A model generated the notes under the pieces. The model did not search any database. It saw nothing but the letters and a program-made list of their open reading frames with translations, and was not told the DNA's origin. Shown here in pieces: positions 1 to 64,000 of a stretch of DNA of 64,000 nucleotides (the stretch's first letter is position 1; every line of letters starts with the position of its first letter). Position numbers and translations under genes: made by a program. This stretch comes from Polyangiales bacterium (GTDB taxonomy: Bacteria > Myxococcota_A > Polyangia > Polyangiales > Ga0077539), in contig JAXLYG010000005.1 of the NCBI GenBank assembly GCA_046351535.1, positions 37,334 to 101,333 of the forward strand. The letters run 5' to 3'.

Positions 1-102
1 TTCCCCGACGTGCGCTTCTCCCACCGGGCTTCGAAGCCTCCAGAAGCCCCCGCGGACCCTGGCTGACGTGTATGACACAGGGACCTGCGGCCCCGGCATG
101 CG

Positions 103-699
103 GTGCGTAATCCGCTCTCGAAACGCGGACCCGGCCTCACGAAACCGTCAGTTCGTCGATCAACCTTCGATCCCGCTTGCACCCCGGCGGGAGGCTACGC
201 GAAGACTTCAGCGCTCGATGGACTCCGACGACGATCCCCGCTCCCTCCTGCGCTCGCGTTCCTCCGCGACATCTGGGCGCTGAACCACGCCATCGAGCAG
301 ACCTCGATGCGCATGGAGTCGGCCCTCGGCGTGACCGCACAGCAGCGAATGATCCTGCGGATCGTGGGGCGCTTCCCAGAGATCACCGCGGGGCGCCTCG
401 CGCGGATGCTCCACGTCGACGCGGGCACGGTCTCCACCGCCCTGCGACGGATGGAGGCGCGGGGCCTCATCCTCCGCCGCCAGGACCCCAAGGACCGCCG
501 TCGCGTGTCGTTGCGCCTCGCCGCCGCGGGGCGCCGCCTCGACGTGGCGACGCAGGGCACCGTCGAGAGCGCCGTCGAGACCATGCTCTCGCAGACCGAT
601 CCCGCCGCGCTCGAGACCGTCCGCGCCGTGCTCGCGAACCTCACGAAGGGGCTCTCGACGGGCCCCGACGGCGAGGACCTCGACGCCCCCGTAGGCTGA
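103..699 (+). CDS. MarR-family transcriptional regulator. The ORF begins with GTG at 103; the true start may lie further downstream.
   Basis: The translation carries a winged-helix MarR signature (…QQRMILRIVGRFPEITAGRLARMLHVDAGTVSTALRRMEARGLILRRQDPKDRRRVSLRLAAAG…) in a protein-like frame. Confidence 0.6.
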   Translation: MRNPLSKRGPGLTKPSVRRSTFDPACTPAGGYAKTSALDGLRRRSPLPPALAFLRDIWALNHAIEQTSMRMESALGVTAQQRMILRIVGRFPEITAGRLARMLHVDAGTVSTALRRMEARGLILRRQDPKDRRRVSLRLAAAGRRLDVATQGTVESAVETMLSQTDPAALETVRAVLANLTKGLSTGPDGEDLDAPVG

Positions 700-702
700 G
701 CC

Positions 703-1707
703 TCAGCTCGCGGCGGTGGCGTAGCGGGCGAGGGCCTTCGCGTGGGCCGCGTGCACGCGCTCGACGAGCTCCGGGGGCTCGCGCACCACGGCGTTGGCGC
801 CCCAGCGGAGCACCCAGCCCACGACCTCGGTGATGTTCGTCACGTCGAACTCCACGCGGAGGCTCCCGTCGTCGGTGCGGGTGATGCGCTGCGAGTGGTG
901 CCACTCGCGGGGCTCGATGTACTGCGCCACGGCGGCGTCGAAGTCGACCACGACGTGCTTGCGCTCGCCCGTGGTGAAGAGCCCGAAGGCGCCTTCGAAG
1001 TTCTTCGACACGTCGATGCTCGGGTCGCGCTTGAAGGCCGCGTTGGCGAGGGCCCTCACGCGGCGCATGCGCTCGACGGCGAAGGTGCGGAGCTCGCCCT
1101 TCTGCACGTCGCGGCCGACCACGTAGAGGCCGTTCTGGTAGAGCACCAGGGCGTAGGGCTCGACCTTGCGCGCGCCCGGCGTCGTGCCGCCCTCGTACTG
1201 GAACTGAAGGGTCAGCGTGCGCAGGATGCCGTCGTAGATCTCGTAGATCTGGTCCTTGAGCTTGCGGTAGTTCTTCGGCGCCTCGGGGATGTACACGAAG
1301 CGCTCGATCATCGCGCCCTCCTCCTCGCCCGCGGGGAAGAGCTTCGCGAAGAGCTGCGAGAAGTCGTCGTGGAGGGGCGTGCCCGCGAGCACGTCGAAGA
1401 CGCGCCGCACCGCCGCGAGCGAGTACCGCTGAAAGCGCGTGAGGCGGATGGGCTCCGTCGTGCGGCCCGTGCGGATGCGCCGGACCCTGCGCTCGCCGTC
1501 GACGTCGGCGTGCTCGATCTCGGTGCCCGAGAGCTCGAGGGCCTTGAGGTCGCGGCGGATCGAGCGCGCGGTCACGCCGAGCTCGCGCGCCGCGTCGTCG
1601 ATGCGCACGCCCTCGGGCGACGCCTCGAGGAGCTGGAACAGCCGGAACAGTCGGACCGCTTGCGTGTATTGCCCCGAGGGGCGTCCCGGCGATGGCTTTC
1701 GAGGCAT
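703..1707 (-). CDS. Transcriptional regulator with an HTH and a WYL domain, of the YafY/PafBC type.
   Basis: An N-terminal HTH (AARELGVTARSIRRDLKALE) is followed by a 334-aa body typical of WYL/WCX regulators, and the ATG at 1705-1707 is confirmed as CAT on the plus strand. Confidence 0.75.
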   Translation of the reverse strand: MPRKPSPGRPSGQYTQAVRLFRLFQLLEASPEGVRIDDAARELGVTARSIRRDLKALELSGTEIEHADVDGERRVRRIRTGRTTEPIRLTRFQRYSLAAVRRVFDVLAGTPLHDDFSQLFAKLFPAGEEEGAMIERFVYIPEAPKNYRKLKDQIYEIYDGILRTLTLQFQYEGGTTPGARKVEPYALVLYQNGLYVVGRDVQKGELRTFAVERMRRVRALANAAFKRDPSIDVSKNFEGAFGLFTTGERKHVVVDFDAAVAQYIEPREWHHSQRITRTDDGSLRVEFDVTNITEVVGWVLRWGANAVVREPPELVERVHAAHAKALARYATAAS

Positions 1708-1728
1708 GGACGGTCAATGTCACAGTCT

Positions 1729-1753
1729 CTCTCTCGCGTAAAGAGCCTGTGAC
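1729..1753. promoter_or_regulatory. Inverted repeat GTCACAG-N11-CTGTGAC in the divergent intergenic region between the WYL regulator gene and moaB.
   Basis: The repeat was read directly in the 78-bp divergent intergenic region. Confidence 0.3.
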
Positions 1754-1785
1754 GCGCGGGGCTTTGTCGTTACCTTTCGCGCGCC

Positions 1786-2277
1786 ATGGCGCACGCACAT
1801 CAGGGTTCCGTCACGCCGCGCGTCGCGACGCTCACCGTCAGCGACACGCGCACCGAGGCCGACGACAAGAGCGGGCAGACGCTCCGCGCGCTGCTCGCGG
1901 AGGCGGGCTTCGAACTCGCCCCCCACGCGATCGTCCGCGACGACGTCGAGGCCATTCGAAGCGCCGTGCGCGCGGCCCTCGACGGGGCCGGCACCGACGC
2001 GGTGATCGCCACGGGGGGCACCGGGATCGCGCCGCGAGACCAGACCTTCGAAGCCGTGGCGCCGATGCTGCACAAGACCCTCGACGGCTTCGGCGAGGTG
2101 TTTCGACGGCTCTCGTGGGACGAGATCGGCGCCCGGTCGATCCTCTCGCGCGCCGTGGCGGGCACGGTGGATCGCGCCGTGGTGATCGCCCTGCCCGGGA
2201 GCACCGCCGCCGTGAGCCTCGCCGTGACGAAGATCATCGCGCCGATGCTCCCGCACGCGGTCGCGCTCCTGCGGTAG
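1786..2277 (+). CDS. moaB: Molybdenum cofactor biosynthesis protein B of the MogA/MoaB family.
   Basis: It has the GGTGIAPRDQT motif and the MogA-fold length (163 aa), and it is followed by moeA and moaD. Confidence 0.85.
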   Translation: MAHAHQGSVTPRVATLTVSDTRTEADDKSGQTLRALLAEAGFELAPHAIVRDDVEAIRSAVRAALDGAGTDAVIATGGTGIAPRDQTFEAVAPMLHKTLDGFGEVFRRLSWDEIGARSILSRAVAGTVDRAVVIALPGSTAAVSLAVTKIIAPMLPHAVALLR

Positions 2278-2290
2278 TAGTCTCCGCGCG

Positions 2291-3493
2291 ATGCTCACCT
2301 ACGAAGAAGCCCTCGCGCGCGTGCTCCACGACTGCCCCTCGACGGGCGAGGAGCGCGTGCACTTCGCCGACAGCGTGGGCCGCGTGCTCGCCGACGACGT
2401 GCGCGCCCGCGCCCCGCAGCCCGCGTTCGACTACAGCGCCATGGACGGCTACGCGGTGAAGGCCGACGACCTCGCGAGCGAGCTCCGCGCGCTGATGGTT
2501 CACGGCGAGAGCCGCACGGGCGGAGGCGCGCCGCCCCCCCTCGCCGGGGGGACCGCGTGTCGGATCTTCACGGGCGCGATGATCCCCGACGGGGCCGACG
2601 CCGTGGTGATGCAGGAGGAGGTCACGCGCGAGGGCGACGTCGCCCGCTTCGCGCGCTCCCCCAGGGTCGGAGAGCACATCCGACGGCGCGGCGAAGACGT
2701 GGCCGAAGGGTCCGTCGTGCTCGCGAAGGGCACGCGCGTGACGCCGTTCTCCATCGCGCTCATGGCCTCTGTCGAAGCGCTGCGGGTCACCGTCGCGCGG
2801 CGTCCCGTGGTGTCGATCGTGTCGACGGGCGACGAGCTCCGCGACGCGGGATCGCCCGACCGCCTCGGCAGCGTCGTCGACGCCAACGGCCCTGGGATCG
2901 CGGCCCTCGTGGCGATGTGCGGCGGCGCGCCGAGGGTGCTCCCCTTCGCGCGCGACGACCTCGCGAGCACCGAGGCGACGCTCGTGAGCGCGCTCGCGTC
3001 GAGCGACCTGGTGATCACCGTCGGCGGCGTGAGCGTGGGCGACCACGACGTGGTGCGCGACGCGATGGAGCGCGCGGGCGTCACGCTCGATTTCTGGAAG
3101 GTCGCCATCAGGCCCGGCAAGCCCCTCTGCCTCGGCCGCTCGGGCCGCGCGCGCGTGCTCGGTCTGCCGGGGAACCCCTCGTCGGCGATGCTCACCTTCG
3201 TGCTCTTCGGCGCCGCCCTCCTCCGCGCGATGCAGGGCGATCGGAGCCCCGTCGCGCCGCGCGTCGAGGCCACGCTCGACGGAGAGATCCGCCACGCGCC
3301 GGGCCGCGCCTCGTTCGTGCGCGTGACGCTCGACGAGCGGGGACCGCGGCTCATCGCGCGCCCGCTGCCGAACCAGGCGTCGGGCGCGGTGACCTCGTTC
3401 GCGTGGGCCGACGCGCTCGCGATGATCCCCATCGAGGACGGCGACGCCGCCTCGGGAACGACCGTTCGCTGCGTGAGGCTGCGCGATGTCTGA
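2291..3493 (+). CDS. moeA: Molybdopterin molybdotransferase MoeA.
   Basis: The 400-aa protein has the MoeA N-terminus (YEEALARVL…FDYSAMDGYAV) and the MoeA domain order. Confidence 0.9.
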   Translation: MLTYEEALARVLHDCPSTGEERVHFADSVGRVLADDVRARAPQPAFDYSAMDGYAVKADDLASELRALMVHGESRTGGGAPPPLAGGTACRIFTGAMIPDGADAVVMQEEVTREGDVARFARSPRVGEHIRRRGEDVAEGSVVLAKGTRVTPFSIALMASVEALRVTVARRPVVSIVSTGDELRDAGSPDRLGSVVDANGPGIAALVAMCGGAPRVLPFARDDLASTEATLVSALASSDLVITVGGVSVGDHDVVRDAMERAGVTLDFWKVAIRPGKPLCLGRSGRARVLGLPGNPSSAMLTFVLFGAALLRAMQGDRSPVAPRVEATLDGEIRHAPGRASFVRVTLDERGPRLIARPLPNQASGAVTSFAWADALAMIPIEDGDAASGTTVRCVRLRDV

Positions 3494-3737
3494 CCGGGTG
3501 ACGGTGCTTCTCTTCGCGGCCGTGCGCGAGGTGGTCGGCGCCTCGGAGGTCACCCTCGCGATCGACGGAGCCTCGACGGCGTCGTCGCTGCTTTCGGCGT
3601 TGTGTGAGCGCGTTCCTGCGCTCACGCCGTACGTGCCTTCGCTGAGGGTGGCGGTCAACGGCGCCTACGTGGGCCCTGATGACGCGGTGAAAGCGGGGGA
3701 CGAGGTCGCGATCATTCCCCCCGTGGCGGGGGGATAG
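3486..3737 (+). CDS. moaD: Molybdopterin synthase sulfur-carrier subunit MoaD.
   Basis: The 83-aa ubiquitin-like protein ends in Gly-Gly (…PPVAGG) and overlaps the end of moeA. Confidence 0.8.
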   Translation: MSDRVTVLLFAAVREVVGASEVTLAIDGASTASSLLSALCERVPALTPYVPSLRVAVNGAYVGPDDAVKAGDEVAIIPPVAGG

Positions 3738-3743
3738 CGGTCG

Positions 3744-4904
3744 TTACGACGAGGCGTCGAGCATCTCGCGCACGCCGGCGATCATGGCGCCCACGCTCGT
3801 CGCGGGGCTCTGCGCGCCGACGGAGACCCAGCGCGCGTCGGTGACCTTGAGCGTCTCCGCGACCTTCTCGGCCACGAGCACCGCGCGCTCGTGCTCGCGC
3901 ACCGCGGGAGACATCCGTTCGAGCGCCTCGGCGCGCGCCATCTCGGCGTCGCGATCGGCCTCGGCCTGCGCCCTCTGGAGCGCGAGCCGCGCGTCGGACT
4001 CCTCGCGCTCTCGGGCGGCGCGCGCGCGGGCCACGTCGAGCTCCAGCGCTTCGCGGGCCAGCGAGTGTTCGCGTTCGAGCTCCAGCTCCTTCGCGCGGAG
4101 GCTGTGCTGCGACGCGGCCTGCGCGAGCCCGAGGGTGCGCTCACGCTCGATCGCGGCCTCACGCGCGATGCGCTCCTGCTCGGCGCGTTCGGCCTCGGCG
4201 CGGGTCGTCGATTCGAGCTCGGCCGACGCGATGCGGGCGGCCACCTCGCGGCGCACGCGCTCGGACTCCTCGCGGAGGCGCTCGGTCTCGGGCGCCGAGA
4301 GCTGCGCCTGCACCACGGGGTCGACGGGACGCGTCGCGAGCACCTCGACCTGATCGATGTTCACGCCCATCTCCGAGGTCGCCTCGCGGAGGCGCTCGGT
4401 GAGCCCGTCCACGAGGTCGTCCTGTCGGCCGAGGAGCTTCGCGAGCGACATGGTCGACGCGTGTCGCTGCGCGACGGCCGAGAGGATCTGCTGAAACGCC
4501 TTGTGCTGCGGCGAGGTGAGCAGATGCTTCGGGTGCTTGAGCGCCGGCGGCGGGCGCATGAGGTTGGCGATGCCGAGGCGGCTGTACGCCCGGAAGGGCG
4601 CGTCACCCTCGGCGGCCACCGACCAGAAGATGAAGCCCTCGACGCGCACGGCGATGCGTTCGAGGCTGAGCGCTTCGACGGCGAAGCCCACGCGCTGCAT
4701 CGTGCTGCTGAAGCGCACGACCACGTCGCCTGGTCGACGGAGCATCGAGACGCCGACGCCCGCGTTCACGAGGGCGCCGTTGCGCACGCAGAGGAGCCAC
4801 TCGTCAGGCTGCGCGCTCACGTAGAGCCGCCGCGCGGCGCGGGCGATCCACCAGAGCGCGGCGAGGCAGAGGGCTGCGTTGATCCATCGGGGGTCGAAGG
4901 TCAT
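3744..4904 (-). CDS. SPFH/band-7 (flotillin-like) membrane protein with a long coiled-coil C-terminus.
   Basis: An N-terminal TM segment and SPFH-like core are followed by an E/R/A-rich coiled-coil tail. Confidence 0.7.
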   Translation of the reverse strand: MTFDPRWINAALCLAALWWIARAARRLYVSAQPDEWLLCVRNGALVNAGVGVSMLRRPGDVVVRFSSTMQRVGFAVEALSLERIAVRVEGFIFWSVAAEGDAPFRAYSRLGIANLMRPPPALKHPKHLLTSPQHKAFQQILSAVAQRHASTMSLAKLLGRQDDLVDGLTERLREATSEMGVNIDQVEVLATRPVDPVVQAQLSAPETERLREESERVRREVAARIASAELESTTRAEAERAEQERIAREAAIERERTLGLAQAASQHSLRAKELELEREHSLAREALELDVARARAAREREESDARLALQRAQAEADRDAEMARAEALERMSPAVREHERAVLVAEKVAETLKVTDARWVSVGAQSPATSVGAMIAGVREMLDASS

Positions 4905-4908
4905 GGTG

Positions 4909-5553
4909 CTACCTCTTTCGTGACGTGGGCGCCCGCGAAGTCTCGGACGCGTCGGGGGGCCATTCGAGGAGCGAGGCGGCGAGGGCGTGGACGGCGGGCG
5001 CGGCGCTCCCTCGCGGGATGAGCCCCGGCGACGCCCCGTGGAGCACGTAGTACCCCTGGATCGCCGCGAAGACCGCGGTCGCCACGGAGCGCGCCCTCTT
5101 CGTGTCGAGGGAGCGCTCTTTCAGATCGTCGCGCGCGACGTCTTCGAGACGCCCCACGAGGGTCTTCACGGCGTCGTCGTGGCCCGCGCGCACCTCGGCG
5201 TCGCGGAGGGCCTCGGCGCTGAGGGCGATCCAGCAGGCGAGGGCCTCGTGGTCTTCTTCTGCGCCGCGCGCGAGGTGGCAGTCGATGAACGCCCGCACCT
5301 TCGCGCGAGGTCCTTCGACGCGCGACATCCAGCGGTCGATGCGCTCGAGGTGCGAGGCCACGACGAGCTCCTGCATCGCGAGGAGCACGTCGAGCTTGCG
5401 GTGAAAGTGGTAGTGCACCAGGCCCTGCGCGAGCCCCGCCTCGCGGGCGATCTCGTGCACCGAGGCCCGCTCGTAGCCCTCGCGCGCCACCACGCGCACC
5501 ATCGCCGACGCGATCTGCGCGCGCCGCTCGTCGCTGTTCGAAGCCCTCGCCAT
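4909..5553 (-). CDS. TetR-family transcriptional regulator. The ORF track extends it to 5580 with a TTG start.
   Basis: It has a TetR HTH (…RASVHEIAREAGLAQGLVHYHF…), and the ATG at 5551-5553 is confirmed on the plus strand as CAT. Confidence 0.8.
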   Translation of the reverse strand: MARASNSDERRAQIASAMVRVVAREGYERASVHEIAREAGLAQGLVHYHFHRKLDVLLAMQELVVASHLERIDRWMSRVEGPRAKVRAFIDCHLARGAEEDHEALACWIALSAEALRDAEVRAGHDDAVKTLVGRLEDVARDDLKERSLDTKRARSVATAVFAAIQGYYVLHGASPGLIPRGSAAPAVHALAASLLEWPPDASETSRAPTSRKR

Positions 5554-5568
5554 CTGCGCTCCAGAATC

Positions 5569-5584
5569 TTGGTTGGTCAACCAA
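5569..5584. promoter_or_regulatory. Palindrome TTGGTTG-GT-CAACCAA 16-31 nt upstream of the TetR gene start, a candidate autoregulatory operator.
   Basis: The palindrome was read directly. Its position overlaps the presumed promoter of the TetR gene. Confidence 0.4.
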
Positions 5585-5706
5585 CTTATATGGGAGTGCG
5601 TAGGGTGAAGGCAACAGGAGGCGCGGGCGATTCGTGATCGCGGGCGTTTCGGAGGTGGGGCTGTGGGGGGAGTTACGTAGCGGAGGCGGAGGGCGGGAGG
5701 CGGAGG

Positions 5707-6213
5707 TCAGCCGATGGCGGCGACGCAGAGCGACTCGATCTGGCGCTCCATGTCGTTCTCGCTGATGTGCTTGGCGAGGGCGAGCTCCTTGAGGAGGAGG
5801 GCGCGGGCCTGGTCCATGAGGCGGCGCTCGCCGTAGGAGAGTTCCTTCTCGTTGAGGAACTTCACGCGGTAGAGGTCACGGAGCACACGGGCGACCTCGG
5901 TGGGCGAGCCGCTCTTGAGCATCTCGTTGTAGGCGCGCTGACGGCGGTTCCAGGGGCCGGCTCCGACGGCCTTCTCCTTCGATTGAAAGACGGCGAGCAC
6001 CGCGTCGGCGTCGCCGGGAGACATCACACCGCGAAGGCCCACAGACACCGCCGCACGCAGCGGGACCATCACCTTCATCCCCGACTCGAGGATCTTCAAC
6101 ACGTAGAAGGACCCTGCGTTCCCCGCGACCTCGCGAGACTCGATCGCGGTGACCTCCCCGACGCCGTGCGCGGGGTGGACGGCCTTGTCTCCGACCTGGA
6201 AGCTGGACTCCAT
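5707..6213 (-). CDS. CarD/CdnL-family transcription factor (RNAP-interacting).
   Basis: The N-terminal motif (…FQVGDKAVHPAHGVGEV…YYVLKI…) matches the CarD_CdnL_TRCF domain, and the protein is 168 aa. Confidence 0.85.
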   Translation of the reverse strand: MESSFQVGDKAVHPAHGVGEVTAIESREVAGNAGSFYVLKILESGMKVMVPLRAAVSVGLRGVMSPGDADAVLAVFQSKEKAVGAGPWNRRQRAYNEMLKSGSPTEVARVLRDLYRVKFLNEKELSYGERRLMDQARALLLKELALAKHISENDMERQIESLCVAAIG

Positions 6214-6481
6214 CCGATTCTCTCCTCGAAGCGCCTGGGCGGCGCATCATCGACAGGAACGATCGACGCGCATCCGGCACAGGGAAACACGAGGTACCGA
6301 GCGAAGGATCTTCGCCCGCGACGTTCGCGTCTCCCCCGTCGGAGCGCTGTGTGTCGCCGTGGATGCGCGACGTCTTCTGGACAGGGAATGCCGTCTCGGT
6401 TCGACGGTGATGTCCTCGTTGGTATCACGCACGACGCAGGGGGTCAAAATACGTGCAGGTTCTTGTCCTCCCCGCGTCACG

Positions 6482-7381
6482 TCAGCGCGTCGGACTTTCG
6501 CCCACGCGCCCGCGCAACACGTCGGCCATCGCATCGAGCGCGGCCCACGGGATCTCCACGCGCAGCGCCATCCCGCTCTCTCCGCCCGTGATCGCGACGT
6601 CGGTCGCGCGGGCCCACCGCGGCGCGCCCACGGACTCACCGAGCGGCCCTCGCGCGAACTCGTCGAGCGCGCGTCGCGCCATCACCTCCGCGTCACGCGG
6701 CAACCTCCCTTCGAGCGTCGCGTCCACAACCAGCCCTCGCTCGCTCGCCCGCGCGCTCACCTCGACGTCGTGAACGCCTTCGAGCAGCGCCGTCGGCGCG
6801 TGCTCGTCGAGCTCCGCGGGGATCGTCGTGTCGTGCCACCGCAGCAGCGCACCCGCTCCGCTCGCGGCGTCGCGCGTCACCCCCGCGGCGTCGCGCGGAC
6901 GGAGCGCCTGCTCGTTGGCCCGCGCGCTCGTGGGGCCCTCGCCGTAGGCCGCGAAGGCGCAGTCGCTCCAGAGCGCGAGCGCGACGGGGTCGCGGCCGAG
7001 CGTGCCCTCGACGCGCACGACGCCCGCCCGCTCCATGCGCCCCCGCGGCGGGAGCAGCCGCTCCCAGAGCATCGCCTCGATGCGCCGCGCGTCGAAGGTC
7101 CCCACGCCCGCGCTCCACGTGGTGCGCGCGCTCCACGCGACGACGGCCTCGTCGATCGTGCGCACGTCGTAGCCGACCCGCCTCGCGCGATCGAAGAGGG
7201 CCTGGTCTCCCGCGTCGTCGAAGGCCCTCGCCATGATCCTCCCGAGCCTCGGGTGTTCGAAGAGCGCCCTCGGCCGCGCGATCACCCAGCGCGTCGCGCC
7301 GTCGGGCACGATCGCCTCGAGCGAGCTCGGGCAGCGCGCGGTCGCGGTCGCCGAAACGGGCGCGCGCGCCGTGGTCCCCAT
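6482..7381 (-). CDS. Hypothetical protein, possibly a lipoprotein; the start is uncertain.
   Basis: The minus frame immediately downstream of recA is protein-like. An upstream in-frame stretch [14 protein letters not shown] looks like a lipoprotein signal but has no ATG or GTG, and the first ATG is at 7379-7381. Confidence 0.4.
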
Positions 7382-7434
7382 CGAGGACCGCGACGCGCAC
7401 GCGGTGGAGGCAGCGATCAGCAGGAGCGAGCGGA

Positions 7435-8520
7435 TCAGGCCTGCGCCTTGGGGCGGTCCTTTTCCTTCGCGGCCTTGGGGGCCTCGGGCTTCTCGTCGGG
7501 CTTGCCGTTGAGGTTGCCGGGCTTCTTGAGGTTGTGCTTCGCGAGCACCTCGGACTCGACCTTGAGCAAGGTCTCGGGGTTCTTGTCGAGGTACGCCTTC
7601 GCCGCCTCGCGCCCCTGACCGATGCGCTCGCCCTTGTACGAGTACCACGCGCCCGACTTCTCGACGATCCCGGCCTCGCTGGCAAGGTCGAGGAGGTCGC
7701 CGCACTTCGAGATGCCCTGCCCGTAGAGGATGTCGAACTCCACCTCGCGGAAGGGCGCGGCCATCTTGTTCTTCACGACCTTCACGCGCGTGCGGTTGCC
7801 CACGACGGCCTCGCCGTCTTTGAGGGCGCCCACGCGGCGCACGTCGAGGCGCATCGACGAGTAGAACTTCAGCGCGTTGCCGCCCGTGGTGGTCTCGGGG
7901 TTGCCGAACATCACGCCGATCTTCATGCGGATCTGGTTGATGAAGATCATCATGCAGTTCGAGCGGTGCACCGTCGCCGTGAGCTTGCGCAGCGCTTGAG
8001 ACATCAGCCTCGCCTGGAGGCCCGGGAGCTGGTCGCCCATCTCTCCCTCGATCTCGGCCTTCGGCACGAGCGCGGCGACCGAGTCGATCACCACGATGTC
8101 GACGGCGCCCGAGCGCACGAGCATGTCGGCGATCTCGAGGGCCTGCTCGCCGTTGTCGGGCTGCGAGATGAGCAGCTCGTCGGTCTTCACCCCGAGCTTC
8201 TTCGCGTAGTTCACGTCGAGCGCGTGCTCGGCGTCGACGAAGGCCGCCACGCCGCCGGCCTTCTGCGCCTCGGCGATCGCGTGCAGCGAGAGCGTCGTCT
8301 TGCCCGAGCTCTCAGGCCCGTACACCTCGATGATGCGCCCGCGGGGGTAGCCGCCCACGCCGAGCGCGATGTCGAGCGACACGGAGCCCGACGAGATCAC
8401 CTTCACCTCGTTGGCTGCGTCCTTGGCCTCGGTGTCGAGGCGCATCACCGCGCCCTTGCCGTACTGCTTCTCGATGCCGAGCAGCGCCAGTTCGAGGGCC
8501 TTCTTGCGATTCTCGTCCAT
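7435..8520 (-). CDS. recA: Recombinase RecA.
   Basis: It has Walker A (GPESSGKTT), RecA L1/L2 regions and the length. The start was chosen at [10 protein letters not shown], with the ATG confirmed as CAT at 8518-8520. Confidence 0.95.
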
Positions 8521-8624
8521 GGTGTTGGTCTCCGGTGTGTCTTCGCGCACGAGCGCGGTGTGCGGCTGGTGTCGCCATTCCGAGGCGGTGTCCTCAGCGC
8601 CTCGACGAACGGTGATGTAGCCCG

Positions 8625-8644
8625 CCACTGAACATCCGTAAAGG
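8625..8644 (-). promoter_or_regulatory. Possible LexA/SOS box upstream of recA (minus-strand read CTTTACGGATGTTCAG), with the GTTCAG core of the delta-proteobacterial-type LexA box.
   Basis: The motif lies about 105 nt upstream of the recA start. It is a partial match to the remembered consensus CTRHAMRYBYGTTCAGS. Confidence 0.3.
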
Positions 8645-8646
8645 AC

Positions 8647-9291
8647 TCATCCTTCGCCCGTGGACATACTCTGTCCCGACTTCTCGGGAGCGGCTTGTTT
8701 CACGGGTTCTGCGCGCTTCACGGGCTCCCCGAGGGGGTGCCGTGAGAGGCAGAGGTGCTCGGCGCCCGCGCGCGTGAGGTCGCTGCGGTAGAGCATCACG
8801 TCGTGCACGGTCCCGACGCCGACGTCGACGCGCGGGAGGTTGATCTCGGCCAGAGCTCCGGCCTGATGGCGCACGCGGGCCACGGTGACGTGCCCGAGGA
8901 ACGCGCGATTCTCCCTTGAAAAACCGAGCTCTACGAGGGCCTCTTCGACGTCGCGGGCGAGCGCCGCGAGGGCCTCGTGCCCCTCGGAGACCCCCACCGC
9001 GAGCACCTTCGGAGACTCGCGGTCGGGGAGGCACACGAGGTCGCGCAGGCCGAGGCGCATGGGGCCGTGACGGCGCACCACCGCCGCGAGCGCGTCGCTG
9101 ATCGCGGGCGTCGTCCCCGCGTCGATCTCGCCGAGGAACTTCAGCGTCAGGTGCATGTTGGGCGGCGGCGTCCACGACGCCTTCCAGCCCGCGGCGTCGA
9201 GGGACCTGCGGAGCGCGCGCGAGGTGTCCGCGAGCCTCCGGGTGGTGCCCAGGTCGACGAGGCACCCGACGAACGCGCGCAGGGTCTCCAT
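8647..9291 (-). CDS. thpR: RNA 2',3'-cyclic phosphodiesterase (2H phosphoesterase) ThpR/LigT.
   Basis: It has two H-x-T/S-x motifs (HLTLKF and HVTVAR) at the spacing seen in the LigT family. Confidence 0.8.
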   Translation of the reverse strand: METLRAFVGCLVDLGTTRRLADTSRALRRSLDAAGWKASWTPPPNMHLTLKFLGEIDAGTTPAISDALAAVVRRHGPMRLGLRDLVCLPDRESPKVLAVGVSEGHEALAALARDVEEALVELGFSRENRAFLGHVTVARVRHQAGALAEINLPRVDVGVGTVHDVMLYRSDLTRAGAEHLCLSRHPLGEPVKRAEPVKQAAPEKSGQSMSTGEG

Positions 9292-9295
9292 CGCG

Positions 9296-10561
9296 TTATC
9301 CGCACATCGAGGTCTGCCGCGAGTCGACGGGGCCCAGACACGCCTTGCGCACCATCGCCAGCGCCACGTACGACGCCTGCCGCTGGATGGCCGTGCGGTC
9401 GCCCACGAAGCGCCGCTCGCACACCTCGGTGCCGCGCGCCGACGAGAGGGCGAAGTACACCGTCCCCACGGGCTTCTCGGGGCTCCCGCCGCTCGGGCCC
9501 GCGATGCCGCTCACGGCCACCGCGAGGTCTGCGCCCGAGATGCGCCGCGCGCCGTCGGCCATCGCGCGCACGCACTCCGACGAGACCGCGCCGTGCCCGA
9601 GCAGCACCTCGCCCGGCACGCGCAGCACGCGCTCCTTGGCGACGTTGGCGTAGACCACCGCGTCGAGGAGGAGGTAATCGCTCGACCCGGGCACCGCCGT
9701 GAGCATCGCGCCGATGAGCCCGCCCGTGCAGCTCTCGGCGACCGCCAGCGTGTAGCTCCTGCTGCGGAGCGCGCGGCCCACGGCGCTCGCGTAGAGGTCG
9801 TCGTCGCCGCCGAAGACCGCGTCGCCGAGGCGCGTCCTCGCGTCGGCCGCGGCGCGCTCGGCGAGGGCCCTGGCGCCGCCCATGTCCTCGCCGCGCGCGA
9901 GGATCTTCACGTCGACCTCCGGGGGCCGCACCCGATACGCCATGGTGACCCCGGGAAAGGCCGCCTCGACGCCCGCGAGCTTCTCGCCCACGACGCTCTC
10001 TCCGAGACCGTAGGTGCGCAGCACGATCTGGTACGTGCGAGGCGTCGCGAGCGCGCCGATGCGACGCACCACGCAGGCATCGAAGATGCGCTCCATCTCC
10101 GCGGGGACGCCGGGCATGAAGAAGCAGTCGGCCTCGCGGATGCGCATGCGAAACGCCGGGGCCATGCCCGCGGGGTTGCCCAGCACCTCGGCCCCTTCGG
10201 GCACCTCGGTCTGCCGCTCGGCCAGGGCCGTGAGGGGCTTTCCGAGGGTCTGAAAGCGGCGCTTGAGGGCCTCGAGCGCGGCCTCGTCGCGCACCACGCC
10301 GACGCCTGCCACCGAGGCCGCCGCGGCCACCGTCACGTCGTCGCTCGTGGGACCGAGGCCGCCCGTGACGAGCACCACCTGGCGCGTCGCGCCGAGGCGC
10401 TCGAGGACGTCACGGATGCTCTCCGCGCGGTCCTCGACGCAGGCCGATCCGCACACCTCGAAGCCGAGCGCGGTGAGGCGCTGCGCGAGCCACGGAGCGT
10501 TGGTGTCGACGATCTCCCCTCGGGTGAGCTCGCTGCCGATCGAAAGGATCGAGGCTTTCAT
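9296..10561 (-). CDS. cinA: CinA-family competence/damage-inducible protein (nicotinamide-nucleotide amidohydrolase).
   Basis: An N-terminal MoCF-binding-like domain (MKASILSIGSELTRGEIVDTN) is followed by the C-terminal CinA/PncC domain, 421 aa in all. Confidence 0.9.
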   Translation of the reverse strand: MKASILSIGSELTRGEIVDTNAPWLAQRLTALGFEVCGSACVEDRAESIRDVLERLGATRQVVLVTGGLGPTSDDVTVAAAASVAGVGVVRDEAALEALKRRFQTLGKPLTALAERQTEVPEGAEVLGNPAGMAPAFRMRIREADCFFMPGVPAEMERIFDACVVRRIGALATPRTYQIVLRTYGLGESVVGEKLAGVEAAFPGVTMAYRVRPPEVDVKILARGEDMGGARALAERAAADARTRLGDAVFGGDDDLYASAVGRALRSRSYTLAVAESCTGGLIGAMLTAVPGSSDYLLLDAVVYANVAKERVLRVPGEVLLGHGAVSSECVRAMADGARRISGADLAVAVSGIAGPSGGSPEKPVGTVYFALSSARGTEVCERRFVGDRTAIQRQASYVALAMVRKACLGPVDSRQTSMCG

Positions 10562-10696
10562 GGTCGGACCGGCGACCGTACGAACGAGCGCGCCCCGCGG
10601 TCAAGCACTCCCGAGGCCTCTCTGACGCGTCGAGCGTGGAATGTCGTGCGGCCCCTTCGAAGCCCTGTGTTAGCGTCGCGAGACGGCTTTTCAGCG

Positions 10697-11449
10697 ATGC
10701 CCTCCCCCGACGCGCCGACGCTGGACTACGACCCCAGGAGCCTCGAGGCGCTGAGCGGCCTCGCGCGGTACCACGCGTGGATCCGCGAGGCCTTCGGCGA
10801 GGTGCTCCGCGGCCGCGTGGCCGAGGTCGGCGCGGGCACCGGGAACTTCAGCGAGACCTGGGTCGACGGGGCCACCGAGGCGACGCTCGTCGAGCCCGCG
10901 CCGCAGCTCCATACGATCCTCGCGAAACGCTTTGAAAATAGGGCTCACGTGAGGGTCGTGGGGGCCACGCTCGAAGGCGCCATCGAGTCCGGCGCGATCG
11001 CGCGGGAGAGCCTCGACGCGCTCGTCATGGTCAACGTGCTCGAGCACGTCGCCGACGACCTCGGGGAGCTTCAACGCGTGCGCTCGACGCTGCGTCCGGG
11101 TGGCGCGGTGGCGCTGTTCGTCCCGGCGATCCAGGCGATCTACGGCTCCCTCGACGCGCTCGTGGGGCATCACCGACGCTACGGGCGCGAGGGCCTCGCC
11201 GCGGTGGTGCGCGACGCGGGCTTCGTCGTCGAGGAGCTCAAATGGTTCGACGTGGCGGGCGTGGTGCCCTGGTGGATCGTCGGAAAGGTGCTGCGCGCGA
11301 AGTCCTTCGGCGGCCCGCTCGGGCCGATCTATGACCGCGTCGTGGTGCCGGTGATGTCCCGCGTCGAGCGCGCGGTGACGCCGCCTCTCGGAAAGAACCT
11401 CCTGTGCGTCGCGCGGGCTCCGGCCTCGCGCGGCGCCACCAAGACATGA
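10697..11449 (+). CDS. Class I SAM-dependent methyltransferase.
   Basis: It has a GxGxG SAM motif ([12 protein letters not shown]) and MTase motif II ([13 protein letters not shown]). It is the last 251 codons of a long chimeric ORF, with the ATG at 10697. Confidence 0.7.
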
Positions 11450-11463
11450 CAGAGGGAAGCGCG

Positions 11464-12156
11464 ATGAAGCTGTCGGTGGTGATGCCCTGCTTCAACGAGC
11501 GGGCGACGGTGCGCGAGATCGTCGGGCGCGTGCTCGTTCAGCCCTACGACATCGAGCTCATCATCGTCGATGACGGGAGCACCGACGGCACGCGCGAGAT
11601 CCTCGCCGAGCTCGCCGCGGGAGACCCCCGCGTGAAGCCCTACCTCCAGCCGCAGAACCGCGGCAAGGGGGCGGCGCTGCACCGCGGCTTCGCCGAGGCC
11701 ACGGGCGACCTGGTGCTCATTCAAGACGCCGACCTCGAGTACGACCCCGACGACTACGCCGAGCTCCTCAAGCCCATCTTCGACGGCAAGGCCGACGTGG
11801 TCTACGGCTCGCGCTTCCTCCACGGGCCGAGGCGCGTGCTCTATTACTGGCACTCCATCGCGAACCACGCGCTCACCACGATGAGCAACGTGGTGAGCAA
11901 CCTCAACCTCACCGACATGGAGACCTGTTACAAGGTCTTCCGCCGCGAGGTCCTCTCGCAGATCAACCTTCAAGAAGAGCGCTTCGGCTTCGAGCCCGAG
12001 GTGACCGTGAAGGTCTCTCGCATCCCCGGCGTGCGCATCTGGGAGGTGCCCATCTCGTACAACGGCCGCACCTACGCCGAGGGCAAGAAGATCGGCCTCA
12101 AGGACGCCGTGCGCGCCGTGTGGGTGCTCGCGCGTCACAGCGTCCCGAGGCTCTGA
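11464..12156 (+). CDS. Family-2 glycosyltransferase, dolichyl/polyprenyl-phosphate sugar transferase-like.
   Basis: It has the GT2 motifs ([25 protein letters not shown]), and the start was chosen at MKLSVVMP. Confidence 0.8.
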
Positions 12157-12163
12157 GCGGTCG

Positions 12164-14464
12164 CTACTTCTTCAAGAGCCGCTCGAACGCGTTGTTCTTG
12201 AACTGCGCCTGCGGTGCGGGCTTCGGCGGTTGTTGAGGTCCGCGGTTGCCGCGGCGGTCGTCGCGCTGCGAGGGCTGCTGCGGCTGCGGTCGACCCGAGG
12301 CGCCCGCGACGTTGCCCGTGGCGCCGCCGCCCGACTTCGCCGTGAGGCTGATGCGCTTGCGCGCGAGGTCGACCTCGAGCACGCGGACCTTGATGCGATC
12401 GCCCGGCCGCACGACCTCGGCGGGGTCTTTCACGAAGCGGTCTGCGAGCTGCGAGACGTGCACGAGGCCGTCTTGATGGACCCCGATGTCGACGAAGGCC
12501 CCGAAGGCCGTGACGTTGGTCACCACGCCTTCGAGCTGCATCCCGGGCTTGAGGTCCTCCATCGAGCGCACGTCGTCGCGGAACTTCGGCGCTTCGAACT
12601 CGGCGCGGGGGTCCGCCGCGGGGCGCTTGAGCTCCTCGACGATGTCGCGCAGGGTGAACTCTCCGACGTCGCCCTGGACGTACTTCTGCCACTGCACCCG
12701 CGACGCGAGCGAGGCGTTGCCCACGAGGGTCGCCAGCTCGACGCCGAGGTCCTTCGCGATGTGCTCGACGACGGCGTACCGCTCGGGGTGCACGGCGGAC
12801 CTGTCGAGGGGGTGCTCGCCGTCACGGATGCGAAGGAATCCCGCGGCCTGTTCGAAGGTCTTGGGCCCGAGGCCCGACACGTCGAGCACCTGCCTGCGCG
12901 AGCGGAAGGGGCCGTTGGCGTCGCGGTGCTGCACGATGCGCTTCGCGAGCGTGGGGCCGATGCCCGCGACGTATCCGAGCAGCGACGCGCTCGCGGTGTT
13001 GAGCTCGACGCCCACGGAGTTCACGCAGCTCTCGACCACCTCGTCGAGCTTCTTGGCGAGGAGCGGCTGAAACACGTCGTGCTGGTACTGCCCCACGCCG
13101 ATGGACTTGGGGTCGACCTTCACCAGCTCGGCCAGCGGGTCTTGAAGCCTCCGCGCGATCGAGATGGCCCCGCGCACCGTGAGGTCGAGGTCGGGGAACT
13201 CCTCGCGCGCCACCTCCGACGCCGAGTACACGCTCGCGCCCGCCTCGTTGACCATCACCGTGAGCACGGCGCTGTCTTTACCGAGCGCCTCGCGCACGAA
13301 GGCCTCGGTCTCGCGCCCGTGCGTGCCGTTGCCGACGGCCACGGCCGAGGGCTTGTAGCGCTCGACGAGCTTCTGAAGCGTCTGACGGCTGCGCTCGAGG
13401 GCGCCGTCGCCCTGCACGAGCATCAGCACCGTGTGTTCGAGCATGCGCCCCGTGGCGTCGACGACGGCGAGCTTGCAGCCCGTGCGCTGCCCCGGGTCGA
13501 TGCCGATGACGGGCTTTCCGCCGAGCGGCGCGGCGAGGAGCAGCGCGCGGAGGTTCTGCGCGAAGACGTCGACGGCGTCGCGGTCTGCGTGGAGCTTCAT
13601 CTCGACGCGCACCTCGCTCTCGACGGAGGGGGCGAGGAGGCGCTTCCACGCGTCGCTGATGGCCGCGTCGAGCTCGTGGGCCCACGGCGATGAAGACCTG
13701 CGGCCCGCCATCGCGGCGACCTCGCGGAGCGCGTTCTCGACGTCGACCTCGACCTCGGCGCGGAGCACGTTCTCGGCCTCTCCGCGGCGCACGGCGAGGT
13801 AGCGGTGCGAGGGGATCTGCGCGCAGCCCTCGCGGAAGTCGTAGTACATCTCGAACTTGGTGGGGCCGCTCACCTCGGGGGCCTTCGTCACCACGAGCGT
13901 CCCCTGCTTGAGGAAGAGCTCGCGCGCGTAGCCGCGCACCTCGGCGCGCTCGGCCACGGCCTCGGCGACGATGTCACGCGCGCCCTGGAGCGCTTCTTTG
14001 ATCGTGGCGACGCCCTTGTCGACGCTCACGAACGCGTTGGCCTCCGCGGTGGGATCGCCGTCGAGGGGTTGCGCGAGGATGCGCTGCGCGAGGGGGTCGA
14101 GGCCCTTCTCGCGGGCGATCATGGCGCGCGTGCGGCGCTTGGGCTTGTAGGGCAGGTAGATGTCTTCGAGGTCGCTCTTGACGAGGCACTGCTCGATCTT
14201 CGCGCGGAGCTCGGGGGTGAGCTTGCCCTGCTTTTCGATCTCTTCGAGGATGGTCTTCTTGCGCTCCTCGAGCTCGCGGAGGTAGCCGTGGCGCTCCTCG
14301 ATGGCGCGGATCTGCACCTCGTCGAGGCCGCCGGTGGCCTCCTTGCGGTAGCGCGCGATGAAGGGGACCGTCGCGCCGCCCGTGAGGAGCTCGACGACGG
14401 CGCGCACGCCGTGGCCGGGGATCGAGAGTTCCTGTGCGATGACTGCGTTGAGGTCGAGGGACAT
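12164..14464 (-). CDS. tex: Transcription accessory protein Tex.
   Basis: The 766-aa protein has YqgF/RNaseH-like, HhH and C-terminal S1 domains in the Tex domain order. Confidence 0.9.
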   Translation of the reverse strand: MSLDLNAVIAQELSIPGHGVRAVVELLTGGATVPFIARYRKEATGGLDEVQIRAIEERHGYLRELEERKKTILEEIEKQGKLTPELRAKIEQCLVKSDLEDIYLPYKPKRRTRAMIAREKGLDPLAQRILAQPLDGDPTAEANAFVSVDKGVATIKEALQGARDIVAEAVAERAEVRGYARELFLKQGTLVVTKAPEVSGPTKFEMYYDFREGCAQIPSHRYLAVRRGEAENVLRAEVEVDVENALREVAAMAGRRSSSPWAHELDAAISDAWKRLLAPSVESEVRVEMKLHADRDAVDVFAQNLRALLLAAPLGGKPVIGIDPGQRTGCKLAVVDATGRMLEHTVLMLVQGDGALERSRQTLQKLVERYKPSAVAVGNGTHGRETEAFVREALGKDSAVLTVMVNEAGASVYSASEVAREEFPDLDLTVRGAISIARRLQDPLAELVKVDPKSIGVGQYQHDVFQPLLAKKLDEVVESCVNSVGVELNTASASLLGYVAGIGPTLAKRIVQHRDANGPFRSRRQVLDVSGLGPKTFEQAAGFLRIRDGEHPLDRSAVHPERYAVVEHIAKDLGVELATLVGNASLASRVQWQKYVQGDVGEFTLRDIVEELKRPAADPRAEFEAPKFRDDVRSMEDLKPGMQLEGVVTNVTAFGAFVDIGVHQDGLVHVSQLADRFVKDPAEVVRPGDRIKVRVLEVDLARKRISLTAKSGGGATGNVAGASGRPQPQQPSQRDDRRGNRGPQQPPKPAPQAQFKNNAFERLLKK

Positions 14465-14660
14465 TGCGCGTGCGAGCTCCGTCGTTCGAGGGGCGGTAAC
14501 GGTCCGAAGGGGGGGCGGAACCTATAGAGAACTCACCCCGTGCTGTGCAACCGCCGTCGTCGCCCCCGGGACGTAGCCTGACGCCCATCGTTTGATTGCC
14601 CGCGCGGAGATCGCCCGTGGCATCGTCGCGCCCGTGAGTTCCACGGCCTCGCACCGCGAC

Positions 14661-16007
14661 ATGGCGCTGCTCTACGTCGACGACGAGCCGATGAACCTCG
14701 AGCTCTTCAGGCTCAACTTCAGCGACGACTTCAAGGTGCTCACCGCGAACGGCGGCAAGGAGGCCCTCGCGGTGCTCGAGCGCGAAGACGTGGGGCTGCT
14801 CCTCTCCGACGAGCGCATGCCCGACCTGTCGGGCGCCGAGCTCCTCGCGCGCGTGTCGGAGCGCTGGCCCGACGTGATGCGCGTGATCGTGTCGGCCTAC
14901 AGCGACTCGGCGCGGCTGCTCCGCGCGATGAACCTCGGCCACGCCCACGAGTACGTGCTCAAGCCCTGGGACCGCGACGAGCTCGCGGGCTGCATCGACC
15001 GCGCCCTCGCGATGGCCGCGCGGCGCAGGCAGCTCCAGCGCCGCGCCTCGATGGCCGACGCCCTCGCAGAAGACCTCCGCGCGCCCGCCGCGCCCGACGG
15101 GATCGTCGGGAGTTCTCCGTCGTTCAGGGCCGTGCTCGCCTCCGCGCGCAGGGCCGCCGCGAGCGACGCCACGGTGCTCCTCCGCGGCGAGACGGGCACG
15201 GGCAAGGAGCTCGTGGCGAGGCTCGTCCACGAGTCGAGCGGTCGCGCGTCGGGGCCCTTCATCCGCGTGAACTGCGCGTCGCTCGCGGAGGGCGTGCTCC
15301 AGAGCGAGCTCTTCGGCCACGAGCAGGGGGCCTTCACGGGCGCCGTGAAGACGCGCCGCGGGCGCTTCGAACTGGCCCACGGGGGGACGATCTTCCTCGA
15401 CGAGATCGGCGACATCCCCGCGCTCACGCAGGTGAGCCTCCTGCGCGTGTTGCAGGAGCGCGAGGTCGAGCGCGTGGGCGGGAGCCGCCCCGTGAGCGTC
15501 GACGTGCGCGTCGTGGCCGCGACGCACCGCGACCTCGAGAAGATGGTCGCCGAGGGGCAGTTTCGCGCGGACCTCTTCTACCGCCTCAACGTCGTCCCGC
15601 TGCGCCTCCCGCCGCTCCGGGAGCGGCCCGATGACGTTCCCGCGCTCGTGGAGTCGTTCGTCGCGCGTCACGCGAAGCGCGCGGGGCGCGACACCCCGAG
15701 GGTCACCGCCGACGCGATGGAGGCCCTCTCGCGCTACTCGTGGCCCGGCAACGTGCGCGAGCTCGAGAACGCCGTCGAGCGCGCCCTCGTGCTCTCGCAG
15801 GGCCCCGAGCTCACGCTCGAAGACTTCTCGTTCGACCTCGGCGCGCGCTTCGTCGACTCGGCCCGCGAGCAGGCGCAGCAGTCCGAGGCCTCGGAGCTGC
15901 GCGCGCTGCTCCTCGCCCACGGCGGCAACGTCGCCCGCGCCGCGCGGGAGCTCAACATCGCGCGCACCACGCTCATCAGCCGCGCGAAGAAGCACGGGCT
16001 GCTGTGA
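14661..16007 (+). CDS. Sigma54-dependent response regulator (NtrC family).
   Basis: It has a receiver domain (…LLLSDERMPDLSG…), an AAA+ sigma54-interaction domain (GETGTGKE, GAFTGA, ESELFGHE) and a C-terminal Fis-type HTH. Confidence 0.9.
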   Translation: MALLYVDDEPMNLELFRLNFSDDFKVLTANGGKEALAVLEREDVGLLLSDERMPDLSGAELLARVSERWPDVMRVIVSAYSDSARLLRAMNLGHAHEYVLKPWDRDELAGCIDRALAMAARRRQLQRRASMADALAEDLRAPAAPDGIVGSSPSFRAVLASARRAAASDATVLLRGETGTGKELVARLVHESSGRASGPFIRVNCASLAEGVLQSELFGHEQGAFTGAVKTRRGRFELAHGGTIFLDEIGDIPALTQVSLLRVLQEREVERVGGSRPVSVDVRVVAATHRDLEKMVAEGQFRADLFYRLNVVPLRLPPLRERPDDVPALVESFVARHAKRAGRDTPRVTADAMEALSRYSWPGNVRELENAVERALVLSQGPELTLEDFSFDLGARFVDSAREQAQQSEASELRALLLAHGGNVARAARELNIARTTLISRAKKHGLL

Positions 16008-18049
16008 GCCTCCGCGGGGCGGCCCTCGCCCTCGCCCTCGCGGTCGCGCCCTCGCTCGTCGGCGCCGATCCCCTCGCGCTCTCGGACAACACCGCGGGCG
16101 CAGCCCTCGCGCCGCACTGCGAGCTCCTCCGCGACCCGCGCGGAACGCTCGACGCGCGCGCCGTGCTCGCGCACCGGGGCGCCGTTCCGGTGCGCGGCGA
16201 CGGCGTCGAGATCGGCTTCACGGGTGACACGGTCTGGCTCCGCTGCCGCGTGCGAAACCGCGGGCGCGCGCGGGGCGAGTGGCTCGTCGACGTGGGGGGC
16301 CAGCTCGACCGCGTCGACGTGATCACCGAGCGCGACGGTGCGCTGCGCGTCGAGCGCGGAGGCCGGCTGCGCCCCCGCGTCGACGTCGAGGTGTCGTACA
16401 CGTCGTTCGTGTCGCGCGCGCTCGTCGACGGCGGCGCCGAGGCGCCGGTCTTGATCCGCGTGCGCAGCGACGCGCCGGTGGTGCTCCGGCCGCGCGTGTG
16501 GAGCGCCCACGCCTTCGTCGACCACGCGCTGCGCGAGGTCTTCGTGATGGGGCTCTTCTACGGGCTCCTGCTCGTGGTGCTGGCCTACAACGTGAGCCTC
16601 TACGCCTCGACGCGGCAGCGCATCTACCGCCTCTACACGGCCTTCGTGGGGACCCTGCTGCTCTTCGCGCTCGTGGTCGACCAGCTCGTGGTGACCTTCG
16701 TCACGCCGCGCGACGCCGCGTGGCAGGCGACGTCGGGCGTGCGCTTCGGGACCCTCGCGGCGCTCGCGTCCATCGCGTTCACGCGCGCGTACCTCGACAC
16801 GCCGCGGCTGCTCCCTCGCGCCGACCGCGCGGCGGGCGCCGTCGACGCGGCGCTCGTGGCGCTCTTCGCGTCGACGTTCGCGTCGAACTCGGTGCTCTTC
16901 AAGAAGGCCGCGATGGCCGTGTCGGCGCCGGCCCTCGTCGCGCTCTTCGTCGCGGCGATCCTCTGCTGGCGAAAGGGGAGCCGCGAGGCGCCGTGGTTCC
17001 TCCTCGGGTGGACGGTGTCGACGGGGGGCTTCCTCGTGCGGGGCGCGGTGCAGGTGGGCGCCGTGCCGATGAGCACGGTCACCGAGAACGCGTGGCGCGC
17101 GGGGCTGATCTTCAACGTGGCGCTCCTCTCGCTCGGCCTCGCGGCCCGCGTGCGCGCCCTCCACGACGAGAAGGAGCGCGCGCAGTCGGACCTCCTCGCG
17201 GACCGCGAGGCCATGACCGCGCGCCTCGAGTCGCTCGTGGCCGTGCGCACCCGCGAGCTCGAGGCCGCGATGCGAGACCTCACCGAGGCGCAGCGCGCGA
17301 TGTCGCACCAGAAGCGCGCGGCCTCGCTCGGGCAGCTCGCCGCCGCGCTCGCGCACGAGGTCGCCAACCCGCTGAACTTCACCGCGGGCGGCGCCGCCGA
17401 GCTGGCGCGGCGCGTCGAGGCGCTCAAGGTCGCCCTCGAAGGGCTCGACGCGAGGCACCCCGACGACCCCGACCTCGGCAGGGCCCGCATCGCCCTCGCG
17501 GGCGCGCGCAAATCGCTGGAGCTCGTGCAGGGCGGCAACGCGCGCATCCGGTCGGTGGTCGACAGCCTCCGCGCGTACATGCGCTCGGGGGCCGCGGAGC
17601 CCGAGGCCGTCGACGTGATGGAGGCCGTGCGCTCGACGCTGCGGCTCATGGAGTCGAAGCTCGCCGCGCAGCGCGTCGAGGTGACGGTGACGGGCGACGA
17701 CCTCCCGCGCGTGCGGGGGCGCACGGGCGAGCTCTGTCAGGTGTTCATGAACCTCATGCTCAACGCCGCGCAGGCGATGCCCGACGGGGGCGCGATCACG
17801 GTCACGGGCGTCGCGTCGGGCGCGCGCGTCGAGGTGGTGATCGCAGACACGGGGCCGGGGATTCCCCCCGAGCGGAGGAGCGCGGTGTTCGATCCGTTCT
17901 TCACGACGCGGGGCGACGAGGGAGGGACGGGGCTCGGGCTCTCGATCAGCCACGAGATCGTGCGGCGCCTCGGGGGTGAGCTCAGCCTCGCGGAGAGCGA
18001 GGTGGGCGCGACCTTCGTGGTGAGGCTCCAGCCGTGGGAGGAGGCGTGA
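16004..18049 (+). CDS. Sensor histidine kinase of the 7TMR-DISM type.
   Basis: A signal peptide and periplasmic 7TMR-DISMED2-like domain are followed by 7 TM helices, HisKA (LAHEVANPLN) and HATPase_c (DTGPGIPPE…GTGLGL). The GTG start overlaps the regulator's stop as GTGA. Confidence 0.85.
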   Translation: MSLRGAALALALAVAPSLVGADPLALSDNTAGAALAPHCELLRDPRGTLDARAVLAHRGAVPVRGDGVEIGFTGDTVWLRCRVRNRGRARGEWLVDVGGQLDRVDVITERDGALRVERGGRLRPRVDVEVSYTSFVSRALVDGGAEAPVLIRVRSDAPVVLRPRVWSAHAFVDHALREVFVMGLFYGLLLVVLAYNVSLYASTRQRIYRLYTAFVGTLLLFALVVDQLVVTFVTPRDAAWQATSGVRFGTLAALASIAFTRAYLDTPRLLPRADRAAGAVDAALVALFASTFASNSVLFKKAAMAVSAPALVALFVAAILCWRKGSREAPWFLLGWTVSTGGFLVRGAVQVGAVPMSTVTENAWRAGLIFNVALLSLGLAARVRALHDEKERAQSDLLADREAMTARLESLVAVRTRELEAAMRDLTEAQRAMSHQKRAASLGQLAAALAHEVANPLNFTAGGAAELARRVEALKVALEGLDARHPDDPDLGRARIALAGARKSLELVQGGNARIRSVVDSLRAYMRSGAAEPEAVDVMEAVRSTLRLMESKLAAQRVEVTVTGDDLPRVRGRTGELCQVFMNLMLNAAQAMPDGGAITVTGVASGARVEVVIADTGPGIPPERRSAVFDPFFTTRGDEGGTGLGLSISHEIVRRLGGELSLAESEVGATFVVRLQPWEEA

Positions 18050-18050
18050 G

Positions 18051-18659
18051 CTACGCGCCGACGGCGATGCGCTCGCGGGGGGCGCTCTTCATCGGAGGCG
18101 CGGCGTTGTCGTTGGTGGCGTCTTCGAGGCGCAGCGAGATCCCGCTGGCCGACGAGGGGCGGGGCGGACGGCTCGCGCGGGCGTCGCGGTCGAGGCGCGT
18201 GGAGAGGGACTCGGTGGCCTCGTCGAGCGCCGCGAGGGCGTCTTCGATGCCCACGAGCGCGGCGTCGAAGCAGAGCGGGCGCTGCCTCGCGAGGCACACC
18301 ATCACCCTGCCGTACGAGACCTTGCGGCGCGGCGAGCGCTCCGACGCGTGCGCGTCACGGAGCAGCGCCCTGCGCGCGCGGGCCGCCGACGACGACACGG
18401 CGGGCTCCTCGTCGAGCGACGCGGCGGCGATGAGGGCCTCGATGCGGTCGTGGGCGCGGCTCCACGCGGCGCTGAGCTCGTCGGCCGTGGGGCCTTCGCC
18501 GATGAGCGTCGTCACGGGCCAGCGCACCTCGCATTGAACCACCCGACGGCCGCGCGCCTCGTCGAGGGGAACGCCCGTCCACGCCGCGGGCGTCGAGGCG
18601 GTCTCGGCGACGGTGTTGCTCTTCAGCGAGGCGAGCGAGAGGTCGAAGGCGATCAACAT
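18051..18659 (-). CDS. Hypothetical protein.
   Basis: The 202-aa minus frame is protein-like and convergent with the kinase, with no recognisable domain. Confidence 0.35.
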   Translation of the reverse strand: MLIAFDLSLASLKSNTVAETASTPAAWTGVPLDEARGRRVVQCEVRWPVTTLIGEGPTADELSAAWSRAHDRIEALIAAASLDEEPAVSSSAARARRALLRDAHASERSPRRKVSYGRVMVCLARQRPLCFDAALVGIEDALAALDEATESLSTRLDRDARASRPPRPSSASGISLRLEDATNDNAAPPMKSAPRERIAVGA

Positions 18660-18904
18660 AGAGATACGTGCTCCGGTTCAGCGCCCCCGGTTTCGTCAAC
18701 CGTGTGGCGCGACGCTCCTTATGCGGAACACGTGCCGTGCCGAGGACGAACGCGATGCCCCGTGAAGTGCGTAGAAATCTCGAAGAAGCGGAGAAAACGG
18801 GGTGAGTTGAGTCATGAATTTGACGCCCCCCCTGTGACGCATGACGGTTTCATGACACCGCGTCGGCAGCGCTGCCGCAGCCCACGCCGGGAGCCACCCA
18901 ACCG

Positions 18905-21571
18905 ATGTCACCGAACGACCGTTCTCTCGATGCGCTCCGCGCGGAGCGTGACCTCGTGCGCGCCGAGGCCCTCGCGGGTCACGGCGGCGTCGCCCTCGCG
19001 GCCAGGCTCGCGCGCGCCTTCGACGCGCTGCTCGTCGACCGCTTCGAAGCGGCGAGGGCCGTCGCCGATCCGGGTCGCGCCGCGCTCATCGCCGTCGGCG
19101 GCTACGGCCGCGGAACGCTCGCGTACGGCAGCGACCTCGACCTCGTGCTGCTCGTCGACGACCCCGAGGCGCCCGCGGTGGCCCCCTTCACCGAGGCCCT
19201 CTTGCACCCGCTCTGGGACGCGGGCATCGCCGTCGGTCACGCCGTGCGCTCGGTGGACGACTTCGTGGCCCTCGCGCGCACCGACATCCGCACGGCCACG
19301 ACGGTGCTCGACGCGCGCTGCGTGGCGGGCGACGAGGCCTTCGCGCGCGATGCGGCGACCCGTTGCGCGGGCGCGCTCTTCGACGGAGACCTCGGGCGCT
19401 TTCTCGACGGGCTCACCGAGGAGATGTCGTCGCGGCACCGCCGCTTCGGCGCCACGGTGTACCTCCTCGAGCCCGACGTGAAGCACAGCCGCGGCGGGCT
19501 CCGCGACGTCGACATCGCGCGCTGGGCGCTGCGCGCGCGCTTCGGCGCGGCGGGCTTCGACGAGGCCCTCGCCGCGGGCGCCCTCTCGACCTCGGAGCGA
19601 GACGCGCTCGTCGAGGCGCAGGAGTTCCTCTGGCGCGTGCGCGCGCTGCTGCACGGGCGCTCGCGGCGTCGCAGCGACCGCCTCGCGTTCGACGAGCAGG
19701 AGGAGGCCGCGTCGAGGCTCATCGCCGTCGACCCCGAGACCCGCGAGCGCGACCCCGTGCGCGCGCTCGGAGAGGCCACCGAGCGGCTCATGTCGTCGTG
19801 GTATCGCCACGCGCGCGCCGTCGCCACGACCGTCGAGCACGTCATCGCGCGCTGCCGTCCGACGGCCCTCAGCGCCAACGAGCGCCACCCCGCCGACCGC
19901 GTCGCCGAGGGGATCTCTCTCCGCGACGACGCCCTGTGCTTCACGTCGCCCGACGCGCTGCGCGTGACCCCGTCGCTCGCGCTGCGGGTCCTCGAGCTCG
20001 CCGTGGCGCGCGACCTCCCGCTCTCGGCCGCGACGCGCGACGCCATCGCGGCGCGCGCGAACGACCCCGCGTGGTGCGAGGCCCTGCGCGCCGACGAGCA
20101 CGCGGCGAGCGCGTTCCGACGGCTCCTCACGACCTCCGCGCGGCCGGGTCTGCGCGGCGATCGCACGACGCCCGTGTCGGGCACCGAGACGAACGAAGAC
20201 AGCGTCCTCGCCGAGATGCACGACCTGGGGCTGCTGCTCGCGATGGTGCCCGAGTTCGCGCACGTCACGGGCCGCGTGCAGCACGACGTCTATCACGTGT
20301 ACACCGTCGACGTTCACTCCGTGGCCGCCGTCGACAGGCTCCACGCCATCGCGCGCGGAGACCTCGCCGAGGAGTTTCCGACGCCCGCCCACGTGCTCGC
20401 GGACACCGACCGCATCGAGATCCTCTGCATCGCGACGCTCCTGCACGACATCGGCAAGAGCCGCGGCGGCTCTCACGCCCGCGTGGGCGCCGACATGGTC
20501 CCCCCCATCGCGGCGCGGCTCGGCTTCGGCCCCGACGACGGGCAGACCATCGCGTGGCTCGTGGCCGAGCACCTCACGCTCTATCACGCCGCCACGCGCA
20601 GAGACCTCGGCGACCCGGCCACCCTCGCGGGCCTCGTCGACGCCGTGCGAGACCCGTGGCGGCTCCGCGCGCTCTACCTCCTCACGGTGGCCGACCTCTC
20701 GACCACGTCGCCCACCGCGATGACCTCGTGGAAGGCGCGCATGCTCGACGAGCTCTTTCGCCGCGTCGACGACGCCCTCTCCGACGGCCCCTCGGGCGCC
20801 GACCGCGTCGAGGCCCTGCGCGCGCAGTCGCTCTCGCTCGCGCCCGACGGAGACCGCGACGCCGTGGCGCGGCTCCTCGCGCGCATGCCCGACCGCTACG
20901 TGCTCGCCACGTCGCCCGACGCCATCGCGCGCCACGCCCGCGCCCTCGACGCGCACGCCGCGGTGCAGCGCCACGTTGATGTGTCTCCGCTCGACGACGA
21001 CCCGACGGGCGAGCTCTTCGAAGTGCTCTTCGTGGCGCCCGATCGGCCGGGGCTCCTCTCGCTCTTCGCGGCGCTGCTCTACGTGAACCGCCTCGACGTG
21101 CAGAGCGCGCAGATCTACTCGTCGCGCGGCGGCGCCGTCGACGTGTTCGTGGTGCGCTCATCACGCGCCGATCCCGCGGAGATCGCGCGCATCAGGGCGA
21201 AGCTCCCGCGGCAGCTCGACGACCTGCTCGACGGGCGCGCGGACCCCGACGCGCTCGTCGCCGCCGCGCGCGGAGGCGCGGGCATCGCGAGGCCCGAGCC
21301 CGCGGTGCGCGCGGAGGTCCAGCTCGACGACGACGCGAGCCACACGGCCACGGTGGTCGAGGTCTTCGGCCGCGACCGACCGGGCTTTCTCTACGGGGTC
21401 ACGCGCGCGCTGCACCGCGAGGGCGTGAGCATCTCGCTCGCGAAGGTGAACACCGAGGGACGCCGCGCCGCGGACACGTTCTACGTGACCGAGGCCGACG
21501 GCGCGAAGCTCTCGGCCGAGCGCGCGGAGGGGCTGCGAGAGGCGCTGCTCGCGGTGGTGCGCGGCGGGTGA
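18905..21571 (+). CDS. glnD: [Protein-PII] uridylyltransferase / uridylyl-removing enzyme GlnD.
   Basis: An N-terminal nucleotidyltransferase domain is followed by an HD domain (LLHDIGKSRGGSHA) and two C-terminal ACT domains, 888 aa in all. Confidence 0.9.
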   Translation: MSPNDRSLDALRAERDLVRAEALAGHGGVALAARLARAFDALLVDRFEAARAVADPGRAALIAVGGYGRGTLAYGSDLDLVLLVDDPEAPAVAPFTEALLHPLWDAGIAVGHAVRSVDDFVALARTDIRTATTVLDARCVAGDEAFARDAATRCAGALFDGDLGRFLDGLTEEMSSRHRRFGATVYLLEPDVKHSRGGLRDVDIARWALRARFGAAGFDEALAAGALSTSERDALVEAQEFLWRVRALLHGRSRRRSDRLAFDEQEEAASRLIAVDPETRERDPVRALGEATERLMSSWYRHARAVATTVEHVIARCRPTALSANERHPADRVAEGISLRDDALCFTSPDALRVTPSLALRVLELAVARDLPLSAATRDAIAARANDPAWCEALRADEHAASAFRRLLTTSARPGLRGDRTTPVSGTETNEDSVLAEMHDLGLLLAMVPEFAHVTGRVQHDVYHVYTVDVHSVAAVDRLHAIARGDLAEEFPTPAHVLADTDRIEILCIATLLHDIGKSRGGSHARVGADMVPPIAARLGFGPDDGQTIAWLVAEHLTLYHAATRRDLGDPATLAGLVDAVRDPWRLRALYLLTVADLSTTSPTAMTSWKARMLDELFRRVDDALSDGPSGADRVEALRAQSLSLAPDGDRDAVARLLARMPDRYVLATSPDAIARHARALDAHAAVQRHVDVSPLDDDPTGELFEVLFVAPDRPGLLSLFAALLYVNRLDVQSAQIYSSRGGAVDVFVVRSSRADPAEIARIRAKLPRQLDDLLDGRADPDALVAAARGGAGIARPEPAVRAEVQLDDDASHTATVVEVFGRDRPGFLYGVTRALHREGVSISLAKVNTEGRRAADTFYVTEADGAKLSAERAEGLREALLAVVRGG

Positions 21572-21629
21572 CGGATGCGCCCGCACGGTCTGGACACGGC
21601 CCTCACCGCGGGGCTACACCCGACCGCGT

Positions 21630-22670
21630 ATGAAGGCCCTCGCGCTCGCGCTCGCGCTCGTCGCGCTCCCCGTCACGTCGCTCGCGCAGCCCGGGAGGTT
21701 CCCCATCCCGATGCCGGGCAGGCTCGGCGGAGGCGCGGCGCCGACGGCCGCGGAGCGAGAGTTCTCCGCGGGAGAAGCGCTCCTGCGGCAGGGCGACACC
21801 GCGGGCGCCACGGCGCGCTTCGAAGCCGCGCGACGCCTCGATCCGCGCGATCCCCGACCGCCCTACTACCTCGGTGAGGTGAGCCGCCGCGCCGAGCGAT
21901 GGACCGAGGCCGAGGCCCTCTTTCGCGAGGCCGTGCGGCTGCGCGCGACGATGGCCGAGGCCCACGCGAGCCTCGGCGCGGTGCTGCGCGAAGAGGGACG
22001 ACTCCCCGACGCGATCGCGTCGCTCGAAGCGGCCCTGCGGCTCTCGTCGACGCTCGGCGAGGCGCACTACAACCTCGGGCTCTGCCTCGAAGATCAGGGC
22101 GACCTCCCGCGCGCCATCAACGAGTACCGCCGCGCGATGCAGCAGCTCGCGAGCGATCCGATGCCCGCGCTCAACCTCGCGCTCGCCCTCGCGTCGCAGC
22201 CCGCGCCGTCGCCCGCGCAGCGCAGCCAAGCGCTCGACGCGCTCCGTGAGGCCGTGCGACGGGGGAGCGCCTCGCGCGACGTGCTCGCCACCGCGGGGCC
22301 CGCGTTCAGGCAGCTCGGCGAGGCGCGCACGGCGGCCGAGACGCTCGAGCGCGCGAGGGCGATGGGCGCGCCCACCGCGGCCATTCTCGGTGAGCTCGCG
22401 CAGGCGCTCTGGGTCACGGGCGACCGCGCCACGGCGGAGCGGCGGATGGGCGAGGCCATCGCGCTCGATGCCCGCGACGCGACGCTGAGGTATCTCTACG
22501 GGCTCATGCTCGCAGACGCGGGACGGCGCGATCGAGCCGTGGAAGAGTTCCGTCAGGCGGCGATCCTCGGCGCGAGGACGCCCATCGCAGAGAGAGCGCG
22601 GCAGAGGCTGCGGGCGATGCGCGCGCCGGTCCCCGAGGAGCGCCCCGCGCCTGGCGCCCGAGTTCCCTAA
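21630..22670 (+). CDS. Secreted TPR-repeat protein.
   Basis: It has a signal peptide (MKALALALALVALPVTSLA) and multiple TPR-like repeats (…AEAHASLGAVL…GEAHYNLGLCL…). Confidence 0.7.
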   Translation: MKALALALALVALPVTSLAQPGRFPIPMPGRLGGGAAPTAAEREFSAGEALLRQGDTAGATARFEAARRLDPRDPRPPYYLGEVSRRAERWTEAEALFREAVRLRATMAEAHASLGAVLREEGRLPDAIASLEAALRLSSTLGEAHYNLGLCLEDQGDLPRAINEYRRAMQQLASDPMPALNLALALASQPAPSPAQRSQALDALREAVRRGSASRDVLATAGPAFRQLGEARTAAETLERARAMGAPTAAILGELAQALWVTGDRATAERRMGEAIALDARDATLRYLYGLMLADAGRRDRAVEEFRQAAILGARTPIAERARQRLRAMRAPVPEERPAPGARVP

Positions 22671-22770
22671 CGAAGACGAAGCGCCCGTGAAGCTTGTCAG
22701 GGCTACTGGAACGCGGTAACCAAAGAGGAACCGCGATCTCCCGGGGGATCGCGCAGCGACGAAACTTGCG

Positions 22771-24795
22771 ATGCGAGAGTGCCCGAAGTGCCACAAGCGG
22801 TTCCTTGAGAGCAACGCGCGCGTCTGCGACACAGACGGCGCGGTGCTCGACCTCGTGGTCGTGGCCTCCGATCGCGACCGCCTGGTGGGCACCACCATTC
22901 TCAACCGCTACGCCGTCGACAAGGTGCTCGGCGACGGCGGCATGGGCGTGGTCTACCGCGCCATCGACACCGAGACCCGACGCCCGTACGCGGTGAAGGT
23001 CCTCCGCGCGGAGTACAGCGAAGAAGAAGACCTGGTCATCCGCTTCGAGCAGGAGGCGCGCGCCGCCGCCTCGGTGCGCAACCCCCACATCGTCGAGATC
23101 TTCGACTGGGGCTCGCTCCCCGACGGCTCGCGCTTCTTCGTGATGGAGTACCTCGAAGGCCGCTCCCTCGGGGACCTCCTCGCGCGCATGCCCAAGGCCC
23201 CCGGCGCCGACCGCCGTCAGCCCCTGCCCGAGGACTTCGCCCTGCACATCTCGATGCAGATCGCCGAGGGCCTCAAGGCCGCCCACGAGATCGGCATCGT
23301 TCACAGGGACATCAAGCCCGACAACTTTCACATCGTCCGCAAGCCCGAAGACCCCTACTTCGTGAAGATCCTCGATTTCGGCATCGCCAAGGTGCAGAAC
23401 TCGAAGGCCGCGAGGACGCGCACGGGGTCGGTCTTCGGCACGCCGCACTACATGTCCCCCGAGCAGGCCTCGGGCGACAAGAACATCGACGCCACGACCG
23501 ACATCTACGGCCTCGGCGTGATGATGTACGAGATGGTCGTCGGCAAGATCCCCTTCGACGCCGACAACCTCATGGGCATCCTGACGGCGCACCTCTATCA
23601 CACGCCCACGCCGCCGAGCATCTACCCCGAGTGCGAGAAGCTCTCTCGCTCGTTCGAAGCGATCATTCTCAAGTGCCTCGCGAAGGACCGCGAGGCCCGC
23701 TACCTCTCGATGGGCGAGCTCCACGACGACCTCGCGCGGTGCCGCCGCGGAGAGACCTCGCTCGCGCTCGAAGACCAGGAGGTGAGCACGCGCCGCTTCG
23801 ACCGCTCGGACTTCGTCTCCGAGGCCGCGACGGTGATCCGTCAGCTCCCGGCCGAGCTCCTCCAGCCCGCGAGCCCCGAGGAGCTCAACGCCGCCCTCGG
23901 CTTTCAAACAGGCTCTCCGCAGGCTCACCCGCCCACGTCGGGTCCGCCGTCGGGCCCCTCGCAGGCAGCGCCCGCCGCGCACTCGATGTCGCTCCCATCG
24001 CCGCCGCCGTCGTCGCAGCCGTCGCCGATGATGAACTCCCTCGCGCCGCCCGCGATGGCGTCTCCGCTGCAGCAGCAACAGCCCCCTTCGCCCTTCGATC
24101 AGGTGGGCAAGATCCGCTTCGCGGACCCCAACGCGGCGCCGCCCGAGCTCGTGACCCACGCGTCGCTGCCACCGGGCACCGAGGTGCCGCGGCCGCGGTC
24201 GAAGACGGGGCTCATCGTGGGCGCCATCATCGGCTTCGGGGTCTTCATCGCCATCGGGATCATCGCCTTCGCGAGCGCGCTCCAGTCGCCGCCCGCGCAG
24301 CCTCCGCACGAGGACCTCGCGCTCACGCAGCAGCAGCTCCAGCCCGGCCGCGTCGCGGCCACGAACCAGCAGCCCGCCGCGCCCGCCACACCGCAGCCCG
24401 CCGTCGACGCGCAGGCGCCCGCGGTGCCGCACGGCGTCCCGCAGGCGCAGGCCGAGCCCGTGCTCATCGTGTCGAACGTCGCGGGCGCGAGGGTGTTCCG
24501 CGGCGGCGTGCAGGTCGGGACGGCGCCCCACACGGTCGCGCGCCCCGCGGTCGGAGAAGAGACCTACACGGTCAGCGCCGAGGGCTTTCAAGACCAGGTG
24601 GTGATCGTCACCCCCGCGACGCAGTCGCCCGTCTCGGTCACGCTCCCCGCCGCCGCCGCGCCCGAGCCGAGGGACCGCCACGGCCGCGTGCGCCCGCACC
24701 GCGAGCGCCCGCCGCTGACGAACGCGCACCCGCCCCGCACCGGTCAGCCCCCGACGCGTCGCACGGGCGACCTCCAGGACCCCTGGAACCAGTGA
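22771..24795 (+). CDS. Ser/Thr protein kinase with an N-terminal Cys-rich ribbon, a Pro-rich linker, a TM segment and a C-terminal PEGA domain.
   Basis: It has the Hanks kinase motifs (VAVKVL, HRDIKPDN, DFGIAK, SPE), an N-terminal CPKC…C motif, a TM helix (LIVGAIIGFGVFIAIGIIAFA) and a PEGA-like C-terminus. Confidence 0.9.
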   Translation: MRECPKCHKRFLESNARVCDTDGAVLDLVVVASDRDRLVGTTILNRYAVDKVLGDGGMGVVYRAIDTETRRPYAVKVLRAEYSEEEDLVIRFEQEARAAASVRNPHIVEIFDWGSLPDGSRFFVMEYLEGRSLGDLLARMPKAPGADRRQPLPEDFALHISMQIAEGLKAAHEIGIVHRDIKPDNFHIVRKPEDPYFVKILDFGIAKVQNSKAARTRTGSVFGTPHYMSPEQASGDKNIDATTDIYGLGVMMYEMVVGKIPFDADNLMGILTAHLYHTPTPPSIYPECEKLSRSFEAIILKCLAKDREARYLSMGELHDDLARCRRGETSLALEDQEVSTRRFDRSDFVSEAATVIRQLPAELLQPASPEELNAALGFQTGSPQAHPPTSGPPSGPSQAAPAAHSMSLPSPPPSSQPSPMMNSLAPPAMASPLQQQQPPSPFDQVGKIRFADPNAAPPELVTHASLPPGTEVPRPRSKTGLIVGAIIGFGVFIAIGIIAFASALQSPPAQPPHEDLALTQQQLQPGRVAATNQQPAAPATPQPAVDAQAPAVPHGVPQAQAEPVLIVSNVAGARVFRGGVQVGTAPHTVARPAVGEETYTVSAEGFQDQVVIVTPATQSPVSVTLPAAAAPEPRDRHGRVRPHRERPPLTNAHPPRTGQPPTRRTGDLQDPWNQ

Positions 24796-24861
24796 TCGGT
24801 CGTCTCGCCGTGGGTGTCCTTGCGTTGGCGGTCATGTAGCGACTAGCCTCCGCGCGCTTTC

Positions 24862-26328
24862 ATGCGCAGACCGCTCACACGCCTCGCAATCACCGCCGCG
24901 CTCGCTGCCTCTCTCGGGGCCTGCTCCGAGAACAACGGCACCGATCCCCCGACGGATCGCTTCTTCTTCCCCACCGCGCTCGCGCTTCATCGCCCGACCG
25001 CGGGCGCGAGGGCCGACTACCTCTACGTCACCAACTCCGACTTCGACCTCGCCTACAACGGCAGCACCGTCGTGCAGGTCGCGCTCTCGCCGGTCGACCA
25101 GCTCCGCACGCAGCTCGCCGCCGTCAACGACGCGTGCCGCATGACGCCGAGCGCGTGCAGCGACACGGCGACCGCGAGCCTCCAGGTGCGCAGCGGCATG
25201 CCCGCCGTCACCGTGCGCTGCACCCGCGACTTCGAAGCGCGCGACGCGTGGCTCTGCCCCGACGCGCCGCTCATCCTCAGCGACCGCACGCGCAAGCTCA
25301 ACCCCTACGCCGTCGAGGCCTCGCTCGCGACCTACCGCAACGGCGCGCAGCGGCTCTACGTGATCGTCCGCGGGGGCAACTCGCTCGCGTGGTTCGACGT
25401 GCAGCCCGACGGCACCCTCGACTGCGGACCCGCCGACGAGCGGGGCTACTGCTCGGCCACGCACTACGCGGGCAACGACCCCGCGCAGAGCCCCGGCGGC
25501 CTCGTGCTCCCGCAGGAGTCGTCGCAGCTCTCGGTCGACCCCGACCGCGGCTGGATCGTGATGACCCACCAGAGCTTCACGCTCGACGTCGCCCACGCGT
25601 CGCTCCTGCGAGACCCCATCGCGGAGTCCGCCACCACGCAGTCACCAGGGCCCGCGCTCGTGAGCACCCTCGGCGGAATCTCCGCGGGGCTGAGCTCCCT
25701 GGTGCTCCTCCCGCGCGCCGCGATGGGCGACCGCAGCACGTGGCTCGCCACGAGCCGCGCCGAGTCGGTCTTCACACTGCTGCAGGCCTACGAGGGCACC
25801 GCGTCGCTCGGCGACAACAGGGCCTTCCTCTACCGCGCCGCCGCCGCGCCCGTGACGGGGCTCAACACCGGCACCAACAACCGCGCGATCGCGCTCGACC
25901 CCGCGCCGGGCGCCGCCTCGCGCAGGGCCTACGTCGTCAGCCGCAGCCCCGAGGCCCTCCTCACCGTCGACATCTCGAACCCCTCGGCGCCGTCGGTCAT
26001 CGACGCCACGGCCATCCCGCAGGGACCCTCGCGCCTCGTCGCCGTGTGGCACCTGTCGATCGGCCACACGTACGTGTACGCCGTCTCGTACGACACCCGC
26101 TGGATCTACGTCGTCGACCCGTCGGAGCACCGCGTGGTCGCGCAGATCGCCACGCTCCGCGGGCCGCACAACCTCGCCTACGACGAGGTCGACGGGATGC
26201 TCTACGTCATCGACTTCCTCGACTCGGCCATCGAGGTGATCGACCTGCGCCCCGAGCTCAACGGCGCGGCCAACCCCTCGTTCAACCGACGCGTGCTCAC
26301 CTTCGGGCGCCCGGGACGCGGAGCCTGA
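24862..26328 (+). CDS. Lipoprotein with a beta-propeller-like repeat domain (YncE/lactonase-like).
   Basis: A lipobox (ASLGAC) is followed by repeated YV/VV-x-N/D strands, as in YVTNSDFD…YVYAVSYDTRWIYVVD…LYVIDFLDSAIEVIDL. Confidence 0.65.
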   Translation: MRRPLTRLAITAALAASLGACSENNGTDPPTDRFFFPTALALHRPTAGARADYLYVTNSDFDLAYNGSTVVQVALSPVDQLRTQLAAVNDACRMTPSACSDTATASLQVRSGMPAVTVRCTRDFEARDAWLCPDAPLILSDRTRKLNPYAVEASLATYRNGAQRLYVIVRGGNSLAWFDVQPDGTLDCGPADERGYCSATHYAGNDPAQSPGGLVLPQESSQLSVDPDRGWIVMTHQSFTLDVAHASLLRDPIAESATTQSPGPALVSTLGGISAGLSSLVLLPRAAMGDRSTWLATSRAESVFTLLQAYEGTASLGDNRAFLYRAAAAPVTGLNTGTNNRAIALDPAPGAASRRAYVVSRSPEALLTVDISNPSAPSVIDATAIPQGPSRLVAVWHLSIGHTYVYAVSYDTRWIYVVDPSEHRVVAQIATLRGPHNLAYDEVDGMLYVIDFLDSAIEVIDLRPELNGAANPSFNRRVLTFGRPGRGA

Positions 26329-26331
26329 TCG

Positions 26332-28914
26332 ATGAAGCGTCCGCTCCTCGGCCTCACGGCCCTGGCCCTCTCGTGCTCGACGGCCACGGTGGTCAACACC
26401 ACCTACAACTTCGACCGCGCCACCGACGTCGACTTCCTCTGCCTCCGCTCGGAGAACGGGACCGTCACCGCGCTTCCGCTCGAGACCTGCGGCCTCAACA
26501 CCAGCGACAACACCTCGGCCTCGGGCAGCGCCCACCTCTACGCCGTGGTGACCCAGAGCGAGCGCGGTGAGCTCGCCGTCGTCGACCTCGCCGCCGCGTC
26601 GGGCACGTCGCTCATCGACAACAGCCCCGAGCTCCCGGGCTACTCGTTCATCCCCATCGGCGCGCTCCCCTCGGCCGTCGTCAGCGACCCGCGCACCGGC
26701 GGCGCGCCGAGCTCCGTGTGGGTCGCCAGCGCGGGCGCGCACGCCATCGAGCGCGTCGACGCCGCGACGGTGCTCTTCAACCCGCGGCGGGTGAACCCCG
26801 GCCACGAGGTCGTGCGCGCCACGACCCCCATCGCGATGAACGGCGCCCCGCGCGACCTCGCGATCGACACCGTGGGCACCCGGACGCTCCTCTACGCCAC
26901 GGTGCCCGACCGCTCCGCCGTGGCCGTCTTCGACGTCACCGACCCGCTCCACCCCGCGGACCTGGGCTTCACGCCCATCACCGCGCCGAGCGGCGCCGAC
27001 GCGGGCCTCGACGGCGGGACCTCCTCGCCCGCGCACCCGCTCGCCCTCTCCGTCGACAAGGACACGCACCGGGTCTACGTCTCCGACGACCAGTCGAACT
27101 ATGTCCACGTGCTCGCGGAGACGCCCCTCCGCGAGATCGCCCGCGTCGACGTGGGCGCCCCCACGCGCGCGCTCGCCATCTCGGGCTGGGCCCGTCGGCT
27201 CACGTGCGCCGCGGAGGCCACCGACCCCGACCACTACGCCAGCGCGCGCTACCTCTACGCCGCCCACGCCACCACGGGCGCGCTCCTCGTGTACGACCTC
27301 GCGCGCAACGCGAGGGTGAGGCCCAACCTCCTCCCCGCGCCCAATCCGCAGCGCAGGACGCTCGACCCCTCGCTCACCGTCGATCAGGTCGCCATCTCGA
27401 CGCCCGTCGTCGCGCTCGTGCCCATCAACACGACGGACTACAAGGGCCAGAACGTGCCCCCGTCGGCCGCGTGCCTCTCGCTCAACGGCTGCGCGGGCGC
27501 GGCGGCCGTCGGACCGGGGTACCTCCACGGGGTCTTCATGGGCGCCGTGCTGCGCGACGGGCGCATCACCGTGATCGACATCGACGACTACGACGCCCCC
27601 GCGCGCGCGCAGTCGCTCAACGTCGTCGACGGCACCAACGGCTACCGCTTCGTGCGCCACGCGCCGCGCGCCTCCATCGCGCTCACCGCCGCGGGCCTCG
27701 TCGTGTCGTCGCCCATCTTCTCGACCATCGTGCGAGGGACGCAGCGCATCCAGGTCGCCGAGGCTCCCACGACGCCGGCCCTCGGGTGCGTGCGGCCTCG
27801 CTCGGCCAACGACAGCACGTCGTGCCTCGTGGGCGGCGACGCGGGCGTCACGAACTACGGCGTCGAGCTCGCCCCGAGGCCGCCGGTGCCGACGAGCTTC
27901 GTGCCCGACGGCGGCGTGAGCGACGGCGGCGCCGACGGATCGACGGAGCCCTCGTGCGGACCGTCGGACGCGAGCGTCGACGTCGCGGAGCTCGACGCGT
28001 CGAGCGGCGTGGCCGCGCTGCCCGCGGACCCCTACGCCCTGCGAAACGAGGTCTGGACGCTCACCTACGAGGGCGTCATCCCGGGCCTCGACCTCTACGG
28101 CGTGGGCTTCTCCGAGGGGACGGGCGGGCGCCTCGTGCTCGACTCGCCCGCGGCGAACTTCTGCACCCGCGGCGCGCTCGCCGAGGGACCGCTCCCGAGC
28201 GCCACCGACCCCTTCGACGTGATGCACGACGAGGTCACGCTCGTGGGCGACCCGACGCCGCTCGCGGCGTACTCCGTCGCGTGCAACCAGCGCTTCGGCA
28301 CGACCACGCCCGTCAACCGCGACTTCACCATCGTCGAGGCCTGGCAGGATCACCTCGTGCTCGACGTCCCGAGCGGCGTGACCGTCGAGGAGGTGCGGCG
28401 CTGCTTCCCCCTCGCGGCGCACGCGCAGGTTCGCACGCGGAACCAGTGGCTCGTCACGGGCACGCGCAACGGCTACCTCGGCGCGGTGCGCGCGGACTCC
28501 ACGGGCCGCTGCGTCATCGACGAGGCGAAGCAGTCGGCCGTCGAGGCGCTCTCGACCGCGTGCCTCACGTCGCGCGTCCCGGTGGCGAGCCGCACGGGCC
28601 GCCGCTGCCTCGCGGGCCGCGCGTGCACGGGGGCGCTCCAGGGCGCGGTCTCGCTCGAGGCGACGCCCGTGTTCGCGAATCCCTACTTCTGCTTCCAGGT
28701 GTTCCCCTCGCCGGTGGGCGAGACCTCGCGCGACTCGCAGTTCACGTTCTCGATCGCGGGCGCGTGGGAGCCGCTGCGCCTCGAGGCGGGCTCGTTCCCC
28801 GTGTCCGCGCGCTTCCTCCCGAAGGAGAACCGGCTCTTCGTGGTCGACACGCAGTCGTCGGGCCTCATCGAGTACCGCATCGACCCCCTCGCGCGCTCTC
28901 GCGTCTTCAACTGA
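26332..28914 (+). CDS. Large Cys-rich lipoprotein, paralogous in its N-terminal part to the preceding propeller lipoprotein.
   Basis: It has a lipobox (ALSCS) and starts 3 nt after the upstream stop. Its N-terminal region resembles the 24862 gene (…HLYAVVTQSERGELAVVDL…). Confidence 0.65.
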   Translation: MKRPLLGLTALALSCSTATVVNTTYNFDRATDVDFLCLRSENGTVTALPLETCGLNTSDNTSASGSAHLYAVVTQSERGELAVVDLAAASGTSLIDNSPELPGYSFIPIGALPSAVVSDPRTGGAPSSVWVASAGAHAIERVDAATVLFNPRRVNPGHEVVRATTPIAMNGAPRDLAIDTVGTRTLLYATVPDRSAVAVFDVTDPLHPADLGFTPITAPSGADAGLDGGTSSPAHPLALSVDKDTHRVYVSDDQSNYVHVLAETPLREIARVDVGAPTRALAISGWARRLTCAAEATDPDHYASARYLYAAHATTGALLVYDLARNARVRPNLLPAPNPQRRTLDPSLTVDQVAISTPVVALVPINTTDYKGQNVPPSAACLSLNGCAGAAAVGPGYLHGVFMGAVLRDGRITVIDIDDYDAPARAQSLNVVDGTNGYRFVRHAPRASIALTAAGLVVSSPIFSTIVRGTQRIQVAEAPTTPALGCVRPRSANDSTSCLVGGDAGVTNYGVELAPRPPVPTSFVPDGGVSDGGADGSTEPSCGPSDASVDVAELDASSGVAALPADPYALRNEVWTLTYEGVIPGLDLYGVGFSEGTGGRLVLDSPAANFCTRGALAEGPLPSATDPFDVMHDEVTLVGDPTPLAAYSVACNQRFGTTTPVNRDFTIVEAWQDHLVLDVPSGVTVEEVRRCFPLAAHAQVRTRNQWLVTGTRNGYLGAVRADSTGRCVIDEAKQSAVEALSTACLTSRVPVASRTGRRCLAGRACTGALQGAVSLEATPVFANPYFCFQVFPSPVGETSRDSQFTFSIAGAWEPLRLEAGSFPVSARFLPKENRLFVVDTQSSGLIEYRIDPLARSRVFN

Positions 28915-28945
28915 CCGATCGCCCACAACCTCCTCGCGTCGCACG

Positions 28946-30676
28946 ATGGTCGACGACGACAACGACAGCTTCGAAGCTCCGCCCAACCACGGCCCCCGCA
29001 ACGCGGTGATCGCCGGCGTCGCGCTCGTCGTCGCCTCCGTCGGCGCGTGGGTCGCCAACGATCACTTCGACGGCGAGCGAAAGACGCGCGAGCTCCAGCG
29101 CGCCGCCGACGCGTGGAGCGACCTCTCGCGCTGCCTCGCGGGCGACCACCAGCGCGTCGGAGAGATCGCCCGCAACGCGCGCCGCGCCGAGCTCCGCGTG
29201 CCCGCCTCCGTGCGCGGAATGACCCGCGACGAGCGCGCGAGAGAGTGGCCCTGGCGCTGCGCGCCCCCCGCGCGGATCATGACCCGCGCGCTCTTCGAAT
29301 CGCGCTCCGACGATCCCGCCCACAGGATCCTCAACCAGTACGCCTCGCTCGCCGCCACGGAGCTCGGCCGCGGGTCGCTCCGCACCGGACGCGACGATCC
29401 CCGGCGCTACCTCGACGAGCTCTTCGCCGCCGCGTCGCGCGCCAACCTCCCGCGAGGGCGCGCCTCCGCCGTCGCCCCGCCGCCCGAGCCCATGCGCGTG
29501 CTCGACCCCGCCCGCGTGCGACCGCTCTTTCGCGGCGCGGGATCCGCGGTGCTGGCCTCCGACGAGCCCTTCGACGCGGGCGCCCTGCGCGTGCTCGTGG
29601 GGCGCGCCGAGCGGAGGCTCTGCGACTTCGATCGCACGCTGGAGTGGCCCGACTGCGTGCGCGTCGCCGAGCTCGACCACCGCGCGAGCGTGCGCCTCAC
29701 GAGCGCCCGCTACCCCGCGATGCCCGGCTACCTCGCGGACCCCGACGCACACGGAATCGGCGCGCTCCTGCACCCGGCCACGCCCGGCGGCGCCGCGATC
29801 GAAGCGCGCGCCTCTGACGCGTGGCGCGCGTCACGCGACCAGTGGATCACGGCCGTCGCCCCCGACGCGACGCGCTTCGAAGTCCGCGACGGATCGCTCT
29901 CGCTCCCGCCCGGCGCGTTCGCGGCGCCCTTCGCCGCGGGGCCTCGGATGATGGGCGAGGTCTTCGTCGCGGCCCTCTCGGCGCCGCCTCCGCCCGCGAC
30001 GCCCGACGGAGGCGTCACGCTCTTCGACGAGCCGCTCATCGCGGGCGCGGTGTCGTCCGAAGGTCCGCGGCGGTGGGTGTCTGCGCCGTCGCAGCGCGCG
30101 ACGGTGCGTGTGAGCGCCGCGGGCCTGACCGTGCGGGGCTGCGCGCTCGACGACGCCCGCGCGGTGGTGGCGTGGGGCGACGACGCGCACGGCGTGGTGC
30201 TGTGGTTCCGCAACGGGAGCTTCGTGTCCGCGCGCACCATCGACGCGGGCCACGGAACGCTCTCGTGTCACGGCGGAACGCTGCGCCTCGCGTGGTACTC
30301 GCCGCTGCCGTTTCCGAAGGCCCACGTCACGACCTGCACCGAGGCGCGCTGCACGCACGCCGAGGCGACCGCCCCGATGCTCGACGCGCCGCCGCGCGTG
30401 GTCGCGATGGGAGAGCGCGTGCTGCTGGTCTACACGGGCGACGACCTCGGCGGACTGCGCTACCGCTACGGCCCCCTCGCGACCATCGCCGACGCGCGCG
30501 AGACGGTGATCTTCGACGACGCGGCGCACGACGGCGTCGACCTCGAAGCGCCGCCGACGGTGCTCGCCCACGACGACCTCGCGGCGATCCTCGTCACGCG
30601 AAAGGGCGCGCCGTACGAGACCTGGGGGCTGCGCGTCGACGCCGACGGCTACCGCGCCATGCGCCAGCGGGAGTGA
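28946..30676 (+). CDS. Hypothetical membrane-anchored protein.
   Basis: It has a single N-terminal TM helix (AVIAGVALVVASVGAWVA) and is 576 aa with no known domain. It starts 31 nt after the upstream gene. Confidence 0.55.
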   Translation: MVDDDNDSFEAPPNHGPRNAVIAGVALVVASVGAWVANDHFDGERKTRELQRAADAWSDLSRCLAGDHQRVGEIARNARRAELRVPASVRGMTRDERAREWPWRCAPPARIMTRALFESRSDDPAHRILNQYASLAATELGRGSLRTGRDDPRRYLDELFAAASRANLPRGRASAVAPPPEPMRVLDPARVRPLFRGAGSAVLASDEPFDAGALRVLVGRAERRLCDFDRTLEWPDCVRVAELDHRASVRLTSARYPAMPGYLADPDAHGIGALLHPATPGGAAIEARASDAWRASRDQWITAVAPDATRFEVRDGSLSLPPGAFAAPFAAGPRMMGEVFVAALSAPPPPATPDGGVTLFDEPLIAGAVSSEGPRRWVSAPSQRATVRVSAAGLTVRGCALDDARAVVAWGDDAHGVVLWFRNGSFVSARTIDAGHGTLSCHGGTLRLAWYSPLPFPKAHVTTCTEARCTHAEATAPMLDAPPRVVAMGERVLLVYTGDDLGGLRYRYGPLATIADARETVIFDDAAHDGVDLEAPPTVLAHDDLAAILVTRKGAPYETWGLRVDADGYRAMRQRE

Positions 30677-30925
30677 ATCCCGAGCGCGTCGGGGCTCTTC
30701 TTCCGGCGCGCCACCGCGGCGCTCGGGGCTGATCCATCGACACGCGCCCGACGCCGGCGCCCGCGTCCAGCGCGTCGTGCGCGGCGGATCGTGGTGGTGC
30801 GGGCAGGGGACCTGCGACGGCTTCGGGCGCTGGTACCGCGGCCACGACGACCCCGCGTCGGCGTTCTCGAACCTCGGGTTTCGCTGCGCGTACGACGGTC
30901 GCGCGCCTCGGGTAGACTCCGCGCG

Positions 30926-31663
30926 ATGACCGCGCGCACACGCAGATCGCCCGACGCGAACGACGACGTACGGAAGCAGTGGCTCCTCCGCGTCGAGGCC
31001 GAGTACCGCTCGGCGACGCTCACGCAGGAGCTCACCCTCTGGCTCATGCAGGCCGGCGTCTCGCCCGACCTCATTCGCGACGGGCTGCGCATCGTCGAAG
31101 ACGAGATCGTCCACGCGGAGCTCAGCATGGAGACCTACGTCGCCGCGGGCGGAGTGGGCGGACCCACCATCGCGCGCGAGACGCTCTCGCACGCGAGGCA
31201 CCACGGAGAGAGCCTCGAAGCGGAGATCACGCGCGTCGCCGTCGATGCGTTCTGCCTCGGTGAGACCGTGGCCGTTCCGCTCTTCAAGAACCTCCGCGAG
31301 GGCTGCACCGTGCCCGTGGCGCGACGAGCGCTCGACCGCATCCTGCGCGACGAGGTGAGGCACCGCGCGTTCGGGTGGACCCTCCTCGAATGGATGCTCG
31401 AGACACCCCACGGACCGGCGCTGCGCGCGCTCATCGCGCGAGAGCTCGGCACATGGTTCACGCGCATCCGACGGTGCTACGCGCCGGCCTACGCGGAACG
31501 CATGGAGTCCATCGGCGAGGTCGACCGCGCCTGGGGGCTCATGGCGCCCGCGCGCTACGGCGCCGTCGTCGAGCGGACGTGGTCGCGTGACTGGAAGCCC
31601 CGCTTCGAAAAGCTCCAGATCGACGCGACGCCCGCGTGGGAGGCCGCGAAGCGAGGGCCCTGA
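30926..31663 (+). CDS. Ferritin-like (di-iron carboxylate) domain protein.
   Basis: It has paired E…ExxH motifs (EDEIVHAELS…, RDEVRHRAFGW) typical of ferritin-like four-helix-bundle proteins, with the ATG at 30926. Confidence 0.6.
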   Translation: MTARTRRSPDANDDVRKQWLLRVEAEYRSATLTQELTLWLMQAGVSPDLIRDGLRIVEDEIVHAELSMETYVAAGGVGGPTIARETLSHARHHGESLEAEITRVAVDAFCLGETVAVPLFKNLREGCTVPVARRALDRILRDEVRHRAFGWTLLEWMLETPHGPALRALIARELGTWFTRIRRCYAPAYAERMESIGEVDRAWGLMAPARYGAVVERTWSRDWKPRFEKLQIDATPAWEAAKRGP

Positions 31664-31730
31664 GGCCGTGCGAAATGGCCTCCGCGCGCGCTTCACAGAA
31701 CGCCGCTGCGGTCTGTAGAGTCCGCGCCCC

Positions 31731-34700
31731 GTGACGAAGACCTCCGCCTCCTCCGCGTCAGAGGGCAACGCGTCGCCGCTCCAGGCGCTGCTCGTGCCCT
31801 TCCTCTGCTTCTTTCTGTCGGGCGCATCGGGCCTCGTGTTCGAGGTCATCTGGACGCGCATGCTCACGCTGGTGTTCGGCGCCTCGACGCCCGCCATCAG
31901 CACCGTGCTCAGCGCCTTCATGGGCGGGCTCGCGCTCGGCTCGTTCCTCTTCGGGCGCTTCGCCGACAGGCTGAAGTTCCCGATCCTCACGTACGCCGCG
32001 ATGGAGGCGGGCGTCGGGGTCTTCTCGCTGCTCATCCCCGTCGTCGTGCGCGGCGTGTATCCGCCCGTCTCGCACTGGATCACCAACCACGGCGGCAACC
32101 GCTTCGACGTCTTCACGCTCCTGCGCTTCGTCGTCGTGGCGCTCGTACTTCTGCCTCCGACGACGCTCATGGGCGCGACGCTGCCCCTCCTCGCGCGACA
32201 CTTCGTGCGACAGGGCGGACGCCTCGGTCAGCGCGTCGGCGCCCTCTACGCGGTCAACACCTTCGGCGCCGTGGCGGGGACCTTCCTCGCGGGCTTCTTC
32301 CTCCTCCCCGGCGTCGGCCTCGCGTGGACCAACGCCATCGCGGGCTGCACCAACCTCACGCTCGCCGCGCTGATCGTGCTGTTCCGAAAGCCCCTCCTCA
32401 ACGGCGAGTGGCCCGCCACGTGGAGAGACCTCCTCCCGTCGCGCACGGCCGAGGCGCTCCCGGTGAAGGCCCCCGCCGCCGATGAGCCCGCCGCCGAAGA
32501 CGAGCGCGACGACATCCTCGAAGACAACGGCTCACGCGCGGTGCGCACGGCGACGCTCATGGCCGCCGCGGGCTCGGGCTTCGCGGCGCTCGCCTACGAG
32601 GTGATCCTCACGCGCGCGCTCGACATGGTGATCGGCTCGTCGGTCTACTCGTTCTCGATCATCCTCATCGGCTTTCTCGTGGGCATCGGCGGAGGCAGCG
32701 CGCTCGCGTCGGCCATTCTCAAAGCGCGCCCCACGCCCCTCGCCACCGTGGCCGTCGCGGGCTCCATCGAGGGCCTCGCGCTGCTCCAGTACGTGATCTA
32801 TCAGACGAACCTCTCGCGGCTCGTGTGGGCCGTGACCACGGTGATCGTGCTGCTCGCGACCTCCATCGCGGCGACGTGGCGGAGGCCCGTGCTCGCGCTC
32901 GGCGTGACGCAGCTCCTCATCGCGGCGGGCGCGATCGTCACGTACTTCTTTCAAGACCGCATCCCGCGGATGTTCGTGTACCTCGCGATGAGCGCGACGA
33001 CGAACTGCGACCCCCACGAGGCGATCCACTTCTCGCAGCACGTGGGGACCATCCAGGCGCTCTCGTTCGTGGTCGCCCTCGCGTGCGCGCTCCCCGCCGC
33101 GGTGGGGATGGGCGCGGCGTTTCCGCTCGGCGTGCGGGCCTACTCGCGCGGTCTCTCGAAGATCGGCAGCGACACGGGCGCCGTGTACTCGGTGAACACC
33201 CTGGGCTCCATCGCGGGGTCGTTCCTCATGGGCTTCATCATCATGCCCGCGGTGGGCATGGAGACGGCGATGTACGTGGCCGTCGCGGTGAACCTCGCGC
33301 TCGCGCTGATGCTCTTCCTCGCGTCGCCCGGCGAGGAGCCCGTGAAGTACGTGCTCGTCCCCATGGCCGCGGTGCTGCTCGCGGTGACGGGAACAGGCGC
33401 CGCCCTCGGACGCGACGGACGCATCGCCCGCTCGCAGGGCGCGCTCAAGCTCTTTCCGCGCGCGTGGGACCAGGCCGAGATGACCACCGGCGTGTTCCGC
33501 CTCTCGCTCGCCGACGGCATGGTTCGCCGCCGTGACGGTCACTGCATCGAAGACGCGCCGAGCGATCGGTCGCGCAGCATCTCGGGTGACAATCCCATCT
33601 ACTACCGAGACGGCGTGACGACGACGGTGACCGTCGAGCGCTGGGCCCTCGGCGGCGAGAAGGTTCACTTCGCGCTGAAGAACAACGGCAAGGTCGACGC
33701 TTCGAACGGCGACGACATGCCCACGCAGGTGCTCGTGGCAGGCTATCCGCTGCTGCTCCACCCGCGCCCCGCGCGCGAGCTCGACGTGGCCGTGGTGGGC
33801 TTCGGCTCGGGCGTCACCATCGGGACGACGCTCCAGTTCCCCGTGCGCAGGGTCGACGTGATCGAGCTCGAGCGCTGGATCCCCGACGCCGCGCGCTACT
33901 TCGCCGACGTGAACCACCTCACGTTCACGCCGCGCAGGGAGTTCCCCTTCGTCACGGCCGACCGCCTCACGCTGCTCAACAACGACGGCAGGAACTTTCT
34001 CGCCGCCACCGACCGCCGCTACCACGTCGTGATCTCGGAGCCCTCGAACCCGTGGATCACCGGCGTCTCGAACCTCTTCACCGCGGACCACTTCCGCGCG
34101 GCGACGCAGGCGCTCACCCCCGACGGGATCTTCGTCCAGTGGGTGCAGCTCTACGAGATGTCGCCCGACAACATCAAGACGATCTACCGCACCTTCGCGT
34201 CGGTCTTTCCGCACGTGCGCGTCTTCGCCGCCGACGCGTACAGCTCCGACACGATCATGCTCGGGAGCTTCAACCCCATCGCCCTCAACCCCGCGGAGAT
34301 CGACCGCCGCCTCGGTGATCCGACCATCCGCGCCGCCGTCGAGCCCGCGCACGCCAACGGGAGCACCGACCTCCTCGCCCGCATGCTCTTCGCCTCGCGC
34401 GATGAGGTGAACCGCTTCGCCGTGATCGAGGAGCGCCTGGAGCGCGGCGAGTGGCGTTCGAACCTCCGCGCCACGGGCCTCGGCGAGTGCTCGGCCCCCA
34501 CGTGCCGTCGCCGCGACGCGCCGATCAACACCGACGACAACGCGCTCATCGAGTTCGCCGCGCCGCGCGACCTCATCGGCTTCGACGCGTTCTCGGGCTA
34601 CGTCGAGACGATGTACTCCGACGACTGGCGCTACGGACGCGTCGAGCAGCAGGTCGCGATCCCCACGGACCCCACCGAGCGCATGCGCCTGATGGCGCGG

Positions 34701-35381
34701 CTGGGCGTGTCGCTCCTCGCGGCGGGCAGGCCCTCTCGCGCGGGCGAGGTGCTCGACGCGGCGGCCTCGATCCGCGGCCCCGGCAACGCCGAGATCCGCA
34801 CGCCCGAGATGATCCGCGCCGCGAGCATCTGGAACTCCATCACCACGCCGCGCGAGCCCACGATCCGCCTGGAGCCTCCGGTGGCGAGCGCGTCGATGAG
34901 CGTCGAGGGCGCGCGTCTTCTGTCCGAGACCTTTGATCGCGCGCGCACGGCGATCGACAACGGGTCGTACAACACGGCGCTCGAGACGTTGACCTCGCTC
35001 CCCGCGAACGTGCGCGAGCAGTCGGGTCCCGGCATGCGCTTGATGTACGGCTTCCTCCTCTACCGCGCGTCGCTGGCGGAGAACGCCGATCCGCGCTTCG
35101 CAGAGGCCGCCGAGACGCTGGAGGCGCTCGCCCACGACGAGCCCGCGTGGTCGGAGCAGCACCCCGAGGTGCAGTACCTCATCGGCCGCGCGCGCTTCCG
35201 CAACGGAGATTTCGCGCTGTCGGTGAACGCGATGGGCCGCTTCGTCGACGCGTCGCGCACGCCCGTCCGCGGAGAGCACGAGCTCCCCGCGGTGCCGCGC
35301 GACCTCGACGAGCCCGCGGCGACGGCTCCCCCCGTGACCGACGCGCCCGGCGAGAGCCCCAAAGACAGCCGCGCGAGCTGA
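31731..35381 (+). CDS. Giant fusion protein with an N-terminal polytopic MFS-like membrane domain, a spermidine-synthase-like (aminopropyltransferase fold) domain and a C-terminal TPR-like region.
   Basis: More than 12 predicted TM helices are followed by a SpeE-like segment (…DVAVVGFGSGVTIGTT…YHVVISEPSNPWITGVSNLFT…) and a helical-repeat tail, 1216 aa in all. Confidence 0.85.
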   Translation: MTKTSASSASEGNASPLQALLVPFLCFFLSGASGLVFEVIWTRMLTLVFGASTPAISTVLSAFMGGLALGSFLFGRFADRLKFPILTYAAMEAGVGVFSLLIPVVVRGVYPPVSHWITNHGGNRFDVFTLLRFVVVALVLLPPTTLMGATLPLLARHFVRQGGRLGQRVGALYAVNTFGAVAGTFLAGFFLLPGVGLAWTNAIAGCTNLTLAALIVLFRKPLLNGEWPATWRDLLPSRTAEALPVKAPAADEPAAEDERDDILEDNGSRAVRTATLMAAAGSGFAALAYEVILTRALDMVIGSSVYSFSIILIGFLVGIGGGSALASAILKARPTPLATVAVAGSIEGLALLQYVIYQTNLSRLVWAVTTVIVLLATSIAATWRRPVLALGVTQLLIAAGAIVTYFFQDRIPRMFVYLAMSATTNCDPHEAIHFSQHVGTIQALSFVVALACALPAAVGMGAAFPLGVRAYSRGLSKIGSDTGAVYSVNTLGSIAGSFLMGFIIMPAVGMETAMYVAVAVNLALALMLFLASPGEEPVKYVLVPMAAVLLAVTGTGAALGRDGRIARSQGALKLFPRAWDQAEMTTGVFRLSLADGMVRRRDGHCIEDAPSDRSRSISGDNPIYYRDGVTTTVTVERWALGGEKVHFALKNNGKVDASNGDDMPTQVLVAGYPLLLHPRPARELDVAVVGFGSGVTIGTTLQFPVRRVDVIELERWIPDAARYFADVNHLTFTPRREFPFVTADRLTLLNNDGRNFLAATDRRYHVVISEPSNPWITGVSNLFTADHFRAATQALTPDGIFVQWVQLYEMSPDNIKTIYRTFASVFPHVRVFAADAYSSDTIMLGSFNPIALNPAEIDRRLGDPTIRAAVEPAHANGSTDLLARMLFASRDEVNRFAVIEERLERGEWRSNLRATGLGECSAPTCRRRDAPINTDDNALIEFAAPRDLIGFDAFSGYVETMYSDDWRYGRVEQQVAIPTDPTERMRLMARLGVSLLAAGRPSRAGEVLDAAASIRGPGNAEIRTPEMIRAASIWNSITTPREPTIRLEPPVASASMSVEGARLLSETFDRARTAIDNGSYNTALETLTSLPANVREQSGPGMRLMYGFLLYRASLAENADPRFAEAAETLEALAHDEPAWSEQHPEVQYLIGRARFRNGDFALSVNAMGRFVDASRTPVRGEHELPAVPRDLDEPAATAPPVTDAPGESPKDSRAS

Positions 35382-35387
35382 ACGCCG

Positions 35388-35942
35388 CTACCGCGCGCCC
35401 ACCACGCGCTGCCCCGTCGGACGGCGGTTCCGCGACAACACTCGCGCGCCGTCACGCACCACCACGTCATCGCCTTCGCGCGACATCACCAGCGTCGTCG
35501 AGCCGCACGTCGCCCGCGCGAGCTCCGCCCCCTGTGTCCGCTGCACGCGGCACGGACCTGCGATGCGCGTGACCTCGCCCGTCTCCGAGCCCACCGTGAC
35601 GATCACCACCACGCGGCCCGTGCGACCGCCGCTCGCGCGACGCTCATCGGTGAACTCGAAGCGCGCCGTCACCTCGCACGCCCCGCGGAAGCGATACCGA
35701 ACGCCCGACGGCGGCGCCATGCTCCACGACTGCGCCGTGCGACCGTCGCAGCCGCACCACTCGGAGCCCGCGGGGAGCGACGCGCCTCCGTCGCACACCA
35801 GACGCGCGGGGCCGTCGCAGCCCTGTGCGAAGACCTGCGCCTCGTGGGGCTGACAGGTCGGCGCGGTCTGCGCGAACGCAGGGACCGCGGCGAAGATCGA
35901 GGCGAGCGTGAACGCGCCGAGCGCGCTGCGAGAGAGCGTCAT
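35388..35942 (-). CDS. Secreted Cys-rich hypothetical protein.
   Basis: It has a signal peptide (MTLSRSALGAFTLASIFAAVPAFAQ) and 8 Cys in the mature part. The start was chosen at the internal ATG of the ORF. Confidence 0.5.
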   Translation of the reverse strand: MTLSRSALGAFTLASIFAAVPAFAQTAPTCQPHEAQVFAQGCDGPARLVCDGGASLPAGSEWCGCDGRTAQSWSMAPPSGVRYRFRGACEVTARFEFTDERRASGGRTGRVVVIVTVGSETGEVTRIAGPCRVQRTQGAELARATCGSTTLVMSREGDDVVVRDGARVLSRNRRPTGQRVVGAR

Positions 35943-36046
35943 CGTGAACCTCCGTGGCGCCTGTTGGTACTCGACCGCGCGACGCATTCTTGGGCGAGAG
36001 ACCCCGTTGCCTCGACGACGCGCCGACCCCACGATCGCAGGCTGAG

Positions 36047-36448
36047 ATGCAAGACAAGGAACTCAAGAACCGTCTCACCGCCCTCGTGAAGGAGGGCGTC
36101 GAGAGCCCCTACATCGACCGCCTCCGCGCGCGCGTCGACCCCTCGCAGGTGGTGACCGACATCCAGCGCGAGATCGTCTCGGAGATGGCCCAGGCCCTCG
36201 GGCACTCCGAGGAGAAGCTCGAACGCGCGCTCCTCGAGCTCGACGTGATCGCGCATCGCATCAAGGCCCTCGGCCCTACGCCCAATCCCGCGGCGCTCAC
36301 GGAGCTCGAGGCGCGCTTCGACGAGCAGCGCGAGCGATGCCTCAAGCGACGGTGGGAGCTCGAGGTGCACCGCGAAGCCGTCGGGTTCCGAAACCACGAG
36401 GCGCTCAACAGGCTGCACCCCATTCCGCCGCGACGACGGAGGGCGTGA
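36047..36448 (+). CDS. Small hypothetical protein (133 aa, helical).
   Basis: The plus frame is protein-like, whereas the overlapping minus frames look antisense. Confidence 0.45.
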   Translation: MQDKELKNRLTALVKEGVESPYIDRLRARVDPSQVVTDIQREIVSEMAQALGHSEEKLERALLELDVIAHRIKALGPTPNPAALTELEARFDEQRERCLKRRWELEVHREAVGFRNHEALNRLHPIPPRRRRA

Positions 36449-36508
36449 CGAGCGCGAGGCTGTGACGGGGGGAATCGCGGAGGCTGCGGAGAGAACCGCG
36501 AAGGCGGA

Positions 36509-37075
36509 TCAGCGCGGAGGCGCGGTGCCCTGGGGCATGGGCTGGCCGTTGGCGCCGCGCTCGGGCGTCATGCCGACGACGCACTGGCCGTTGACCACCG
36601 TGGCCGCTTCGTAGCGGCTCGGGCACTTGGCGATGATCTCGTCGGCGTTGAACGTGCCGCTCTCGGTGAGCTCTCCGCGCACGGTCACGCCCGCGCAGTC
36701 GCGGAACGTGTCGGGCACGATCCCGCGGTAGTGCACGGGCATCTCCGCGTGGTTGCGCGCCACGCGGAAGCGGTACTCGCTCGTGCCCGGTCGGCTCTCG
36801 ATGGAGCCCGGCGCGACGAGCCCCTCGACGCGGAGCGTGCGACCGACCCAGTGGCGCGCCTCGCCCGGGGCCATCACCTCGTCGACGTACTTCGAGTACT
36901 GCACGGCCGTACCGCGGAGCGTCGAGCCGATGAGCGCGATGGCGACCACGAGCAGGCCGAGCGCCGCCCAGCGGCCGTAGGAGGGCTTCTTCTCACGCTT
37001 CCGCGCGGAGCGTACGGGGGTCTCGACGCCGGCGGGCGCGTCGTCATGCGGATCGATCTCGGGTTCGTTGCTCAT
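36509..37075 (-). CDS. ccmE: CcmE-like heme chaperone with a C-x-x-x-Y variant motif.
   Basis: An N-terminal TM anchor and OB-fold core align with E. coli CcmE (…YRGIVPDTFRDCAGVTVRGEL…IIAKCPSRYEA versus …[21 protein letters not shown]…VLAKHDENYTP). The heme-binding His is replaced by Cys. Confidence 0.7.
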   Translation of the reverse strand: MSNEPEIDPHDDAPAGVETPVRSARKREKKPSYGRWAALGLLVVAIALIGSTLRGTAVQYSKYVDEVMAPGEARHWVGRTLRVEGLVAPGSIESRPGTSEYRFRVARNHAEMPVHYRGIVPDTFRDCAGVTVRGELTESGTFNADEIIAKCPSRYEAATVVNGQCVVGMTPERGANGQPMPQGTAPPR

Positions 37076-37163
37076 GGGGAGAAAGTGAGTCGGACCGTAG
37101 TATCCCGACGTTTTCGTGTCCACCCCGCAGACCGCGTGAATCTGGCACCATCGGCGTCCCGCC

Positions 37164-39947
37164 ATGCGACTTATCAGTGCCTCCGCGGTCCTCACGCTCG
37201 CGCTCTCGCCCTTCGGTTGCACAGACACATCGACGGGTACGCCCGCGGACTCGGGCCTCGACGCGCCGCGCGACACCCTCGACGAACGCCCCACGCTGCC
37301 TCCGTACGTCGACCCCTACGCGTGCCCGAGCACCCGCGACGAGCTGCCCGCCCTCGATGATCCGCTCGACGCGGCGGAGGCGCGCGCGGGGACCATCCGC
37401 AACGAGGCCGAGCTCATCGGCGGAGAGGGCGCAGCGGGCCGCGTCGGTCACCTCAAGATCTACAACAGCCGCGTGCGCTTCGTGGTGCAGGGCCGCGTCG
37501 GCACGACGGGGTCATCGCGCGCCATCGGATACAGCCTCTACGGCGGCAACGTGATCGACGCCGACCGCGCGAGGCCCCGCGGCGCGCAGGGTCAAGACGT
37601 GTTCCGCGAGACCTTTCCTGCGTTCGCGTTCCGCGTGTCGACGGTCGACGAGGTGGCCGTCGCGTGCGACGGATCGAACGGACGCCCCGCGGCGATCCGC
37701 GTGGTGGGCGTCGACGCGCCGAGCCGCATCCTCGGGATCCTCGACAACCTCTCGCGCGAGCAGGGTGTGCGGATGGTCACCCACTACGTGCTCCGCCCCG
37801 ACAGCGACGTGCTCGAGATCATCACCGAGGCGCAGTCGCTCGACGGCTGGTCGATCAGCAACTCGGCCGCGGGAGACTTCCTCGGCTTCGGCTCGGCGCT
37901 CTCGCTCTTCAACGGCGAGACGGGCTTCGGCAACATCGCGCGCGCCTCGATGCCGCTCACCTGGCTCGCCGCCGTGAGCGACCCCGGCGAGGGAGACCGC
38001 CACGTCTCCTACGCCATCGCGCCCTCCGAGGGACCCATGAGCGTCCCCGTCGTCGACGCGTCGGGCACCGTGGGCCTCTACAACGCCGTCAACGCCGCGA
38101 AGGGAGCGCCCGCGCGCTTCACCCGCTACCTCTCCGTCGGCGGCGGCGACGTGGCCTCCGCCGTCGAGCCCATCCTCCGCGCGCGCCACGAGCCCTTCGG
38201 CGTCGTCACCGGACGCACCACTTCGAACGCCCTCGTCTACGCCTACCGCGACGCGTACACCGTCGGCGCCAACGCGCGCTCCATCGCCCGCGCGCAGATG
38301 GACGGCTCGTATCGCATGGCGCTCCCGCCGGGCACCTACGCGATCACCGCCGTCGACGAGGGCGTCACGCGCGCCGCGCCCGTGATGGTCACCGTGACCG
38401 CCGACGGGATGGCCACGGCGAATCCCACCACCGGGTCGTCGGGCACGATCGCGCTCGACCTCGGCGTGCTCGACGCGATGGGAGCCCGCGTGCGCGCGCC
38501 CGTGAAGGTCAGCCTCCGCGGCGTCGACGTCGAGGCCCCCGACGACGCGATGGGCGAGCTCGAAGGCGAGCGCGAGTCCTTCGGTCTGCACCGCGCGATC
38601 TTCAGCCTCACGGGGCAGGAGCGCTACGCCGTGAAGCCCGGCCGCTACCGCGCGACCGTCTCACGCGGCGACGAGTACGACGTGGCCACCGCCGAGGTGA
38701 CCGTGGCCGCGGGCGGAGAGGCCACGCTGCGCGCCGACGTGCGACGCGTGGTCGACACCGCGGGGATGATCTCCGTCGACCTGCACCAGCACACGGTGGG
38801 CAGCATCGACTCGCCGCGCGCCCTCTGCGGACGCGTGCTCGAGAACGTCGCCGAGGGGCTCGAGTTCGCGGCCACGACCGACCACGACAACGTCACCGAC
38901 TTCGCGCCGTGCATCCGGTCGCAGAACCTCGGCGCGTGGTTCAACGCGATGCGCGGCAACGAGATCTCCGTCGTGGGCCTCGGCCACTTCAACGCGTACC
39001 CGCTCGTGGTCGACCCCGCCGATCCCTTCGCGCTCATCGGCGCGCAGTACTGGGCGGGCCTCGACGCGCAGCAGCTCTTCGACAAGGTGCGCCGCGAGGC
39101 GGGCGGTCCGCTCCTCCACGTGTCGCACCCGCGCTCCAACGGCTTCAAGGGGTACTTCACGTCGATCAACCTCGACCCCGTGAACCTCACGGGCCGCGTC
39201 GCCCTCGCGCGCAACTGGGAGGCGATGGAGGTCAACGAGTCCTTCGGCACGCCCGAGCAGTACACCGCGGCGTCTGACGCGACGCTCTCGGCGCTCGCGC
39301 GGAGAGACGCCTCGGCGATCCCGACGCTGCGCGACTTCTTCTCGTTCATCTCGCGCGGCGATCACGTCTGCGCGCTCGGCAACAGCGACACGCACGGCCG
39401 CAACAACGGCTCGGGGTGGCCGCACAACCTGGTGATGGTCGGCGAAGACCGCCCCGATCAGGTGACGCCCGCGGCGATCACCACGGCGATCCGCGCGCAG
39501 CGGGTGCTCGTCTCGAACGGCATCGTGGTGCGCATCCGGTCGGGCGGCGCGGTGCACATGGGCGCGGGCGACGTCGTGCGCGCCACGGGCGGAACCGTCG
39601 ACCTCGAGCTCGACGTGCAGGCCGCGCCGTGGGTCGACGTGCGCTCGCTGGTGCTCTTCGAAAACGGCCGTCCGCTCGCGCTCACGAGCGACGGACGCGG
39701 CGGCCTCGACGCTTCGAACACGGTCGGCGCCGCGGGCTGGGGCATCGCGCTCGACGCGACGTCACCGGGTCGCTCGGGCGTCACGCGGCTGCGCGCCACG
39801 GTGCATCTGCGACCGACGCGCGACAGCCACTACCTCGCGCTCGCGCGCGGCGGATCGCTCGCGCCCGTCGGGGCAGGGGACGCCTTCGGTTACACCAACC
39901 CCGTCTACGTCGACGTCGACGGGAACGGCTGGCAGCCCGCGATGTGA
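37164..39947 (+). CDS. Large lipoprotein with a C-terminal PHP/CehA-McbA-type metallohydrolase domain.
   Basis: A lipobox (LSPFGC) is followed by PHP motifs (VDLHQHTVGS…ATTDHDNV…GNSDTHG) in a 927-aa protein. Confidence 0.75.
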   Translation: MRLISASAVLTLALSPFGCTDTSTGTPADSGLDAPRDTLDERPTLPPYVDPYACPSTRDELPALDDPLDAAEARAGTIRNEAELIGGEGAAGRVGHLKIYNSRVRFVVQGRVGTTGSSRAIGYSLYGGNVIDADRARPRGAQGQDVFRETFPAFAFRVSTVDEVAVACDGSNGRPAAIRVVGVDAPSRILGILDNLSREQGVRMVTHYVLRPDSDVLEIITEAQSLDGWSISNSAAGDFLGFGSALSLFNGETGFGNIARASMPLTWLAAVSDPGEGDRHVSYAIAPSEGPMSVPVVDASGTVGLYNAVNAAKGAPARFTRYLSVGGGDVASAVEPILRARHEPFGVVTGRTTSNALVYAYRDAYTVGANARSIARAQMDGSYRMALPPGTYAITAVDEGVTRAAPVMVTVTADGMATANPTTGSSGTIALDLGVLDAMGARVRAPVKVSLRGVDVEAPDDAMGELEGERESFGLHRAIFSLTGQERYAVKPGRYRATVSRGDEYDVATAEVTVAAGGEATLRADVRRVVDTAGMISVDLHQHTVGSIDSPRALCGRVLENVAEGLEFAATTDHDNVTDFAPCIRSQNLGAWFNAMRGNEISVVGLGHFNAYPLVVDPADPFALIGAQYWAGLDAQQLFDKVRREAGGPLLHVSHPRSNGFKGYFTSINLDPVNLTGRVALARNWEAMEVNESFGTPEQYTAASDATLSALARRDASAIPTLRDFFSFISRGDHVCALGNSDTHGRNNGSGWPHNLVMVGEDRPDQVTPAAITTAIRAQRVLVSNGIVVRIRSGGAVHMGAGDVVRATGGTVDLELDVQAAPWVDVRSLVLFENGRPLALTSDGRGGLDASNTVGAAGWGIALDATSPGRSGVTRLRATVHLRPTRDSHYLALARGGSLAPVGAGDAFGYTNPVYVDVDGNGWQPAM

Positions 39948-39954
39948 GCGCGTC

Positions 39955-40269
39955 TCACGCGGGATACGCTTGCACGATCTCGAGGCGCGGTCGCTCGATG
40001 TGCTGCACGCGCGAGGTCACGAGGTCGCGCTCGCCGTGGCGAAAGTAGATCGCGTCGCCCACGCGCGGCTCGTCGAGCACCGGGAGCACGCCCGAGTCTT
40101 GATAGCGCAGCGCGCCTTCGAGCGTGCGCCCGAGCGCGGGATGCACCTCGCACCACGCGTCGTTGCGGCGGTCTCGCACGCCCACGCAGACGCCCGCGCG
40201 GACGTGGTACTCGGTGTTGCGGGTCACATACACGCGATGGATGCGGCGCTCGGTCCCCTTGTATCCCAT
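39955..40269 (-). CDS. Small hypothetical protein, possibly PilZ-like.
   Basis: The 104-aa protein has an RxxxR motif near its N-terminus (TERRIHRVYV), which is weak evidence. Confidence 0.35.
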   Translation of the reverse strand: MGYKGTERRIHRVYVTRNTEYHVRAGVCVGVRDRRNDAWCEVHPALGRTLEGALRYQDSGVLPVLDEPRVGDAIYFRHGERDLVTSRVQHIERPRLEIVQAYPA

Positions 40270-40342
40270 TGGACGCTCTCCTGTACGGGAGACACTGTCG
40301 GGCGAGGGGTTCGGGGGCGTCCACTTTCGGGCGGCGATTAGG

Positions 40343-40555
40343 CTACCTCTACTGTCCCGGACGAGCGCTGCGTTTCTCATCGCCGCGCGAAACACGCGGC
40401 AGGGAAGGCAGTTCGAGATCGATTCGAATGAAGTCCCCGCCCGCGGACTCGCGCACGAGGCTCCGATTGGGAGTCCTGCGAAGCGGGACTTTTCGCAGGA
40501 TGCTCACAAAATGCTTTCCCTGCCGCGTGTTTCAACACGCGGCGTGAAGGCCCAG
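40343..40555. repeat. A 213-bp nested imperfect palindrome or MITE-like element: 15-bp perfect terminal inverted repeats (CTCTACTGTCCCGGA … TCCGGGACAGTAGAG), an internal 21-nt inverted repeat (AAACACGCGGCAGGGAAGGCA versus TGCTTTCCCTGCCGCGTGTTT) and local hairpins.
   Basis: The repeats were read directly on both strands. A CTAC tetranucleotide flanks both ends. Confidence 0.6.
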
Positions 40556-40576
40556 GCTTCATCCGGGACAGTAGAG

Positions 40577-41383
40577 CTACGGAGCGGGCGGCGGCTCCGC
40601 GGGCGGCGGCTCCGCGGCGTTCTCTTCGACCTCGGTGGTGAGCGCGGCCTCGAGCCACCGGGCGAGGCGCGCGCTCTGCTGCGCGTGCAGCGTGGCGCGG
40701 GCGCGGATGCTCTGCACGTAGCGCCGCGCGGCGGCGAACTCGGCGGCGTACGCGGGCGCCTCGGCGCGGGCCTCGCCGTCGTCGCTCAACACCGGCGGGA
40801 GCTCCCTCACGAGGAGCGACGCGCAGCGCTGCGTGGCCTCGGCGTCGCGGAGCACGCGGTCGATCACGGCGAGGAGCGGCGCGAGCCCCGGGGCCTCGGC
40901 GTTGGGGGTGAGCGTGAGCGACACGTCGCGCTCGACGTCGTGAAAGCGGTCGTCGATGGCGGACAGCGCGGCGCGCTCGCTGGCCGCGGGCGCGAGCACG
41001 GCGGCGAGCCACGCGCGCTCCTTCTCCTCGTCGGGGGGAGCGCCCTCGGGGCCGCGGTCGAAGTGGACCCGCACGCGCGTCACGCCGGCGCCGCGGAGCG
41101 CGTCCCGCAGCGCGTTCTCGAGGTCGGGCGCCTCCGCGTTGGGGAGGCGACCGAGCGCGCGAGAGAGGTCGGCCATGAGGTCCGCGCGGCGGAGGTCGAC
41201 GTCGGCGAAGGCGTGCTGACACCCGCGAACGGCTGAGAAATACGAGTCCGCGTGGGGTCGCTGCGTCACCACGAGCTGCTCGCGGTTCACGCGCGTGACG
41301 CGCGAGCCCGCGAAGGGATCAGAGCTGCAACTGCACAGCGCAGCGGCGCACGCAAGCGCTGAGAATGCGTCGCGGAGGTTCAT
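40577..41383 (-). CDS. Hypothetical lipoprotein.
   Basis: It has a signal peptide with a lipobox (MNLRDAFSALACAAALCSCSS), and the ATG at 41381-41383 is confirmed. The C-terminus is Pro/Glu-rich. Confidence 0.5.
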   Translation of the reverse strand: MNLRDAFSALACAAALCSCSSDPFAGSRVTRVNREQLVVTQRPHADSYFSAVRGCQHAFADVDLRRADLMADLSRALGRLPNAEAPDLENALRDALRGAGVTRVRVHFDRGPEGAPPDEEKERAWLAAVLAPAASERAALSAIDDRFHDVERDVSLTLTPNAEAPGLAPLLAVIDRVLRDAEATQRCASLLVRELPPVLSDDGEARAEAPAYAAEFAAARRYVQSIRARATLHAQQSARLARWLEAALTTEVEENAAEPPPAEPPPAP

Positions 41384-41571
41384 CGTGCGTGACGGGGAGT
41401 ACACGCGCGACGACATCCGCGGACAACAAAATACAAGTTGGCGACAACTTCGACAGAGCCCGAAGGCTATTGAATCCAGCGGAAATCGCGAGGTGTCGGA
41501 AAGGTGCATCACACGCCCGAGCGGCGGTAGAGACGCGCCACGAACCGATCCCAGAGGACGCTGAGGAACTG

Positions 41572-43092
41572 ATGACCACGCTGCTGATCGCCGTCCCGTA
41601 CCTGACCGTGCTCCTGCTGCTGGTGCTCTATGGTCTGCACCGCAGCCAGCTCGTGTGGCTGTTGTGGAAGCACCGCACCGAGCTCCCGCCGGCTCCGCCC
41701 TGTCAGCTCCCCGAGGCCGAGCTCCCGCACGTGACCGTTCAGCTCCCGCTCTTCAACGAGCCCGACGTGCTCGAGCGCCTGCTCGAGTGTGTCGCTCGCA
41801 TCGACTACCCCCGCGACAAGTTCGAGATCCAGGTCCTCGACGACAGCACCGACGACACGCGCGAGCGCTCCAAGGCCAAGGTCGCCGACCTCGTGCGCCG
41901 CGGCATCGACGCGGTGTACATCCACCGCACCGACCGCACGGGCTACAAGGCCGGCGCGCTCGACAACGGGCTCAAGTACGCCAAGGGCTCGCTCGTCGCG
42001 GTCTTCGACGCCGACTTCCTCCCGCAGCCGTCGTTCCTCCGCACGGTGGTGCACCACTTCGCGGACCCGAAGGTGGGCTGCGTGCAGGCGCGCTGGGGCC
42101 ACCTCAACCGCGAGACCTCGATCCTCACGCGCGTGCAGGCGCTCATGCTCGACGGTCACCACATGGTCGAGAACCGCGCGCGCTTCGCGGCGGGTCGCTT
42201 CTTCAACTTCTCGGGCACCGGCGGCATCTGGCGCCGCGAGGCCATCGGCGACGCGGGCGGCTGGCAGCACGACACGCTCACCGAAGACCTCGACCTCTCG
42301 TACCGCGCGCAGACCGCGGGCTGGCGCTTCGTCTACCGCGAGGATCACGTCACCCCCGCCGAGCTCCCCGAGGAGATGGAGGCGTTCCGCGCGCAGCAGT
42401 TCCGCTGGGCCAAGGGCACCGTGCAGACCGCGCGCAAGCTCCTCTCGAAGGTGTGGAGCGCGAAGCACCTCAACCGCAACATCCGCCTCGAGGCGGTGTT
42501 CCACATGACGCCGCACTTCGCGTACCCGCTGATGATGCTGCTCGCGGTGTTCCTCCTCCCGATGCTGCTCATCATGCCCGTGAGCGATCCGGTCTCGCTG
42601 CTCCTCGTCGACATCCCCCTCATGGTCGGCTCGACGGGCTCGCTCGCGACCTTCTACATGGTCGCCGAGCGCGCGCAGGGCCGCACCGCCCTCGGCGCCC
42701 TCCGCCGCCTCCCCTGGCTCCTCGCCATCGGCGCGGGCATGTCTCCGTACCTCACGCGCGCCGTGTGGGAGGGCCTCCAGGCCGAGACCGGCGAGTTCGT
42801 CCGCACGCCCAAGAAGGGCCAGAGCGCGCGCTCGGGCCGCTACCGCGCCCGCACGATCCTCCCCGTCATCGAGATCGTGCTCCTCCTCGAGAGCATCGTG
42901 TCGGTGTACACCGCGCTCACGACGGGCCACTACATCGCCGCGCCCTTCGCGCTCCTCTACGTGATGGGCTTCGGCTACGTCTCGTACTCGGTGATCACCG
43001 AGCGCATGGCCGCCGTCGCCGCCGCCGAAGCGCGCCGCCCGCAGCCCGTCGCCGCCACCGCCGAAGAGGCGACCGAGTCCGTCGCGGCCTGA
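41572..43092 (+). CDS. Processive family-2 glycosyltransferase (cellulose/chitin-synthase-like, with multiple TM helices).
   Basis: It has the D, DxD, D and QxxRW motifs (QVLDDSTDDT, VFDADF, TEDLDLSYR, QQFRWAKG) and C-terminal TM helices. A GAGGA ribosome-binding site lies 7 nt upstream of the ATG at 41572. Confidence 0.85.
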   Translation: MTTLLIAVPYLTVLLLLVLYGLHRSQLVWLLWKHRTELPPAPPCQLPEAELPHVTVQLPLFNEPDVLERLLECVARIDYPRDKFEIQVLDDSTDDTRERSKAKVADLVRRGIDAVYIHRTDRTGYKAGALDNGLKYAKGSLVAVFDADFLPQPSFLRTVVHHFADPKVGCVQARWGHLNRETSILTRVQALMLDGHHMVENRARFAAGRFFNFSGTGGIWRREAIGDAGGWQHDTLTEDLDLSYRAQTAGWRFVYREDHVTPAELPEEMEAFRAQQFRWAKGTVQTARKLLSKVWSAKHLNRNIRLEAVFHMTPHFAYPLMMLLAVFLLPMLLIMPVSDPVSLLLVDIPLMVGSTGSLATFYMVAERAQGRTALGALRRLPWLLAIGAGMSPYLTRAVWEGLQAETGEFVRTPKKGQSARSGRYRARTILPVIEIVLLLESIVSVYTALTTGHYIAAPFALLYVMGFGYVSYSVITERMAAVAAAEARRPQPVAATAEEATESVAA

Positions 43093-43287
43093 TCGCCGCT
43101 CCTCTCCTCCCGCCTCGTCCGCCTCCCAGCACTCCCCCACCACCAGCCCCTACGCAGACGACGGCGCGTAGGCGCCGCACGCGCACGCGTTCGCCCGCAG
43201 CGTCGACACACCCGCGCGCGCGCATGTACGGACGTCGGTACGCCCACGTACCGACATCCGCACACGGCGCGGACCGCTGACAGACTG

Positions 43288-44511
43288 TTACGCGACGGCT
43301 TCGGCGAGCGCTGCGACGAGCGCGGGGACATCGGCCTGCGCGACGCCGCACAGCGCCACGCGCAGCGCGCCCGACTGGGGAACGGTGAACACCCCGCGGG
43401 CCTTGAGCTTCTCCGCGGCGGACTTCACGTCGCGCGCGAACACGGTGACGAAGAAGCCTCCGTCGTAGCGCGGATAGCGCAGCCCCGTCCCCTCGGCGGC
43501 GCGGTTGAACGCGTCGACGCGCGCCGCGAGGAGCGCCACGAGGCGCGCGCGCTCGGCGTCGACCTGCGCGCGCAGCGTCGCGTCCGAGAGGCAGCGCGCG
43601 ACGGCGTACTGACCCGCGGCGTTGCAGTTGCTCCACGTGCCGCGGCAGGCCCACGAGAGCGCGCGGCCGATGGCGTTGCGCGTGTCGGCGTCGGCGGTGC
43701 AGGCCACGAGCGCGCCGATGCGCTGGCCGTACTGCGTGAACGACTTGCTGCCCGACCACGCGAAGAGCACCGCGGCCCGCTCCGTGAGGGGCTCGAGGTG
43801 CTTGAGGAACGAGCGCTGATCCTTCGCGTACGCGAGGTAGGCCACGTCGGCGAGCACCGCCGTCGGCACCTTCGCGGATTGCTCGCGCACGATGCCCGCG
43901 ACGGCGGTCCACTCGTCGCGGGTCATCGAGTAGCCCGTGGGGTTGTGACAGGGGTCGTTGAGAAAGACGAGCAGCCGGCCCTGCTTCGCCGCGGTCTCGG
44001 CGAGCGTGCGTTCGAAGGCCGCGAGGTCGATGCCGCCGCGCTCGGAGAAGTTGTTGAACGTCACGACGCCGCGCTCGTGCTCGTCGGCCAGCGTCGCGTA
44101 CGGCCCCCAGTAGAACGACGACGTCACCATCGACTGCTTGTGCTCGAGGAACACCGACAGCGCGTGGCGCAGCGCGCCCGTTCCGCCCGGCGTCGAGCAG
44201 GCCACGGCCTGGTCCGCGAGCGACGTTCCGCCGAGGAGATCCTTCGTCACCGCGGAGAGGAACTCCGGCGCGCCCGCGATGGGCGCGTAGGCCGCGGCCT
44301 TGAGCGCGGGCACCTCGCGCAGCGCGGTCACCACCGAGGGGAGCACCGCGAGCGTGCCGTCGTCTTCGAGGAGCGCGCCGACCGTCGCGTTGATGACCTT
44401 CTCCCCCGTCGCGCGGCGCTGCGTGGCCTCGCGGTTGAGGGCGAAGATGGGGTCGTCTCCAGGGCGGCTCGCGTTGCGTTCAGGGAGGAGGTTCACGGCC
44501 GAATTGATTGC
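43288..44511 (-). CDS. Class I/II (aspartate/aromatic-type) aminotransferase. The start is either GTG near 44511 or ATG at 44601.
   Basis: It has an AAT-like fold with PLP-Lys context (…SGSKSFTQYGQRIG…) and is about 400 aa. Confidence 0.85.
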   Translation of the reverse strand, partial: AINSAVNLLPERNASRPGDDPIFALNREATQRRATGEKVINATVGALLEDDGTLAVLPSVVTALREVPALKAAAYAPIAGAPEFLSAVTKDLLGGTSLADQAVACSTPGGTGALRHALSVFLEHKQSMVTSSFYWGPYATLADEHERGVVTFNNFSERGGIDLAAFERTLAETAAKQGRLLVFLNDPCHNPTGYSMTRDEWTAVAGIVREQSAKVPTAVLADVAYLAYAKDQRSFLKHLEPLTERAAVLFAWSGSKSFTQYGQRIGALVACTADADTRNAIGRALSWACRGTWSNCNAAGQYAVARCLSDATLRAQVDAERARLVALLAARVDAFNRAAEGTGLRYPRYDGGFFVTVFARDVKSAAEKLKARGVFTVPQSGALRVALCGVAQADVPALVAALAEAVA

Positions 44512-44551
44512 CACAGAACGCGCGAGCCTGTCACTACGCGCGATGCGGCGA

Positions 44552-47422
44552 TCAGTGCGCCAATCCTGCGCGCAGCGTCTCCAGGGCGCTCCGCCGCGCA
44601 CCGGATGGCATCTGCGAGATGGCGCGGTCGAGCTCCTCGACGGCCTGCGAGGGCGCGCCGAGCATCGCCAGCGTCTCGGCCATGCGCACGTGGAGCTCGG
44701 GGGCTTCTTCCCCCGTCTCGCGCGCCACGGAGAGCGCCTCGGTGTAGCGCGAGAGGGCCCTGCGTCCGTCGCGCCGCCGGGCCGCGAGGTCGCCGAGCTT
44801 CACGAGCGCGCGAAAGCGCTCGGCCACGGGCGGAGAGAGCTCGAGGGCCGCAGTGAGGTCCGCCTCGGCGCTCCCCGGATCGCGCTGCGACGCGAGCATC
44901 GCGCGCGTGAGATAGAGCCTCGCGAGGAGCGTGCGCGGCGTCGGATCGCGGGGGTCGAAGCCCACGGCGAGCTCGCCCTCACGGAGCGCGCGGGCGCGGT
45001 CTCCCTGCCGCTCCGCGAGCACCATGGCGCGCGTGTGGGTCACGGCCTCGCGGCGCGACTCGCTCTCGTCGAGGAGGCGCATCCACGCGCCCCCCTGCGA
45101 GCTGTCGCGCACGAGCCCCGCGAGCGGCAGATCATCGACGCGCGCGAGGAGCGCGAACACGTCGTCCGTCGCGTCGCGGTAGAGCAGCGAGGGCGCGCGG
45201 AACTCCAGCGAGAGGTCCGACGCGCGCAGCAGCGGAGCGTCTCCTGCCACGGCGCGCACGCCGCCGACGCCCGCGACGAAGCGCGCGAAGAGGGCGGCCT
45301 GGTCGTTCACGCCCGCGACGCGCAGGAGCCGCGACACCGTGGGGTCCTCCGCGCGACGGAGGAACGTGTCGAGGTCCAACGATCCGTCGCGCAGCCCCAC
45401 GAGGAGGTAGTCCTGCCCCGGCGTGATCTCGACCATCGTCGCGCGCGGAAACACCTCGCGGAACGTCGCCACGATCGACGCCACCACCTCGGCGCTCGTG
45501 CTGTACGCGTGGAACCACTGCCCGAACGCGCCCCCCGGTCGCAGCCTCCGCCTCGCCGCTTCGAAGGCCTCGCGCGTGAAGAGGTCGCTCATGCCCGCGA
45601 CCCACGGGTTCGACGGCTCGCTCACGATCGCGTCGTACGTGCGAGATGTTCCGCGGAGGTAGTGCGCCGCGTCGGCCCTCACCACGCGCACCCGCGCATC
45701 GTCGAGCACGTGGTGGTTGGCGCGCGCGAAGTCCGTCCTCGCGGCGTCGACAACCGCACCCACGAGCTCCGCCACTTCGACCGAGCGAACCCCCGGAACC
45801 GAGCGCGCGGCGTCGGCGGTCATCCCGCTGCCGAGCCCCACCACGAGCACGTCGCCCGTCGCGCGGGCCATCGCCACGGGGAGGATCCCCACGAGCGTCT
45901 GCGTCGTCGCGTCTCCGAGGCTCGTCGCGTCGACCTTGCCGTTGATCTGCAACAGCACGTTGCCCTCGTCGTCGCGCCGCAGCGCCACGGTGGCCTCGGG
46001 GTCGTCGCGTCGCCACGCCAGCCGCCCGAGCTCCACGTCGCGCGAACCCGCGTACAGAAAGGGCCCGCGCAGCATCGCGGCGGCGTCGCCCCGCAGCGTC
46101 ACGCGCCCCGCGACGAGCGCCACCACGGCCGCCGCCACGACCGCCATCGGACGCGAGCGCACCAGCGCCACGGCCACCGCGAGCACCACGCCGACCGAGA
46201 GCGCCGCGCGTTCGAAGCCGAGGCCCGGCATCACCGCGAAGGTCATCGCGAGCGCACCCGCGACGTTGCCCGCGGCCATCGCGCCGAGCGTGCGCCCGTT
46301 GGCCTCTCCGTCGCTCGCGCCCGGCGTCAGCGCGCGCGCAGCGAACGCCATCGCGGCGCCCACGCACGCGACCACGGGCAGGGCCACCACCACGAGCGCC
46401 CCATACGCCGAGAGCCACAGCACGCGCTGCGACGGAGCACCGTGCGCGAGCAGCCGCTCGGCGAACTCGGGCATCGCCGCGACGAGCGGCGTCGAGAGCA
46501 CCACGGCGACGACGGCCGCCACCGTGAGCCATCCGAGGATCACGCGCGCGCCCTTCGCGTCGCAGCGCGAGACGCGACGCAGCGAGGCGAGCTCTCCGAT
46601 CGCGAGGGCCGTGACGTGCGCCGCGAGGGCCGCCGCGAAGGCGAACGCGCTCGGACCGAAGGCCAGCGACGACGACCGCGCGAGCAGCACCTGCCACGCC
46701 GTCGAGGCCACGCCGAGGCACGCGAGCGCCACCACGACGGCGAGGTCTTCGCGGCCACCATCGGCCTGTTTTTCAGCGCTTTCGAGAGCCTTCGAGACCT
46801 GCGCCTCCGCTGCGAAGCGCGACGCCGCGAGGGCCGTCAGCGCGTACACCGCGGCCACGCCCGCGAGCGTGTTCGCCACGCCCACCGCGGGACACACCAC
46901 GAAGGTCGTCACGAGCGCCGCGAAGGCCGCGCCGAGGGAGCTCGCACCGCCCGCGAGCGCTGTTCCTGCACCCGCGCCGCGCGCCATCAGCGAGACCGCC
47001 GCGGGGTACGCGCTCCCCGCGAGCGCACCGGGAATCGCCGTCAGCGCGAGCGCCACCACGAGCCGCGCGAGGTCGCCCGCCCACTGCGCCCGCTCCGAGA
47101 GACCCACGAGCGCGCGCGCGAAGAGCGACGTCACAGACCCCGGCGCGAGCGCACCCACGAGCGCCCAGAGCGCGAGACCTCCGTGCGATGCGACGAGCGC
47201 GCGACGCGGCGAGAGAACGCCCCGCGCGAGGAGCCGCGAAGACCACCACGCCCCCAGACCGAGCGCGCCGAGCACGCCCGCGAGGGTCCCCGTCTGCGAG
47301 ATCGCAGAGCTGCCGAGCATGGGGCGCAGCACGCGCGCGCCGAGGGCCTCGCCCGCGAGCGTCGCGCCGCCGCTGAGGGCCATGAGTGCGGCGATGAGGC
47401 GCGCGGTCGGACGGAGTCGCAT
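44552..47422 (-). CDS. Second giant fusion protein (MFS-like membrane domain, spermidine-synthase-like domain and TPR-like tail), a paralogue of the gene at 31731..35381.
   Basis: It has the same architecture and shares the motifs VVGLGSGMT and YDAIVSEPSNPWVAGMSDLFT, 956 aa in all. Confidence 0.85.
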   Translation of the reverse strand: MRLRPTARLIAALMALSGGATLAGEALGARVLRPMLGSSAISQTGTLAGVLGALGLGAWWSSRLLARGVLSPRRALVASHGGLALWALVGALAPGSVTSLFARALVGLSERAQWAGDLARLVVALALTAIPGALAGSAYPAAVSLMARGAGAGTALAGGASSLGAAFAALVTTFVVCPAVGVANTLAGVAAVYALTALAASRFAAEAQVSKALESAEKQADGGREDLAVVVALACLGVASTAWQVLLARSSSLAFGPSAFAFAAALAAHVTALAIGELASLRRVSRCDAKGARVILGWLTVAAVVAVVLSTPLVAAMPEFAERLLAHGAPSQRVLWLSAYGALVVVALPVVACVGAAMAFAARALTPGASDGEANGRTLGAMAAGNVAGALAMTFAVMPGLGFERAALSVGVVLAVAVALVRSRPMAVVAAAVVALVAGRVTLRGDAAAMLRGPFLYAGSRDVELGRLAWRRDDPEATVALRRDDEGNVLLQINGKVDATSLGDATTQTLVGILPVAMARATGDVLVVGLGSGMTADAARSVPGVRSVEVAELVGAVVDAARTDFARANHHVLDDARVRVVRADAAHYLRGTSRTYDAIVSEPSNPWVAGMSDLFTREAFEAARRRLRPGGAFGQWFHAYSTSAEVVASIVATFREVFPRATMVEITPGQDYLLVGLRDGSLDLDTFLRRAEDPTVSRLLRVAGVNDQAALFARFVAGVGGVRAVAGDAPLLRASDLSLEFRAPSLLYRDATDDVFALLARVDDLPLAGLVRDSSQGGAWMRLLDESESRREAVTHTRAMVLAERQGDRARALREGELAVGFDPRDPTPRTLLARLYLTRAMLASQRDPGSAEADLTAALELSPPVAERFRALVKLGDLAARRRDGRRALSRYTEALSVARETGEEAPELHVRMAETLAMLGAPSQAVEELDRAISQMPSGARRSALETLRAGLAH

Positions 47423-47444
47423 CTCGGCGAGAACGCCCCGAACG

Positions 47445-48062
47445 CTACGCGCGCTTCCGAGGCGAGAAGGGAATCAGCGACGAGGGCGCGCTCAGCGCCG
47501 TCACGATCGACTCGATCTGCGGCGCCACGCGGTCTCGCATCGCGGCGTCGTGCTGCGCGAGGCGCGTAAGGTGCTCCAGCGCGTCGAGCATGGCGCGCTG
47601 CCGACGGCCCTCGATCACCGCGTGCGCGATGAGCGCCACCACGACGGCCGCCACCGCGCCCGCGAGCCCCAGGAGCAGGAGCTTCGGGAGCACGTCGTCG
47701 AAGATCACCCGCAGCGCGAAGAGCGCGAGGAGCACCGCCCCGAGCGCCCACGCGGCCACGCGCCCCGAGCCCTCGCGTCGCGCGCCGCGGACCGCGCGGC
47801 TCACGATGTCATCGAAGGCCGCGCCGGCCTTCACGTCGGCGGTGAGCGCGGGCGCGGGCTCCGCGGGCGCGCCACGCCCGAGAAGCTCGGACAGCGGCGC
47901 GTTCAAGGGCGGGAGCTCGGGCTCCGCGGTCTTCACGGCCTCGCGCGTCTCCGTCGAAGAGAGCACCGCGATGGCGGCCTCGGAGGTCTGCGTCGGAGCG
48001 GGTGTTGAAGAGTCCACGACGTGCTCGGCGCGTACCGTACCGCAGCGACCGCGAAAACTCAC
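47445..48062 (-). CDS. Hypothetical small membrane protein with 2 TM helices; the start is uncertain.
   Basis: It has two hydrophobic helices (WALGAVLLALFALRVIF and LLLLGLAGAVAAVVVALIAHAVI) and sits between the ABC ATPase and the fusion gene with gaps of about 22 nt. Confidence 0.45.
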   Translation of the reverse strand: MSFRGRCGTVRAEHVVDSSTPAPTQTSEAAIAVLSSTETREAVKTAEPELPPLNAPLSELLGRGAPAEPAPALTADVKAGAAFDDIVSRAVRGARREGSGRVAAWALGAVLLALFALRVIFDDVLPKLLLLGLAGAVAAVVVALIAHAVIEGRRQRAMLDALEHLTRLAQHDAAMRDRVAPQIESIVTALSAPSSLIPFSPRKRA

Positions 48063-48084
48063 CAGATCATCGGCGGTCGACGCG

Positions 48085-48759
48085 CTACGCGCCCGTGCGC
48101 ACGGAGGACTTCACCTTCCCCCGCTCCAGCGTGATGCGCACGTCGGCGACGCGCTCGGCGAAGGGACGGTCGTGCGTGACCACCACCACCACGCGCTTGC
48201 GCTCCCGCGCGCCCTTCACGGCCTTGATGAGCCGCTCCGTGGCGTTGGCGTCGAGGCCCGTCGTGGGCTCGTCGAAGAGCAGCAGCGACGGGTCGTGAAG
48301 CTCCGCCCGCGCCAGGGCCAGCCGCTGGAGCTGCCCGCGCGAATACGTCCTCGCGGGCCTGTCCGCGAACTCCGTGAGCCCCACGGCGCGCAGCGACTCC
48401 TCGATGCGGCTCTCCGCCGACGGAAGATCATGGAGCGTCGCCATGAGCTTCAGAGACTCCCGCGCCGTGAGGTCGGGGTACACCATCGCCTCGTGGCCCA
48501 CGAGCCCGATGGCCGCGCGCACCTCCGCGCGATCCTCGGGGAGCTCGTACTCGCCGTAGATCACCCGGCCCGCCGTGGGCCGCACCAGCGTCGCCAGCAC
48601 CAGGAGCAGCGTGCTCTTGCCCGCGCCGTTGCCGCCCTCGACCGAGCACACGTCGCCCGCGCGAAACTCCAGCGTCACCCCGGCGAGCGCCCTCGTGGCG
48701 CCGTACACCCGCGTGAGCTTCTCGACCCGCACCACATCAAAAAACGCTCTCTCGGCCAT
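48085..48759 (-). CDS. ABC transporter ATP-binding protein, small and CcmA-like in size.
   Basis: It has Walker A (GGNGAGKST), the ABC signature (YSRGQLQRLALA), Walker B (LLLFDEPTTGLD) and an H-loop (THD). Confidence 0.85.
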   Translation of the reverse strand: MAERAFFDVVRVEKLTRVYGATRALAGVTLEFRAGDVCSVEGGNGAGKSTLLLVLATLVRPTAGRVIYGEYELPEDRAEVRAAIGLVGHEAMVYPDLTARESLKLMATLHDLPSAESRIEESLRAVGLTEFADRPARTYSRGQLQRLALARAELHDPSLLLFDEPTTGLDANATERLIKAVKGARERKRVVVVVTHDRPFAERVADVRITLERGKVKSSVRTGA

Positions 48760-48845
48760 CGGCAGGGGCCAACCAATACCCCATCTCACACGCCCACCGC
48801 ACGCTCTTGCGAACGCGCACCGCCTGCCGCATAAACGCCGCCCTG

Positions 48846-49319
48846 ATGACCACCACCGTCCAGTGCATCAAATGCAACGAGGAGAAGCCCGCCCTCGCGA
48901 CCCCGCCCTTCCGCGCCGGGACGCGGCTCGCCGACCTCGGCGTCGAGATCCAGCAGAAGATCTGCGCCCCCTGCTACCGCGACTGGATCAACATGTCGGT
49001 CAAGCTCGTGAACGAGATGCGACTCGACACGACCGATCCCCGCGGCCAGCAGCTCTGGCTCACGCAGATGAAGCTCTTCCTCAACCTCGACGGAGGCTCC
49101 GCGGACCCCTGGTCGCGCCACCTCGACAAGCCCGTCGTGATCGAGACCGTCGCGGGCGTCCGCACGCGCGCCACCCTCCTCGGCGCCACCGCCGACACCC
49201 TCACCCTCGCGGATTTCGACGGCGGAACCATCCCCGACGGATTCGCGGTCTCGACCGGCGCGCGCGGCTCGGCCACCATCGCCCGCGACGCGGTCAAGAC
49301 CCTCGAGCCCGCTGCGTGA
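48846..49319 (+). CDS. YggX-like Fe(2+)-trafficking / oxidative-damage-protection domain protein with a C-terminal extension of about 75 aa.
   Basis: The N-terminal 85 aa align with YggX (MTTTVQCIKCNEEKPAL…WINMSVKLVNEMRLD… versus MSRTIFCTFLQREAEG…WQHKQTMLINEKKLN…). Confidence 0.65.
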   Translation: MTTTVQCIKCNEEKPALATPPFRAGTRLADLGVEIQQKICAPCYRDWINMSVKLVNEMRLDTTDPRGQQLWLTQMKLFLNLDGGSADPWSRHLDKPVVIETVAGVRTRATLLGATADTLTLADFDGGTIPDGFAVSTGARGSATIARDAVKTLEPAA

Positions 49320-50227
49320 CCGAGCGCACCGCACCGCCCACCGTCATCTTCGCAACGCCCCGAAAGCTCCCGAAGCCCTCGACCGTCCACGGACGCGTCG
49401 TCGTGCTCGACATCGCCTTCGCCGCCGACGGGACGGGACACAGCTTCGAGAAGGTCACCGCACCCTTTCTCAAGGGCCTCGGCGACCGCCTCGCGGCCTG
49501 GGTCGACCACCACGACCACGCGCTCCACGCGAGCTTCCGCGACGACCCCCGCTTCGTGCTCGCCACGAAGGCCGTCCACGGCGCCTGCCCCGAAATGGTC
49601 ACCCCCGAGCTCGTCGCCCGCATCGGACGCGTCGACACCATCGTGTGTCACACCGACCTCGACGGCCTCTACGCCGCCGCCCGCTGGATCCTCGGCGGAC
49701 GCGACCCCTACCCCGGCGCCGAGGCCGACGCGCGCGCCGTCGACACCCGCATCGGAGAGCCCTCTCCCCGCGCCACCGCCCTCGACCGCGCCCTGCGCCT
49801 GCGCGGACGCGACGAGACCTTCCTCGCCCGCGTGGTGCGCATGCTCATCGGACGCGACGACGACGGGGCCATCACCGACGAGGTCCGCGACGCCGCGCGC
49901 GAGTACGCCGAGGTCGAGAACAACACGAAGCGCCTCGCCGACACGGGCTACATCGCGCACGGCGACGTCGTCGTGTGCGACGCCACCAACGTCCCGCCGC
50001 GGGAGTTCGACAAGACCGACCTGCTCCTCCTCGGGCAGACCCGGGCCCGCGTCTCGATCGTGCTCGACGCGCAGAACGTCACCCTCGCCGCGGCCTTCGA
50101 CTCGGGCCTCAACTTCCTCACGCTCCTCGGCGTGAGCGGGGGAATGCCCACGAGGGTCTCGGTGCCCCGATCGCGCTACGACGAGGTCCGCAAGGCCCTC
50201 TCCACCGCAGCCCTCTGGCGCGACTGA
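49316..50227 (+). CDS. Hypothetical protein.
   Basis: The frame is protein-like, and the GTG start overlaps the upstream stop as GTGA. There is no recognisable domain. Confidence 0.5.
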   Translation: MTERTAPPTVIFATPRKLPKPSTVHGRVVVLDIAFAADGTGHSFEKVTAPFLKGLGDRLAAWVDHHDHALHASFRDDPRFVLATKAVHGACPEMVTPELVARIGRVDTIVCHTDLDGLYAAARWILGGRDPYPGAEADARAVDTRIGEPSPRATALDRALRLRGRDETFLARVVRMLIGRDDDGAITDEVRDAAREYAEVENNTKRLADTGYIAHGDVVVCDATNVPPREFDKTDLLLLGQTRARVSIVLDAQNVTLAAAFDSGLNFLTLLGVSGGMPTRVSVPRSRYDEVRKALSTAALWRD

Positions 50228-50279
50228 ACGAAGTGTATCTCCGCGGGTGCATCACCGATATACTCGCGCAACCCCGTTG

Positions 50280-51455
50280 ATGGCAGAGCGCTTCATCCGC
50301 TGCCAGCTCTGCGGCATCCCGCACCCCGCGGACGTGCGCGAGTGCCCCATTCACCGCAAGCCCATCGTGGCTGCGGCACGGATGGACGTGCGCCCTTCGG
50401 CACCCCCCACGATCCCGCCGCCGCCTCTCCCAACGCGCGTGGTGACACCCCCGCCGTTGCCTTCGGCGCGCGCGCAGGCGTCGCCCGCGCTGCTGGTGGG
50501 CAAGCTCCTCGCGGGCCGCTACCGCGTGACGGGGGTCATCGCCTCGGGCGGAATGGGCGTGGTCTACGACGGCCTCCAGGTGGCCCTCGGGCGCCGCGTG
50601 GCGATCAAGTGTCTGCACCCGCGCTACGCCACCGACGCGTCGGCCATCGCGCGCTTTCAGAACGAAGCCATGGTCTCGGGGAGCTTCGGCCACCCCCACA
50701 TCGTCGAGGTCTTCGACCTGGGCTGGCTCGACGACGAGCGCTCGCCCTTCCTCGTGATGGAGCGCCTCGACGGAGAGACCCTCGGTCACCGTCTTCAGCG
50801 TGAAAAGAAGCTCGGCGTAGGGCTCGTGCTCACGACCGCGCGCCAGGTGCTGAGCGCCCTCGTCGCGACGCACGCGAGGAACATCCTCCACCGCGATCTC
50901 AAGCCCGACAACGTGTTCCTGGTGGCCACGCACGACGGCGGCGTGCGCGCCAAGGTGCTCGATTTCGGGCTCTCGAAGGCCATGGTGCGCGGCGACGCCG
51001 CGATGCGCCTCACCCGCAGCGGCGTGGTGATGGGAACGCCCTCGTACATGCCCCCCGAGCAGGCCACCGGAGAGCCCGACCTCGACGGCCGCGTCGACCT
51101 CTACGCCCTCGGAATGATCTTGTACGAGACGCTCACGGGCCGCCTCCCCTACACCGCGCGCACGCCCGCGGCCCTGATGATCGAGATCCGACGGACGCGC
51201 CCGCCACCGCCCCGCCTCCTCCGCCCCGACGTGCCCGCGGTGCTCGACGCGGCGGTGATGAAGGCCATCTCGCCCGACCGCACGCACCGCTTCGCCGACG
51301 CCCTCGAAATGCAGCGCGCGCTCTCGGCGCTGGCCCTCGACGACGAAGACGACCCGACGACCTTCCAGGGCCCTCCGACCACGCCCTCTCCCGCGGCCTC
51401 GGCCCCCATCGAGCCCGAGACTCAGCCCGTGCAGCACTTCGCCCGCAAGGTGTGA
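50280..51455 (+). CDS. Ser/Thr protein kinase with an N-terminal CxxC…CxxH ribbon-like motif.
   Basis: It has the Hanks motifs (VAIKCL, HRDLKPDN, DFGLSK, PPE) and an N-terminal CQLCG…CPIH motif. Confidence 0.85.
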   Translation: MAERFIRCQLCGIPHPADVRECPIHRKPIVAAARMDVRPSAPPTIPPPPLPTRVVTPPPLPSARAQASPALLVGKLLAGRYRVTGVIASGGMGVVYDGLQVALGRRVAIKCLHPRYATDASAIARFQNEAMVSGSFGHPHIVEVFDLGWLDDERSPFLVMERLDGETLGHRLQREKKLGVGLVLTTARQVLSALVATHARNILHRDLKPDNVFLVATHDGGVRAKVLDFGLSKAMVRGDAAMRLTRSGVVMGTPSYMPPEQATGEPDLDGRVDLYALGMILYETLTGRLPYTARTPAALMIEIRRTRPPPPRLLRPDVPAVLDAAVMKAISPDRTHRFADALEMQRALSALALDDEDDPTTFQGPPTTPSPAASAPIEPETQPVQHFARKV

Positions 51456-51490
51456 CGTTGTTGTAGAGTCCGCGGCCCTCAACTACCGCC

Positions 51491-52225
51491 ATGCGACGGA
51501 CGACCCCCGGGGTCTTCGCCCTCGAACCCTCGGCCTCGGTGCTCCCGTGGCCCGTCGAGGTCATCGAAGACGCGCTCTCACCACTGATCCTGCCCGAGCG
51601 CCTCGCGCGCTTCGACGCGATCGCCCGCGCGCGCCTGCGCTCCGTGGTGGTGGTGCTCGAGTCCGTGGTCGATCCCCACAACACGGCCGCCGTGCTCCGC
51701 ACCTCCGACGCGTTCGGGGTTGGTGAGATCCACCTCATCGACAGGGGCGTGAAGCCGCTCATGGCGCAGCGGATCACGAAGGGCTGCGACCGCTGGCTCG
51801 ACCTGCACCTCCACCACGACTCGACGGCCTGCGCGAGGGGCTTGAAAAACAGGGGTTTCGAGGTCTACGTGGCCGACGCGCGCGCGACGAAGACGCTCGA
51901 CGAGGTGGCCGCGCGGCCCGACGTGGCGATGGTGTTCGGCAACGAGCACGAGGGCGCGAGCGCCGAGATGCGCGCCGAGGCGAGCGGAACCTTCTCGATC
52001 CCGATGCGCGGCATGGTCGAGAGCCTCAACGTGTCGGTGGCGGCGGGCATCGCGATCCACGCGGTGACGCGGGGACGCGCGGGTGACCTCGGCGAGCGCG
52101 AGACGCGAGCCCTCCGAGCGCGCTTCCTGATCGAGAGCGTCCGCGAGCACGAGATGGTGATCGAGCGCCACCTCCGCGAGCGCGAGACGGAGCGAGAGCG
52201 CCACCTCCGCGAGCCCCCCGGCTGA
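51491..52225 (+). CDS. SpoU/TrmH-family RNA 2'-O-methyltransferase.
   Basis: It has the SPOUT motifs (VVVLESVVDPHNTAAVLRTSDAFGV; MVFGNEHEGAS; MRGMVESLNVSVAAGIA). Confidence 0.8.
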   Translation: MRRTTPGVFALEPSASVLPWPVEVIEDALSPLILPERLARFDAIARARLRSVVVVLESVVDPHNTAAVLRTSDAFGVGEIHLIDRGVKPLMAQRITKGCDRWLDLHLHHDSTACARGLKNRGFEVYVADARATKTLDEVAARPDVAMVFGNEHEGASAEMRAEASGTFSIPMRGMVESLNVSVAAGIAIHAVTRGRAGDLGERETRALRARFLIESVREHEMVIERHLRERETERERHLREPPG

Positions 52226-52353
52226 CCGGCGTCCCCTTCGTTTCCGCGGGCAGACCGGTGAGCGTGAGCTCACCAGGAGCCGAACCCCCCACGCCCCCAT
52301 CACCGTGATCTGTCGCGTCGCCCGTGACATCGGCTATACAGCGCACACCGCGA

Positions 52354-53346
52354 ATGCCTCCGAGAGTCATCCGACCGCGCAGCGATTCTCCGCGCCTCCC
52401 GTTCACGATCGGGGGCACGGCGGCGTGTCTGGTCGCGGGATGGTTCCTCGGAGCCTGGATCTTCAAGCCCGCGCACACGGGCGTGACGCCCGACAACGGC
52501 GGCGAGAACCCCGACGAGCCCGCCATCACGGTCGCGACGCCCGACGCCTCCGCGCCGCCTCCGCGCCCTCTCGTCCGCGACGCTGGAACGCCCGCGATCG
52601 TGGTCCCCGTGACGGTCAACGGCGGCCTCCTCAACGCCTGCGGAGACGGCGAAGAGATGGACCTCCCCGGCGCGCGCTGCGACACGCCCGCGGGCCTCGA
52701 ATCCGCCCTCCGCACGCGCGTCCAGGCGGTGCTCGGCACGTGTCCCTCCGCGATGAGCGCGGCGCGTGACCCGTCGAAGGTGCTCTCGCTCGGACTGCGC
52801 GTCGACTTCGCGCGACACCGCATCGTGTCGCTCCTCGGACGCAGCTCCTCGGTGCCCGACAAGGTGAGCTACGTGCCTTGCGTGAACGCGGGGCTCACGA
52901 GCGTCGACGAGATCTGGCGCATCCAGGCGGCGCACCCGCGCTACCAGTACTTCTTCACCGCGCGCTTCGGCCCCATGCGCGCGACGGCCACGCCCGAACC
53001 CGCGATCCCGACGCCCGCAACGCCGACGCCGGCAACTCCGACACCCGCGACGCCAACGCCCGCAACGCCGACGCCTGCGCCCGCGACGCCGACGCCTGCG
53101 CCCACCCCCGACTCGACGCTCCCGACGCCGGCGCAGATGCTTCGAATGCCTGCGATGACGCAGGCCACGGTCGCGTGGTCGACGGCGATCGTCCGAGAGA
53201 CCCCTCGCACGGGCCCCATCGTCGCGCGCGTCGCACAGGGAACCGCCGTCGAGGTCATCGATCGCCGCGGGAGCTGGTACGGCATCCGTTGGGAGCGCAC
53301 CCACGTCGGGTGGACCTACGGCGAGGCGATCGGTCAGGGTCGCTGA
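52354..53346 (+). CDS. Membrane-anchored protein with a (TPATP)n linker and a C-terminal bacterial SH3-like domain.
   Basis: A TM helix (LPFTIGGTAACLVAGWFLGAWIF) is followed by the tandem TPATPTPATP repeat and an SH3b-like end (…GTAVEVIDRRGSWYGIRWERTHVGWTY). Confidence 0.55.
   Translation: MPPRVIRPRSDSPRLPFTIGGTAACLVAGWFLGAWIFKPAHTGVTPDNGGENPDEPAITVATPDASAPPPRPLVRDAGTPAIVVPVTVNGGLLNACGDGEEMDLPGARCDTPAGLESALRTRVQAVLGTCPSAMSAARDPSKVLSLGLRVDFARHRIVSLLGRSSSVPDKVSYVPCVNAGLTSVDEIWRIQAAHPRYQYFFTARFGPMRATATPEPAIPTPATPTPATPTPATPTPATPTPAPATPTPAPTPDSTLPTPAQMLRMPAMTQATVAWSTAIVRETPRTGPIVARVAQGTAVEVIDRRGSWYGIRWERTHVGWTYGEAIGQGR
53011..53100 (+). repeat. In-frame tandem 15-bp repeat (ACGCCCGCAACGCCG, with variants) encoding (TPATP)n.
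   Basis: The repeat was read directly in the sequence at 52990-53110. Confidence 0.7.
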
Positions 53347-54077
53347 CCCTCGCTCGACGCATCGGGCGCAGCGGTTCTGGGCGCGAACGACATCGGCACG
53401 ACGAAGTCGACCGAGGCCCGTTGCGTAGCGGGCCACGAGCGCGCGCGCAGCCCCCCGAGGATGCAGTGCCCCACGCCGCGGAACCCGCGCGGCCCTGACG
53501 CGACGGCGTGCGTGATCCTCCCGTCGACGGAGAGCGTGAAGCGCAGCTCGACGGAGCCCCTCAGCGTCGGCGCACCGCGCAGCGCGTCTTCGTAGCAGCG
53601 ACGCGCCTCGGGCTGCGCGCGACGCAACTCGGCGAGCACGCCCTCGGCGTCGACCTCGCCCACGAGCTCCCCCGAAGGAACCTCCGCGCCTCCATCCATC
53701 ATGGCGCGCACGGCATCGGAGACCTCGGGCACAGCGACGGTCCACGCGGCGTCGAAGCGCGTCTCTCCAAACGGACGCACCCGCGCCTGCTCCATCACGC
53801 CCGCGACGCACTGCTGCACCGAGACACGCGTCTCGGACGAAGCAGTCCCCACGCGCTCGACGAAGAACTCTCCGGTGCGCCCGTCGAAGAACCCCTCGAC
53901 GGTGACGCGATCACGCGCCCCGAGGCACCGCGAAGCTCGCGCGCTCACGGCTTCAAACGCAGCGTGCACCGCGCGCCCCGAAGGACGCCCACGGCGCACC
54001 GGGACCTGCGTCGAAGCACACCCCAGCACCCACAGACCGGCGGCCGTAAGGACGCCCGGCGAGACCCACCACCTCAC
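53334..54077 (-). CDS. Lipoprotein with a C-terminal TonB_C-like (AgmX/PglI-type) domain. A GTG start is proposed at 54077.
   Basis: A signal plus lipobox (VRWWVSPGVLTAAGLWVLGCAS) is followed by a C-terminal domain resembling TonB_C or the AgmX/PglI C-terminus (…VELRFTLSVDGRITHAV…). Confidence 0.5.
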   Translation of the reverse strand: MRWWVSPGVLTAAGLWVLGCASTQVPVRRGRPSGRAVHAAFEAVSARASRCLGARDRVTVEGFFDGRTGEFFVERVGTASSETRVSVQQCVAGVMEQARVRPFGETRFDAAWTVAVPEVSDAVRAMMDGGAEVPSGELVGEVDAEGVLAELRRAQPEARRCYEDALRGAPTLRGSVELRFTLSVDGRITHAVASGPRGFRGVGHCILGGLRARSWPATQRASVDFVVPMSFAPRTAAPDASSEGQRP

Positions 54078-54117
54078 AGCCCCCCACAGACCGGCGGCCG
54101 TGAGGACGCCCGGCGAG
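54031..54117. repeat. Two 33-bp direct repeats (CACAGACCGGCGGCCGTRAGGACGCCCGGCGAG), 54 bp apart and in frame, duplicating the signal-peptide segment SPGVLTAAGLW.
   Basis: The repeats were read directly, with copies at 54031-54063 and 54085-54117. Confidence 0.7.
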
Positions 54118-54147
54118 GCCCAGCCCCTCGCACCGCCCTCTCGCGCA

Positions 54148-54639
54148 TCACTCCCCCTGCTGGAACACGAAGGGCGCGGCCACCGTCGCAGCGCCCCCCG
54201 TGGGCGGCGGAAACCGCAACGCCCGCAGCACATCCTCGATGCACCGCCCCACGCGGAGCAGCGCCGGATCACCGCCCGTCGAGGTCTGCGACACGCTCCC
54301 ATCGACCTCGACGCGGACCCGCACGGTGATCTCACCGTGGAGCGTGGCGTCGTGCGCGAGCTCTCGCTCGTAGCACTGCCGCAGGGGCTGCGAGCGCGTC
54401 GCGAGCGCGCGCCTCACGAGCGCCGCATCGATGCTCCCGTGCGTCGGAGGAAGCACCGTCACATCGACGCCCGCGTCCCTCACCCTCACGCCCGCGTCCC
54501 TCACCCTCACGCCCGCGTCCCTCACCCTCACGCCCGCATCTCGCGCGCGCACACCCGCGTCGCGCCCCGGACGCGGCTGCGCCCACGCCTCGACGCACGC
54601 GGGCGAGAGCAGCGCGAGGAGCACCACCAGCGCGCGCAC
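54148..54639 (-). CDS. Secreted protein with a (DAGVRVR)n repeat and a C-terminal TonB_C-like (AgmX/PglI-type) domain.
   Basis: A signal peptide (MRALVVLLALLSPACVEAWA) and the repeat are followed by a C-terminal domain similar to the adjacent gene (…GEITVRVRVEVDGSVSQ…). Confidence 0.55.
   Translation of the reverse strand: MRALVVLLALLSPACVEAWAQPRPGRDAGVRARDAGVRVRDAGVRVRDAGVRVRDAGVDVTVLPPTHGSIDAALVRRALATRSQPLRQCYERELAHDATLHGEITVRVRVEVDGSVSQTSTGGDPALLRVGRCIEDVLRALRFPPPTGGAATVAAPFVFQQGE
54467..54540. repeat. Tandem 21-bp repeat (ACGCCCGCGTCCCTCACCCTC), three full copies plus a degenerate one, in frame and encoding RDAGVRV heptads.
   Basis: The repeat was read directly in the sequence. Confidence 0.75.
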
Positions 54640-57296
54640 TACGAGCCCTTCGTGAACGAGAAGCCCTCGGCCCCGACGTCGACCTTCACGGTCTCATCGG
54701 CCTTGTAGCCACCCCTGAGAAGCTCTTCGGCGAGCGGATCCTGAAGCTGCTTGAGAATGACCCTCTTGAGCGGACGCGCGCCGAACGCGGGCTCGTACCC
54801 GAGGTCCGTGAGGAGGTCCCTCGCGGGGTCGGTCACCTCGAGCTTCACGCGGCTCTCGGCGAGGAGCTTCCCGAGGCGCTTGAGCTGGATGTCCACGATG
54901 CCGCGCAGCGACTTCTTGCTGAGCCGATCGAAGATGCACACGTCGTCGATGCGGTTGAGAAACTCGGGCCTGAAGTGCTTCTTGAGCTCCTGCTGCACCT
55001 CCTCGCGGAGGTCCTCGTCCGAGACGCCCTGCTCCGCAGCCTCGAGGATGCGCGGCGCGCCCACGTTGCTCGTCATGATGATCACGGTGTTCGAGAAGTT
55101 CGCGAGCTGCCCGCGGTTGTCGCTGAGCCTCCCGTCGTCGAGCACCTGAAGGAGGATGTTGAACGTGTCGCTGTGGGCCTTCTCGATCTCGTCGAAGAGC
55201 ACCACGCTGAAGGGCCTCCGACGGATCGCCTCGGTGAGCATGCCGCCCGACTCCGAGTCGACGTAGCCCGTGGGCGAGCCGATGAGCCGCCACACGGAGC
55301 CCTTCTCCATGAACTCGCTCATGTCGAGGCGCACGAGCGCGGCCTCGTCGTCGAAGAGAAACTCCGCGAGGGCCTTCGCCAGCTCGGTCTTGCCCACACC
55401 CGTAGGCCCGAGGAACAGAAAGCTCCCGATGGGCCTGCCCGGATCGCGCAGCCCCACGCGACCGCGCCGAACGGCCTTCGCGATGGCGTTCACGGCGCTG
55501 TCCTGCCCGACCACGCGCCCGCGCATGTGATCCTCCATGCGCAGGAGCTTCTCGGTCTCGCTCTCGAGCATCTTGCTGACCTGCACGCCGGTCCACTGCT
55601 CGATGACGCGCGCCACGCCCTCCTCGTCGACGTGCATCTTGAGCAGCAGCGGCCCCTGCTCACCGAGGAGCTTCTCCGCCGCGATGAGCGCCTGCTCGGC
55701 CTTGGGGAGCTCGTCGTTCGTGAGCCTGCTCGCCGCCGAGGTGTCCCCCGCGCGAATGGCCTTGTCTCGCTCGCCTCGCAGCACGAGGAGCCGCTCCTTC
55801 GCGGTCCGCACGGCGGCGATGGCGTCGCGCTGCCGATCCCACCGGGGCTTGAGATCGCCGTAGCGCGCGCGCACCTCGACGAGCTCCTTCTCGACCTTGG
55901 CGCGCACCTCCACCGAGTTGATGTCGTCCTCGTCGATGAGCGATCGGTGCTGCGCCTCGAGCGCGCTCATGCGCCGCGCGAGCGAGTCGAGCTCCATGGG
56001 ACCGCCGTCGAGCGAGAGCCTGCACTGCGCGGCGGCCTCGTCGATGAGGTCCACGGCCTTGTCGGGCAGCTCGCGCCCCTGGAGGTACCTCGCCCCGAGC
56101 TTCACCGCGGCGACCACGGCGGGATCCGAGATGCGCACGCCGTGAAAGACCTCGTAGCGCTCGACGATGCCGCGGCACATCCCGATGGCCTCGGCCTCGT
56201 CGGGCGGATCGATCATGAGGGCCGCGAAGAGGCGCGAGAGGGTCTGATCCTTCTCGATGTTCTTCTTGTACTCCGCGGGCGTGATCGTCCCGATGATCTG
56301 CACCTCGCCCCGCTGGAGCGCGGGCTTGAGCAGGTCCGCGGGCCCGCTCCCCGTCGCGTTGCTGTTGAAGAGCGTGTGCAGCTCGTCGACGAAGAGAATG
56401 ACCTCACCGTCCGCATCACGCGCGGCTTGAAGCACCGCGCGCAGCCGCTCCTCGAGCTCGCCGCGCAGCTTCGCGCCCGCCACGAGGAGCCCCTGATCGA
56501 GCTGCACGAGGCGCTTCTTCTTGAGCAGCGCGGGCACGTCTCCCTGCGCGAGCCGCGACGCGAGCGCATACACGATCGCGCGCTTGCCGACGCCCGCCTC
56601 GCCGACGATGAGGGGGTTGTTCTTCTGCCGCCGCGCGATCACCTGGAGCAGCCGACGGAGCTCACCGTCACGCCCCACGATGGGATCGAAGCGATCCTGC
56701 GTGGCCGCCGCGATGAGGTCACGTGTGTACTGCGCGAGCGCGTTGCCACCGCCCTGCGCAGCGCCGCCGCCGCTGCCACCACCACCGCCTCCACCACCGC
56801 CGCCTCCACCCCCCGACGGAGCGCTCGCTGCGACCTCGGGCGCGATGGCCATGTCGGGCAGAGACTTCACGGCCTGACGGACCTTCTGCTCATCGACATC
56901 GAGCGCGCGGAGCACGGCGCCCGCGAGGCCCGTGGGCTCCGCGAGAATGGCCACGAGGAGGTGCCGCACCCGCACCGGCGTGCCCTCTCGTGCGGCCTCG
57001 GCCTCGGCGCGCGAGCACAGCCCGAGCATCTTGGGCGAGAGGTACGCGACGGCGCCGGGCACCTGCACGATCTTGCGGAGCACGGCCTCGGTCTCGACGA
57101 TGAGGTCGCCCGGATCGATCCCTGCGGTCTCGAACGCCTTCTGCGTGAGGGGGTCGCGATCGAGCAGGCGAAAGAGCAGGTGGACGCTCTCGACCTCGAC
57201 GTGTCCGCGCTCGTCCGCGAGGCTCTGGGCCCCTGCGATCACGGTGCGGGCGTCTTGCGCGTAGCCTTCGAGTCTCCAGTTGCGGGTCGCACTCAT
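54639..57296 (-). CDS. clpB: ClpB/Hsp104-family AAA+ chaperone paralogue.
   Basis: It has the Clp_N domain, NBD1 (LIVGEAGVGKRAIV, Walker B ILFVDELH), the middle coiled-coil and NBD2 (GPTGVGKTELAKALA, VVLFDEIEKAH). The start was chosen at MSATRNW, with the ATG confirmed at 57294-57296. Confidence 0.9.
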   Translation of the reverse strand: MSATRNWRLEGYAQDARTVIAGAQSLADERGHVEVESVHLLFRLLDRDPLTQKAFETAGIDPGDLIVETEAVLRKIVQVPGAVAYLSPKMLGLCSRAEAEAAREGTPVRVRHLLVAILAEPTGLAGAVLRALDVDEQKVRQAVKSLPDMAIAPEVAASAPSGGGGGGGGGGGGGSGGGAAQGGGNALAQYTRDLIAAATQDRFDPIVGRDGELRRLLQVIARRQKNNPLIVGEAGVGKRAIVYALASRLAQGDVPALLKKKRLVQLDQGLLVAGAKLRGELEERLRAVLQAARDADGEVILFVDELHTLFNSNATGSGPADLLKPALQRGEVQIIGTITPAEYKKNIEKDQTLSRLFAALMIDPPDEAEAIGMCRGIVERYEVFHGVRISDPAVVAAVKLGARYLQGRELPDKAVDLIDEAAAQCRLSLDGGPMELDSLARRMSALEAQHRSLIDEDDINSVEVRAKVEKELVEVRARYGDLKPRWDRQRDAIAAVRTAKERLLVLRGERDKAIRAGDTSAASRLTNDELPKAEQALIAAEKLLGEQGPLLLKMHVDEEGVARVIEQWTGVQVSKMLESETEKLLRMEDHMRGRVVGQDSAVNAIAKAVRRGRVGLRDPGRPIGSFLFLGPTGVGKTELAKALAEFLFDDEAALVRLDMSEFMEKGSVWRLIGSPTGYVDSESGGMLTEAIRRRPFSVVLFDEIEKAHSDTFNILLQVLDDGRLSDNRGQLANFSNTVIIMTSNVGAPRILEAAEQGVSDEDLREEVQQELKKHFRPEFLNRIDDVCIFDRLSKKSLRGIVDIQLKRLGKLLAESRVKLEVTDPARDLLTDLGYEPAFGARPLKRVILKQLQDPLAEELLRGGYKADETVKVDVGAEGFSFTKGS

Positions 57297-57351
57297 AGGG
57301 GGCGCTGACGGTACGCGGTCCCCGCCACCCCCTGCAATCCGCATCACGGGG

Positions 57352-58461
57352 TCAGAACCCCTCTGCGCGAAGCCTCCGCACGATCCCGCGGTAGAACGCG
57401 AGGTGGTCGAAGCCGCTCTCGAGGTTGGGGACCAGGTGCGCGATCTGGCCCACCTCGTCGAAGTGGTCCGCGGGGACGCACCCCATGAAGCGCCCCCACC
57501 GCGCGGAGCGCACCTCGACCATCCCGTCGTTCACGTGCAACGCGGGGTCACCCTGCTCGAGGAGGGCGGCGAAGGGCACGAGGGCGAGGGTGGTGTTGTC
57601 GAGCGCCGAGGGGTCATTGGCCACCACGGCGTCGCCACATTGTTCGCGTCCGGCCCTTCTGTTGGTTCGCCCTGCGTACGACCAGTAGGTCACCCGAGGA
57701 TCGTTCGCATTCGAACGATTGAACGCATCGGCGTTTCGTTCACTGAGCGCGTCGAGCGCGGCGCGGAGGTCTGCGCGAGCGCGCGCCTCGTTGTAGGTGA
57801 AGCCGAGCACCGACGCGACGGCGTTGAGAAACCCGTCGGCCACACCCGGAACGTTGCCCCCGATGGCGTCCGCGACGCGCGTCCCCAGGTGGGGCGTGGC
57901 GACGGTGACGAGGGCGGCGACGCGGTTCCCATACCCGAGCGTCGAGATGAGGTAGCGCGCGTCGAGACCGCCTTGAGAATGGGCGATCAAGATGACCTTC
58001 GCCGCGCCCGTGCGAGGGAACACCTCCTGGTCGAGGTAGCGCGCGAGCATCGGCGCGCGCTCCGCCGACGAGGCGAAGGGAGCGACGACGCTTTCGAACA
58101 CCACCTCGCCGCGCGAGCGGAGGTCGTCGGCCACCCTGAAGTAGTACCCCACGGGTCCGATGTCCCTGAACCCCGCGAAGCCGTGCACCAGCACGATGGG
58201 GTACGGAGCGCCCCTGCCCGCGTCCTCGGGCGGCGGGATCGTTCGGTCACGTACGATCGAGTCGTTCGGCACCGAACCATCTCCAACGTCGTCGAGAGAT
58301 ACATCTTCGACTCCGCGGTCAAGAGAAAACAGAACATCGCCCGACGAGGCATCGGGAGCCTCCGGAGCCCCATCCGGGACCGCCAGAGAAGCCGCCGATT
58401 CGCTCCCGCACGCGGAGAGCCCGAGAGAGAGCGCCAGGAGGGCAGCGAGACCGGTTCTCAT
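57352..58461 (-). CDS. Lipoprotein lipase / alpha-beta hydrolase of the triacylglycerol-lipase family.
   Basis: It has a lipobox (LSLGLSAC), an HG oxyanion motif (PIVLVHGFAG) and the GxSxG nucleophile (AHSQGG). Confidence 0.75.
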   Translation of the reverse strand: MRTGLAALLALSLGLSACGSESAASLAVPDGAPEAPDASSGDVLFSLDRGVEDVSLDDVGDGSVPNDSIVRDRTIPPPEDAGRGAPYPIVLVHGFAGFRDIGPVGYYFRVADDLRSRGEVVFESVVAPFASSAERAPMLARYLDQEVFPRTGAAKVILIAHSQGGLDARYLISTLGYGNRVAALVTVATPHLGTRVADAIGGNVPGVADGFLNAVASVLGFTYNEARARADLRAALDALSERNADAFNRSNANDPRVTYWSYAGRTNRRAGREQCGDAVVANDPSALDNTTLALVPFAALLEQGDPALHVNDGMVEVRSARWGRFMGCVPADHFDEVGQIAHLVPNLESGFDHLAFYRGIVRRLRAEGF

Positions 58462-58551
58462 GCGTGTTTGAAGCTCCATCCGTGGGCGCGAATCTTCTCG
58501 CATTCTCACGTGCCACTCATCCCCCACGAGGAGTAATTTCCGGCCCCCCCG

Positions 58552-59661
58552 ATGGACACTTCAACGCTCAAGAAAACACCCCTCTACGACGAACACCTTC
58601 GGCTCAAGGCCAGAATGGTCCCCTTCACGGGGTACTCGATGCCGGTGCAATACACGGGCATCGTCGACGAGCACCACACGGTGCGAAAGGCGATCGGCTT
58701 CTTCGACGTCTGCCACATGGGCGAGCTCGTGGTGCGCGGCCCCAAGGCCCTCGCGGCCGTCGACCGCCTGGTCACCAACGACATCCGCAGCCTCCAGGAC
58801 GGCCAGTCTCGCTACACCGTCTGCTGCAACGAGAAGGGTACCGCCCTCGATGACCTGATCATCTACCGGGTCTCGGCCGAGCAGGTGCTCATCGTCTGCA
58901 ACGCCTCGAACCGCGAGAAGATCGTCGGCCACTTCACCCGCTCGATCACCGACTCCGAGGTGAAGGACATCTCCGACGACACGGCCCTCATCGCCGTGCA
59001 GGGTCCCCTGGTGATGGGCCTCCTCACCGAGGCCGGCGTCGACGCGCGGGTGACCGAGATGCCTGCGTTCCACTTCACCGACGCCTCGGTGTTCAACATC
59101 CCCTGCACCTTCTCTCGCACGGGCTACACGGGCGAAGACGGCGTCGAGATCTTCTGCCCTCCGGCAGACGCCGCCCGCATCTGGCGCGGCCTCCTCCAGC
59201 TCGGCGAGCCGAAGGGCGCCAAGGCCATCGGGCTCGGCGCGCGCAACACCCTGCGCCTCGAGTGCAAGATGGCCCTCTACGGCAACGACATCGACGAGAC
59301 GACCAACCCCCTCGAGGCGGGCCTCTCGTGGACGGTCAAGCTCGACAAGGGCGACTTCATCGGCCGCGACGCGATCCTCGCGGCGAAGGCGAAGGGGCTC
59401 AGCCGCAAGCTCGTGGGCTTCGAGATCACCGACCGCGCCATCGCGCGAGACCACTGGGACGTGGTCGATGGCGAAGGCAACAAGGTGGGCTACGTCACCA
59501 GCGGCTCGCCCTCGCCGACGCTCGGCAAGAACATCGGCCTCGCGTACGTCCCCGAGGCAATGAGCGCGCTCGGCACGACCTTCACGGTGCGCGACCCCGA
59601 GCGCGGACGCACGGCACCCGCCGTCGTCGTGAAGACGCCCTTCTACAAGCGCGCGAAGTAG
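58552..59661 (+). CDS. gcvT: Glycine cleavage system aminomethyltransferase T protein.
   Basis: The 369-aa protein has the GcvT N-terminus (LKKTPLYDEHLRLKARMVPFTGYSMPVQY). Confidence 0.9.
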   Translation: MDTSTLKKTPLYDEHLRLKARMVPFTGYSMPVQYTGIVDEHHTVRKAIGFFDVCHMGELVVRGPKALAAVDRLVTNDIRSLQDGQSRYTVCCNEKGTALDDLIIYRVSAEQVLIVCNASNREKIVGHFTRSITDSEVKDISDDTALIAVQGPLVMGLLTEAGVDARVTEMPAFHFTDASVFNIPCTFSRTGYTGEDGVEIFCPPADAARIWRGLLQLGEPKGAKAIGLGARNTLRLECKMALYGNDIDETTNPLEAGLSWTVKLDKGDFIGRDAILAAKAKGLSRKLVGFEITDRAIARDHWDVVDGEGNKVGYVTSGSPSPTLGKNIGLAYVPEAMSALGTTFTVRDPERGRTAPAVVVKTPFYKRAK

Positions 59662-59664
59662 TCC

Positions 59665-59682
59665 GCGCGAGCGACCTCGCGC
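59665..59682. terminator. GC-rich hairpin (GCGCGAG-CGAC-CTCGCGC) between the convergent gcvT and cdsA, a candidate bidirectional terminator.
   Basis: The inverted repeat was read directly. There is no U-tract, as is usual at high GC. Confidence 0.4.
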
Positions 59683-59686
59683 TTCG

Positions 59687-60523
59687 TCACCCGAGGCTGA
59701 TCCAGCCCGTGCGGAGCGCGAGGTACACGACGGCGGCCGTGAAGGTCAGCGCGTCGATCCGATCGAGAATCCCACCATGTCCCGGGAGGAGCCCTCCCGA
59801 GTCCTTCACGCCCGCGCTTCGCTTGAGCACCGACTCGCAGAGGTCGCCGAGCTGGCCGATCGCGCCCGCGACGATGGCGAGGGGAATCCCCCGTTCGAGC
59901 GAGAGCACCGGGAGGTAGACGTAGTGCGCGAACACGACCCCGAGCACCGAGCCGATGAGCCCGCCGAGGGAGCCCGACCAGGTCTTGTTGGGTGAGACCG
60001 CGGGGTAGAGCTTCGGTCCGCCGAAGTTCTTTCCGAAGGCCATGGCGCCCGTGTCGCCGAACCAGGCGATCATCAGGGTGACGACCACGAGGCCCGCGCC
60101 CTGGGCGTGGGTGCCGAGGTCGTGCATGGCCGCGATGGTCCCCATGAGCCCACCGATGTACGTGGGCCCGAGAACGAGCGCGCCGGTCTCGACGAAGGCG
60201 TTGGGGATGCGCGAAGGGCGGGTGAGGGAGAAGAGCAGCGCGATGGGGATCAGTGCGATCGTGGCGAAGGAGAAGAGCCACGCGTGGTCAGCGCCGAAGC
60301 GCGTGTACCAGACGACGAAGAGCATCCCGAGCGAGAGCACGGTCCCGAAGGCCCGACCGAAGTGGTCTTCGCCGTGGGAGAGCGTGAAGAACTCCCACGA
60401 GGCGAGCGCCACGATGAGCGCGATGAAGAGGGTGAACGTCCAGAGCGGCGTGACATAGAGCAGCGGGAGGATGATCGGCAGGAAGACGAGGCCGGTCACG
60501 ATCCGACGGACGAGGTTCGACAT
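59687..60523 (-). CDS. cdsA: Phosphatidate cytidylyltransferase.
   Basis: It is a polytopic membrane protein with the CTP_transf_1 signature region (…FGKNFGGPKLYPAVSPNKTWSG…) and is adjacent to uppS. Confidence 0.85.
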   Translation of the reverse strand: MSNLVRRIVTGLVFLPIILPLLYVTPLWTFTLFIALIVALASWEFFTLSHGEDHFGRAFGTVLSLGMLFVVWYTRFGADHAWLFSFATIALIPIALLFSLTRPSRIPNAFVETGALVLGPTYIGGLMGTIAAMHDLGTHAQGAGLVVVTLMIAWFGDTGAMAFGKNFGGPKLYPAVSPNKTWSGSLGGLIGSVLGVVFAHYVYLPVLSLERGIPLAIVAGAIGQLGDLCESVLKRSAGVKDSGGLLPGHGGILDRIDALTFTAAVVYLALRTGWISLG

Positions 60524-60536
60524 TGGCGGCAGAGTC

Positions 60537-61310
60537 TCAGGTCGCGATGGGTTCAGCGGGCTCCGCGATGCGGGGGAAGGGTCTCACGAAGGGGACCAGA
60601 CCGAAACGGCGTTGGCGACCCTGATACGACGCGATGGCCTCATGGAGGTCCTCTGCGGTGAAGTCGGGCCAGAGGCAGCGCGAGAAATGAAACTCGGCGT
60701 AGGCCGAACCCCAGAGGAGAAAGTTCGAGATGCGGAGCTCACCGCCCGTCCTGATGAGCAGGTCGGGATCGCCGTACTCGACCGAGGGGATGTGCGCCCT
60801 GAGCGCTTCCTCGGTGATCTCTTCGGGGCGGAGGCTGCCCTCCCTGACCTTCTCCGCGAGGATGCGCGCGGCGTTGGCGATCTCCTCGCGACCTCCGTAC
60901 GAGAGGGCGAGCGAGAGGACCATCTTGCGGTTCTCTGAAGAGCGCGCCGAGAGCTCATCGAGCACCTCGCGAACGTGCGGCGGGAGCTTCTGGGTGTTCC
61001 CCACTGCGCGGAGATGGATCTCGTTCCCGAGGATCTCCTCGCGCTCGCTCACGAGGTACTCCTGAAGGAGGTTCATGAGCGCATCGACCTCGTCCTCGGG
61101 TCGTCCCCAGTTCTGTTCCGAGAAGGCGTACAGGGTGAGCTGCTCGATCCCGAGTCGCCTCGCGGCGCGAACGATCCGGCGTACGGCGTGGCTCCCGGCG
61201 CGGTGGCCCGCGGTGCGGGGACGACCTCGGAGCTCGGCCCAACGCCCGTTGCCATCCATGACGATCCCGACGTGTCGCGGGAGGTTTCGAGCATCGATCA
61301 TGGTCATCAT
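60537..61310 (-). CDS. uppS: Isoprenyl transferase (undecaprenyl-diphosphate synthase).
   Basis: It has the HVGIVMDGNGRWA motif and the cis-IPPS fold. The start was chosen at MMTMIDARN. Confidence 0.9.
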   Translation of the reverse strand: MMTMIDARNLPRHVGIVMDGNGRWAELRGRPRTAGHRAGSHAVRRIVRAARRLGIEQLTLYAFSEQNWGRPEDEVDALMNLLQEYLVSEREEILGNEIHLRAVGNTQKLPPHVREVLDELSARSSENRKMVLSLALSYGGREEIANAARILAEKVREGSLRPEEITEEALRAHIPSVEYGDPDLLIRTGGELRISNFLLWGSAYAEFHFSRCLWPDFTAEDLHEAIASYQGRQRRFGLVPFVRPFPRIAEPAEPIAT

Positions 61311-61417
61311 TGGTTCGGTGTTTCTATCGCCGATCGGTGCGATGAAGCCAAGCGGTGCGGAGGTGGTCGGCTGTCGTTGCCCGGTGAACGGGCGGGACTT
61401 AGGTTCGACCGGCAAAC

Positions 61418-62380
61418 ATGGCTGACAAAGACTACTACGAGATCCTGGGAGTCCCTCGGAGCGCAGACGCCGAGACGATCAAGAAGGCCTACCGGGCGCT
61501 CGCTCTCAAATATCATCCTGATCGGAACCCGGGAGACAAGAAGGCAGAAGAGACCTTCAAGGCGATCAACAGCGCATATGACGCGTTGAGCGATCCCAAG
61601 AAGAGAAGCCTCTACGATGAGTTCGGCGACGTCGCGCTCCGTGAAGGCTTCAACGCAGATCAGTTCAGGCAATACCAGAGCGCCTTCAGGGGAGGAGGCG
61701 GCGGTGGTGCAGTGAACTTCGAAGACATCTTCGGAGCGGGAGGCGGAGGCGCCAACGATTACAGCTCCATCTTCGAGCAGTTCTTCGGCGGCGGCGTCCC
61801 CGGTGGTGGTCGTGTCGGAACCCGTCGTGCGCAGCGTCCGCGCGCTCCGATGAAGGGTCCCGACCTCGAAGGAACACTCCCCATCGATCTCCCCACTGCC
61901 GTCCGCGGCGGCGAGGTCTCGATGAGCGTCAACGGGGCCACCATCAAGGTGAAGGTCCCCTCTGGGATCAAAGACGGCCACAAGCTCCGACTGGCGGGCA
62001 AGGGAGGGCGCAGCCCTGATGGCCTCTCGGGAGATCTCATCCTCACGGTGAAGGTCGAGGAGCACCCCTCGTTCTGGCGTGAGGGCGACGACCTCCACGT
62101 TCGCGTCCCTGTCAGCATCGTCGAGGCCTGGCGTGGCGCGAAGGTGAAGATCCCCACCAGCGGCTCGGACATCACCATCCGAATCCCCGCACACACGAGT
62201 TCCGGTGCCCGTCTCCGACTCCGGGGTAAGGGCATTCCCGGCGCCGAGCATCGCGAGGCCACCGACCTCATTGCCCACATCGAGATCGTTCTCCCGCCCG
62301 TGACCGCCGAGACTGAAGAGGCCATCAAGCTCCTCGAGAAGAGCCTGCACGCCGATCCTCGCGCCGAGCTCAAATTCTGA
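61418..62380 (+). CDS. DnaJ-family co-chaperone of CbpA type (a J domain plus the C-terminal substrate-binding domains, with no zinc finger).
   Basis: It has a J domain with HPD (DYYEILGV…YHPDRNP), a G/F-rich linker and the DnaJ_C domain. Confidence 0.85.
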
Positions 62381-62428
62381 GAGTCCACCGCACTCCTCCG
62401 GTTGGTGTATCCATCGGTGGTGTTGCAC

Positions 62429-64000
62429 GTGAAACATCCGACCGCGGTCTCCCTCGCCTTCCTCCTCCTCACCGCCTGCGAAGGGACCCCGACCCAACCA
62501 AGAAGCGAGCCGCGTCCGCAGCCGACCGCGATCGACGTCACACCCGCACATCCGACCCCGACGCCCACCGACGCAGCGACGGATCGAACCGCGCCTCCGG
62601 CACGGCCACGGGTCGACTGGTCGGAGGCCTACGACGCCCGTCCGCTCCCCGACGCGCGCGTGCTCTCGCTCCAACTCTCGGCGCAGTCTGACGGCGAGCC
62701 GCTCGCAGAACACGCGGCCTTCGTCCTCGGGCGAAGGCTGTCTGCCGACCGGATGGCCTCGGTGCTGAGCGTGCTCCCGTCACGCCTGCTGCCGTACTTC
62801 GCGCGGGGTGCGAGCGGCCGCGGCGCCGATGCCCAGCCCGCGTCCCTCCCTCCGAGCGTCTCCGCGGGACTGGCACAACCGCACCCCGACGTGGCGCTCG
62901 CGACCTGGGTGTTTCGGTCCCGACGCCCGCTGCAGGGAATTCGTCCCGAGCAGATGCGTCGACTGTTCGCGAGCCCGCGCCCCGACGACCAGCTCGTGGC
63001 GGCTCGCATCCTGGTCTCGCCGAACGTCGATGCGCCCTTCGACCTCGTCGAGTACCTGCAACCCGTTCCGATGGCGGTCGCGTTCCGCTCGATCTCACTT
63101 CGGGCGTCGACGGTCCCGCAGTGGTGGCACCGCTGGATCGACACGCTCGCACTCCGCGTTCGCGCCAACCCCCGCGCCTGGGGGAACACCTGGCTGGCGC
63201 TCCTCGATGCTGCACCGAAGGCCGAGGTCGAGGTCCGAACGGCGCTCATCGCCGGACTCACCTCCCTCCAGGGAATCACCACCGGAGACGACAGCGTCGA
63301 CGCGGCCTTTCGATGTCGTAACGCCGCCACCCTCGATGGGCTTAGCGGCGCGCTCAGTACGGTCGCCACCTGCGCCGACGAAGCGCATCACTGGCGATCG
63401 CTCGTCGCCCGTGTTCGCTACACGCGGGAGCACCCCACCGATCCCCAGAAGGCCGCGATCCTGACGCAGGTGCTCCGCGACGCGAGCGGTGACCTGAGGG
63501 TGCTTGAGGCGCTCCCCGAGGCGGTTGTCGAACTTCCGCCGGGAATGGCCCGACCTCTTCTTCAGGAGATCGCCGCCAGCCGCGATCCCGGTGTTCTCGC
63601 GGCCCTGCTCGAAGCCCTCGCGTTGCACGTGCAACACGCGAGGGTGCTCCCGTCGTCGCTGAGGGAACAGCTCATCAGGGCGCCCTTCGGGCTCGACGAA
63701 GCGCCCTCACTGGAAGCCCGGCAACAGGCGATCGCGCTCGCAAGGGCGCTCAACCTCAGGATCCCCGAGAACACGAGCAGCGTCCGCGCGATGCAGCAGG
63801 CGCTGAACCCCGACGCTGGAGCGATCCCCGCGAGAAGCTCGGCGGAACCGAACACGCTCGAAGGAACCCTCGTGGTGACCACACCCAGGGGGCGCGTGGT
63901 GATCGAGATCGGACGCGAGGCCGCACCGCAAGCGGCGCGAACCGTGATCGAAGCCGCGCGGGGCGCCCGCTACAACGGAACGATCTTCCATCGCGTCGTC
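62429..64000 (+). CDS. Lipoprotein with a C-terminal cyclophilin-type peptidyl-prolyl isomerase domain, running off the window end (3' partial).
   Basis: A GTG/TTG start at about 62423-62431 is followed by a lipobox (LLLTACEG). The last residues (…GTLVVTTPRGRVVIEIGREAAPQAARTVIEAARGARYNGTIFHRVV) match the start of a cyclophilin domain, and there is no stop before 64000. Confidence 0.55.
   Translation, partial: MKHPTAVSLAFLLLTACEGTPTQPRSEPRPQPTAIDVTPAHPTPTPTDAATDRTAPPARPRVDWSEAYDARPLPDARVLSLQLSAQSDGEPLAEHAAFVLGRRLSADRMASVLSVLPSRLLPYFARGASGRGADAQPASLPPSVSAGLAQPHPDVALATWVFRSRRPLQGIRPEQMRRLFASPRPDDQLVAARILVSPNVDAPFDLVEYLQPVPMAVAFRSISLRASTVPQWWHRWIDTLALRVRANPRAWGNTWLALLDAAPKAEVEVRTALIAGLTSLQGITTGDDSVDAAFRCRNAATLDGLSGALSTVATCADEAHHWRSLVARVRYTREHPTDPQKAAILTQVLRDASGDLRVLEALPEAVVELPPGMARPLLQEIAASRDPGVLAALLEALALHVQHARVLPSSLREQLIRAPFGLDEAPSLEARQQAIALARALNLRIPENTSSVRAMQQALNPDAGAIPARSSAEPNTLEGTLVVTTPRGRVVIEIGREAAPQAARTVIEAARGARYNGTIFHRVV

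Follow-up and report, generated by a model that had tools for sequence, protein, structure and literature searches.

Two fused membrane proteins of a Polyangiales bacterium carry a spermidine-synthase-like domain with conserved changes in the active-site loops

Two genes of a Polyangiales bacterium, both located in a 64,000-nucleotide stretch of contig JAXLYG010000005.1 (the window), encode large proteins, here called A and B, that contain a spermidine synthase (SpeE)-like domain. Many of their homologues carry the database name 'fused MFS/spermidine synthase'. An earlier note, made from the DNA sequence, pointed out that the motifs corresponding to the catalytic loops of SpeE are altered in both proteins, and proposed either a non-canonical substrate or a non-catalytic binding or scaffold role. 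We asked whether such a domain can still be an enzyme and, if so, which reaction it would catalyze.

Two old paralogues of a named family

The positions, strands, and sizes given for the two genes in the earlier note were correct (Table 1), and GC3 values of 0.95 (A) and 0.91 (B) give both a strong coding signature; A and B are real genes. The architecture is common to the two, as had been described: a polytopic membrane domain, then the SpeE-like domain, and then a TPR-like tail. The conserved strings were also found, namely VVGFGSGVT and VISEPSNPW...LFT in A, and VVGLGSGMT and IVSEPSNPW...LFT in B. When the tail of B was scanned alone, TPR_19 and TPR_2 scored above their cut-offs.

The subfamily model NF037959 ('fused MFS/spermidine synthase'; curated cut-off, 40 bits) gave 96.9 bits with A and 47.5 bits with B, and in each polypeptide an MFS-type membrane domain lies N-terminal to the SpeE-like domain. 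A and B are members of this large, already named family, and nothing structural sets them apart from it. In a literature search, no member of NF037959 turned out to be characterized, and biochemical data were found for no bacterial member.

The two proteins are 33% identical over 275 amino acid residues, their membrane parts are only faintly alike, and each has a separate set of orthologues. Judged from these sequence comparisons, they are old paralogues and not the products of a recent duplication. The window contains no third copy, and in a related MAG the orthologues of A and B also lie about 16 kb apart. A has 4394 homologues at E ≤ 1e-5, and the homologue search gave 2190 clusters at 50% identity (E ≤ 1e-30). 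An A-type gene is present in at least 577 species-level genomes, the best 80 of which are all from Myxococcota, and the culturable species Sandaracinus amylolyticus has an A-type homologue (P0061). For B, about 40 orthologue clusters were obtained at an identity of at least 46%.

Immediately upstream of B, a gene in the same orientation encodes a small single-TM protein and occupies the same place at two B-orthologue loci (L005, 55% identity; L007, 37%); its product is a possible partner of B. No conserved neighbor gene indicating a substrate was seen at the A and B loci or at the relatives' loci examined.

Table 1. Positions in the window of genes A and B, their domains and motifs, and the small gene next to B
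Feature	Position	Strand	Residues	Remarks
Gene A	31731..35381	+	1216 aa	fused MFS/SpeE-like/TPR-like protein (A-type)
A, MFS transporter domain	31776..33323	+	16-531	6 TM, charged cytoplasmic linker (218-268), 8 TM
A, GRFADR	31953..31970	+		TM2-TM3 loop; read directly from the sequence
A, extra TM helix	33342..33434	+	538-568	after the MFS core; pLDDT 89-97
A, SpeE-fold domain	33588..34280	+	620-850	
A, motif I, GFGSG	33798..33812	+	690-694	Ser693 where SpeE has Asp101
A, VIELE	33858..33872	+		Glu712, ribose-binding Glu (SpeE Glu121, METTL13 Glu524, NHMT Glu340)
A, NNDGRN	33978..33995	+		Asp752-Gly753, 'DG motif'
A, SEPSNPW	34035..34055	+	769-775	loop after strand 4; Glu770 for Asp170, Asn773 for Asp173
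A, QWVQLYE	34137..34157	+		conserved segment after strand 5
A, conserved region after Rossmann core	34281..34610	+	851-960	Cys920/Cys925 pair; NTDDN..IE..AP
A, TPR-like tail	34671..35270	+	about 981-1180	all-helical
Gene B	44552..47422	-	956 aa	paralogue of A with the same architecture (B-type)
B, TPR tail	44573..45190	-		Pfam TPR_19 32.2, TPR_2 30.6
B, SpeE-fold domain	45383..46027	-	466-680	Pfam Spermine_synth 43.7 bits
B, SEPSNPW	45602..45622	-	601-607	
B, motif I, GLGSG	45824..45838	-	529-533	Ser532 at the SpeE loop Asp (AtSPDS1 Asp131)
B, membrane domain	46094..47404	-	7-443	read as 6+6+1 TM
Small single-TM protein gene	47445..48062	-	205 aa	

The remodelled active site

The SpeE-like domain has the two-domain fold of the known enzymes (Thermotoga maritima 1INL/1JQ3, human 2O06, Arabidopsis thaliana 6O63-65, and Thermus thermophilus 1UIR), that is, an N-terminal beta part and a Rossmann core. 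The best structural matches of the model were all aminopropyltransferases, and phmmer matched the domain of B to AtSPDS2 (6O64) at 8e-14. The earlier note had aligned the conserved strings to the glycine loop of SpeE and to its catalytic D-S-[ST]-D-P loop, and three methods concurred in this register, the second loop being the one after strand 4: phmmer against PDB chains, the family profile against PDB chains, and a local HMM alignment that included 1INL and 1IY9. The T. maritima residue numbers used here were verified by a count along the 1INL alignment. We also looked for a canonical catalytic loop elsewhere, and neither G.G[DE]G nor [DE][ST][ST][DE]P was found in the whole of both proteins.

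In SpeE, the acid of the glycine loop GxG(D/E)G (Asp101 in T. maritima) holds the amine of the aminopropyl group and keeps SAM out, and Asp170 and Asp173 stand in a D-S-x-D-P loop; A and B have Ser at the former position and read E-P-S-N-P at the latter. The statement that the acidic residues had been replaced was only two-thirds right: Asp101 became Ser and Asp173 became Asn, whereas the catalytic Asp170 became Glu, so that the acid is kept. Tyr76 is replaced by Thr (T665 in A), and a conserved Gln (Gln666 in A), located after the Tyr position, corresponds to T. maritima His77 and human Gln80. Besides this Gln, A and B share with SpeE the LFT segment, the Glu that binds ribose (PMC6514230, PMC6109062, PMC10349129), and the Asp-Gly that binds adenine N6 (PMC6109062, PMC6514230). 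Unlike SpeE, the domain shares its polypeptide with a transporter and a TPR tail.

Whether the substitutions are kept across orthologues was the key test suggested in the earlier note, and in about 240 homologues the changed positions were invariant or nearly so. Position 693 was Ser, Thr, Ala, or Gly and never Asp or Glu (240 homologues), and the GxGxG loop was invariant. The ribose Glu712 was kept in 236 of the 240, the adenine Asp752 in 239, and an acid at the catalytic position (Glu770) in 225. The acceptor pocket (T665, Q666, E770, N773, W775, W804, Y808, and D840) is remodelled yet strongly conserved. SEPSNPW occurred in 111 of the 120 best homologues of A, nearly all of which had G[FWL]GSG, and in 123 of 147 cluster representatives. 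Judging from the SpeE alignment, the QWVQLYE segment, whose W804 and Y808 hardly vary throughout the family, probably forms part of the lining of the acceptor pocket. Downstream of the Rossmann core, the motif residues of residues 851-960 were invariant in an alignment of 61 sequences, and Cys920 and Cys925 were conserved jointly in 54-55 of these. Such patterns mark the altered motifs as hallmarks of the family that are under purifying selection, and not as signs of decay. On the same sequence evidence, the activity suggested by the name of NF037959 finds no support in the active-site residues.

Membrane domain and topology

For the N-terminal domain, a transporter fold and an oligosaccharyltransferase-like fold had both been considered in the earlier note. 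We found the two homologous six-helix bundles of the MFS fold; the GT-C fold did not fit, and the oligosaccharyltransferase-like candidate was rejected. Pfam MFS_1 scored above its cut-off in A only. The eight-TM half of A consists of six helices and an inserted helical pair, which sits inside the C-bundle. The helices of B were counted by eye from the sequence together with a crude hydropathy scan, and hhalign aligned B (residues 13-276) to the A-type membrane profile with a probability of 97% (E = 1.6e-11).

The MFS structures nearest to A are transporters of the DHA1/SLC18 type (VMAT2, VAChT, and NorA), at an identity of 10-15%; unlike them, A has the two extra C-bundle helices and a post-core helix, after which comes a soluble domain some 650 residues long. 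The GRFADR sequence of A, which we take to resemble MFS motif A, contains the near-invariant G75 and R80 (61 homologues), and the membrane-embedded E92 and R132 were invariant in the 61-sequence alignment. These sequence features are compatible with a working transporter.

The extra helix of A starts six residues past the last core helix and brings the total to 15, an odd number, in a confident model. Because the MFS core finishes on the cytoplasmic side and is followed by one more membrane-crossing helix, the catalytic domain is predicted to be periplasmic. The odd helix recurs in B, as read from the sequence, and presumably also in the 7-TM relatives. The periplasm is not known to provide SAM, a point against a SAM-dependent enzyme there.

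Which reaction would the domain catalyze?

With the loop Asp in place, the SpeE pocket has no room for the carboxylate of SAM (PMC1282579). Replacement of this Asp lowered the kcat of the T. maritima enzyme about 2000-fold (D101I), and in Datura SPDS (D103I) it abolished aminopropyl transfer and created methyl transfer (PMC3725402). As SpeE owes its specificity for decarboxylated SAM to this residue, the loss in A and B points first to a switch of cofactor; as the residue is specific to spermidine synthesis, the two proteins probably carry out a different transfer reaction. In plant PMT, which evolved from SPDS (PMC3725402), replacement of the loop Asp turns a dcSAM-using aminopropyltransferase into a SAM-using methyltransferase. 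PMT is soluble, keeps the putrescine loop DSSDP, and changes Gln79 to Thr, whereas A and B keep the Gln and change the loop.

Two characterized enzymes offer a further comparison. The C-terminal domain of human METTL13 (METTL13-C, 5WCJ) is a SAM-dependent methyltransferase acting on the N terminus of eEF1A (PMC6109062). NHMT of Aspergillus nidulans (AN4663), which was annotated as a spermidine synthase, is a 7-TM N-terminal histidine methyltransferase that methylates His1 of secreted proteins; it has Ile322 in place of the loop acid, and its Glu340 is essential (PMC10349129). Both have a SpeE-like fold with a non-acidic glycine-loop residue, a post I Glu, a DG motif, and, at the position of SpdS Asp173, an acid (PMC10349129, PMC6109062), and all these features were found in A (Glu712, Asp752-Gly753, and Glu770), the last being Glu rather than Asp. 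A lost loop Asp with a kept cofactor site is the signature of these two SAM-dependent N-methyltransferases, the only enzymes among the spermidine-synthase-like methyltransferases that are known to have been characterized.

NHMT aligned with the A-type profile in hhalign (probability 90%, E = 1.4e-6; pairs I322/S693, E340/E712, and D388/E770), at a pairwise identity of about 20-27%. In NHMT, as in A and B, a polytopic membrane domain with an odd number of helices precedes the spermidine-synthase-like domain, in which the loop acid is replaced and an acid after strand 4 and the ribose Glu are kept. However, the 7-TM domain of NHMT, reported to be restricted to fungi (PMC10349129), has no similarity to the membrane domain of A and B; NHMT has no TPR tail, and its loop after strand 4 is HDVFTG and not SEPSNPW. 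METTL13-C, unlike the domain of A and B, belongs to a soluble protein of the cytosol and has a second methyltransferase domain fused to it; it aligned over 181 residues with no match to the N-terminal beta domain, and phmmer did not detect its sequence similarity at the thresholds applied. The likeness to METTL13-C and NHMT is one of general fold, and in sequence A and B are not closer to them than to SpeE. B also gave sub-threshold Pfam matches to Methyltransf_25 and MTS, a weak point in favor of a methyltransferase.

From these residues and analogies, we put at about 0.5 the probability that the SpeE-fold domain of A and B is an active, membrane-anchored SAM-type transferase, with N-methylation as the likeliest reaction, and not a putrescine aminopropyltransferase. 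The domain would still bind an adenosyl-sulfonium cofactor via the ribose Glu, the adenine Asp-Gly, and the Glu at the catalytic position, and would transfer an alkyl group from SAM, most probably a methyl group, to nitrogen in an amine-bearing acceptor. The transporter domain would anchor the enzyme and probably bring or remove substrate or cofactor, and the TPR tail would probably recruit a protein partner or substrate.

The non-canonical chemistry suggested by the earlier note gains support from the conservation of the changed positions in about 240 homologues, whereas its other proposal, a non-catalytic scaffold, is disfavored by the retained adenosyl-cofactor residues. In such a pseudoenzyme, the domain would bind a small molecule (polyamine, MTA, or nucleoside-like) or a protein, and would act on the MFS transporter by gating, feeding, or regulating it, with the TPR tail as a scaffold. 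The loss of the SpeE residues Asp101, Tyr76, and Asp173, the predicted extracytoplasmic site, at which SAM would not be expected, and the presence of the tail itself would all suit this role. However, pseudoenzymes usually lose their cofactor residues, and here GxGxG, Glu712, and Asp752 are invariant, the acid at the catalytic position is nearly always present, and the entire pocket is strongly constrained; we consider a non-catalytic domain unlikely.

A true aminopropyltransferase that uses dcSAM and a modified pocket for an unusual acceptor, such as a longer or membrane-associated polyamine that the MFS domain moves, seems still more improbable. In SpeE, the aminopropyl amine has three ligands, and Gln666 and Glu770, equivalent to human Gln80 and Asp173, match two of them, so that dcSAM could still be used; the best structure and sequence matches, including the broad-acceptor enzymes 1UIR, 7XIF, and 6BQ2, are of this type, and amine transporters are the nearest MFS structures. 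The membrane-bound polyamine aminopropyltransferase PRK03612 (NF002956) also aligns, with one membrane module of A (residues 8-222) and colinearly with the second module and SpeE part of B (residues 215-635). PRK03612 has one 6+1 helix module and presumably keeps GGGDG, unlike A and B, which score 97 and 78 bits against its cut-off of 472. The scores of A and B with the speE equivalog models were likewise far below the cut-offs (TIGR00417, 55.6 and 54.2 against 249.55 bits; PRK00811, 61.6 and 71.5 against 260). The putrescine-contacting Tyr76 and Asp173 are replaced, speD adjoins neither copy here or in the relatives examined, and the loop Asp, whose mutation nearly abolishes the T. maritima and Datura activities (PMC3725402), is absent in all homologues aligned.

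Transfer of a 3-amino-3-carboxypropyl group from SAM to an amine or lipid head group, as carried out by nicotianamine synthase or BtaA and with the product handled by the MFS domain, would fit the room made for the SAM carboxylate by the loss of the loop acid, the absence of a motif I acid in nicotianamine synthases also (PMC1282579), and the aminoalkyl-transfer geometry that the SpeE fold retains, but this purely inferential reading is very unlikely, as Pfam and NCBIfam scans gave no similarity to either enzyme.

Within the preferred reading of a SAM-type transferase, the predicted topology suggests a more specific and rather doubtful proposal: with the SpeE-fold domain and TPR tail in the periplasm, A and B may be extracytoplasmic AdoMet-dependent methyl- or alkyltransferases that act on exported proteins or envelope amines, a bacterial counterpart of the fungal NHMT, and the MFS domain may carry the cofactor or acceptor across the membrane to the catalytic domain fused to it. 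If the outward-facing topology is true, it raises the question of how an enzyme of the AdoMet type could operate in an extracytoplasmic location and whether the fused transporter supplies its cofactor; the same question of the cofactor arises for the fungal NHMT in the ER.

The label 'spermidine synthase' is carried by thousands of bacterial proteins, and in this family the residue that defines the reaction is missing. The use of these genes as polyamine-biosynthesis genes would mislead metabolic reconstructions. The signature common to METTL13-C and NHMT makes the family testable as putative membrane-anchored SAM-dependent transferases.

Genes A and B and their family

The earlier note had described two paralogous open reading frames (ORFs), and both were present as claimed, A on the plus strand and B on the minus strand. 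The G+C content of the window is about 72%, and that of third codon positions was 0.95 in A and 0.91 in B; thus, both are real genes in this genome. Pfam Spermine_synth matched residues 668-833 of A (50.5 bits) and 514-667 of B (43.7 bits), MFS_1 exceeded its cut-off in A, and both C termini carry TPR repeats. BLASTP aligned 275 residues of the two SpeE-like domains at 33% identity (E 2e-33) and detected only faint similarity between the membrane parts. With hhalign, the membrane part of B matched the profile of the A-type proteins (A and its orthologues) with a probability of 97% (E 1.6e-11). No third copy of the gene was found in the window.

Both proteins passed the cut-off (40 bits) of the family NF037959, "fused MFS/spermidine synthase" (A, 96.9 bits; B, 47.5 bits), and scored well under all speE equivalog cut-offs. 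By these sequence scores, A and B are assigned to this family. Among the candidates scored, 4394 homologues of A were obtained at E<=1e-5, many of them named "fused MFS/spermidine synthase" by their sources. When 1.84 billion cluster representatives were searched exhaustively with HMMER, 13756 clusters matched at E<=1e-3, of which 2190 reached E<=1e-30. A genome scan located an A-type gene in at least 577 species-level genomes, the best 80 of which all belong to Myxococcota (Polyangiales, Sandaracinaceae), and a copy 99% identical to A occurs in "MAG: Myxococcota bacterium isolate MAG_1". In the case of B, about 40 orthologue clusters were found at 46% identity or more, and more distant relatives came from records with labels such as Vicinamibacterales, Gammaproteobacteria, and Eisenbacteria. 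A literature search for a functional study of this bacterial family found none; the sole trace was a 1020-aa "spermidine synthase", a bystander ORF beside a myxobacterial gene cluster. A and B are thus unremarkable members of a family that is very large, uncharacterised, and probably mis-named.

Features of the window, of protein A, and of the related contig L008
Feature	Position	Strand	Remark
Four consecutive ORFs	24862-31663	+	488, 860, 576, and 290 aa; upstream of A
290-aa ORF	30791-31663	+	kept beside A in five very close relatives only
Gene A	31731-35381	+	1216 aa
Cys920 and Cys925 of A (CxxxxC)	34488-34505	+	
Extra DNA in L008	L008:7911-9240		missing from the window (compare 35381-35388)
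CcmE-domain protein	36509-37294	-	N-terminal extension of ~130 residues
CehA/McbA-family metallohydrolase	37164-39947	+	927 aa
Class I/II aminotransferase	43288-44601	-	downstream of B
Gene B	44552-47422	-	956 aa
205-aa protein	47445-48062	-	one predicted membrane helix; directly upstream of B
CcmA-like ABC ATPase	48085-48789	-	upstream of the 205-aa protein
Six membrane helices of A	residues 16-217		model
Charged linker of A	residues 218-268		model
Eight membrane helices of A	residues 269-531		model
One further helix of A	residues 538-568		model, pLDDT 89-97
SpeE Tyr76 (T. maritima)	Thr665 of A		
SpeE His77 (T. maritima; human Gln80)	Gln666 of A		
SpeE Asp101 (T. maritima)	Ser693 of A		
SpeE Glu121 (T. 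maritima)	Glu712 of A		
SpeE Asn/Asp152-Gly (T. maritima)	Asp752-Gly753 of A		
SpeE Asp170 (T. maritima)	Glu770 of A		
SpeE Asp173 (T. maritima)	Asn773 of A		

Neighbourhoods of the two genes

A conserved operon was rejected as a clue to the function of A, as its neighbourhood is not conserved. The neighbours of an 85%-identical orthologue are wholly different, those of the Sandaracinus A-type locus are different again, and a tblastn search with 17 window proteins against 86 loci recovered only the 290-aa upstream ORF. No speD was found next to A or B, either in the window or in the relatives' loci. The four ORFs upstream of A have a good coding signal, no Pfam family, and only faint matches to beta-propeller repeats. 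L008, a species-representative MAG contig with a 99%-identical gene A, has about 1.3 kb of extra DNA separating gene A from the ORF that follows. This stretch contains a short tract of tandem repeats and, on the minus strand, a 295-aa ORF; the difference is an indel between closely related strains. The CcmE-domain and metallohydrolase ORFs overlap 5' end to 5' end by about 130 nt, and the start codon of one or both has probably been set too far upstream. The cytochrome c maturation genes (CcmE at 36509, CcmA-like at 48085) are scattered and do not form one operon.

In the case of B, the 205-aa protein has no family match except a weak one to CcmD and occupies the same position in two loci with B orthologues, L005 (55% identity) and L007 (37%); the CcmA-like ATPase is also kept in the closer locus, L005. 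The 205-aa protein may function together with B. The aminotransferase ORF as listed shares 50 nt with the 3' end of B; translation of this ORF probably starts further downstream. This neighbour is not conserved in the B-orthologue loci.

Two diverged copies within 13 kb had been regarded as unusual. In a related MAG, orthologues of A and B (85% and 72% identity) lie about 16 kb apart; the proximity recurs and is inherited within this lineage, but other genes lie between the two and no operon is defined.

Active-site residues and the most likely chemistry

The placement of the motifs was checked by phmmer against all PDB chains, by a 61-sequence family profile against the PDB, and by local HMM alignment including 1INL and 1IY9. 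All three agreed with the earlier note in placing VVG[FL]GSG on the SpeE loop GGGDGG and [VI]SEPSNPW on the loop after strand 4, xDS[TS][DE]P. Residue numbers of Thermotoga maritima SpeE were obtained by counting along the 1INL alignment, and the register in the earlier note needs one correction. The claim that the acidic residues are replaced held for Asp101 and Asp173, but the catalytic position stays acidic, as Glu770. A canonical loop hidden elsewhere in A or B was rejected, as neither protein has a G.G[DE]G or [DE][ST][ST][DE]P motif.

We tabulated these positions in 240 sequences (120 A-type, 38 B-type, that is, B and its orthologues, and 82 distant). The position of Ser693 holds S, T, A, or G, and an acid in none of the 240; Glu712 is present in 236 and Asp752 in 239. 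Position 770 is occupied by Glu in 205 sequences, by Asp in 20, and by Gln in 13, and position 773 by Asn, His, or Asp. Near-invariant residues are Pro774, Trp775, Trp804, Tyr808, and Asp840. SEPSNPW was also found in 123 of the 147 newly retrieved cluster representatives scanned. The substitutions at the Asp positions are conserved across orthologues, and the altered motifs are thus a family trait under selection rather than a sign of decay.

Other sub-families carry SQPSHPW, ADPIHPW, or TSDP[LF]DPW after strand 4. The last (P0190, P0204, P0209-P0211, P0216, P0219, P0221, and P0224; 790-830 aa), which includes records labelled Vicinamibacterales and Gammaproteobacteria, retains both acids of the SpeE loop, yet the glycine-loop Asp is absent (G[CL]GAG). 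From this combination, the glycine-loop Asp seems to have been lost earlier and more generally than the loop after strand 4 was changed.

In SpeE, the aminopropyl group is held at its terminal amine by the loop Asp, the catalytic Asp, and a Gln; the catalytic Asp also takes a proton from putrescine, and the ribose and adenine N6 are bound by Glu and Asp, respectively (PMC6514230). The loop Asp narrows the pocket so that the SAM carboxylate does not fit (PMC1282579). Its exchange for Ile abolished spermidine synthesis and conferred methyltransferase activity in Datura SPDS, and lowered the kcat of the T. maritima enzyme about 2000-fold (PMC3725402). Human METTL13-C, an N-methyltransferase with a spermidine-synthase-like fold, uses SAM and relies on the Post I Glu, a DG motif that it has in common with SpdS only, and an essential Asp at the position of SpdS Asp173 (PMC6109062). 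Aspergillus nidulans NHMT resides in the ER and methylates secreted LPMOs at His1; its seven membrane helices precede a domain with the annotation spermidine synthase, in which the loop acid is replaced by Ile322 and Glu340 is essential (PMC10349129).

We reconstructed the NHMT protein sequence from the DNA given in Supplementary Note 3 of PMC10349129, repairing OCR errors block by block; Ile322 and Glu340 fell at the published positions. Against the A-type profile, hhalign gave a probability of 90% (E 1.4e-6) and paired I322 with S693, E340 with E712, and D388 with E770. From the correspondences with METTL13-C and NHMT, A and B have the complete set of residues that marks spermidine-synthase-like SAM-dependent N-methyltransferases, and the aminopropyltransferase signature is absent. 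A and B are not specific relatives of either enzyme, their closest fold still being SpeE, and homology between the NHMT seven-helix domain and the membrane module of A and B was rejected (hhalign probability 0.07). The parallel is thus an argument that the domain may work like these enzymes, not a claim of membership. A PMT-style argument for SAM binding from Val106 to Thr was dropped, because T. maritima SpeE itself carries Thr there.

The earlier note had proposed a non-canonical substrate or a non-catalytic scaffold. The domain is indeed non-canonical, but a dead scaffold is not favoured; by residue signature and analogy, a changed cofactor and chemistry, namely SAM-dependent methyl transfer, is most likely.

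Predicted topology of the SpeE-like domain

The model of residues 1-600 of A (pLDDT 88, pTM 0.90) contains 15 membrane helices, and the TM2-TM3 loop reads GRFADR, which we take to resemble MFS motif A. In B, we counted 6+6+1 helices by eye, so that the extra helix after the core also appears there. The C-terminal tails of both proteins are helical and TPR-like. In 60 homologues, K+R amounted to about 15 per protein in inside loops and about 2 in outside loops, which places the N terminus inside, as expected for an MFS protein. In the model, the MFS core ends near residue 531, on the cytoplasmic side, and the further helix begins six residues later. By helix parity, the SpeE-like domain and the TPR tail should be periplasmic. 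The positive-inside test at the last helix gave nearly equal values, 2.2 K+R before and 2.4 after it (252 proteins), and so favours neither orientation. Short homologues with an apparent single helix before the domain were rejected as topology evidence; they are contig-end fragments, with P0325 and P0240 beginning at contig bases 8-9.

Cys920 and Cys925 occur as a conserved pair in 54-55 of 61 A-type proteins; they could form a disulfide, fitting a periplasmic location, or a metal site; the soluble part of B has no cysteine. The invariance of the adenosyl-cofactor residues is at odds with a domain that faces outward, unless cofactor is brought to it through the membrane. For the ER, the same question of SAM supply is posed by the authors of the NHMT study (PMC10349129); the luminal orientation of NHMT is our reading from its substrates. 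If the periplasmic location and a coupling to the transporter are true, the significance of A and B would rise from moderate to high.

What the first reader, a model, noticed from the sequence alone, without database searches (positions are those of the whole stretch)
43288..48759. Tight minus-strand operon of an ABC ATPase, a 2-TM protein, a giant MFS/spermidine-synthase-like/TPR fusion and an aminotransferase
Four genes run head-to-tail on the minus strand with gaps of about 22 nt or less. They are an ABC ATP-binding protein (48085-48759), a small 2-TM protein, a 956-aa fusion (polytopic transporter-like domain, aminopropyltransferase-fold domain and TPR tail) and a class I/II aminotransferase (43288-~44511). 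An amino-group-handling enzyme is thus physically coupled to a membrane-embedded SpeE-like domain and an ATPase. That looks like a dedicated membrane-associated synthesis or export module for an unknown amine or polyamine-like product rather than ordinary spermidine synthesis.
Basis: partly seen in the sequence, partly recalled or inferred. Interest (0 to 1): 0.7.

Follow-up and report, generated by a model that had tools for sequence, protein, structure and literature searches.

The report
Chance neighbours around an MFS–SpeE-like fusion
The four tightly packed genes are real, but comparison with relatives shows they are three unrelated units that sit together only in this lineage; the only conserved pair is a small two-helix membrane protein and a catalogued, uncharacterised "fused MFS/spermidine-synthase" protein that lacks the residues of a true spermidine synthase.

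Summary
Four minus-strand genes lie at 43288-48759 with gaps of 22, 22 and 37 nt:
- a CcmA-like ABC ATPase;
- a 2-TM protein;
- a 956-aa fusion of an MFS domain, a SpeE-fold domain and a TPR tail;
- a class I aminotransferase.

The "dedicated amine synthesis/export system" reading fails its own test of conserved neighbourhood.
- **Aminotransferase:** it follows the fusion only in the same species (98% identity). It is absent in 21 other ortholog lineages, and its own orthologs (72-80% identity) sit in unrelated contexts.
- **ABC ATPase:** it precedes the fusion in 2 of 17 lineages. Elsewhere its orthologs keep the divergent Iron_traffic-kinase-SpoU block without the fusion. It scores as CcmA, and a CcmE gene lies 11 kb away.
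- **2-TM protein:** it travels with the fusion in 16 of 17 lineages.

The parts
48085..48759 (-). CcmA-like ABC ATPase, 224 aa, with no adjacent permease. It is evolutionarily independent of the fusion and belongs with the divergent Iron_traffic-hyp-STK-SpoU block.
   Evidence: PF00005 scores 99 bits. TIGR01189 (ccmA) scores 135 against a cut-off of 131.6. Orthologs are named CcmA by their sources. Orthologs in L090-L093 occur without the small gene or the fusion, and L091/L092 keep the Iron_traffic/STK/SpoU synteny.
47445..48062 (-). Small 2-TM hairpin protein, 205 aa (190 aa from a later start). It is the clade-specific conserved partner of the fusion. It has a disordered Pro/Ala-rich N-terminus and the motifs EGSWR-TM1-RxxFDxxLPRLL-TM2-ExRRQxxLL.
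   Evidence: It lies immediately upstream of the fusion in 16 of 17 ortholog lineages. It has no Pfam or NCBIfam family apart from a sub-threshold CcmD hit. Only 20 relatives were found among 1.84 billion representatives. The AF2 model has pLDDT 64 and shows helices at 76-96, 99-120, 126-171 and 173-191.
46091..47422 (-). Fusion residues 1-444: a 12-TM MFS-fold domain (6+6 internal repeat) followed by a 13th TM helix.
45248..46045 (-). Fusion residues 460-725: a SpeE-fold domain (beta-hairpin N-domain plus Rossmann fold) with a non-canonical active site (T507, S532, E602, N605). The cofactor motifs are retained (G529xG531xG533, E552, D584).
44552..45088 (-). Fusion residues 779-956 plus the stop codon: a helical TPR tail.
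   Evidence: Pfam TPR_2, TPR_19 and TPR_12 hits are each below their curated cut-offs. The family profile matches TPR proteins in PDB. AF2 predicts paired helices across 779-955.
43288..44514 (-). Class I (AspC/TyrB-like) PLP aminotransferase, 408 aa. It is a well-conserved, probably housekeeping gene, and is a neighbour of the fusion only in this species.
   Evidence: PF00155 scores 119.8 bits. PRK09257 scores 145 against a cut-off of 377. PDB 3rq1 and 4emy match at E = 1e-58, followed by aromatic and aspartate aminotransferases. Homologs number 2777 at E <= 1e-40, and sources often name them aromatic-amino-acid transaminase. Orthologs at 72-80% identity lie in other contexts. It is adjacent to the fusion only in L008, L086 and L087.
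43217..43271 (-). Strong hairpin with a perfect 20-bp stem in the convergent gap after the aminotransferase stop. It is a likely terminator for the unit (inferred).
   Evidence: RNA fold gives -56.9 kcal/mol and z = -3.8; none of 200 shuffles folds as well. It was picked up as a spurious miRNA-like hit by Rfam.
48760..48845 (.). Divergent intergenic region of 86 nt between the ABC ATPase and the Iron_traffic gene. It presumably holds the promoters (inferred).
   Evidence: Read from the sequence. Gene calls in the 98%-identical locus L088 agree. No sigma-70 consensus was found.

Best explanation
The cluster is a lineage-specific juxtaposition of three evolutionarily independent units. It may be co-transcribed.

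1. **ABC ATPase.** It is catalytically intact, CcmA-like and has no adjacent permease. It belongs to a separately conserved synteny block. Its most likely role is in dispersed System I cytochrome c maturation (heme handling).
2. **Two-gene membrane module.** This is the only conserved linkage: a 2-TM hairpin protein plus the MFS/SpeE-like/TPR fusion.
3. **Aminotransferase.** It is a widely conserved aromatic/aspartate-type enzyme that landed downstream only in this species.

The fusion is a member of the catalogued but uncharacterised 'fused MFS/spermidine synthase' family.

**Shown.**
- The MFS fold is genuine and carries a 13th helix.
- The SpeE fold keeps its nucleotide-cofactor motifs.
- The acidic residue that makes SpeE specific for decarboxylated SAM is replaced, and so are the two catalytic aspartates.

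**Inferred.**
- The domain is therefore not a spermidine synthase. It more likely uses SAM itself to methylate or alkylate an amine. SpdS-like domains without that acidic residue do this in fungal NHMT and in METTL13.
- With 13 helices and the N-terminus inside, the catalytic domain and the TPR tail face the periplasm.
- There the TPR tail would hold a macromolecular partner or substrate.
- The MFS cavity carries conserved E25/R30 and Q244/R249. It would pass a small charged substrate, possibly the cofactor.
- The 2-TM protein would be an accessory or regulatory subunit.
For: **Independence of the units.**
- Aminotransferase: tblastn of the window proteins against 85 related loci finds it next to the fusion only in L008 (98% identity), and also in L086 and L087. 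In the 81%, 76%, 72%, 69%, 65% and 64% orthologs the downstream genes differ. Aminotransferase orthologs at 72-80% identity lie next to GH113 and pyruvate kinase genes, or stand alone.
- ABC ATPase: it is adjacent only in the window lineage and in L001. Its orthologs in L091/L092 (66% identity) keep SpoU-STK-hyp-Iron_traffic on one side and the ABC gene on the other, but are followed by a PG_binding gene. L090 (79% identity) is about 50 kb from that genome's fusion.
- CcmA reading: TIGR01189 is above its cut-off, and a CcmE gene lies at 36509-37294.
- Small protein: it is present upstream of the fusion in 16 of 17 lineages.
- Neighbour clustering found no recurrent aminotransferase, ABC or SpeD gene.

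**Nature of the fusion.**
- NF037959 scores 47.5 against a cut-off of 40.
- Across 120 homologs the D101 position is S/T/A/G and never D/E, the D173 position is E/D/Q, and the D176 position is N/H/D. D584, E552 and GxGxG are (nearly) invariant.
- Positive-inside counts support the topology.
- Precedents: NHMT and METTL13 (PMC10349129) and Pseudomonas SpeE2 (10.1101/517870).
Against: - The three gaps are short and no terminator-like site lies between the genes, so co-transcription and some lineage-specific functional coupling cannot be excluded.
- The ABC-small-fusion order is kept in two species-level lineages, and in L001 the ABC and small genes overlap.
- The periplasmic orientation rests only on helix counting and the positive-inside rule. 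No coordinates or experiment were available.
- A periplasmic SAM-dependent enzyme has no established bacterial precedent known to me.
- By sequence the domain is closest to true aminopropyltransferases (Thermus SpeE, 139 bits with the family profile). No methyltransferase of the METTL13 type was retrieved.
- Glu at the D173 position could still act as a base for aminopropyl transfer.
- The CcmA assignment is marginal: 3.4 bits above one cut-off and below that of PRK13538. No CcmB or CcmC was found in the window.
Confidence: 0.55

Rival explanations
1. All four genes form one dedicated membrane-associated pathway. The aminotransferase makes an amine precursor, the SpeE-like domain elaborates it, and the MFS domain and ABC ATPase export the polyamine-like product.
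For: The genes are packed head-to-tail with gaps of 22, 22 and 37 nt and no internal terminator-like site. A strong hairpin occurs only after the aminotransferase gene. The same four-gene order is seen in three independent assemblies of the same species.
Against: The aminotransferase is adjacent in 1 of 22 ortholog lineages and the ABC ATPase in 2 of 17. Both genes have well-conserved orthologs in unrelated contexts. Both are better conserved than the fusion, as expected of housekeeping genes. No SAM decarboxylase or other polyamine gene recurs near the family.
Confidence: 0.07
2. The fusion is a genuine membrane-bound polyamine aminopropyltransferase with a cytoplasmic catalytic domain. It is coupled to an MFS exporter for its product, like the membrane-anchored SpeE of the PRK03612 type. 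Glu602 replaces the catalytic Asp.
Against: All SpeE equivalog scores are far below their cut-offs: 78 against 472, 71 against 260 and 54 against 250. The dcSAM-discriminating Asp is never acidic in any of 120 homologs. D176 and Y76 are also replaced. The 13-TM count places the domain outside the cytoplasm, where dcSAM is not known to occur. No SpeD gene is linked.
Confidence: 0.15
3. In this sub-lineage the ABC ATPase, the 2-TM protein and the fusion assemble into an ATP-driven transporter. The MFS-like domain, the 2-TM protein or both act as its membrane partner.
For: The ABC-small-fusion order is kept in the window lineage and in the 72% relative, with the ABC and small ORFs overlapping in L001. 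The ATPase has no adjacent canonical permease.
Against: The small gene and the fusion occur without the ABC gene in 15 lineages, and the ABC gene occurs without them in L090-L093. MFS domains are secondary transporters with no known coupling to ABC ATPases (established knowledge). The ATPase scores as CcmA, and a CcmE gene is nearby.
Confidence: 0.08
4. The SpeE-like domain is a catalytically dead ligand-binding or regulatory module. It would be a pseudoenzyme that gates an MFS transporter or scaffolds partners through the TPR tail.
For: Three catalytic residues are replaced. No enzyme partner is conserved nearby. The TPR tail suggests protein-protein interaction.
Against: The cofactor-binding motifs and the replaced positions are themselves under strong conservation. 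D584 and G631 are invariant, and S601-E602-P603-S604-N605-P606-W607 is nearly so across 120 sequences at about 25% mean identity. This pattern is typical of an active site with altered chemistry rather than decay. Pseudomonas SpeE2 shows the same.
Confidence: 0.12

Closest known systems
NCBIfam NF037959 'fused MFS/spermidine synthase' (uncharacterised family, many phyla)
   Same: The architecture is the same: an MFS-type polytopic N-domain plus a SpeE-fold domain, often with a TPR tail. The score is above the curated cut-off (47.5 against 40). The family-wide motifs G-x-G-[STAG]-G-x-T and S-[EDQ]-P-S-[NHD]-P-W are shared. A second paralog lies in the same window at 31731-35381.
   Different: The window protein belongs to a narrow Polyangiales/Myxococcota sub-clade of about 38 sequences at 46-98% identity. 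This sub-clade has its own dedicated 2-TM partner gene, which is not seen with more distant members.
Pseudomonas SpeE2 of the ISS locus (Beskrovnaya et al. 2020, bioRxiv 10.1101/517870)
   Same: It has an N-terminal transmembrane region plus a C-terminal SpeE-like domain. The D101, D173 and D176 positions (T. maritima numbering) are replaced, with Glu at the D173 position. The biochemical function is unknown.
   Different: SpeE2 has T, E and P at those positions, whereas this protein has S, E and N. SpeE2 is 847 aa and lies in an 11-gene host-interaction locus, which is not present here.
Fungal NHMT (AN4663) and the SpdS-like domain of human METTL13 (Batth et al. 2023, PMC10349129)
   Same: These are SpdS-fold domains in which the acidic residue of GxG(D/E)G is replaced (Ile in NHMT, Ser here). 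They act as SAM-dependent N-terminal protein methyltransferases. NHMT is anchored by an odd number (7) of TM helices and modifies signal-peptide-bearing secreted proteins in the ER.
   Different: The NHMT 7TM domain is unique to fungi and is not an MFS fold. No sequence-level link to METTL13 was found in PDB searches. No methyltransferase activity, substrate or topology has been shown for the bacterial family. This is an analogy, not membership.
Canonical polyamine aminopropyltransferases (SpeE; e.g. T. maritima 1inl, T. thermophilus 1uir, A. thaliana 6o64)
   Different: D101 is replaced by S532, D173 by E602, D176 by N605 and Y76 by T507. Equivalog HMM scores are 3-6 fold below their cut-offs. 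The domain is fused to a 13-TM domain and a TPR tail.
CcmA, the ATPase of the System I heme-handling ABC complex CcmABCD (for the ABC gene only)
   Same: TIGR01189 is above its cut-off (135 against 131.6). A GH(Q/E)-type Q-loop is present. Sources name orthologs CcmA. A CcmE-domain gene lies 11 kb away.
   Different: It is not next to ccmB or ccmC, either here or in three ortholog contexts. PRK13538 is below its cut-off. The drrA subfamily model gives a higher raw score.

Membership tests
Fused MFS/spermidine synthase (NCBIfam NF037959) | Whole-protein HMM score above the curated cut-off | tested here: met
   47.5 bits against a cut-off of 40, matching residues 256-660.
Fused MFS/spermidine synthase (NCBIfam NF037959) | N-terminal MFS-fold domain (12 TM, 6+6 pseudo-repeat) | tested here: met
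Fused MFS/spermidine synthase (NCBIfam NF037959) | C-terminal SpeE-fold (PABS) domain | tested here: met
Polyamine aminopropyltransferase (SpeE, EC 2.5.1.16 and relatives) | Equivalog HMMs above cut-off | tested here: not met
   TIGR00417 scores 54.2 against 249.6. PRK00811 scores 71.5 against 260. PRK03612 scores 78.1 against 472.
Polyamine aminopropyltransferase (SpeE, EC 2.5.1.16 and relatives) | Acidic residue in GxG(D/E)G that selects decarboxylated SAM | tested here: not met
   The motif is GLGSG, with S532 aligned to that Asp in 6o64. This position is S, T, A or G in 118 of 120 homologs and never D or E.
Polyamine aminopropyltransferase (SpeE, EC 2.5.1.16 and relatives) | Catalytic Asp pair of the D-S-x-D-P motif (T. 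maritima D173, D176) and Tyr76 | tested here: not met
   These positions hold E602, N605 and T507. The residue roles are taken from 10.1101/517870.
Polyamine aminopropyltransferase (SpeE, EC 2.5.1.16 and relatives) | Aminopropyl transfer from dcSAM to a polyamine | not testable with these tools
   This needs an enzyme assay on the purified domain.
SpdS-like N-terminal protein methyltransferases (NHMT, METTL13 C-domain) | SpdS fold with a non-acidic residue in the GxGxG motif | tested here: met
   S532 is present here and I322 in NHMT.
SpdS-like N-terminal protein methyltransferases (NHMT, METTL13 C-domain) | Detectable sequence relationship to NHMT or METTL13 | tested here: inconclusive
   METTL13 does not appear in the phmmer search of PDB with the domain alone, where all 25 matches are listed. 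It is not among the 60 rows shown of 200 matches in the profile search.
SpdS-like N-terminal protein methyltransferases (NHMT, METTL13 C-domain) | SAM-dependent methylation of a protein N-terminus | not testable with these tools
   This needs biochemistry or proteomics.
CcmA (heme ABC exporter ATPase, System I) | Equivalog HMM above cut-off | tested here: inconclusive
   TIGR01189 scores 135.0 against 131.6, which is met. NF010061 (PRK13538) scores 138.5 against 195, which is not met.
CcmA (heme ABC exporter ATPase, System I) | Encoded with ccmB and ccmC | tested here: not met
   No CcmB or CcmC was found among the ORFs of the 64-kb window that were scanned with Pfam, nor next to the orthologs in L090-L093. 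A lone CcmE gene lies 11 kb away.
   The aminotransferase is adjacent in 1 of 22 lineages, the ABC ATPase in 2 of 17 and the 2-TM protein in 16 of 17.
Class I (AspC/TyrB-like) aminotransferase | PF00155 domain with the PLP-binding lysine motif | tested here: met
   PF00155 scores 119.8 bits across residues 39-403. The SGSKSF motif is in the sequence. PRK09257 scores 145 against 377, so it is not the canonical TyrB/AspC subfamily.

The most novel reading that the evidence does not exclude
The fusion and its 2-TM partner form an extracytoplasmic, membrane-anchored SAM-dependent N-methyl (or other alkyl) transferase. It would modify exported proteins held by the TPR tail, and the MFS domain would carry the cofactor across the inner membrane. 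This would be a bacterial counterpart of the fungal ER enzyme NHMT. It would also be the first periplasm-facing SAM-dependent protein-modifying enzyme with a built-in cofactor exporter. Distant paralogs in Myxococcaceae lie directly upstream of Flp pilin genes, which hints at processed secreted proteins as substrates for the wider family.
Probability: 0.12. Interest if true: 0.8.

Novelty: new member of a known kind. Interest (0 to 1): 0.3.

Why it matters
The finding looked like a new polyamine-type pathway. The comparative evidence shows that tight spacing in a high-GC myxobacterial genome does not by itself define a system. Two of the four genes, the CcmA-like ATPase and the aminotransferase, are conserved genes with lives of their own.

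What remains is a clean description of one sub-clade of the large, uncharacterised 'fused MFS/spermidine synthase' family.
- These proteins are routinely annotated 'spermidine synthase', yet they lack the residues needed for that chemistry.
- The sub-clade has a dedicated 2-TM partner.
- The proteins probably expose their catalytic and TPR domains to the periplasm.

This gives concrete, cheap experiments for a family with no known function: topology mapping, SAM versus dcSAM binding, and partner pull-down. It also warns against inferring polyamine metabolism from this annotation.

Tried and rejected
- **CcmD reading of the small protein.** The Pfam CcmD hit scores 20.4 bits against a cut-off of 25.6 and covers only TM2 plus a basic stretch. 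I rejected it because the small gene travels with the fusion in 15 lineages that lack the ABC gene.
- **Promoter and terminator scans.** No promoters were found, and the one terminator-like site lies inside the aminotransferase gene, no more than chance. This is uninformative in 72% GC DNA.
- **Rfam scan of 42500-50500.** It returned only a spurious miRNA-like hit on the terminal hairpin. No riboswitch was found.
- **Hairpin in the fusion-aminotransferase gap.** It is not significant (z = -2.0).
- **Search for a methyltransferase relationship.** Neither the family profile nor the domain alone retrieved METTL13-type enzymes from PDB.
- **Independent topology markers.** The extra tblastn hits to the fusion near it in L015, L054, L060, L070 and L078 were checked. 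They are one small leaderless SpeE-like protein and further fused paralogs, so they gave no information.
- **AFDB search.** The library was unavailable.
- **AF2 of the small protein.** The model has pLDDT 64, which is too low for a fold search.
- **Neighbour clustering around 80 family loci.** It found no recurrent aminotransferase, ABC permease, SAM decarboxylase or other polyamine gene.
- **Literature search.** No paper in the searched library assigns a biochemical function to the bacterial family.
Full report
**Observation.** The window is about 72% G+C, so raw ORF lists are crowded with artefacts. A codon-position GC analysis picks out one reading frame per stretch. It shows four consecutive minus-strand genes between a convergent glycosyltransferase (41365-43092, +) and a divergent Iron_traffic gene (about 48846-49319, +).
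- An ABC ATPase lies at 48085-48759 (224 aa).
- A small protein lies at 47445-48062 (205 aa).
- A 956-aa protein lies at 44552-47422.
- An aminotransferase lies at 43288-44514 (408 aa).

The gaps are 22, 22 and 37 nt. ABC_tran scores 99 bits. Spermine_synth scores 43.7 bits at residues 514-667 of the large protein, which also has sub-threshold TPR hits at 870-947 and matches NF037959 'fused MFS/spermidine synthase' at 47.5 against a cut-off of 40. Aminotran_1_2 scores 119.8 bits. The only correction is that the last gap is 37 nt.

**Structure of the fusion.** An alignment of 120 homologs gave a confident AlphaFold2 model with pLDDT 94.1 and pTM 0.92.
- The two halves of the membrane domain are homologous to each other (HHalign probability 99.9%, E = 1.7e-33). 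This is the 6+6 repeat of MFS proteins.
- After the 12-helix core there is a 13th hydrophobic helix (426-444). It is present in all 120 homologs.
- The tail (779-955) consists of paired helices that match TPR proteins.

**Is it a spermidine synthase?** I aligned the protein to Arabidopsis SPDS and took residue roles from the literature.
- The Asp of GGGDG that selects decarboxylated SAM is S532.
- The catalytic Asp (T. maritima D173) is E602.
- D176 is N605.
- Tyr76 is T507.

The cofactor-binding features are kept: G529xG531xG533, E552 and D584. D584 is invariant in all 120 homologs. Across the family the first position is S, T, A or G and never acidic. The motif S-[EDQ]-P-S-[NHD]-P-W is strongly conserved. 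All SpeE equivalog models score three- to six-fold below their cut-offs.

The same kind of substitution was described for Pseudomonas SpeE2, a TM-plus-SpeE-like protein of unknown activity (10.1101/517870). SpdS-like domains that lack the acidic residue are SAM-dependent protein N-terminal methyltransferases in two known cases: fungal NHMT, which is anchored by seven TM helices, and human METTL13 (PMC10349129). I therefore infer altered chemistry on an amine nucleophile, probably with SAM rather than dcSAM. This is an analogy. No sequence link to those enzymes was found.

**Topology (inference).** I counted Lys+Arg in the loops of all 120 homologs. The N-terminus and the even-numbered loops carry 14.6, and the odd-numbered loops carry 3.8. 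This is the usual N-in orientation of MFS proteins. With a 13th helix, the SpeE-like domain and the TPR tail would lie on the periplasmic side. No coordinates or experiments were available to confirm this. A periplasmic SAM-type enzyme would be unusual, so I treat the point as a testable prediction.

**Neighbourhood conservation.** I collected 85 loci around relatives of the fusion from species-representative genomes and from assemblies. I then searched them with all the window's proteins and added further contigs.
- **Aminotransferase.** It follows the fusion only in contigs of the same species (L008, L086, L087; 98% identity). In the 81%, 76%, 72%, 69%, 65% and 64% orthologs and in all more distant ones (21 lineages with downstream DNA) it is absent within 8 kb. 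The nearest relatives instead have convergent oligopeptide-type ABC ATPase genes or a phospholipase gene.
- **ABC ATPase.** It precedes the small gene only in the window lineage and in the 72% relative, which is 2 of 17 lineages.
- **Small protein.** It is immediately upstream of the fusion in 16 of 17 ortholog lineages at 46% identity or more. It is absent from the 35-40% clade and beyond.

Clustering of all flanking ORFs found no recurrent aminotransferase, ABC component or polyamine gene.

**The ABC ATPase on its own.** It has hundreds of orthologs at 50-100% identity, and their sources often name them CcmA. It passes the TIGR01189 ccmA cut-off narrowly.
- In a 66% ortholog the divergent block SpoU-kinase-hypothetical-Iron_traffic is preserved exactly as in the window. 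There the ABC gene is followed by unrelated genes (L091, L092).
- In the genome of the 64% fusion ortholog, the ABC ortholog lies about 50 kb from that genome's fusion on the same contig.
- A third ortholog sits in yet another context.

None of these has an adjacent permease. The window also encodes a CcmE-domain protein at 36509-37294. The simplest reading is therefore a dispersed System I cytochrome c maturation gene that is unrelated to the fusion.

**The aminotransferase on its own.** It is better conserved than the fusion, with 57-93% identity over the 120 best hits and 2777 hits at E <= 1e-40. Sources commonly call it aromatic-amino-acid transaminase. Its closest solved relatives are two structural-genomics class I/II enzymes, followed by aromatic and aspartate aminotransferases. 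Orthologs at 72-80% identity lie in unrelated contexts.

**The small protein.**
- It has no curated family.
- It has only 20 relatives among 1.84 billion representative proteins.
- It has a disordered Pro/Ala-rich N-terminus.
- It has a conserved hairpin, EGSWR-TM1-RxxFDxxLPRLL-TM2-ExRRQxxLL, followed by amphipathic helices.

Basic residues flank both ends of the hairpin, so both termini are predicted to be cytoplasmic (inference). It is best seen as a clade-specific accessory subunit of the fusion.

**Conclusion.** The four genes are three evolutionary units. They are adjacent, and perhaps co-transcribed, only in this lineage. A strong hairpin follows the last gene. There is no comparative support for an aminotransferase-ATPase-SpeE pathway. 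The fusion is a new member of a known, uncharacterised family, and a second paralog lies 9 kb away in the same window. My mechanistic proposal is an outward-facing SAM-type transferase on a macromolecular amine, with the MFS domain passing a small substrate and the 2-TM protein as accessory. This is inference of moderate-to-low confidence and is directly testable.

Noticed in passing
window 31731-35381 (+): A second, larger paralog of the fused MFS/SpeE-like family (1216 aa). MFS_1 scores 36.5 against a cut-off of 33.4, and Spermine_synth scores 50.5 bits. It has the same GxGSGxT and SEPSNPW motifs and is 31% identical to the target over the C-terminal half. It lies only about 9 kb from the finding and has no small-partner homolog upstream.
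   Followed up: partly
window 36509-37294 (-): A CcmE-domain protein (89.8 bits). Its heme-binding region reads AKCPSRY. From the sequence and my own knowledge, a Cys appears to replace the usual His, as in the variant System I of Desulfovibrio and archaea. It stands alone: no CcmB, CcmC or CcmF was found among the window ORFs scanned with Pfam. It lies about 11 kb from the CcmA-like ABC gene.
   Followed up: partly
L064, L070, L073, L076, L078, L079 (Hyalangium versicolor), L081; e.g. L079 5489-11316: In Myxococcaceae, distant homologs of the fusion (29-32% identity) are followed within about 170-450 nt on the same strand by one to four tandem Flp-type pilin genes (RGQG|MTEYIIIVALIA). In the four loci checked (L064, L070, L079, L081) they are preceded divergently by a sigma-54 response regulator, with a histidine kinase as well in L079. 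L079 also has a caspase-like peptidase gene downstream. No paper in the library links Flp pilins with this family.
   Followed up: partly
window 48760-52225 and L001, L091, L092: The block Iron_traffic (YggX-like), a 300-aa hypothetical, a Ser/Thr kinase and a SpoU methylase lies divergent from the CcmA-like ABC gene. It is conserved across Polyangiales genomes whether or not the fusion is present. The 300-aa hypothetical has no Pfam family.
   Followed up: partly
L003, L011, L013-L017, L019, L021, L024, L025 (upstream of the small gene or fusion): In the clade of fusion orthologs at about 53% identity, a sigma-54-dependent response regulator (NtrC type) lies divergently upstream of the small-gene/fusion pair. 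A conserved lipoprotein-like 297-aa gene lies next to it in most of these loci. This suggests sigma-54 control of the pair in that clade. The window has instead the ABC gene at that position.
   Followed up: no
L057, L076, L078, L054: Two copies of fused MFS/SpeE-like genes lie in one locus in several Myxococcota and Acidobacteria contigs, in tandem except in L054, where they are on opposite strands. This shows that the family expands by local duplication.
   Followed up: no
window 43217-43271: A perfect 20-bp GC-rich hairpin (-57 kcal/mol, z = -3.8) lies in the convergent gap between the aminotransferase and the GT2 gene. It is a probable bidirectional terminator without a U-tract.
   Followed up: yes
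window 24847-30676 (+): A run of three large ORFs with high GC3 (about 490, 860 and 576 aa) has no Pfam family. They lie between a Ser/Thr kinase gene and the second fusion paralog.
   Followed up: no
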